Source of the DNA: Schmidtea polychroa
Lineage: Eukaryota
Assembly (NCBI GenBank): GCA_044892525.1
Contig: CM097885.1
Span: 34,970,001 to 35,034,000, forward strand
Direction: 5' to 3'
DNA: 64,000 nt
Shown: positions 1-64,000 of the stretch, piece after piece
How the letters are laid out: every line of letters begins with the position of its first letter
Numbering within the stretch: the first letter of the stretch is position 1
Translations under genes and position numbers: made by a program
Notes under the pieces: model-generated
What the model saw: the letters and a program-made list of their open reading frames with translations, nothing else
What the model was told of the DNA's origin: nothing
Databases searched by the model: none

Positions 1-1500
1 ATAAATTTTATCAAATACATGTAAATTTTTTTAAAAATTCTATGTGTGTGTTATTGGTAGAGTGTGAGTGTGTAAAATATGAAATTTTATCAAATACATG
101 TATAAATTTAGGTAAATTTTATGAAAAATCTATGTTTTTGTGTGTGTGTGTTACGGGTATAGTATGTGTGTGCGTAAATATATGAAATTTTATCAAATAC
201 ATGTAAATTTAGTTAAATTTTATGAAAAATCTATGTGTGTGTGTTACGGGTATAGAATGTGTGTGTAAAAATATGAAATTTTATCAAATACATGTAAATT
301 TCTTTAAAAAAATCTATATGTGTGTTTGTCCTATGGGGTAGAGAATTATTGTATATGTGTGTAAAAATTATATCAAATTTCTTTAAAATTTATGAAAAAT
401 CTATATATGTGTGTGTTATGGGGTAGAGTATGTGTGCGTAAAAAACTTTTATCAAATACATGTAAATTTCTTTCAAAAATCTATGTTTTCTGTGTGTGCT
501 ATGGTTAGAGAATTATTATGGGTGTATGTGTGTAAAAATATTAAATTTTATAAAAAGCATGTAAATTTCTTTCAAAAATCTATGTTTTCTGTGTGTGCTA
601 TGGTTAGAGAATTATTATGGGTGTATGTGTGTACAAATAATAAATTTTATAAAAAGCATGTAAATTTCTTTAAAAATCTATGTTTTCTGTGTGTGTGTGT
701 GGTATGGGTAATTATTATGGGTGTGTAAAAACTTTTATCAAATACATGTAAATTTCTTTAAAAAATCTATGTGTGTGCTATGGTTAGAGAATTATTATAT
801 ATGTATTTGTGTACAAATAATAAATTTTATAAAAATCATGTAAATTTCTTTAAAAAATCTATGTTTTCTGTGTGTGTGTGTGTGCTATGGGGTAGAGTAT
901 GTGTGTGTAAAAAACTTTTATGAAATACATATAAATTTCTTTAAAAAATCTATATGTGTGTTTGTCCTATGGGGTAGAGAATTATTGTATATGTGTGTAA
1001 AAATTATATCAAATTTCTTTAAAATTTATGAAAAATCTATATATGTGTGTGTTATGGAGTAGAGTATGTGTGTGTAAAAAACTTTTATCAAATACATGTA
1101 AATTTCTTTAAAAAATCTATGTTTTCTGTGTGTGTGTGTGTGCTATGGGGTAGAGTATGTGTGTGTAATAAACTTTTATGAAATACATATAAATTTCTTT
1201 AAAAAATCTATATGTGTGTTTGTCCTATGGGGTAGAGAATTATTGTATATGTGTGTAAAAATTATATCAAATTTCTTTAAAATTTATGAAAAATCTATAT
1301 ATGTGTGTGTTATGGAGTAGAGTATGTGTGTGTAAAAAACTTTTATCAAATACATGTAAATTTCTTTCAAAAATCTATGTTTTCTGTGTGTGTATGTGTG
1401 TGTGCTATGGGGTAGAAAATTATTGTGTGTGTATGTGTGTAAAAATATGAAACTTTATCAAATTTCTTTAAAATTTATGAAAAATCTATGTTTTTGTGTG
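1..1500. repeat. Minisatellite array, ~75-90 bp degenerate unit (TTTTATCAAATACATGTAAATTTCTTTAAAAAATCTATG...GTGTGTG...ATGGGGTAGAG)
   Basis: The unit recurs many times and runs off the left window edge. Its reverse complement is at ~8620-9900. Confidence 0.9.
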
Positions 1501-1646
1501 CATTGTACGTGTATTGCACATGCTTATTTTAACACGGGTATATATGCTTAATATGTGATTATACTCTGAGTTTATCCGACAAGATATTTTGTCCCCCTAT
1601 GGGTAATGTTCACACTCAACATGTTGCAAGTGTACTGCTCACAAGG

Positions 1647-1694
<48 letters not shown>

Positions 1695-1950
1695 CTCAGA
1701 GTTTATCCGACAAGATATTTAGTCCCCTTTATGAGTACTACTCGCAAAGGTACTGCTCACATGTCTCAAAGAGTATATATACTGACCAATCAAAATCAAG
1801 GAAGGGGTAGAAAAAATATATATTACTTGCAGTATTTTAAAACTTAAATATATTTTGACACCATTTTCAACATTTTCATCAATTATTATTATTTTTATTA
1901 TTGTTATTATTAACGCGCGGGGGATATTATTATTATTTATAATATTTTCA

Positions 1951-2125
<175 letters not shown>

Positions 2126-2467
2126 TTCATTATTATTATTATTATTCTTATTTTATTTTCAAAGTATTATTATAATTATTATTATTATATAAACTATGAG
2201 TTTATCCGACAACATATTTAGTCCCCGGATGGATAATGCTCATATACAACATGTCTCAAAGGGCATATTATTAAATTCTGACTAATCAATGAAGGGGTAG
2301 AACAAAAATATATTACGTTGTGGTATGTTAAAATCTTATTTTCAAAACATATTTTGACGCCATTTTCATTAGATGCAAGAACATTTTCATAATTATTTTC
2401 ATAATTTTTGCATCGATTTCATGATTTTCAACATTTTCATCATTTGCATGAATATATTATTTTCAAT

Positions 2468-2577
<110 letters not shown>

Positions 2578-2674
2578 TCGATGGGTTTTATGTAGGGTAT
2601 CCGAATGTTGTAATAAGCAATATTTTCATTATTTTTCATGATTATTTTCTTCAAAATTCTTATTTTATAAAGTA

Positions 2675-2718
2675 TGACTCATTCAAGGTCATATGACTCA
2701 TCAAGGTCACGTGACTCA
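2675..2718 (+). promoter_or_regulatory. Cluster of 3 AP-1 sites (TGACTCA) alternating with 2 TCAAGGTCA nuclear-receptor sites, upstream of the RING ORF
   Basis: TGACTCA at 2675, 2694, 2712. TCAAGGTCA at 2683, 2701. Mirrored at 7490-7533. The motifs are seen directly; function is inferred. Confidence 0.55.
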
Positions 2719-3063
2719 TCGATTACATTTTGAAAATTCTAATTTGATTGGTTATATCTATTGTGATAAATGTAAAAACAAAAGTAATTTAGTTATTACT
2801 GATGATTTCTACAAGTAAAACTGTTGAATATGATTGTGTAAATCACAAAATGTATTTGGTAACTTTATTATTTTATCAATTTTTTGTGATTTATAGCAAG
2901 GAACTCGAAATAATGAAAAATTAAGTCCATCCTATTCTGAAGATAATCGCTCATTGAAATTTTTAACAACACAGTTGAAGATTTTATAAATAATCATGAT
3001 GCTTACACTGATAAGAAAATCATAAATGTTTTAAAAATTTTCAAACATTCCTCTATTGAATAT

Positions 3064-3444
3064 TTGATTGATTTATTTAATTATGATAAATGTATTTTGA
3101 AGTTATCTAGTTATTTAATGTATTTTGAAAAAACAGTGGTAAACAACGATACACTGAATGAATACTTTTGGAGTTGCATGTATTTAAGATTGAAACCGGG
3201 ATATAGTAGATTGATTTATGAATGGATGGCGAAAGTCGATTTGATTGAAAATAAACTAACGGAAAAACTGAACGATGTTAAGAAAATGTATTTAACTTGT
3301 TCAATTTGTAAAGAAAATCAAGTTTCGGTTTTGTTTTTACCGTGTGGTCATGTAATTGTTTGTTCTAAGTGTCACGAGAAGAATGTTCGCAATTGTCAAG
3401 CCTGTTCAACTTTGATTAATGAATATCATACTATATATATGTAA
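3064..3444 (+). CDS. C-terminal C3HC4 RING (IAP/Mdm2-type RING-HC) protein, putative E3 ligase; true start uncertain (frame open from 2947, first ATG 3118, possibly spliced)
   Basis: CSIC-x11-CGH-x3-CSKC-x7-CQAC at the extreme C-terminus with VLFLPCGH, preceded by a coiled-coil-like stretch. Confidence 0.8.
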   Translation: MIDLFNYDKCILKLSSYLMYFEKTVVNNDTLNEYFWSCMYLRLKPGYSRLIYEWMAKVDLIENKLTEKLNDVKKMYLTCSICKENQVSVLFLPCGHVIVCSKCHEKNVRNCQACSTLINEYHTIYM

Positions 3445-4495
3445 TTTCTCAATACAAATTTCTAGTGTCTTTTTTAATCATGCACATTTATTGCTATTTT
3501 GTATATTTTTTAGTTAATTTATAAATATTATCTGACATTTTGATGTGTCAATGCAAATATATATACAACAAATTAATCAATAAAGATTGTAAGTTCTTTT
3601 ATATACTCAGAGTTTATCCGACAAGATATTTTGTCCCCCTATGGGTATTTGTCGTAAAGGTACTGGTCGCAAGGGTAATTAAGGTACATGTATATATATA
3701 TATAAATTCTTAGGTAATTTAGTGAGAAATATTTGGGTAATATTTTAAATGTAACTTTATTCTTATTTCGAACGATAAATTTATTGATTAACTTTGTCAT
3801 TTAAAAGGTAATTTGGTAAAGTATTTTCATAGGTAATTTATTCATCTAATGTTCATTACAATAGTTAACTTCGTGAGAAATACATGGTCATTAATAACAA
3901 CATTGATTCTTTGGAGTAAAAATCTTTGTTCGAGTCATAATAGAAATATGATCATCTGGTTAACCAATTAAGGTGTTTATTAGTTAGAATTCTAATTTAT
4001 TATCATTGAGTATAATATATCTTTGTGAGAATAAGTTAAGATTTTTGAGCAACATTTACCAAAACATGAATATTTTGTGCGAAGAATATTGGTTAAATAT
4101 GTCATTTAAAATAATATTTTCAGACAATAATTAATAAATTCATTGGTTAATTTATATCTTTGTGAGAAATACATGATCATTTATTGACAATTCATTAATA
4201 AATTTGGTATAAATTCTTTATCATTTGGAGTAATTTTTGTCAAATTTCTATTTTTTATTATTATAGAAACATGATCGTTTGGTTAATTTACATGGAATAA
4301 TATGATGAATTTCAAGTGAAATAAAGTTTTCAGTTAATTAATATATCAAATTAATTTAAAATTGAGGATACACTGATGAAAATTCTAAACAAATATTTGC
4401 ATCCACACATATATTTGAACATCACATAATAAAAACTCATTAATTTAAAATACTGCAACGTAAAATATTGCGTAATAAATGATACTGAATCGCTC

Positions 4496-4554
<59 letters not shown>

Positions 4555-5654
4555 ATTGAAAATAATAATAATATTACTTTGAAAAATAATAATATGACAT
4601 TGAAAATAATAATAATATTACTTTGAAAAATAATAATATGACATTGATGACATTTGAAAATAAAATAAGAATTTTGAAGAAAATAATCATGAAAATATTG
4701 AAAATCGTAAAAATATCTTTTGGAAATACTTTGAAAATAATAATACTATGAACTTGTATTTGAAAATAATATACATTTAGCGACCAATACCCATAGAGGG
4801 ACAAAATATCTTGTCGGATAAACTCAGACTATATATATAATTAAATCAGTCAAATCAAGAACTTTGATAAAATTATACTTAGGTGGTAAGAATATATGAA
4901 ATATATGATAAAAAAAAATTGAAAGGTTTTTGATGAAAATAAGAATAGATATATATTTAAAATATATTTTACTAAAACTTGAATATTTAACAGAAGAAAT
5001 ATTAGTAGGAAAATAAATCGGGGGCTGTTGATTGTTCAAAGGATTATGTTATAGCTAAATTATTACATCAAAGTTGATTGAAAAATAATTCTGTTAATAA
5101 AGTTTGGCTGAGTTCTTTATTTTACACTAAATTTCGAAATTAATATTAGTCACATTCCTAAATAATTGAAATGTAACGTAACATTTTAAAAATACAATTA
5201 TATACTTTTTACTAAATTTAATTGTCTGTAATTTTCCTTTAACCTTCTGTAGCAATTAATTCTATCTCAATTAAGATTTACACTCTTTATTAATTTATCA
5301 TATATTTCAATGAATATTATTACCACTTGATTATAATTTTATCAAAGTTCTTGATTTGACTGATTTAATTATATATATAGTCTGAGTTTATCCGACAAGA
5401 TATTTTGTCCCTCTATGGGTATTGGTCGCTAAATGTATATTATTTTCAAATACAAGTTCATAGTATTATTATTTTCAAAGTATTTCCAAAAGATATTTTT
5501 ACGATTTTCAATATTTTCATGATTATTTTCTTCAAAATTCTTATTTTATTTTCAAATGTCATCAATGTCATATTATTATTTTTCAAAGTAATATTATTAT
5601 TATTTTCAATGTCATATTATTATTTTTCAAAGTAATATTATTATTATTTTCAAT

Positions 5655-5710
<56 letters not shown>

Positions 5711-6763
5711 GAGCGATTCAGTATCATTTATTACGCAATATTTTACGTTGCAGTATTTTAAATTAATGAGTTTTTATTATGTGATGTTCAAATATATGTG
5801 TGGATGCAAATATTTGTTTAGAATTTTCATCAGTGTATCCTCAATTTTAAATTAATTTGATATATTAATTAACTGAAAACTTTATTTCACTTGAAATTCA
5901 TCATATTATTCCATGTAAATTAACCAAACGATCATGTTTCTATAATAATAAAAAATAGAAATTTGACAAAAATTACTCCAAATGATAAAGAATTTATACC
6001 AAATTTATTAATGAATTGTCAATAAATGATCATGTATTTCTCACAAAGATATAAATTAACCAATGAATTTATTAATTATTGTCTGAAAATATTATTTTAA
6101 ATGACATATTTAACCAATATTCTTCGCACAAAATATTCATGTTTTGGTAAATGTTGCTCAAAAATCTTAACTTATTCTCACAAAGATATATTATACTCAA
6201 TGATAATAAATTAGAATTCTAACTAATAAACACCTTAATTGGTTAACCAGATGATCATATTTCTATTATGACTCGAACAAAGATTTTTACTCCAAAGAAT
6301 CAATGTTGTTATTAATGACCATGTATTTCTCACGAAGTTAACTATTGTAATGAACATTAGATGAATAAATTACCTATGAAAATACTTTACCAAATTACCT
6401 TTTAAATGACAAAGTTAATCAATAAATTTATCGTTCGAAATAAGAATAAAGTTACATTTAAAATATTACCCAAATATTTCTCACTAAATTACCTAAGAAT
6501 TTATATATATATATATACATGTGCCTTAATTACCCTTGCGACCAGTACCTTTACGACAAATACCCATAGGGGGACAAAATATCTTGTCGGATAAACTCTG
6601 AGTATATAAAAGAACTTACAATCTTTATTGATTAATTTGTTGTATATATATTTGCATTGACACATCAAAATGTCAGATAATATTTATAAATTAACTAAAA
6701 AATATACAAAATAGCAATAAATGTGCATGATTAAAAAAGACACTAGAAATTTGTATTGAGAAA

Positions 6764-7144
6764 TTACATATATATAGTATGATATTCATTAATCAAAGTT
6801 GAACAGGCTTGAAAATTGCGAACATTCTTCTCGTGACACTTAGAACAAACAATTACATGACCACACGGTAAAAACAAAACCGAAACTTGATTTTCTTTAC
6901 AAATTGAACAAGTTAAATACATTTTCTTAACATCGTTCAGTTTTTCCGTTAGTTTATTTTCAATCAAATCGACTTTCGCCATCCATTCATAAATCAATCT
7001 ACTATATCCCGGTTTCAATCTTAAATACATGCAACTCCAAAAGTATTCATTCAGTGTATCGTTGTTTACCACTGTTTTTTCAAAATACATTAAATAACTA
7101 GATAACTTCAAAATACATTTATCATAATTAAATAAATCAATCAA
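6764..7144 (-). CDS. Mirror copy of the RING protein with the 7th zinc ligand changed Cys->Phe
   Basis: Identical translation except RNCQAC->RNFQAC (single base, 3395 vs 6813). Confidence 0.75.
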   Translation of the reverse strand: MIDLFNYDKCILKLSSYLMYFEKTVVNNDTLNEYFWSCMYLRLKPGYSRLIYEWMAKVDLIENKLTEKLNDVKKMYLTCSICKENQVSVLFLPCGHVIVCSKCHEKNVRNFQACSTLINEYHTIYM

Positions 7145-7630
7145 ATATTCAATAGAGGAATGTTTGAAAATTTTTAAAACATTTATGATTTTCTTATCAG
7201 TGTAAGCATCATGATTATTTATAAAATCTTCAACTGTGTTGTTAAAAATTTCAATGAGCGATTATCTTCAGAATAGGATGGACTTAATTTTTCATTATTT
7301 CGAGTTCCTTGCTATAAATCACAAAAAATTGATAAAATAATAAAGTTACCAAATACATTTTGTGATTTACACAATCATATTCAACAGTTTTACTTGTAGA
7401 AATCATCAGTAATAACTAAATTACTTTTGTTTTTACATTTATCACAATAGATATAGCCAATCAAATTAGAATTTTCAAAATGTAATCGATGAGTCACGTG
7501 ACCTTGATGAGTCATATGACCTTGAATGAGTCATACTTTATAAAATAAGAATTTTGAAGAAAATAATCATGAAAAATAATGAAAATATTGCTTATTACAA
7601 CATTCGGATACCCTACATAAAACCCATCGA

Positions 7631-7701
<71 letters not shown>

Positions 7702-8043
7702 ATTGAAAATAATATATTCATGCAAATGATGAAAATGTTGAAAATCATGAAATCGATGCAAAAATTATGAAAATAATTATGAAAATGTTCTTGCATCTAA
7801 TGAAAATGGCGTCAAAATATGTTTTGAAAATAAGATTTTAACATACCACAACGTAATATATTTTTGTTCTACCCCTTCATTGATTAGTCAGAATTTAATA
7901 ATATGCCCTTTGAGACATGTTGTATATGAGCATTATCCATCCGGGGACTAAATATGTTGTCGGATAAACTCATAGTTTATATAATAATAATAATTATAAT
8001 AATACTTTGAAAATAAAATAAGAATAATAATAATAATAATGAA

Positions 8044-8167
<124 letters not shown>

Positions 8168-8424
8168 TGAAAATATTATAAATAATAATAATATCCCCCG
8201 CGCGTTAATAATAACAATAATAAAAATAATAATAATTGATGAAAATGTTGAAAATGGTGTCAAAATATATTTAAGTTTTAAAATACTGCAACGTAATATA
8301 TATTTTTTCTACCCCTTCCTTGATTTTGATTGGTCAGTATATATACTCTTTGAGACATGTGAGCAGTACCTTTGCGAGTAGTACTCATAAAGGGGACTAA
8401 ATATTTTGTCGGATAGACTAGGAG

Positions 8425-8472
<48 letters not shown>

Positions 8473-8619
8473 CCTTGTGAGCAGTACACTTGCAACATGT
8501 TGAGTGTGAACATTACCCATAGGGGGACAAAATATCTTGTCGGATAAACTCAGAGTATAATCACATATTAAGCATATATACCCGTGTTAAAATAAGCATG
8601 TGCAATACACGTACAATGC

Positions 8620-9900
8620 ACACAAAAACATAGATTTTTCATAAATTTTAAAGAAATTTGATAAAGTTTCATATTTTTACACACATACACACACAATAAT
8701 TCTCTACCCCATAGCACACACACATACACACACAGAAAACATAGATTTTTGAAAGAAATTTACATGTATTTGATAAAAGTTTTTTACACACACATACTCT
8801 ACTCCATAACACACACATATATAGATTTTTCATAAATTTTAAAGAAATTTGATATAATTTTTACACACATATACAATAATTCTCTACCCCATAGGACAAA
8901 CACACATATAGATTTTTTAAAGAAATTTATATGTATTTCATAAAAGTTTTTTACACACACATACTCTACCCCATACCACACACACACACACAGAAAACAT
9001 AGATTTTTAAAGAAATTTACATGAATTTTATAAAATTTATTATTTGTACACACATAAACCCATAATAATTCTCTAACCATAGCACACACATGGATTTTTG
9101 AAAGAAATTTACATGTATTTGATAAAAGTTTTTTACACACACACACATACTCTACTCTATAGCACACACACATAGATTTTTTAAAGAAATCTACATGTAT
9201 TTGATAAAAGTTTTTTTACACACACATACTCTACCCCATAGCACACACACACAGAAAACATAGATTTTTTAAAGAAATTTACATGATTTTTATAAAATTT
9301 ATTATTTGTACACAAATACACATATAATAATTCTCTAACCATAGCACACACATAGATTTTTTAAAGAAATTTACATGTATTTGATAAAAGTTTTTTTACA
9401 CACCCATAATAATTATCCATACCACACACACACAGAAACCATAGATTTTTAAAGAAATTTACATGATTTTTATAAAATTTATTATTTGTACACACATACA
9501 CCCATAATAATTCTCTAACCATAGCACACACAGAAAACATAGATTTTTGAAAGAAATTTACATGTATTTGATAAAATTTAATATTTTTACACACACACAC
9601 ATACTCTACTCTATAGCACACACACATAGATTTTTTAAAGAAATCTACATGTATTTGATAAAAGTTTTTTACACACACATACTCTACCCCATAACACACA
9701 GAGATTTTTCATAAATTTTTCATAAATTTGATATAATTTTCACACACATACAATAATTCTCTACCCCATAGGACAAACACACATATAGATTTTTTAAAGA
9801 AATTTACATGTATTTGATAAAATTTTTATACACACACACAGAAAACATAGATTTTTCATAAAATTTAACTAAATTTACATGTATTTGATAAAAATTATTA
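8620..9900. repeat. Minisatellite array, reverse complement of 1-1500
   Basis: Repeated CATAGATTTTTTAAAGAAATTTACATGTATTTGATAAAA...CTCTACCCCAT units. Confidence 0.9.
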
Positions 9901-10157
9901 TTTTTGGCTATTGCACACACAATCACTCAGAAATATTTTTCTACCCTTAAGGTGTGTAATACTAGCATGTATACTTTGGAATAGACTTGTGTGTGTAAAT
10001 ATTTTAGGTTTATCTCTAATACTTGCAAAAATAATAATGGATTGAGTATGTGTGTAAAATTAATATCAAGGTATGACTAATAAATTTGCAATACACTTGC
10101 ATAATTAACAAAGACTTTGCAATAAAAGTGCATGATTAACAAAGACATGAATATAAT

Positions 10158-10247
<90 letters not shown>

Positions 10248-10342
10248 TAATAAATCCCATGGGCGCGTCATTCTGAAAACAGATGTCTTTGTTTTAAAAA
10301 GTGATGAGTCATTGTCTTTGTTATAAAAAGTCAGCGATGACT

Positions 10343-10760
10343 ACCTTTGTAGTACCTTTTGTTTGATATGTATATTATAAGGTTTGAAAAATTTGACCCT
10401 TGGACCATCATACTCATCTTTGTATTACCTTTTGTTTGATATGTATATTATAAAGTTCGAAAGTTTTTGACCCTTTGAAGGTTATTGACCCACCATATAC
10501 CTTCGACCCTTGGACCATCATACTCATCTTTGTATTACCTTTTGTTTGATATGTATATTATAAGGTTTTCAAAATTTGAACCTTGGACTCTTTAAACTTG
10601 GACCATCATACTCATTTTTGAATTTCCTTTTGTTTGATATATATATTATAAGGTTTGAAAAAATTCGAAGGTTTATGACCCTTTGAAGGTTATACCATTC
10701 GAAGATATGACCATTAGATAGACCTCTGAAATACCTTTCGAATTATAAGGTTTGAAAAGA
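10343..10760. repeat. Degenerate tandem repeat, ~4 copies of 73-110 bp
   Basis: CCTTTTGTTTGATATGTATATTATAAGG at ~10355, 10428, 10538, 10626, with TTGGACCATCATACTCAT between copies. Confidence 0.8.
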
Positions 10761-11488
10761 TTTTTTGAGGGACCCACCATTTTATTATATTGATTTGCAT
10801 TTAAATTATTTGATATATATATATTTTATTATTATTTTCAAAATAATATTATTATTTTTCAAAGTAATACTATTTTTTATTATTATTTTATTATAATTAT
10901 TATTAATTAATTAATTTTATTATTAATTTTATTATTATTAATTAATTAATTTTATTATTATTCACAAAAATATTATTATTATAAAGACATGTTGAACTCA
11001 TGTCACGTGTAAATTAAACAAAGACAATGAGTAACAAAGACATTATTTGTTACTATGTGAGTCATTGATGACTCATCATTTTAGTACAAAGCATAGAGTA
11101 TGTGTGTGTATATTTCTCTATCCTATCTGTATTCTGATTGGATAGACGTTACATATACTCTATGATTTTTTCAAAATGCTCGTGGATGAAAAAGTAAATT
11201 TTAATTATTATGTTTTTAATTATAATGTTTTTTAGAAATTATGAAATCAATTTATGAATTTTTTATGAAGAATATGTTTTTATGGAGAAAATTATATCAG
11301 AAATGGTAATGTTTTTTATTACTTTGTTATTATTATTTTATTTTTTATTATTATTTTTTATTACTTTGAAATAATATTTTGAAATAATATTAATTTGATA
11401 ATAATAATAGTAATAATAATAATTATAATAAAATAATAATATTACATTGAAAATAATAATAATAATGATAATAATAATAATAATAATG

Positions 11489-11522
<34 letters not shown>

Positions 11523-11559
11523 TAATAATAATAATTTTGATAATAACATCTTTGTTCTA

Positions 11560-12430
11560 GTGGAGTCCTGAGTCATCGTTCTAATCGTGTGTGATAGTCT
11601 TTGTCTTAAAAATAAATGATTGGTCTTTGTTCAAAAAAGTCATCGATGAGTCATACAAAGGGGGGGGGGATAGTGCACAAAAAAAATAACTTCTTATTTA
11701 AACTATGAGTCATCGATGAGTCTTTGTCTATATGTCTTTGTTTAAATGTATTTATTTAAATATTTGTTTACATGTCATTATTTAAATATTTGATTAAATG
11801 TCTTTGTTTAAATATTTGTTTAAATGTATTTATTTAAATATTTGTTTACATGTCATTGTTTAAATATTTGATTAAATGTCTTTGTTTAAAAAATGATGAG
11901 TCATACATACTTTAATAATGAGTCAGTTGGCTTTGTTCCAAAAATGACGAGTCATATGACCTTGTTAATAAAAATAGAATGACCTTGATGAGTCATCTTC
12001 TTTGTTTAAAAATGATGAGTCATCGGGCAGGATCAACGGTGATGAATCATATGTACTTTAATGATGAGTCATCGTCTTTGTTTAAAAATGATGAGTCATG
12101 TGACCTTGTTACTAAAAATAGAATGACCTTGACCTATTTACTAAAAATAGAATGACCTTGATGAGTCATCGATGACGTCATGTGACCTTGTTGCTAAAAA
12201 TAGAATGACCTTGGCCTAGTTGCCATGGGGACCACCGTTGCTATGGATGAGTCATGCGACCTTGATCTAGTTACCATGGTTACCACGGTTGCTATGGGTG
12301 AGTCATATGACCTTGATCCAGTTACCACGGTTGCTATGGATGAGTCATCGATGAGTCATATGTCTTTGTTTTGCGCTGAGTCATCGGGGGGGGGGGTAGT
12401 GCAAAAAAATGACAAAAAACGATGAGTCAT
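11560..12430. promoter_or_regulatory. Dense array of AP-1 (TGAGTCA) and TGACCTTG sites with two G-run/TAGTGCA blocks; probable subterminal region of a mobile element
   Basis: About 15 TGAGTCA, one TGACGTCA (~12173) and about 8 TGACCTTG, counted by eye. G-run followed by TAGTGCA and an A-run at ~11660 and ~12387. Confidence 0.6.
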
Positions 12431-12452
12431 GGAGCACACTTCTCTCTACTCT
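12431..12452 (-). mobile_element. Candidate Polinton/Maverick-type terminus (5'-AGAGTAGAGAGAAGTGTGCTCC on minus strand)
   Basis: Sequence character changes abruptly after ...TCTCTCTACTCT. Polinton ends characteristically begin AG with short simple repeats. The partner end is not in the window. Confidence 0.4.
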
Positions 12453-13149
12453 TGATATATGATAACTTTAGATAAAACGTTTGTCAGGCAAAAAATCTAG
12501 AAATTATAATCACACTGTTATGATATATTCAAATTTATAAGAGTGTCTAAAGTTTATGGTCTAGGCACTTAGGAATCTTTAAGGGCTTAGGAAGAAAAAT
12601 AGTGCAAAAGGATAAAAAGAATAACCATTTACCAAAAAATAGTCTAGGCTCAATTGATGAGTACCAACCCCGTAGAATTCATCCTTCTTCGGATATCCAC
12701 TGTGAGATTCACAAGTTTTTTGAAAAATTTCACAAAATCGACAATATTTTCTTTTGATCTCTTGCTTATTCATTCTTGTCACCTATATTTGTCCACTTAC
12801 TGATTTGATGAAAAAGTGAAAAAAGTATATTTTTTTATTTGTCAAAATTTTTAACCATACTCTGTATAAAGCTCCAAATCTTTTACGATAAATTCATTTT
12901 TAATTTCAATCAAATAGAATTTATTTATCACAAAATCAATTACAAACACCAACTCCTTTTATCAGTCACAATTAGAATATTTAGAGTCAAAATATTAAAA
13001 AATAATAAATTTATAATAAATAATTTGAAATTTTATTGTAAATTTGAGAAAATTCTAATTTTGATAACTAAAATTTCTTTAAATTTAAACCAGTCAACAT
13101 ATTTATGATAATTATTATTACTTCATCATGTTGTCTACCAGTATAAATT

Positions 13150-13700
13150 TTGAACTTGAACACTGCTATTTTCTTTTTTATTTGTTCTATTTCAGCATTA
13201 TCTTTTTGCCACTTATAATCTTCAGCTTTTTTCATCGTGTTTATTCTTCGGGTTTTCATTTTTTCCACTTTCGCATCTTCGTGTGCCAATAAACATTATG
13301 TGCATCCTTGACAACATATCTGCATTTGCATGATCCGTACCTTTTCGATACTCTATTTTAATATCCAGACTACTGAGGTAGCTAATCCATGTCTGAAATT
13401 GCGCTATTACTGGTTTCTTTGTGGATAACATAAACGTGATGGCTTTATGGTCCGTTCTCAAAATGAACCGTTTTCCATATAAATAATGATTGAAGTGTTG
13501 ACAAAAATAATAGATTGCCAGCAACTCTTTCCTTGTTATGCAATATCCCTTTTCATGATTGCTCATTGCATGAGAACCGTATGCTATAACCTTTTCGCAC
13601 CCGTTGTCGTCTTTCTATGATAATACTGCTCCAATCGTGTCAAAACTCGCATCAGTATTCAGAATGAATTCTCTTTCGAAATCTGGAAACCCTAGAATTT
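13150..13700 (-). mobile_element. Ty3/Gypsy pol fragment (RNase H), degenerate
   Basis: LGFPDFEREFILNTDASFDTIGAVLS*...IAYGSHAMSNHEKGYCITRKELLAIYYF...FILRTDHKAI...HANADMLSR, with a stop and a frameshift. Confidence 0.9.
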
Positions 13701-13972
13701 CAACTTTTACGAGTTTTAAAAGTTTGAAAAATTTTGAAACTTTTGTAATTTTTAAAGTTTGAATATAGAAAACAGAATTTTGTAAATTTTTAGCGAAATT
13801 AATATTAAAAAAATGAATGACTTAGTTAATTAGTTTGTTTAAAAAAAGAGCAATATGTATTGATTTAGTTTGATTTCAATTCTACCCGAAGATGAAAATT
13901 ATTCTGTCGAAATATATTGTAGTAATAATGATAATAATAATAATGATAATAATAATAATGATAATAATAATG

Positions 13973-15229
<1,257 letters not shown>

Positions 15230-15235
15230 TAATAA

Positions 15236-17177
<1,942 letters not shown>

Positions 17178-17261
17178 GTGAGATAAAATTTATTAATTGG
17201 TTAATTTATAATAAATAATAATTTCCAAACTGAGATAATATCAAAAAGATTTCCTGCTCAC

Positions 17262-17875
17262 CTGCTACTATAATACATCTCTCCAATAAATTAATCTGTT
17301 TTGCTTTTTGAGATATTTGTACGAAAGCCCCAGTTGTTTCTTTGATATCTTTAATAAATGTTCCTGACTTGCCAATAATCAATCCCGCCGTGCTGTTTGG
17401 AACTAAAATTTTCACTTGTCTTTGACGTTCATTTAATTCCTTCAATCCGTGATTATGTTGTAACATATTTCTATTTAGTTTATCATTAATTTTTTTCATA
17501 ATATAACTATGCATGGCAATAATTCCATCAACTGCACCAATAATTAAACAAACGCGTTCTTTTGTACCTATATAAAATGAAATTATATTAATTTATTGTT
17601 TCCAAATTTAACCGGGATAAAAGTCAGTGGATTTAGAAATTTTAACTTTTGTACAAGTTTCATTCTGCATATGATTAATTGATTCTCCTCTTTTACCAAT
17701 AATTGCTCCTGCTGAGACAGATGGAACAAGAATTTTGAAATAAACATTGTTAACTCCTATTGTGTTAAAATATATATATATTTATTTAATAAAGTAATAA
17801 CAACAATAAAATACTTGATGAAGAACAGAAATTATTTGGCAAAACTTTATTTGGAATATTTGAGTCTTCATTCAT
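17262..17875 (-). CDS. nova: Nova/Pasilla-like KH-domain splicing regulator, first three exons (17875-17815, 17756-17613, 17567-~17262): KH1 and most of KH2
   Basis: Spliced translation YFKILVPSVSAGAIIGKRGESI...KVKISKSTDFYPGTKERVCLI...QVKILVPNSTAGLIIGKSGTFIK...GAFVQISQK...ERCIIVAG. GT-AG introns of 58 and 45 nt with consistent phase. Confidence 0.88.
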
Positions 17876-18797
17876 ATTACAACATAATTTTAGAATAACA
17901 AAAAATTACTAAATATTTAACAATTTAACATTAAATATTCAGAATGACTTAATTCAAATAATAATCTAAAATTAAATTTACTTTTTTTATCATGAAATGT
18001 AGTAAAACAAATTATGTATTTTGAATCTTATTGTTTTATTTTCTGAAAATAAACTTAATATATTGTGTCACTTTATCGGCAATCTTTTACAAAATAAAAT
18101 AGTTGTTATATGAAATCAAATTGTAATTTTCTATTTTGTATTTTTAAATTACATCATCTAAATGATCAATTTTAAAATTATTTATTGTAATGCCAATACG
18201 TGGAAAAGTGAAAGTTTGATTGAATCAAGCCACATTATACCGGGAGATACGTACCAAATTAAAGCATAATCTTGAAAAAGCACCATCTGATTATTGTCCC
18301 ATGTGTTAAAGAGAAGTTAACACATTATTTATAATACAGGGACATGAAAAAAAGCAACTTTGAATTTTTTAGTATATTTATTTCATTTTTCGTTAAAATT
18401 TGTGAGAAGAATTATTTGTAGGAGTATTCTGACTTCAAGCTTTCTTTGATAGTGTGTACTCTTTTTTGGACAAGAATTAATTTTTAGGCCAATGAATAGG
18501 TTAAGTAGTGGAATGGGTCGTAAAATAGCACACAGACCAAAAAAACTTCAAAAAATCAACTAAACAACATTAAAAGAGTATATCTAACACCAAAATGATA
18601 AACACGAAACTAAAGTAAAATAAAGCAAGAAGTAGGGCATAAAAACCAACTCATTCATAGCACAGACACACAAGAAAATTTAAACAAGTTTGAATTAATG
18701 GAGGTAAAAGAAAGTAGGAATGTAAATGAAAAGATTTCTACAAAATTTGATCAAAAAACGTATTAAGAATAAAAATATTCGATAAAATTAGCGAAAT

Positions 18798-18930
18798 TCA
18801 TTATATCTTTTTGTTGAGGTCTCGATATTCGGGAGCACTCAACCTACTGGTTCTTATATATGTATAAATATATCAAAAGACAAAGTAATTTCTAAAACTT
18901 TTATTATAAAGAAAAATTTACCAAATATAA
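18798..18930. repeat. 133-bp direct repeat, left copy, containing a hairpin (18813-18843)
   Basis: Matches 23068-23200 at an offset of exactly 4270 with 3 mismatches. Confidence 0.95.
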
Positions 18931-18932
18931 AG

Positions 18933-19844
18933 TTAAATAAAGTTATTAAATTTATCTTTTGAAATTATTCCTTGTTTTAACAAATCTTTAGAAATCTTTA
19001 AAATATCAGAATCTAAATTATTATGTCCTGCTTTTTTAGCTGCTAATAGTTTTCTTAATTCAATAAAAAGGTTGATTGGGTTTGGTTTAACCCTTATACC
19101 ATCACCTTCTTTAACAACATAACCCTTTTCATTTCTATCTAAATATTTCTTTTAATCTTGAATGTGTTTTGCTTTTGAACTAGCTTTTATTGATCTTATA
19201 AAATTTAAATATTTTTTAATTTCTTCAACATCATCTGAAGGATATCCACAAATTAATCTATAAAAATCATCTCTAAATTCAAAGTCTAAATATTCATTAT
19301 TATAAACATTTTGTGAATGAATATGTGATTTATTTTCTGGAGTTGTATATAAAGTAAAGTTTTGTTTATTGATTGTTATTATTGAATATCCTTCAGAATT
19401 AATATGAAATGTGGGTTTAATTGAATCACTTAAACCTTCTCTAATTTTAGGATTAACTTTGAGAGGTTTTGTTTTTAAAAACATTTCTTCTTCTTCCACA
19501 TTAGAGGTTCTTCTGCGTTTTCTTTGATTTCTTTCAGAATGACTTTCAGGACGACTTTCAGGATGATTTTCAGGATGATTTTCAGTGGATTCTTTCTCCC
19601 ACTCCAATTCTTTTATTTTTTGTTTTTTATCTTCTAACTCTTTAAATTTTGCTTGCTCATTTAATCCTTTTATAGCTTTAATTGTTGGTCCTTGTTGTTT
19701 TTGGATTACCTCATTTAATATTATAGATTCAGCATGTTGAGTTGTATCTTTTTTATGATACTTGTTTTGTTCTGATTGTAATTTTTTTAAAAGTGCTAAT
19801 CTTTCTTTTAATGGTATCAAAAATGGTATCATGGTTCCTTCCAA
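18933..19844 (-). pseudogene. Polinton/Maverick PZ-like protein with one premature stop (19152-19154)
   Basis: Reading through the TAA gives 72 more codons, ...EGDGIRVKPNPINLFIELRKLLAAKKAGHNNLDSDILKISKDLLKQGII..., matching the conserved PZ C-terminal motif. Confidence 0.75.
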
Positions 19845-20404
19845 GGTTTTAAATATAATCCTTTACCATTTTTAGTTTTACAAAGGCATCCATTCTTTAA
19901 AGATTTACACATTTTTTTTAAATCATCTTTATCTTTTGAAGATAAAGATTCAGATGATGAAATTTGATTTTTTAAAAAATCATTTAAACCGCGGCCTTTA
20001 TAAGGATCAAGATAGAGACCCTTTCCAACGGAGGAACTCCCCTGAGACTTTTGACCTTCGGACACTTTCTGATATGGATTAAGATAGAGACCTTTTCCTT
20101 TAGCTTGCCCTACCTTCATTTTCTCGATTTCAGTTTGTAATTTTTCTTTTTCTAGGTCTGTCTTTTGAGATTCTTTAGCTTTTTGAACTGTAGTTGCAAT
20201 TCCTCCAGCTATTCCAGCAGCACCTGATAGTCCGGCAATGATTGCAGGTATTAAAGCAGCTAATGGAAGAATGCCACCTTCTTTAATCTTCGCTCTAACT
20301 TGTTCTTTTACATGTTTTCCAATAAAATATTTTTTACCATCAATTACTACTGATTTATTTTTATTTGAATTTATTAATTCTTGCAAAGATTCTTCAGTTG
20401 TCAT
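19829..20404 (-). CDS. Polinton virion core protein resembling adenovirus pX (Mu precursor)
   Basis: EGGILPLAALIPAIIAGLSGAAGIAGGIA resembles the adenovirus pX C-terminus (GGILPLLIPLIAAAIGAVPGIA). Three GKGLYLxP repeats. Confidence 0.75.
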   Translation of the reverse strand: MTTEESLQELINSNKNKSVVIDGKKYFIGKHVKEQVRAKIKEGGILPLAALIPAIIAGLSGAAGIAGGIATTVQKAKESQKTDLEKEKLQTEIEKMKVGQAKGKGLYLNPYQKVSEGQKSQGSSSVGKGLYLDPYKGRGLNDFLKNQISSSESLSSKDKDDLKKMCKSLKNGCLCKTKNGKGLYLKPWKEP

Positions 20405-20419
20405 TTTTAAATAAATAAA

Positions 20420-21214
20420 ATGGATATTTGGAAACCAATTTTAAATAGACATAAGAGTAAATTTAATAATAAAGTATTTCCTGATAATTTTAGATTATTA
20501 ATTGTTGGTTCTTCTGGATGTGGAAAGAATGTACTTGTTTTGAAAATGTTGCTTGAAGATGATTTTTTAGATTATAATAATTTAATCTTTTATTCTACAA
20601 CTATAAACCAACCAGAATTACAACTTTTGAAATGTGGATTTGAAAATAAATTAACTAAAAAAGCAATAATTGATATTTTTAAAAATCAACATAGATGTCC
20701 TGAAGAAGTTTTTCAACCTTGTGATATGGTTGATTGGTATAAGGAAAAGATTTTAGAATTAGATATTAGTAATAAAAATGATTATATTTGTGAAGATCAG
20801 GGGCAGGAGGCAATTCAAGTTTTATTCTCTAATAAACCTGAAGATGTTTTACATTGTGATTTACTTCCTAAAGATAAAAAGAATCTAGTTATATTTGATG
20901 ATGTTGTCAACATGAAAAATCTAGAGATTCAAAAGAGTTACTTTACACGAGGTCGACATAGTAATTGTAATGTTATTTATATATCTCAAACTTATTATGC
21001 TTTAGATAAAAACTCTATAAGAAATAATTCTAATTGTTTTATATTTTTTAAATTAGATCGCCGTGATAAGAATATGATTTATAATGACTTATTTTCAAAT
21101 GTTGAACCTGATAAGAATATGTTTGATATGTTTGTTGATAATCATTGGAAAGAAAAATATAATTATATTTATTTGGATAGAGAAGAAGCTGAAATATGGA
21201 AAAGTTTGTTTTAG
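20420..21214 (+). CDS. A32/FtsK-HerA-type genome packaging ATPase of Polinton/Maverick
   Basis: Walker A LIVGSSGCGKN (atypical N), Walker B LVIFDD, FTRGRHSNCNVIYISQ, IRNN motifs. Confidence 0.92.
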   Translation: MDIWKPILNRHKSKFNNKVFPDNFRLLIVGSSGCGKNVLVLKMLLEDDFLDYNNLIFYSTTINQPELQLLKCGFENKLTKKAIIDIFKNQHRCPEEVFQPCDMVDWYKEKILELDISNKNDYICEDQGQEAIQVLFSNKPEDVLHCDLLPKDKKNLVIFDDVVNMKNLEIQKSYFTRGRHSNCNVIYISQTYYALDKNSIRNNSNCFIFFKLDRRDKNMIYNDLFSNVEPDKNMFDMFVDNHWKEKYNYIYLDREEAEIWKSLF

Positions 21215-21225
21215 GGCTTGTCGAC

Positions 21226-21510
21226 TTAAAAATCTGTTTTCTGTAGTTCATTATTATAAAATCTGCCTAATATTTTTTCATTATTTAAATCAATGATGCT
21301 ATATGTTATTGGAGTTGTATAATGTATTTTATTTATAATAAAAATTTCATTTGTCCATTTTGCTGTGAATCCTTTTTCAAATTTATTTTTATATTTAAAT
21401 ATTCTTACTCGGTCACCAATTTTAAACTTTGGTTTTTCAATAACATCATTTTCAACAGGATTTATGAGTTCCAAAGGATTCAAGGAAGCATTTAAAGGTG
21501 TCTTTTTTTT
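21226..21510 (-). pseudogene. C-terminal fragment of Polinton retroviral-like integrase
   Basis: KTPLNAS...KPKFKIGDRVRIFKYKNKFEKGFTAKWTNEIFII...PITYSIIDLNNEKILGRFYNNELQK. The catalytic core is absent. Confidence 0.85.
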
Positions 21511-21524
21511 GAATAAACAAGTTG

Positions 21525-22382
21525 TTATTTTTTTGGAAAGATATATCTTGGTCGGTATGCTAAATTTGCTACCTTTATGGAATATGTTGAACGCTCTGTC
21601 ATACTAAATTCACTACAGATTCTATTTAAATAATTTACATTTATAGATTTGTTGGAATTTAATCTTTCAAGGAGTTTAATCTCAGAATGTGGATTTAATG
21701 TCCATTCAGGTATATGCAATTCAAGTGTTGATATTTTTAATTTAGCTGTTGTATCCTTATCTCCATAGAACAATCTTTTATCACCTTCTACTCTATTACA
21801 AACTAATTCTATAAAAACATTATGAAGTATACGATTATAGTTTTGAAGGAATCCAAACAAGTATTTTAATTCAAAATAACCTTCAAATTTTTTAGATTTA
21901 TAAAGTTCAGCTCTTTTATAGTAACCATAATAACCATCTTTCTCTAAATCTCCTTTATTAACATCAGGAATCCAGCCTCTTAATTCACCATATTCATTTT
22001 TATAATCACAACCAGTTAAAATAAAATTTAACATTGTAGAATATACTCCCGGATGCAAAACAGTTTCAATTTCTGATGATCCTAGTTTTAATCTCATGTT
22101 GGAAAATAAATTTGGAAAGAAATTATTTTCTAGGGTTATATCTTTGTTTGCTTCAATTTCTAATTCGATTTTATAATATAATTTGGCATTACAAATATCT
22201 ATAGGGTTTGATGTTTGAAGAAATTGAAAAACTATATCACCATTACGATTTAAATTTGAAATAGATCCGGCAGTAGGACAAATTTTTAAAATGTCAATCT
22301 TTTTAATATCATGTATGAATTCTTTATTATAGTCAAGATTTAATTTATTTTTATTTTGGATTTTAAGATTTATATTATTCAT
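21525..22382 (-). pseudogene. Polinton double-jelly-roll major capsid protein, C-terminally truncated (285 aa)
   Basis: NLNRNGDIVF, LENNFFPNLFSNMRLKLGSSEIE..PG..STM, LKYLFGFLQNYNRIL..IELVCNR, LKISTLELHIP, RPRYI. Typical MCP N-terminal portion in Polinton gene context. Confidence 0.78.
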
Positions 22383-22415
22383 TTTCTAAATAAGAATATA
22401 GCTTATAAAACACTC

Positions 22416-22897
22416 CTAAGGAATTTTAAAAAAATAAAAGAGAGCCTTGAAGACCTCCGCAATCAGTTCCTCAGCTTTTTTCTTAACTTCTCTCTCCATT
22501 AATTCTTCTAGGACTTTATTCATCAAAGCTCTTGTTTTTTCTTTCGCCTTTTTTCTTCATCCTTTAGAATTATTTCCTTACAAACTTTTTTCATTAGGCT
22601 TTCATGTCGGTATTTGTAATTTTCATCTTCAGTTTTTTTTAATTTTTCTTCTAGAAGCTTTATCTTCTTTTCATATTCCTCTTCCTGTTTTTTTAATAAG
22701 TTCTTAAGCTCTGTGATCTTCGTACTAAACTCTGTAATAGAATCTGTACTAAACTCTGTAATAGACTCTGTAATAGACTCTGTAAAAGATTCCTTTTTTT
22801 TAGGAATAGGTTTTACAGAGTTTCTTACAGAGTCTTTCTTCTTAGTACTTAAATTCTTACTTCCTTTTTCGGGATTTTTCGGATTTTTTTCAGCCAT
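22416..22897 (-). pseudogene. Lys/Glu-rich coiled-coil ORF of the Polinton cassette, frameshifted near 22545
   Basis: ORF 22897-22523 with SITE repeats. An alternate frame continues EKTRALMNKVLEELMEREVKKKAEELIAEVFK to TAG at 22416. Confidence 0.5.
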
Positions 22898-23067
22898 TTT
22901 CTATAAAAAAATTATATTGGATTTATGTTTTACCTGATGTGGTTCTTCAGATTTTCGGACTTACATACGCTTTCTTCAGATTTACATACATTTTCTTCAG
23001 ATTTTCGGACTTGCGGTTTTAGGGGTATGAATTCGGGTTGCGCTATATGGATGTTTGCTTACACTAC

Positions 23068-23200
23068 TCATTATATCTTTTTGTTGAGGTCTCCATATTC
23101 GGGAGCACTCAACCTACTGGTTCTTATATATGTATAAATATATCAAAAGACAAAGTAATTTCTAAAACTTTTATTATAAAGAAAGATTTACCCAATATAA
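23068..23200. repeat. 133-bp direct repeat, right copy, containing a hairpin (23083-23113)
   Basis: GTTGAGGTCTCC-ATATTCG-GGAGCACTCAAC: 12-bp stem with 2 mismatches and a 7-nt loop. Confidence 0.95.
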
Positions 23201-23941
23201 TGTATTCTGCTAGATTACAAAATCCTTTGAATATCCAACCGAATATGCGTGTATGTACTGTGTGAATGTTGTGTTTCTCTTGCTATGTTGCGTGTAGGCT
23301 TTTGAACGTTTTTGTTTGTCTGTTCGATTTTATCACTTATAAGGATTAACCTTTTTAGTATGTTATCGCGGTTAAAATTTTGAGCGAAAAAAATGAATTT
23401 TACCTCGCTATTTATACTATTTTCGTGTCTATGAAATTAAATTGATATATTTTTATAAGTATACTTAAGAAAATAATATATTTTATAAACATGCTTAAAG
23501 AATTAAGTATTAATTATTGTTATGTGAAAAATTCAAAGTATTAAATAAAGTGTTAATTATTGTTATTATTACATATGTCCTAAAAATTCTAAAATTATTA
23601 TTATTGAATTATTGTTATTTCAAAATTATGTTTTAAAATTATTATTATTGAATTACTGTTATTTCAAAATATCTAAAGTTGTTATTATTACACATGTCCT
23701 AAAAATTCTAAAATTATTGAATCATATGTCTTTCAAAAGTGTTCAAAATTATTACTATTAAATTGCCACTTATATTCTTATAATTTACGTGAATCATATG
23801 TCTTTCAAAATTTTAAAGTGTTCAAAATTATTATTATTCTTATAATTTACGATCATATGTTTTCATATGTTTTCTGAAATTTTATAATTTTAAATACTAA
23901 TTAAGATTATTTATTGAAATTTTATAATTTTAAATAATAAT

Positions 23942-26607
23942 TGTAGTCAAACCAATTAAATCATTATAAATATTAAATTAATATTTATATTAATAATAAC
24001 ATATTTAAAAACTTTGTTTTAATATGTTATTAATTTGATAAAAGTAGAATTTGAAAAAGTCGTCTTACTTATTAATAATAATGCAAATCAATGTAGAAGA
24101 CAACATTGGTGTCAGAAGTGTGGCTCAAGAAAGTAGTTACATTCAAATGAAAATTCCAACATTTTTCGACAATGTAGCAGTTTGGTTTCAACAAGTGGAC
24201 GCAGCATTGGAACTGGCCTCATTCAGAAACGAAAAACCAAATATTTTCACTTGTTAACCAGCTTACCATCTCGCGTTCTCGAAGAGTACTCGGATTTAAT
24301 GGATCCACATATCAAGCAGCCATATTCAGCACTTAAAGAAGCAATTATTAATGACTCAAAAGGATCAACGGAGGCAGAAAACAAACTTTTACAGAAACAG
24401 GAACTTGGGGATCGGAAACCAAGCCAACTCCTTAGAGAATTAAAAAGAAACTATAAAATAATGGAACCCAATGGTGACCCAGAAACGAGCAAAATTCTCA
24501 GACATCAGTTCATTAACTCCATGCAAGTTCACATTCAATACCTTCTAATATCGAGCAACGTTGGCATTGATGAGTTGGCCAACATCGCCAACTTGCACGT
24601 AAGCATCAATGATCAGCATATCTCACCGGTGGGAAGTCAAAATATTGCCGGAAACTTCCATCAGCTTGCAATAGAGAACCTGCAAGATCAAATCAATGTC
24701 ATAAGGGCAAACGAAAGCTCTACTCGAAAAGAACGTCATTCGAGTGAAGAAACAATATGTTATTATTCACAGACGATTCCGAATAAAAGCCAGGAAATGC
24801 CAAAAACCGTGTTGCTGGTCTGATTCAGTTAAGTCGGGAAAAGGCCAAGGATCTCGTTAATGTCGACGACAGAGATCCAATGCTCAACTCAACAGTCGAC
24901 AAAGATTAATGCAATTTTCACTGTTCCAGTCCTCTATGACAATAAATCAAATGATTTTCTCATTGATTCTGGGGCAGATGTCACCGTTATCCCAACAAAA
25001 ATATTTAAACCCGATTCCAGAATTCACCGATCAGACTCATAGCGGCTAACAACTGTAGCATAAAAGTACATGGCTCAAAAGTTCTACACTTTACGATTGA
25101 AGGTCAAAAGCAGCATTTCTAGATTTCTAGTGGATTGCAAAAATGCTAAAATCTTCATCGGAAATACAGCTATCACAAATGTTAATAAAAGAAGCAATTC
25201 AGTCAGCTCTGAGCATGCAATGGCAATCGAAACAACTGGGCCACCAATTGCGCAGTCAGTAATTCGATACCTTGATCAAAAAGGGAATCCTAAGGGAAAG
25301 TAAGAGTGACTGGGCGTCACCATTGGTAATAGTTAAGAAGAAAGATGGATCAATACGCCGATGCGGTGCCTACAGACTCCTGAACTCAGTCACGAAAGTC
25401 GACAAATATCCTCTGCCCAGAATAAGCGACATCTTAGATCAACTCGGGGGAAGCAAAATATTTTCAACGATCGATCTGGAAAAGGCATATCACCAAATCC
25501 CAATTGAAGCAAACGACATCCCACAAACAGCAATAATTACACCTTTTGGACTTTACGAATACCTCAAAATGCCTTTTGGACTGAGGAACGCATCACAAAC
25601 TTTCCAAAGATTCATGGACAAGCTTCTACGTCCATACATGATGTTCTCCAGAGCGTACATCGATGACATAATCATTTTCTTTAAATCGAATGAATATCAT
25701 GAAAAACATTTGCAAACAATCGAAAAAGTTCTAAAAGATGCACATTTATCAATAAATAAAGATAAAAGCTGCTTGGCTAAAAATCAGGTTAACTTTCTTG
25801 GATTTCACATTTCAGACTCAGGAATCTCACCCCAAACCGATAAGATTCAAGCAATCACCTCCTGTTCAAGGCCAGACGATGCTAAGGCACTGAGACGATT
25901 TATTGGAATGGTAACATTCTATCACTGGCTAATACTGAATTTGGCGGATATAATGGCTCCGTTACATGAACTGACATCAAACGGAGCAAAAGACAAACGT
26001 AAAAATATCTGGAAAGATCAACACTCGCAAGCCTTTGAAACGGCAAAGAAAAAACTGCAAGAAATCACTGAAATGATCCCTCCAGATTCGCAACGCACAT
26101 TCATCGTATGCACGGATGCATCGGACATTGGAATTGGTGCAAGCCTTAATCACAGAACGGCAGAAGGTAAACTTACACCAATCAGTTTTTTCTCTAGAAA
26201 GCTCAACAAAACTGAACAAAGATATTCAACATTTGACCGAGAACTATTAGCTGCCTATTTAGCCATCAAAAATTTCAAACATCACCTGGACGGCAATACA
26301 TTCGAATTACTAACCGATCACAAGTCATTGGTATACAATGAAAGACCCATCCAATAGACAATGGCGATGGATCCAGTTCATAAACGAATTTGATGCAAAG
26401 ATAATTCACATCAAAGGGAAAGACAACATTGTCGCAGATTTCCTATCAAGACAATCTAATTCAGACAACAATACTCTCAATATTGTTGAGACTGTGCCGA
26501 TGACAAAAAATGAAATAATTAATCAACAAAGACAACAATCATTCGCCCAAACCTTGAAGCCAAATCACTCATTTAAAATAAGTATAGATGATGACGGAAT
26601 CCTAGTG
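23942..26607 (+). mobile_element. Ty3/Gypsy retrotransposon, 5' portion (short LTR ~23942-24105, tRNA-Leu PBS 24107-24120, gag-PR-RT-RNaseH), frameshifted, integrase and 3' LTR missing
   Basis: TGTAGTC...GACAACA then TGGTGTCAGAAGTG. gag LGDRKPSQLL, protease FLIDSGAD, RT WASPLVIV/MPFGLRNA/YIDD, RNase H TDASDIGIGA/YSTFDRELLA. Confidence 0.93.
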
Positions 26608-29571
26608 CAGTGATGTCCAACACAGTCGCCACTCGCCACATGTGGCGAGTGGGCTATGTGCTTGTGGCGAATGTAGCATTTTTTTAATGTTTTATTTAAT
26701 ACTTCAATTCTATCCATAATACAAAGTTGTAACCAAAACATAAACAACGACAAATTTTTATTTTGTAATCTTACATGCTAAGAAATGCTCATGGCAGATC
26801 CCGGTGTGTCAAATTTACGTACACATAGTGTCATGTGATTGTTTATTAAGAACTAAAATTTCGTTTTTAATTAATTTAGGTGTTTTCAAATAAACTAAAG
26901 TAATTTAAATGATTATTATTGTTATTTACCTGCATTGCTGTTGTTTACAATTGGGTTACAATGAAAAAAAAGGAGATAGCTCTACATTCTACAAAAAATA
27001 TATTAATCTATCTCTTTCCTCTCATTATACTATGTAGCAACTCAGTCAGTAACCGTATACCTGTCGTATACCGAAAAACACTATGTTAGCGTTATGAATG
27101 TAATAGATGTAGACAGCAGTACTTTTCTGTAAATTTATATATAGACTGCTTTTTCCAACCAATGCACTATGTTCCAACTAACATTACGTACGTACACATA
27201 GTGAGACAGTAGGATGTTTTAAGTATCTGCACTCTCATTCATATTTATTATTGTTTAAGTTAATTCCTAATTTATTATAATTTTGTTACAAGTAGTAAAC
27301 AGAAGAAAACAAAAAAAAATTTTTATGCCAAAATGTGCTTCTTATCTATTTGTGATTACACTTTATCTATTTATGAAAACGCTTTTTTAAAATTTAAAAA
27401 CAAATGACATTTTCATCAAAGTAGGCGTTTTTTTGGTTTGTTTTCCCGTTGTATGAATCCCATGTATTAGTCTCATGTTTGTTTTTGTTAAATAAACAAC
27501 TAACGTGCGACTTTAAATATTACATATTATTCTTTTGAAATTATATTAAAATTATTTCACCGAAAAATGGATAAATATTTAAAACGACATTCCGATACTG
27601 ATAGTTCAGCTAGGCAAGAAAAAGCAACTGGTTCAACTCAATTAGAACCCAAAAAAAGAGATTGGAAAAAGGTTTGCCGCAAATTTAATGGTAAATGGGA
27701 ACTAGAATTTGCTGTAATGGAACAAAACCAAAAAACTGTATGTATATTGTGTAACAAAACTTTTAATGACAATAAAGTGGACAGCATAAAAAAGCATTAT
27801 CAACAAATGCATAGTGAATTTGATTGTAAGTTTCCTATCGGCAAGCAAGTTAGAACGAATGAAATAACTCGCTTAAAGTCAAAATTAGAAGGACAGCAAT
27901 CTTTTTTTAAACGGTTTTTAACTACATCCGAACTTATTACTTTGGCTAGCTACAAAACGGCTTGGATTTTAGCTCAAAAAAGAAAACCTTTTTCGGATGG
28001 AGAACTAATCAAAGAGATTGTCCTGTCTATTATGGAAATTTTACTTGAAAATTATGAAGAACCTTTGAAGAAAGATATAATGCAAAAAATAGAAAACATG
28101 CAATTGAGTCACCAAACTATTGCTCTTAGAATGCAAGACTTGATGAAAAACATCAATAAGCAATTGCTCCAACATTTGAAAAGTTGTATATGTTTTTCTT
28201 TAGCATTAGACGAGTCATATGACATCCGAGACACTGCTCAGTTAATTTTTTGGATACGCCTGGTTTCAAAAGACTTGGAAATATATGAAGAAATGTTGAC
28301 AATCCGTGGAATGAAAGACCGTACTAGAGGCGTAGATATTTTTGAAATTTTCAAAAGTGTCGCTGAAGACTTTCAATTAGATATGACGAAATTAGTTTCT
28401 GTCACAACAGATGGTGCTCCAGCGATGCTTGGACAAAAATCTGGATTTGTCGGTATTTGAAGTTGTTAATTATATTCGTAGTAGTGCTACAAACCATCGT
28501 CAGTTTCTGGAGCTTTTAAAGGAAATTGAGGGCACTGAATTTAAAGATCTGCTATTTTTTACAAATGTTCGGTGGTTAAGTCGTGGTAAAGTTTTGGAAC
28601 GATTTGTATCATTATTAAATCCCATCCGAAATTTCCTTCAAGAAAAAGAAATGCTTATCAATTTTTCTGAAATAGAAAATAAGGAATGGCAATGCGATTT
28701 AATTTTTCTCACTGATATAACGTTACATATTAATGAATTAAATTTAAAACTTCAAGGAAAAGGAAAGCTAATATGTGATTTGGCACAGTATATACGAGAA
28801 TTTGTCTCTAAATTTAAACTTTTTGTGACACAGTTAAAAGATTATGATTTCACGCATTTCGATAATATGGAAAAATATAAAGAAGATACCAATTTTAATA
28901 TACAGCGTTATGTCGGATGGTTACAGAAACTACAAGAAAAATTTGAAGAACGTTTTATTGATGTTGAGAAATTTAGACCTGCTTTTCAACTGATGCAAGA
29001 TCCTTTCCATTTTGACATCACCAATTCTGAGTTGTCTAAAGATATCGCGAATTTGCTAAGTTTGGACCGACGTGATTTTGAAGCAGATATGCTTTTACTT
29101 CAAAGTCAGATCAATTATTCTAGAAACGATGAATCTATTTTAATGATGTGGACACGCCTCTTAAAGTCAAATGAGTTTGTGGTTCTCAACTCAGCTATTG
29201 CGAAGCTATTGAGTATGTTTGGAACAACTTGGGTTTGCGAATCTACTTTTTCAGCTGTAACTTTCATAAAATCAAAATACCGATCCAATATTAGTGATGA
29301 AAATTTGGAGGCAGAATTAAAATGTGCAGTTAGCGTGAGGTTTACACCAGATTTCAAGGGTATTGTGCAAGAAAAAAATTGCCAAGCATCACATTAAATA
29401 ATTTTTGTATTTTGTGTTTAATGTTATTAAAAAAACTTGTGTAATTCCTAAAATTGATTAAAATAAAAAACTATTATAAAACATTTTGTTTTAAATTTAT
29501 TTTAATGTGGCGAATGAAAATTTCTAAATTGACGATTGTGGCTACAATCAAATTTCTGTTGGACACCGCTG
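26608..29571 (+). mobile_element. hAT DNA transposon, Buster/SPIN (GTF2IRD2-like) group
   Basis: 15-bp TIRs CAGTGATGTCCAACA / TGTTGGACACCGCTG (2 mismatches). The flanking 8-mers differ. Confidence 0.93.
27567..29397 (+). pseudogene. hAT transposase broken by an internal deletion/frameshift at ~28458
   Basis: CILC..H..H zinc finger, FSLALDESYD, TTDGAPAM, VRWLSRG, FGTTWVCESTFS. The CxxH segment between GFVG and VVNYIRS is missing. Confidence 0.92.
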
Positions 29572-30123
29572 CCATACAATCACACATTTGTCATGACCTT
29601 GGCGAACATCTCATACAACAATTATCATTTTCTCTAAGCATCGAATTTCGACATCTTCTGGATACATATGATGACAAACTCCTCGTGGTTATGCTCTTCA
29701 CTGTGGCATACCTCCTGCTCGTTCACATCATACTTGAAGCTCCCAGATGGTACGGTCGCCGGCACCATGAAGAAAGGCTGTTTTCATTTAAATAAATTTA
29801 TTGCAAGAAATGAGTTTTATTTTTATTTTCAACCATTAACTAAATTAAACCAATAAACATAAATAAATCAACATACTTCAAGCTTCGAAAACTGGATTTA
29901 ATTGAACTTAGAACTTGTCTTGAATAAATTTGTCGCTGGTCGCTAAGTAATCCTCCTTACCAAAAAATAGAAAAGAAATAAACGAATAAAATAATTAAAT
30001 AAAATTAATAAATAAATTAAACGAAACAAATAAAAATACAACAAACAAAGAAAAAATTGAAAATACACCCCAACTAAATCCTGATTGGACGAAAAATATT
30101 ATATAAGGCGGTCGTTTAGATTA

Positions 30124-30683
30124 GTCGCTAGAAGAAAGTCGCTGTCAGCGATTAACCATCAAAGCCCAATCTGAGGCCCTGTATCAAGTGAATACAGAGT
30201 CGGAATTGCAAAAGAGAGTCCGCGAGTATCCGATCAAGGATTGAGTGAATGTGTTCCCGCTTCATCATCGAGCGGATGAACTGGACACCTCGACATCATA
30301 CCATTGTACAGGACACGGGCCGGATCTGCCAAAAATTGTAGACCCCATTCTGAGCGGGGCAGCCACAGCTGGTTCTTCTTCAGCACAAATTCCTCTTGTG
30401 CTACTTCTTAGAGTCTCTGCAGCTAATAACAGTCAACTATCTAGCACCGCACAGAAAAACGAAAACGTCTGTCCAGAGCAGAGAGAACAGTGGAAAGGAG
30501 AGGGAAGATAAACGAGTTCGAAACATCTCTAAATCTGCAATTGCTCAAAACAATGTTAACGTCCACCCAGTGATATCACAGGATACTTTCCGAGTGGTTT
30601 CGTTACCGGTAATGATTCCACCGAAAGACCCTTGGCTACATGTCGATATGGACGCACGGCTGACCGAAGGAGAGATAATGTAG
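30124..30683 (+). pseudogene. Degenerate copy of an unknown ORF homologous to 31034-31816
   Basis: SLEESRCQRLTIKAQSEALYQVNTESELQKRVREYPIKD*VNVFPLHH...HGP...KRLSRAERT, with a stop and a frameshift. Confidence 0.65.
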
Positions 30684-31033
30684 AGAGGGGTTTTGAATGG
30701 AATTCTGGATAGAACTATTCGAAAGTCGCACCAGCTGGCGAGAGTGCAGAATTCTGTAAATAACAACATTTGAATTATAATTTTACTTGGTTGATCCCTT
30801 TGACATGATTTCTGATTCTGTATATCGTAATAAAACCTTGAATGTTGGTTGATTTCTTATTTGTCGTATGGTGTGTTTGAACATTTGATTTCGACGACAA
30901 ATATTTTTGTGGTTATCTAAACACGAGGATGTCAGTTTGAGTTTCCTAATTATTATAAATAAAGGGCGATGATAAATAGTGAGTATTGAGAGTTCCCGTT
31001 CCAATTTGGTTTTTGGAAAGTTTATCAGGTTAA

Positions 31034-31816
31034 TCAATAGTTTGGCTCGATGGAAACGAGAGTGTTTGAATCAAGGTCACGAGATGGTATAAGTATGAAC
31101 TCTAATGTTGGGTCGTGGACAGGCATCGAACAAGTGGCTGAGATGGTCCTGTATTGCGTGATTGTAAGTAGGACTGGAGCAGGTTGTGGGAAAACTTTGC
31201 TAACTGCGGTGACAGAGAACAGGGTCGCTTCCATGGCCGATATCTCGTCACGGCGTTTCTTTGTCCTTTCGGCTCTGGTTAAACGCTTCTTTTTCCGGGG
31301 TTTTGACTGGGTTAGGATGGCAGAGGAATTCTCTAAAACAATCGGTGGTTTCGGGACGTTAGCGAGAGTCGGTTGTAGCTGGCTGGTCTCCGTAAATATG
31401 ACATCAAGTATTACAGAAGGAGAGGCCTCGGGCCCATGATGAATGCACCGTGACGTGGATGGATCGACAATGCCATCGGTTTGATGGTGAATTGGGAATA
31501 CATTCCCTTTATCCAAGATAGGATATTCATTAATCCGACGTTTCAGCTCTGCCTCGGAGTAAATTTGGTACAGGGCCTCAAATTGGGTCTTGATTGTGAG
31601 ACGTTTGCATCGACTTTCCTCGAGCAGGCTAAATAGTGAGATCTTTTTATTAGCGTCTTTCATATGTGGTGAGGAGAACCACGTACCTTCCAGCGTGTCG
31701 ATAGGCCTTTTGGGAACCCCAACATATTCATTCAATTTCTGCAGACTTGCATTTTTATTGGCAGACGAGAAACACGGTCTCGGGCCGGTTGGTGGGAGAT
31801 TCGGTTCCGACATCAA
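31034..31816 (-). CDS. Unknown ~260-aa ORF, probably a repeat-element accessory ORF
   Basis: Open, GC-richer than flanks, with an inverted diverged paralogue at 30124-30683 and a basic KPRKKKRLTRAERTKKRR patch. No family recognised. Confidence 0.55.
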   Translation of the reverse strand: MMSEPNLPPTGPRPCFSSANKNASLQKLNEYVGVPKRPIDTLEGTWFSSPHMKDANKKISLFSLLEESRCKRLTIKTQFEALYQIYSEAELKRRINEYPILDKGNVFPIHHQTDGIVDPSTSRCIHHGPEASPSVILDVIFTETSQLQPTLANVPKPPIVLENSSAILTQSKPRKKKRLTRAERTKKRRDEISAMEATLFSVTAVSKVFPQPAPVLLTITQYRTISATCSMPVHDPTLEFILIPSRDLDSNTLVSIEPNY

Positions 31817-34230
31817 CTAAACAAATGCATCTTGGTCATAACATTCACATCAATATAGCTATAATAATTTCGGTCACGCAATCTCTGTAAGGTCTCGCAT
31901 CCTATTTTTGTACATGGATTCATCATTAGTTTAGGAGTACTTATTTCCAATCTTTCATTACAACAGCGGGATTGGGACTTGATCAAAGTTACCTGGCTGC
32001 TTACCTCTTTCAGTCAGGAAAAATCGAATAATAATTTGTAGTTATTTACCTACGAAACCTAATATTAGTCAATTGTATTGGTTCGCAGGGTTAAATTAGA
32101 ATCGCTCGAAGACTTGTTTCGTAACACTTACGGATTCCTTCTCTCCTATCATTTCATCTTGAATTAATTAATATTACCCTTGGCCACTAGGAATCGAAAT
32201 CTTTAGAGTAGAAATTTACGAGGCACCTTATCAAATACCTTGCTTGTACATTGAAAATTGGGCGCGAATAGTATCTTACTGTATCTTACTGTAACTTACT
32301 GTATCTTACTCTACATTCTCTCTTTTATCGATTCACATTAGTTACACAATTTTAAGTTAGCAATTGAAATAATTTCACTTTAAATTTTATTTATAATTTA
32401 AAATGAGTATTTTGAAAATTAATCTACAGAATTTAAAAATTAATGACATTTGTTAATAACGACAAATGGTTTTAGCAGCAGAATTAGATGAATCAGAATA
32501 CATTTTTGCCCTGACTGTAAACACTTGCGTCCTACATTTAGAGGTCTGTTTATTTAAGATAACAATTTGGGAAGCCGAAATGGTAACAAATCACTCAACT
32601 TTACTGTTAGAGAGACATCCTGTTTATATTTGATTGAAATATAGATGATGACCGCCTATGATGATTTATAAGACGGACGTTGAATCAATTAAATTTTACG
32701 GGCACTAGTGCGATGATACACCCAGTTTGTTATGCCGGCGGTGGTGAAAGTTCAACTGACCTACGGAAGTTTATTCTCAGATAATTCACATTTAATTTTC
32801 AAATCTAGACCATATTCAATTCTTGGGTGATCGTGATGTTTACGCTAATTGCGGATGTCTGATGAATTCGTCGACTTTGTTGGAAAATTACGGTTAACGA
32901 ATCGATCGGCTGCAATTGTGTAAAGTCAAATTTGGAAATGACAAAATACGAAAAATGCCAATGAAGACGATACATTATTACCCTCGATCAACAGCCATGA
33001 AGAGTCAAGAATTTCATCATACTTGCTTGGCGATTACAGTTATGTGGAAGAAAAGAGACGGTAAAATTATAACTCGAGACGGATCCATTGCTGATTCAAA
33101 AAATATTATCACCGTAAAACAGCCCTATTCACACTATCAACTTTTCGCCCTAATTCTCCTCCGTCTACACTCAGGACGTAACCATCTAAGAGAACAATAT
33201 GTTCACCATCGGTACAAGTACCAACGGCTCCCAAACCGTTTCGCCATACATCATAATAATAAAATTCAATAAAAACATAAAATTTCAAGTTATCACAGTA
33301 ACATTCAAAGAAATTAGAGATATTCCAACATCACTCATCCCTGTTCATCGGAACCTATCTGGTTTCTTCGGATTTATGGCTGCTACTATGCAAATCATTC
33401 CAAGTGACATTCTCCATTCCTACTCGATCAGTGCCTACCAATCTCCTACAAGCATACGCTGTGAAATTCTTCTGTGCTACACCTTAACTGGTTCATTAGA
33501 TTGTGATCTGAAGCTTCTTCCTCGTGAATCTCAATATCTCGTCTCCATCGATGCTCGTTAAAATTTTCATATCGTTCAATATTCCCTGATTTTCTTCGGC
33601 TAATTCCTCTTGCTCATGGTCGTCCTTAGGAACGACATCGCATAGATAGATCTCCATGTCTTCGGTATTCAACTATCTCTCATTCATCAATGCGATTCTC
33701 ATCTCGTTACCTCACATCTCCTATCAGTGTCATACTCATTTCTGGGATAGCGCCTATGCTGACAGTCTTCTGCATACCCTAATCGTTCTTCTGATCGAAA
33801 TCATTATGCAAATCACGCAAATCTAAGCCTTTCCTTCGCAGTTAATAAAAATGTACACGAAATTGCGGTCAGACTTCAACTTATAACCAGTTTGATATCA
33901 ATTGATCAAAATCGATGACAGAATATTAAAAAAATATGTAAAATTCAATACTTCATTAAAAATCTTCAATTTTTATATTAGTAAAATTGTTATTCTTAAA
34001 ACATGTAAAAATATGACGTCTTTAGTTCACAAACATCTTAATTGTAAAAGCATAAAAAGCAATAAACACCTTTTGAATATATAAATATATTAACATTTTC
34101 AATTACTAGTTGTATTTTATTTATATCAATTTTACAAATTAAGAATATAGAAGACCTGATAAATGATTAAGCATTTTATTAGGATTAATATTGTAATCAA
34201 AATCGGAAATAAAGCATCCAATAAGATGAT

Positions 34231-34476
34231 TTATCTTTTACCAATCTCTCCTTTGAAAATATCTGAAATTTTATAGTACTTCCAATCATCCTCTTCTATG
34301 TATTTTAAATGATTCAATAAACGATTTTTAATTTCTTTGTGTAACTCAGTTGGCTTACGTTTATCACCTTCATTGGGTGAATTTTGATGGAAAGATTCAA
34401 TAGTACTATAATAAGATACTGAATCAGACGAAGTCTGCACTGTAGACGTAATTGATGAATTTTCATTGTACTCCAT
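34231..34476 (-). CDS. ANAPC16-like small APC/C subunit (81 aa)
   Basis: Ser-rich N-terminus. C-terminal RLLNHLKYIEEDDWKYYKISDIFKG resembles APC16 [24 protein letters not shown]. Confidence 0.55.
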   Translation of the reverse strand: MEYNENSSITSTVQTSSDSVSYYSTIESFHQNSPNEGDKRKPTELHKEIKNRLLNHLKYIEEDDWKYYKISDIFKGEIGKR

Positions 34477-34621
34477 TAAAATTCTAAAAATTCAAATAAA
34501 AATCAAAAGATGGTTTACAATTATATAATTACAATTATTTACAACCATATTTAAACAAAGTTTCAAATTAACTGAATAAATAATATAAAAATTCAAATCG
34601 ATTACAAAAATGTATTAATCT

Positions 34622-34863
34622 TCAAAAATCATCATCATCAAAAGGATCATAGTTAATATCTAAAATAAAAAATTAATATATGAAGAAACTTAAATTGGTC
34701 ATATACCGATTAATACATCCTGTGTACCTTGATGATTCGCATTACTATAACCTACAATTTCCTATATCACAATAAAAAATAGTAATCATCGAAAATATAA
34801 ACTAACAACATCATTTGAACCACTTTCCGTTGCCATTTCAATTTGCATTACATTTTCATCCAT
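34622..34863 (-). CDS. Three-exon 49-aa acidic microprotein, COPS9/CSNAP(MYEOV2)-like (exons 34863-34807, 34761-34707, 34659-34622)
   Basis: GT-AG introns of 45 and 47 nt splice in frame to MDENVMQIEMATESGSNDVEIVGYSNANHQGTQDVLIDINYDPFDDDDF. The F/D-rich tail resembles COPS9 DFEDLFDDDDIQ. Confidence 0.6.
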
Positions 34864-35224
34864 TTCAAGAAAGTTGAAAAAAGCGGATAAAATAATTTAT
34901 AAAAACAAATTGTTAGTTAAACAATGATGTTTAAATTAATATAAAAATTAATATTTCACAAAAACAATTTTCATAGAATTTTTTTTCATTAAAAATAACA
35001 AACAAATGAAAAAAACTAATATAAATTTTTAAATCTATTTTAATTAAAAAATATGAAAGATAAATCTTTTCATGTTTATAACTAATTAATATGAAAAATA
35101 ATTTTTATAATTTTTCTGAAAAACTACCAAATGACAAGTAGCATTGTTTTAACAATTGCACTCTTAATACAACAATAATACTGTTGGGAAAAAACTAATT
35201 CTTATCATCGTTGTTCATCTAGCA

Positions 35225-35470
35225 CAGGGGTTCTTAACCTTTTCAAACTTATGGACCCCATAAATATATAATTGGTACCGACGGACCACTGAAATGTTAA
35301 AAAATTAATAAATTGATAGTAAAACACACACATTTTTTAATAATTATTTATAAATCTGTTTATTCAGCTTCAAACAAAAATAATAGTTTTTTGTAAATAG
35401 TGCCGCGAACCACTTGGAACCCGTTCGCGGACCCCCTGGGGGTCCATTGACCCCAGGTTAAGAACCACTG
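35225..35470. mobile_element. hAT (Buster/Charlie) MITE, 246 bp
   Basis: TIR CAG(G/T)GGTTCTTAACC; perfect 8-bp TSD ATCTAGCA. Confidence 0.95.
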
Positions 35471-35835
35471 ATCTAGCATAATAACACAAACGTAAGATAA
35501 ACGCAGAAAATTCAAATAATACAGTAATTATTAAAGTATTGATTAAAATAAGCAACAAACCATATTGAGTTTTAAATTCCTTTAATTCCTCTCTTAAACT
35601 ATTTATCTCCTCATTAGCTGATATCAATTCAGCACTATTAATATGTTTCACTCCAGACTCACTTTTAAATCTTACTCTATTTTGCGATTCACTTCGCACA
35701 TTATTGCATACTTTGGCTAAATTACCAAATTACTGACAATTTAATATAGCATCTCTGGCGCCTGCGTATAGAAGAGAAATAACAAAGTTTAATTTTCAGT
35801 TATTGCCTTTCTTCAAAGCATACAGTCGTCTAGTT

Positions 35836-35965
35836 ATGTCTTTGAAAAGAAAAAGAATTTTAGAAGAGGAGAAAAGAACTTTTAAAGTGAAATGGGAATC
35901 GGATTTCTTTAACGTGGAGATAGCGAATCATTCAATGAAATGCCTCATCCACAATGAAGTGGTGT
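35836..35965 (+). pseudogene. N-terminal fragment of a SPIN/Buster hAT transposase
   Basis: MSLKRKRILEEEKRTFKVKWESDFF...KCLIHNE resembles the N-terminal zinc-finger region. Confidence 0.55.
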
Positions 35966-36287
35966 GTAGTGAATTAAAAATGAAATTACTGAAAAAGAAA
36001 ACATGTTGTTTAAATATTTAGTTTTTAGTTTTCTTTGTAAATATGATTTTGAAATTTGGATAGTAACATTACAGTTTTTTGAATAAATTTTTTACTAAGC
36101 TGATAATTATTTTCGGGATTTCTTTTGAACTTGAAACTATATTAAAGGGTTTTAATTTATTTTTACTATTCCAATGGATAATAAAAATGTCGGATGATAA
36201 AGTAACATGTTGTAAATGTAATGTCAAAATCAAAAGTGGATCCATCATTACGGTTTTTATCGTGGTCGCCATGTTAGACGCAATTAA

Positions 36288-38813
36288 CACTAGGACGGCC
36301 GGAAATATTTTATACATTGGAAGGCCAAACCGGTCAATTTGACCGGTGCACATATGCTCCTTATTTTCACGCTGAAATTTCTATGATGCAACTCATTTAG
36401 CAATACTTTCTTTGTGTTACTAACAAGCTTTCAAAATTTAACTATTTTTATTCTAACAGTAGTTAATTTATTAAACTACTTACAACAATGAAATAAAAAT
36501 ATTTGTTTAGCTGACACAAAGCTACACTATTTTAAACATTGTCTTCGCGTTTATTCAGACTGGTATGTATGTATACTTCAATTCTTGTTTATAAATATTC
36601 TCTTGCTTTTATTCAAAGATAGTGCTTATTAAAAGTGTAATTAAGCAAGCATTAAGAGTTCTAAGTTTTGAAATTTGGTAAATTAAAAGAATCAAACGAA
36701 AAACTTAACGAAATTTCATAAGACAATATCTAATAATTGTTATAGAAAATCTTTGAACTTCTTGGGATAACAAACATTATAAAACCGTGTTTTCATTAGA
36801 ATCCAATAATAAATTTGACGTTTCTTATTTTACTGACGGAGTTTTTATCATTATTTTAGAATCAAATATGCCAACTAAAAGAATTGCTGCTCAACGTGCT
36901 TTACAGAAGCTATGGAATATTGACGCTGCTCTCTCCGAAGATGAAGATCAGCCTATGGGAAGTGATGATGAGCCCGAAAGAAATGATTCTGACGAAGAGT
37001 TACATGAATGGAACTCTGATGATAATGGAAGTTTGTTAGAAAGTGACAATGAGTCAGTCAATAGCTCAATTTCTTCATTAGAAAATCAGCTTTTATCTAG
37101 CAGGGATGGCACTCTTTGGAATCGAGTAGAAAACAATCACGCTATTAGTGTTGGCAGATTCCCTGCGCACAATATTTTTAGTGGAACACCTGGTGTGAAA
37201 GCTTTTGCAAAGCACAAAATTGACTCACCCCTGAGCGCTTGGCGCTTGATAGTCTCTGAGGGAATGCTGAAGTTAATTCAAAAATACACAATTATGAAAG
37301 GAAAAGAAGCTTCGTCAGACTGGTGTATCAGTCTACAAGAATTAGATGCTTTTCTTGGATTGCTGTATCTCCGTGGTGTGTTAGGCTTTCGCCGACATTC
37401 TATCAATTCAATCTGGTCATCTCAATTTGGATCTCCTTACTTCAGAGAAGTCATGTCTCGGAACCGTTTCCGTGAGATACTGCGCTTTCTTCGTTTTGAT
37501 GAACAATGTTCTCGACGTCAAAGAGTAGAACAAGATAAATATGCCCATTTTCGTGAAATATTTGACTTGTTTGTTTCAAACTGTCTTCAAGTTTATACTC
37601 CTAATCCCTTCCTTACTGTCGACGAGCAACTTTTGCCGCTAAAAAATAGGTGTTGCTTCATCCAATTTATGCCAAATAAGCCTGATAAATTCGGTATGAA
37701 ATACTGGATTCTCAGTGATGTCAAAACCAAATTTGTCATCAATCAAATGCCATATTTAGGGGCTCACGATAGAAACGAACGCTGTGGATTACGGCTGGGT
37801 GATTTTGTAGTCAGGAAACTAATGGAGCCATTTTTCAATAAAGGATACAATGTCTGCACTGACAATTTCTTTACAAGTCTCTCACTAGCTGAACATCTCC
37901 TTGTAAATCGAACAACATTGGTTGGTACTGTAAGATTAAATTCACGCTTTTTATCATCAGCTCACTTGGAGAAAAAGCCTCTTTTTGAATCGACTCATTT
38001 ATCGTGTCAAAACACTGTCAATGTTTCCTATCAAGGCAAATCGGACAAGAAAGTCATTGTCATGTCAACATTCCATTCTACTGCTAGTGTGAGATCTGAC
38101 GAAAAGAGAAAGCCTGAAATGATACACTTTTATAACAAAAATAAGACAACTGTAGATACCATGGATAGCATGTTGCGTTTATACAGCAGTAAAGCCGCAA
38201 CAGCAAGATGGCCAGTCGCTACTTTCTATGATTTGCTTGATAAAGCAGCTCTCAACGCTCATGTTATTTTCAAAGATGCTACGGGATCAACTATAAAAAG
38301 AAGGGATTTTATTTTTGAATTAGCTACATCTCTTTGTGAGGAGTTCAAAAGCCGTCGAACAGCAAGTCCCATCGCTGGTGAACTCTGTTCTGAACAACCA
38401 AAATTAAAGAAGCGAAAAACTTGTTCTGCTCCTCATTGTGATAACAAATCCGGATCTATATGCCATGTATGTAGTAAAGTTTACTGTGGAAAACATTCCC
38501 AAATGACTGTTAAATGCTTCGGTTGTGTGTAAATTATATTTGGTTTTATATTTTCTAGCATGTAAGATGATTATGTGTGACTTTCTTGTGTGTTTCAAGA
38601 TACCGGTCAAATTGACCGGTTCGGCCTTCCATGGGGATGGCCTCATTATCTCAGTCGTGACAAATGCTATAATTGAAGCTTTGATACGCACAACAAGTTC
38701 ACTAAAAATGAATAATTGTCACAAAATATGAGACGTTAATTTCTTTTCGTTTTCTCACAAAATAAAAATGAAATTGCTTAACGGTCAAAATGACCGCTCT
38801 GGCCGTCCTAGTG
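36288..38813 (+). mobile_element. Full-length piggyBac transposon (2526 bp)
   Basis: TTAA TSD both sides (36284-87, 38814-17). Perfect 13-bp TIR CACTAGGACGGCC. Internal ~30-bp inverted repeats (36318-36347, 38602-38631) with a CCGGTCAA-TTGACCGG palindrome. Confidence 0.97.
36868..38532 (+). CDS. piggyBac transposase (PGBD4-like), 554 aa, uninterrupted
   Basis: Acidic N-terminus, MSRNRF, TVDEQL, NKPDKFGMK, TDNFFTS, YNKNKTTVDTMD, C-terminal Cys-rich domain. Confidence 0.95.
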   Translation: MPTKRIAAQRALQKLWNIDAALSEDEDQPMGSDDEPERNDSDEELHEWNSDDNGSLLESDNESVNSSISSLENQLLSSRDGTLWNRVENNHAISVGRFPAHNIFSGTPGVKAFAKHKIDSPLSAWRLIVSEGMLKLIQKYTIMKGKEASSDWCISLQELDAFLGLLYLRGVLGFRRHSINSIWSSQFGSPYFREVMSRNRFREILRFLRFDEQCSRRQRVEQDKYAHFREIFDLFVSNCLQVYTPNPFLTVDEQLLPLKNRCCFIQFMPNKPDKFGMKYWILSDVKTKFVINQMPYLGAHDRNERCGLRLGDFVVRKLMEPFFNKGYNVCTDNFFTSLSLAEHLLVNRTTLVGTVRLNSRFLSSAHLEKKPLFESTHLSCQNTVNVSYQGKSDKKVIVMSTFHSTASVRSDEKRKPEMIHFYNKNKTTVDTMDSMLRLYSSKAATARWPVATFYDLLDKAALNAHVIFKDATGSTIKRRDFIFELATSLCEEFKSRRTASPIAGELCSEQPKLKKRKTCSAPHCDNKSGSICHVCSKVYCGKHSQMTVKCFGCV

Positions 38814-39520
38814 TTAAATTCAAGTCTTCTTCAAGCATTTATTTTTATAACAACTTCAAAATTGTGCCGTTTACTAGAGTATTTAAACACCGAGGCGTGA
38901 TAATTATTAATATTAATGTAATTATTGGTCATACATTCAATTGATTTAATTTAATATAATTTAATATAATATCATATAATTTAATATAGAATTTAAATAT
39001 AAAAATAAATATAAGAAAATCGTTTGAAAGAAGGAAGGACAATTGATGATAATGGTTATGAATATCGATATGCCCGATACAGTAGTCTGTATATAAAAAC
39101 GAGAAATCGGAGAATAGCCTATTCAATATTGAGAAAAGAATCAGAATTATATTTTCATAGTAAGGGAAATTTTGTGAAACATGGCAACTCATTTCTTGCA
39201 AACTTGGCCACCCGCTGATATGGGAGATGAAGCTATATATGTATATATACATGTATAATAAATATTTATAATTAATTGGTTTTCGTTATAATATAAGTAT
39301 GGTTAAGCATTGTATGGCTTTGGATCTTAATTTGACTCTTCAAGACCAATTCCATTCCTGTAAGTACATAATTAATGGGAGTGGTGGATTCTTTTTTTTA
39401 GCTACGGCTCTGGCGCCAATAAAAAAGAACTGCAATCTTAAAATCCAAGAATAGCAATTTCCAAATACAAATCCAGTCGAATAAAATTTTTACGACTACA
39501 ATCAATGACGAACAATGTAT

Positions 39521-40360
39521 TGTTGGGTTTTATGATAATAAAAAGTCGACCGTTGGTAACTCTTACAAAATCGAGAAAACTAAATTCCCAAGTATTATTG
39601 TTTATCACAATTTACCACTCTCAGTGATAAATTACAATTTTTAATCAGCAACAATCGTTACACTATCGGAACCTTGTGCGATTTAAACTAAGTTTCACCT
39701 GATGATTCTCTTGTTCACTTTTGGATCCAAATTCCTTTGATACTCTCTTTCGTTCTAACCCTTCAGGCCCTTTCATAATTCTCGTTTTCAGTTTTTGTTT
39801 CTTTTCCCGAAACTCCTATTCTCAGTTTCTTCGTCCCTATCTGAGGCTACTGCCAATTATCTGAATTTAGAGTTTCCTTATATATTCCAATAATCGTTGT
39901 AATTGCTCAGTTTTTGACTTAATTGGTTTCTTCTAACAAACGACTTCCTAATTTATCGTTTTGTTGTTCCTTAAAAGAAATTCTGAGAGATGGGGGACAC
40001 TTGTAGTCAAAGCCGGCTGGAGTCAAGGTAAAGCTACACCAGGATGTGAACTCACGTTCAATAGTTGCCTTTATATCAAAATCTCATCTGACACGTAGGT
40101 TGGACGGACCCAAAGGGTTCTTTGAGTCATAGCTTACCTCAACCTAGTGATGATATTAATTTAAAAAATAATTATTGATTTAAAGGAAAAATATGCATAT
40201 GATATAGTTTTGAGACTTGGTCAGTTGAAATTGAAATATAGATCACTGAAGATCGATAGTATAAAACTACATCAAAGCCTTGTTTTTGAAAGAGTCATAA
40301 GAAAAGGAGGATATAATTCTGTTATGTAGTTTTAATAATAGAAGAACTAATAACCCAACA
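39521..40360. mobile_element. LTR relic(s): solo LTR or two back-to-back LTR fragments
   Basis: Begins TGTTGGGTT and ends AACCCAACA. 39830-39890 resembles 14415-14480 (CCCTA.CTGAGGC...CTTATATA.TCC). Purine tract plus TGTAGTC at ~39985-40008. Confidence 0.55.
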
Positions 40361-40757
40361 ATATATTATTTATGTGCGGAATCTTTTACTTTATTAAACC
40401 ATAAATTGTTTTCAATCTATTATTACGTATTTTCAAAAGTGTCTCTCATTAGGAAGGCTTTGTCAAGTTCATCAAATGATCTTTGAGAAGAAAAATGTTT
40501 TTATGAACAATTTCTATGATTTCTTCAACAAAATATTAAATTCTAATAAAAATAATTACAATGATAATGAGATTGTTATCTTTTCAAAATAAAAAAATCC
40601 TATACAATTCTAATTTAATTATAGAAAATCCAAAGGAATACAAATTATCATAAATATTTCATTGTTAAGACATTTTGTTTTATCGAACTTAGTAGCTAAA
40701 TTTATTTAAAAGTAAATTTTCATAAAAATTAATTTTTTTCAAATTTTTCGAATAAAA

Positions 40758-61057
<20,300 letters not shown>

Positions 61058-61564
61058 GTTAGAGAATTTGATTTTAAAATTAATTATTTGATTTATGGGA
61101 TAATTTTGACAATAATGATTACATCTATCCAAATTTGATTATCTCTAAAATTGTTCTACATTTTTATTAATTAAAACTTTCCATTTTGGAATAATTAATG
61201 AGCACTATCTACGACAATTCAAACATGGTACCAATGTAGCAATGGTATTTCATCATTTTTAATGTAATTTCTAATTAGTAGGGATCAAAGATACAATTTT
61301 ACTTACCAGCGTCACCTAAGAAACCGCATTCTATAGGTGAATCCAACTCATCCATTAGAAAAATTAAAAAAATTAAAGATAATAATAATTGAATTATTTA
61401 AATTTTATAAAAGATTTTACTCATATTTGTGTATAATTGCAATTATAATTTATTTATAGCAAATGATATAAATTACGGTACATTTAACCATAAATTAAGG
61501 TCTAAAAATCATTATATCGTTTAAAAAGCTTGAATAAAAGATCAAAATATCGATATTTTTGATA

Positions 61565-61599
61565 TTCACGAATTTTCGGCACTGCCCTTTTCAAGTAAA
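61565..61599 (-). ncRNA. Minimal hammerhead-like motif with U3-A8 core variant
   Basis: TTTAC-TTGAAAA-G-GGC-AGT-GCC-GAAA-ATTC^-GTGAA. Confidence 0.6.
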
Positions 61600-61615
61600 A
61601 ATCATTAGTTTATAT

Positions 61616-62138
61616 CAGGGGTGGGGAACCTTTTTATTTCCATAGGCCACATTGAAATTTGTCGTATCCAAATGGGGCCGCAGTCAAAAAAAGTCTTTTA
61701 ACATTAATTAATTTCATTTTAAATCTTTTGTTTGTATACAGTTAGTAATTAAAACAATGTTTAAAATCAGTCTCCTGATTTGAATAATGCAGCTGTACGA
61801 AATATTCTGGAATATATTTATTATTTCTGAATCGAAAAATTGGTGCAAATAAGTCATCATTTCCAAATGAGTGCTCAATAATCTTATTTATTCGTCTACA
61901 TACGTTTTGTATTTATGGGTGTGAATGATTGAATTTTATATTTGGTTCTTTGTACTCGGCGGGATGCTTGTACAGCACGATATATACAGTTCAGTAGTTA
62001 CAAGTATTTTTATTTGTAAATCATCAAAATTCATGGTTTTTATATAAATTAAGATTTATTTCGATAAGGCTGCTGAGGCCACACGTGAAGCTCTGGGAGG
62101 CCGCATGCGGCCTAAAGGCCACAGGTTCCCCAACCCTG
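61616..62138. mobile_element. hAT (Buster/Charlie) MITE, 523 bp
   Basis: TIR CAGGG(G/T)TGGGGAACCT; perfect 8-bp TSD GTTTATAT. Confidence 0.95.
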
Positions 62139-62949
62139 GTTTATATCATATTTATCTTTTGGTTTCACCTTTGATATTTTTTTAATTCAATAATTTTCAT
62201 ATTAATATTTTATTATTATAGATAAAATTATAGATCAAAACAGTAAGGTAAATGATATTTCAACACAGCCTTTATCAAGTGGTGATCCGTATAATAATTA
62301 TCTATATCCATATAAAATCAAAATTTAACCCTTAAAAATTACTTAAAATGTTAAAACTTACTTGAAAGCCATTTCTAAAATGGCTAACTAAATTACAGAA
62401 AAATAAAAATCATTTTCTGATACACCAACCGGCAATCGATTATCATCAAATGGCCATTGATTTGCAAATTTAATAATATAAATATTAACTTACCTATAAT
62501 AAATGTGTGTGTGTGTGTCATAGCCAGAAGGGACATTGAATTAGCTAGGTGACATTAAATTGGCTGTTACACTATACACCTAATTCCACATGTTAAAAGT
62601 CTCTATAATACATTTTGGTGTGTTCATCAGTCGATGACTCACCATTTATGAGAGTGTTTATTTCATTTTTTCATTTCAATTCAATTTTATTTTATGGTTT
62701 TAGAAATAAGTTTTTTAAATTTAAGTATATTTTAAGACTTGAATTTTGATTTTATATAATTATGAGATTCAAGCTCTTAAATATTACTTGTAATCAGCAT
62801 TTATAATATAAAATATTGATAATTAAATTTCAAGTGTTTTCTTAGGTATTTTATGACATGTTATGAATTTGGAATTATTTCAATAAAATGTAAGTTAGAT
62901 ATATTTTTAACTAAAAAGAAATAAAATAATCACCAAACACATTTATTTG

Positions 62950-63429
62950 TTTAAGAGATTTAGGCGTATATGGATAAAATTGTTTTTTAAGTTTTTGTAA
63001 TCCTCTTTCTCCAGCTCATTTTCAATAGCCTCTTTGACGATATAGACGGATTTTGTCATTTTCTGAAATTCTATGAAAATATTATTTTTTTAAAATAAGT
63101 TATTAAAATTTACGATTTTCGAATTTTTTTCTTCAATTCCAAAGATGTCGAAGGAACTTGTTGAATATCTTCACACAAAGGCGTTTGACTAGAAATATCT
63201 GATATGCTGTAAAATATTTTAATTATTTGTAATCAAATGAAAAAAATTCTTACATTGTCAGATCTTCAACTTCGCAAAATGGAAGTGTTTCCAAAGAAAT
63301 ATCTGAAAATCTAAAGAAATATTAACTTCAAAAATATTTTATAAATAGATCTTACGATGTTTTGTCGTCCTTTTCTCGAAAACTCAAAATTCAGTTGTCC
63401 GATTCAAAATCCAAATTTTTTTCAGCCAT
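62950..63429 (-). pseudogene. Multi-exon pseudogene of unknown family (exons 63429-63356, 63310-63254, 63206-63114, 63070-); tandem paralogue fragment at ~63845-63990
   Basis: Three consecutive phase-2 GT-AG introns of 45, 47 and 43 nt. In-frame TGA in exon 1 and a frameshift in exon 4. IVKEAIENELEKEDYKNLKNNFIHI resembles ISQAVIEELSKPDYSNLKNYYNHI upstream. Confidence 0.5.
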
Positions 63430-64000
63430 GAATTTTAATAATTTAAAATTAATGATATGTTAACAGTATGTTAATTACTTTCTACTTTCGGAATAAAAAA
63501 AGCTATATTAAATTTGCGTGTATTTTATATTATGTGTGTTGTGTTTGTATGTAAAATTATTTTTTTGTCACTTTCTCAATTCCTATAATAAAACTTTTAA
63601 TATTCGGAACATTAAATTTTTGCACACAGGTAAGTTTGTGTGTTGCTATAATATAATTTTATCGATTTTCTTTAGATTATACACCAAAGCGCATTTGATT
63701 ATCATAAATGAGACATTCATTTAGCTATGTCAAATAAGCATTGTTTTGGATTTTAGTTAATTTTAAGATTTTTTGTTAAAATAATGAATAAAGAAGTAAG
63801 ATATTTATTTATTTATTTAAATATACATTACATTTTTCAGAATTCACCTAAAATATCCTGTTTCTTCAAGCATTTAGGGTAAGAACCTTTTAATATGATT
63901 ATAGTAATTTTTCAAATTACTATAATCTGGTTTGCTAAGTTCCTCGATAACTGCTTGGGATATTGCGGTAAATCTGTCATTGAAAGTCATCCTGGAAAAT

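Follow-up and report, generated by a model that had tools for sequence, protein, structure and literature searches.

Clustered host-factor-like motifs at a high-copy Polinton-type end in Schmidtea polychroa

Introduction

Polinton/Maverick elements are among the described systems closest to the locus reported here. According to the accessible portion of one survey, Maverick particles have not been observed to date (PMC8097293), and the main text of the same paper has 0 occurrences of the term 'transcription factor'. Outside this family, the host-factor sites at adenovirus ends aid both replication and transcription, as the accessible part of PMC2685984 describes.

Here we analyse a 64,000-nucleotide stretch of S. 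polychroa DNA (assembly GCA_044892525.1, contig CM097885.1, positions 34,970,001 to 35,034,000 of the forward strand), hereafter the window, to which all coordinates refer. It contains an element end whose terminus, like those of Mavericks, is of the AG/AGT type and closes on ACT-3′ on the right (PMC8097293, accessible portion). Further likenesses are the many insertions with one boundary and the ATPase and capsid genes nearby in the genome. The element's estimated length of ~14.7 kb falls within the 12.7–24.6 kb given for Mavericks, whereas its arms, at least 4.9 kb long (~7 kb should the fold-back extend to the terminus), contrast with vertebrate Maverick TIRs of 46–1,447 bp in the accessible portions of both sources (PMC8097293, PMC6431247). 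Unlike Polintons and Mavericks, the element has no core genes in its visible part. Its last kilobase is packed with words that match the binding consensuses of host factors, and the questions considered below are what these words are and what they may do. The features are collected in Table 1.

Table 1. Coordinates of the element, its terminal array and its RING genes in the window
Feature	Position	Strand	Details
Fold-back left arm	1..4895	+	palindrome; runs off the window
RING gene-proximal AP-1/receptor cluster, left-arm mirror copy	2673..2720	-	3 AP-1 + 2 receptor words
RING ORF, left arm	2947..3444	+	PF13920, E 3e-10 (Pfam run on left-arm copy)
Non-palindromic centre	4896..5313	.	418 bp
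Fold-back right arm	5314..10250	-	includes ~90-bp satellite (8702-9836); leads into terminal array
RING ORF, right arm	6764..7261	-	C3HC4_3 type; towards centre; 88% to P0001
RING gene-proximal AP-1/receptor cluster, right arm	7488..7535	+	3 + 2 words, 2-bp spacer; ~230 bp upstream of RING ORF
Inner end part	10285..11076	+	two small AP-1/CTTTGT clusters, 10285-10340 and 11018-11076; families D3, D10
Four 81-bp repeats	10319-10670	+	inner part of end
(AAT)n microsatellite	11383..11546	+	between inner and outer array; second at 10153-10253
Dense subterminal motif array	11546..12450	+	16 TGAGTCA, 1 TGACGTCA, 8 TGACCTTG among its words
26-bp tandem block	11711..11890	+	TGTTTAC/TRTTTRY words; family D1
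49-bp module	11940..12214	+	4 copies (71-100% to reference); family D4
~51-bp module	12207..12348	+	receptor word, RFX-type words, AP-1; period 51, 2.4 copies; families D7, D13, D16
Element terminus	12435..12450	-	5′-AGTAGAGAGAAGTGTG read into element; loose contigs, depth drop
Predicted target-site duplication CTTGAT	12451..12456	+	opening six bases of the low-depth flank

A shared boundary with a Polinton-type terminus

Contigs from four of 22 public runs (X1, X5, X7 and X8) were aligned to positions 11550–13900. Part of 11550–12452 is present in 15 of the 22 runs, and six contain half or more of its words. None of the runs containing it is catalogued as RNA, and coverage of the array by X7, perhaps an RNA run, is left out of account. 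The copies share a sharp boundary at 12450 (...CTCTCTACT): 35 X1 contigs are loose behind it with a consensus agreement of 0.43, so they run into many differing flanks. Across this point summed depth in X1 falls from ~2×10^5 (386,276 in the bin 12340–12418) to 103 in 12498–12734, and in X5 from 61,280 to 46 over the same two intervals. Summed depth is no copy number and is taken only as a contrast of about three orders of magnitude, which we read as hundreds to a few thousand element ends. The junction itself is real, since one X1 contig (record 3) bridges it from 12426 to 12785, although X1 may be the sample from which the window derives. A sister variant of the end, leaving the alignment at 12384, also stops on CTACT (nine X1 and 11 X5 contigs). 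Self-comparison finds a single end of this kind within the 64-kb window. One X5 flank contig (12446–13099) matches from 12446 only, with its first five letters different and 13 differences in all; it represents another allele, perhaps a site without the insertion or one where a sister end has inserted at that place.

The original prediction had put the boundary at 12452, with TGATAT as the 6-bp target-site duplication. A sharp boundary common to many copies does exist, but it lies 2 bp away, and the duplication that follows from 12450 is CTTGAT instead. Read on the minus strand from 12450, the terminus is 5′-AGTAGAGAG, beginning AGTAG; its terminal hexamer, AGTAGA, mixes the (AGT)2 and (AG)3 types and is neither exactly. 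The proposal of a Polinton-type end has fared better. An AG(T)-type terminal motif stands at a boundary common to many insertions, the sister end stops on CTACT as well, and Polinton A32 ATPase and double-jelly-roll capsid genes are found in the genome, outside the element. These observations support the view that a high-copy element of Polinton/Maverick type has its right end at 12450.

A dense array of candidate host-factor sites

The region 10250–12452 holds 19 of the window's 33 TGA[CG]TCA (AP-1) words, its only CRE (TGACGTCA) and eight of its 14 TGACCTTG/CAAGGTCA receptor words, which confirms the earlier counts of roughly 19 TGASTCA, one CRE and about eight TGACCTTG. Means over 300 dinucleotide shuffles were 0.22 for AP-1 (maximum 2), 0.02 for the CRE (maximum 1) and 0.05 for the receptor words (maximum 1). 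The last 0.9 kb (11540–12452) contains 16 of the 19 AP-1 words, the CRE and all eight receptor words. Two mirror clusters in the arms (2675–2718 and 7490–7533) contribute a further six AP-1 and four receptor words, and the other 51.5 kb of the window has eight and two, respectively.

Further words crowd the array: three MEF2-type words (CTAAAAATAG), nine RFX half-sites (RGYAAC), 12 HMG-type words (CTTTGT) and four ATCGAT. It also includes one AGGTCAAGGTCA direct repeat (12124) and two poly-G modules (11660, 12386), and the inverted half-site pattern GTCAYRTGAC is found at four junctions. None of 500 shuffles reached the array's counts of AP-1, YCAAGGYCR, MEF2 (CTAWWWWTAG), RGYAAC, CTTTGT, ATCGAT or TCAYRTGA; the shuffles leave duplication unmodelled. 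The forkhead-like TGTTTAC/TRTTTRY words of the 26-bp tandem block are not clearly enriched in 11711–11890, their counts being reached by seven and two of 500 shuffles.

The consensuses used for AP-1, TGA(G/C)TCA, and for CRE, LRH-1 and RFX1 were taken from the accessible part of PMC7077322. The RFX1 consensus (GTNRCC(0-3N)RGYAAC) is matched in full just once in the window, by a 14-bp site at 12270. The LRH-1 consensus YCAAGGYCR has six matches in the array, five of them among the eight TGACCTTG words and one more at 12257. The other three TGACCTTG words read ACAAGGTCA, so that only five of the eight words assigned earlier to NR5A/ERR-type receptors fit the published consensus. Clustered matches to putative host-factor sites exceed chance, and the word classes are best explained as AP-1/CRE sites, NR5A/ERR/GCNF-type half-sites, and MEF2, RFX and HMG-box words.

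The words follow a grammar. All five AP-1/CRE-to-receptor pairs in the array have a 2-bp spacer, as do all seven plus-strand pairs when the right-arm RING cluster is included; spacing from receptor word to AP-1 is 1 bp in three of four cases. MEF2-, RFX- and HMG-type words are placed between the pairs, and 18 of the 19 AP-1 words share one orientation. The 49-bp module has a set order: AP-1 or CRE, 2 bp, a receptor word, an overlapping RFX-half/MEF2 word and a second receptor word. Since the array is built of duplicated modules, its sites are not independent, and the counts and Fisher tests overstate the independence of words that are copies of each other. Element copies gain and lose modules: the 15 joints listed skip 31–338 bp or go back, and several stand at or beside AP-1 words. 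Growth through duplication and slippage at shared words is the best explanation of this structure. Special folding was not found in the last 251 nt (z -0.79), and Rfam gave 0 matches in 1–13000.

Further inward, the 81-bp repeats (10319–10762) contain TATTATAAGGTTT and degenerate GACCCTT words. This block is a possible core promoter between array and body.

Constraint on the words

In 23 sequences that nearly match an AP-1 11-mer, six of 161 core positions are mismatched, as against 23 of 92 at the edges (Fisher p 7e-7; leaving out the last position, p 0.008), in a test that was seeded on the AP-1 word itself and on word copies that are related. In the flanks of the word, from the third base outwards, agreement is down to ~40–50% at most positions. 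Among the copy-to-copy differences listed within the element, a best-supported subset of 12 to which one contig contributed several, 11 lie outside word cores, which make up 39% of the bases. The twelfth (11948) concerns an AP-1 word that is present in most copies. Between the first two copies of the 49-bp module, two of three differences fall in words. Slippage at shared words would likewise keep the words and shuffle their flanks. On the whole, the evidence on selection points both ways and leans towards a function of the words.

The fold-back element and its RING gene

The end probably belongs to a ~14.7-kb fold-back, a non-autonomous Polinton derivative with one RING gene in each arm. The palindrome is seen for 1–4895 against 5314–~10000, with 16 substitutions across left-arm positions 1100–4895. 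The mirror position of 12450 would lie ~2.3 kb to the left of the window, whence the length. ORF and Pfam searches of 1–12450 found one RING ORF per arm, directed at the centre in both, and no polymerase, integrase, ATPase or capsid ORF.

The contigs were aligned to the right of 11550 only, so the join between array and fold-back rests on contiguity and on short shared pieces. One such piece, 10119–10147, matches 3466–3494 (27 of 29 positions), which follows immediately after the RING stop codon. Others are 10837–10868, shared with 4573–4604, and 10041–10069, shared with the 90-bp satellite; strings of 17–24 bp with AP-1 and receptor words are also common to the terminal region and the arms. 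From these we infer that the terminal array is part of the fold-back. A 31-bp tandem duplication (10085–10146) adjoins the 29-bp piece at 10119–10147.

The first in-frame ATG of the left-arm RING ORF comes only at 3118. In tblastn, P0001 aligns in one frame, which gives no sign of a frameshift. The family of the RING protein is small; in metagenome-type collections, its relatives are one five-member cluster (88%) and one protein (45%). Five hits include three more proteins with the N-domain and RING, the other two being a fragment and a repeat artefact. The ESM Atlas returned generic RING clusters only, with recognition below threshold.

The same grammar had been claimed upstream of both RING ORFs. 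The clusters are real; as mirror copies within the palindrome, however, the two amount to a single cluster. Their surroundings share just 17–24 bp with the array.

Within the fold-back arms, GAGTTTATCCGAC (with ACAAGATATTT...CCCC) recurs nine times between 1568 and 8539, often after TATATA runs and with no Rfam match. It could be a private promoter or a small-RNA unit.

Neighbouring sequence

A separate Polinton remnant (18798–24100) lies further along the window, with an A32-type ATPase (20420–21214), a double-jelly-roll capsid fragment (21525–22382) and a small ORF with a weak Adeno_PX hit (19829–20404). It sits inside a 136-bp direct repeat (18798–18933 and 23068–23203, 97%). Degenerate repeats at 23500–24050 carry GAATCATATGTCTT words that resemble the AP-1/CTTTGT module of the array, and may be the worn end of another family.

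Between the fold-back and this remnant, a 1.2-kb unit is tandemly duplicated at 13920–16494 (98.7% over 1370 bp), with (AAT)n runs at its bounds and an adjoining high-copy Gypsy RNase H fragment (13222–13614). Two KH-domain exons, presumably NOVA-like, follow on the minus strand (17209–17781), separated by a very short intron and running into a long (AAT)n. Beyond the remnant, nested transposon remnants occur within 24137–57269: a Gypsy at 24.1–26.6 kb, interrupted by a hAT/SPIN-type element (~26.6–29.6 kb), a piggyBac-type ORF of 581 aa (36787–38532) and an unclassified transposase-like ORF of 774 aa (54945–57269). The KH-domain exons and the hAT, piggyBac-type and Gypsy-type remnants fit an AT-rich animal as host.

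Proposed function and alternatives

The reading that we favour, by a modest margin over even chances, is that the array would bind host factors and serve as an enhancer, an auxiliary origin or both. An integrase would recognise the AGTAG end, as family knowledge suggests. Host bZIP proteins and partner factors would occupy the array, thereby opening the end, and the array would then drive inward transcription of the element's genes, aid the start of protein-primed replication, or do both. The host-factor sites of adenovirus terminal repeats offer a model for such a role; to our knowledge, adenoviruses themselves do not integrate. Judged by its position, the 48-bp cluster, a miniature copy of the array's grammar, would play the part of a proximal element for the RING gene. 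Factor binding, activity and the responding signal are all predictions drawn from the letters of the array. An enhancer within the element end is plausible, and this reading gains from the additional MEF2-, RFX- and HMG-type words and from the way mismatches spare the AP-1 core. That wounding induces the array is rather doubtful; the stress or wound reading derives from what AP-1 is known to do.

The array might instead be a neutral modular minisatellite, in which an ancestral unit with AP-1-like and AGGTCA-like words was amplified by slippage in a terminal repeat, and the words persist as recombination microhomologies between modules, not through protein binding. The single orientation of the AP-1 words, the nested repeat families, the many joints at which copies jump forward or backward between modules (several of them lie at AP-1 words or next to them) and the richness of the element in other satellites all suit such an origin. 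It accounts poorly for the presence of at least four unrelated words that match factor consensuses, including a 14-bp RFX1 site that occurs once in 64 kb, for the recurrence of the 2-bp-spaced pair in a promoter-like position before the RING gene amid unrelated surroundings, and for mismatches that avoid the core; we regard it as unlikely. A somewhat smaller chance still attaches to the idea that the words are subterminal sites for element-encoded proteins (an integrase, a terminal protein or polymerase, or an accessory factor of a helper Polinton), their likeness to host motifs being secondary. Subterminal repeats of cut-and-paste transposons bind element-encoded proteins, and the position in the last kilobase, the polarised orientation and the GTCAYRTGAC inverted half-sites at four junctions are as expected of such sites. 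Several unrelated host-consensus words would, however, be superfluous for one element protein, and the same words stand 4.9 kb inside, before a gene and far from any end.

A narrower version of the enhancer reading casts the array specifically as a wound or stress switch that the host has co-opted genome-wide. In its combination of AP-1, CRE and MEF2 words the array does look like viral switches that can be induced, the EBV BZLF1 promoter being one (PMC8706188, accessible portion). Numerous ends would also spread clusters widely. Against this, receptor, RFX and HMG words suggest germ line, stem cells or ciliated cells and fit a cell type as readily as injury, and repeats of this kind are commonly silenced. 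We consider this version very unlikely.

Returning to the favoured reading of a host-factor-binding enhancer or origin, a bolder extension is that Polinton-family ends form a reactivation switch under host-signal control, an enhancer-origin of AP-1/CRE, nuclear-receptor, MEF2 and RFX words shared by a gene-poor fold-back satellite that retained a single cargo gene, a RING ligase controlled by a miniature version of the switch. We hold it to be improbable. If true, an injury or a stem- or germ-cell signal would activate the elements, the host genome would have been sown with inducible enhancers by hundreds to thousands of ends, and the switch would supply a first testable trigger of Polinton activity. 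A 0.9-kb end composed of recognisable host-factor words in any case lends itself to reporter and chromatin assays, which could show the time and place of activity of a Polinton family and whether its many ends act as host enhancers.

Searches for relatives and comparison with known systems

Matches elsewhere to the end 16-mer (14 loci), to the end 19-mer (three, in metagenome contigs) and to the composite word (two) were single matches without a motif cluster and were set aside as chance. Queries of viral contigs with the Polinton ATPase and capsid gave 26 and 3 candidates, respectively, none of which was confirmed, and no phage match was found. An alignment of the ATPase yielded 12 distant loci of at least 601 candidates in viral contigs. 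None of the 12 has more than one AP-1 word per kb, and terminal repeats were absent in all three that were checked, so these loci provide no test of how general the array is in animal Polintons and are poor controls. A sigma-70 scan (25 versus 19.3) is uninformative for an animal.

Within the open-licence literature, subscription journals being outside the scope, no paper was found that describes a dense array for several factors at a Polinton end. Viral ends and enhancers with arrays of host-factor sites are already familiar, and the principle is not new. A related Polinton case is the C. elegans TIR at eri-6/7, where terminal repeats are tied to host gene regulation and carry putative factor sites; its role is in trans-splicing via direct repeats, and the accessible part of PMC11414722 describes no dense multi-factor array there. 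In the EBV BZLF1 promoter Zp, MEF2 and AP-1/CREB-like sites form an inducible reactivation switch. Zp is a herpesvirus promoter with a known target gene, whereas any inducibility of the array is hypothetical (PMC8706188, accessible portion). HBV enhancers I and II offer the same set of word types, AP-1/ATF, RFX1 and LRH-1 (NR5A2) all being reported to act there; HBV is an unrelated virus with compact single sites, whereas the array is known from sequence matches (PMC7077322, as far as accessible). A working model for the arrangement is the adenovirus ITR, which combines an end of the protein-primed type with adjacent host-factor sites for NFI, Oct-1, Sp1 and ATF (TGACGT). There, according to the accessible part of PMC2685984, ~0.2 kb hold a few single sites for other factors, whereas the array described here extends over 0.9–2.2 kb with dozens of duplicated sites.
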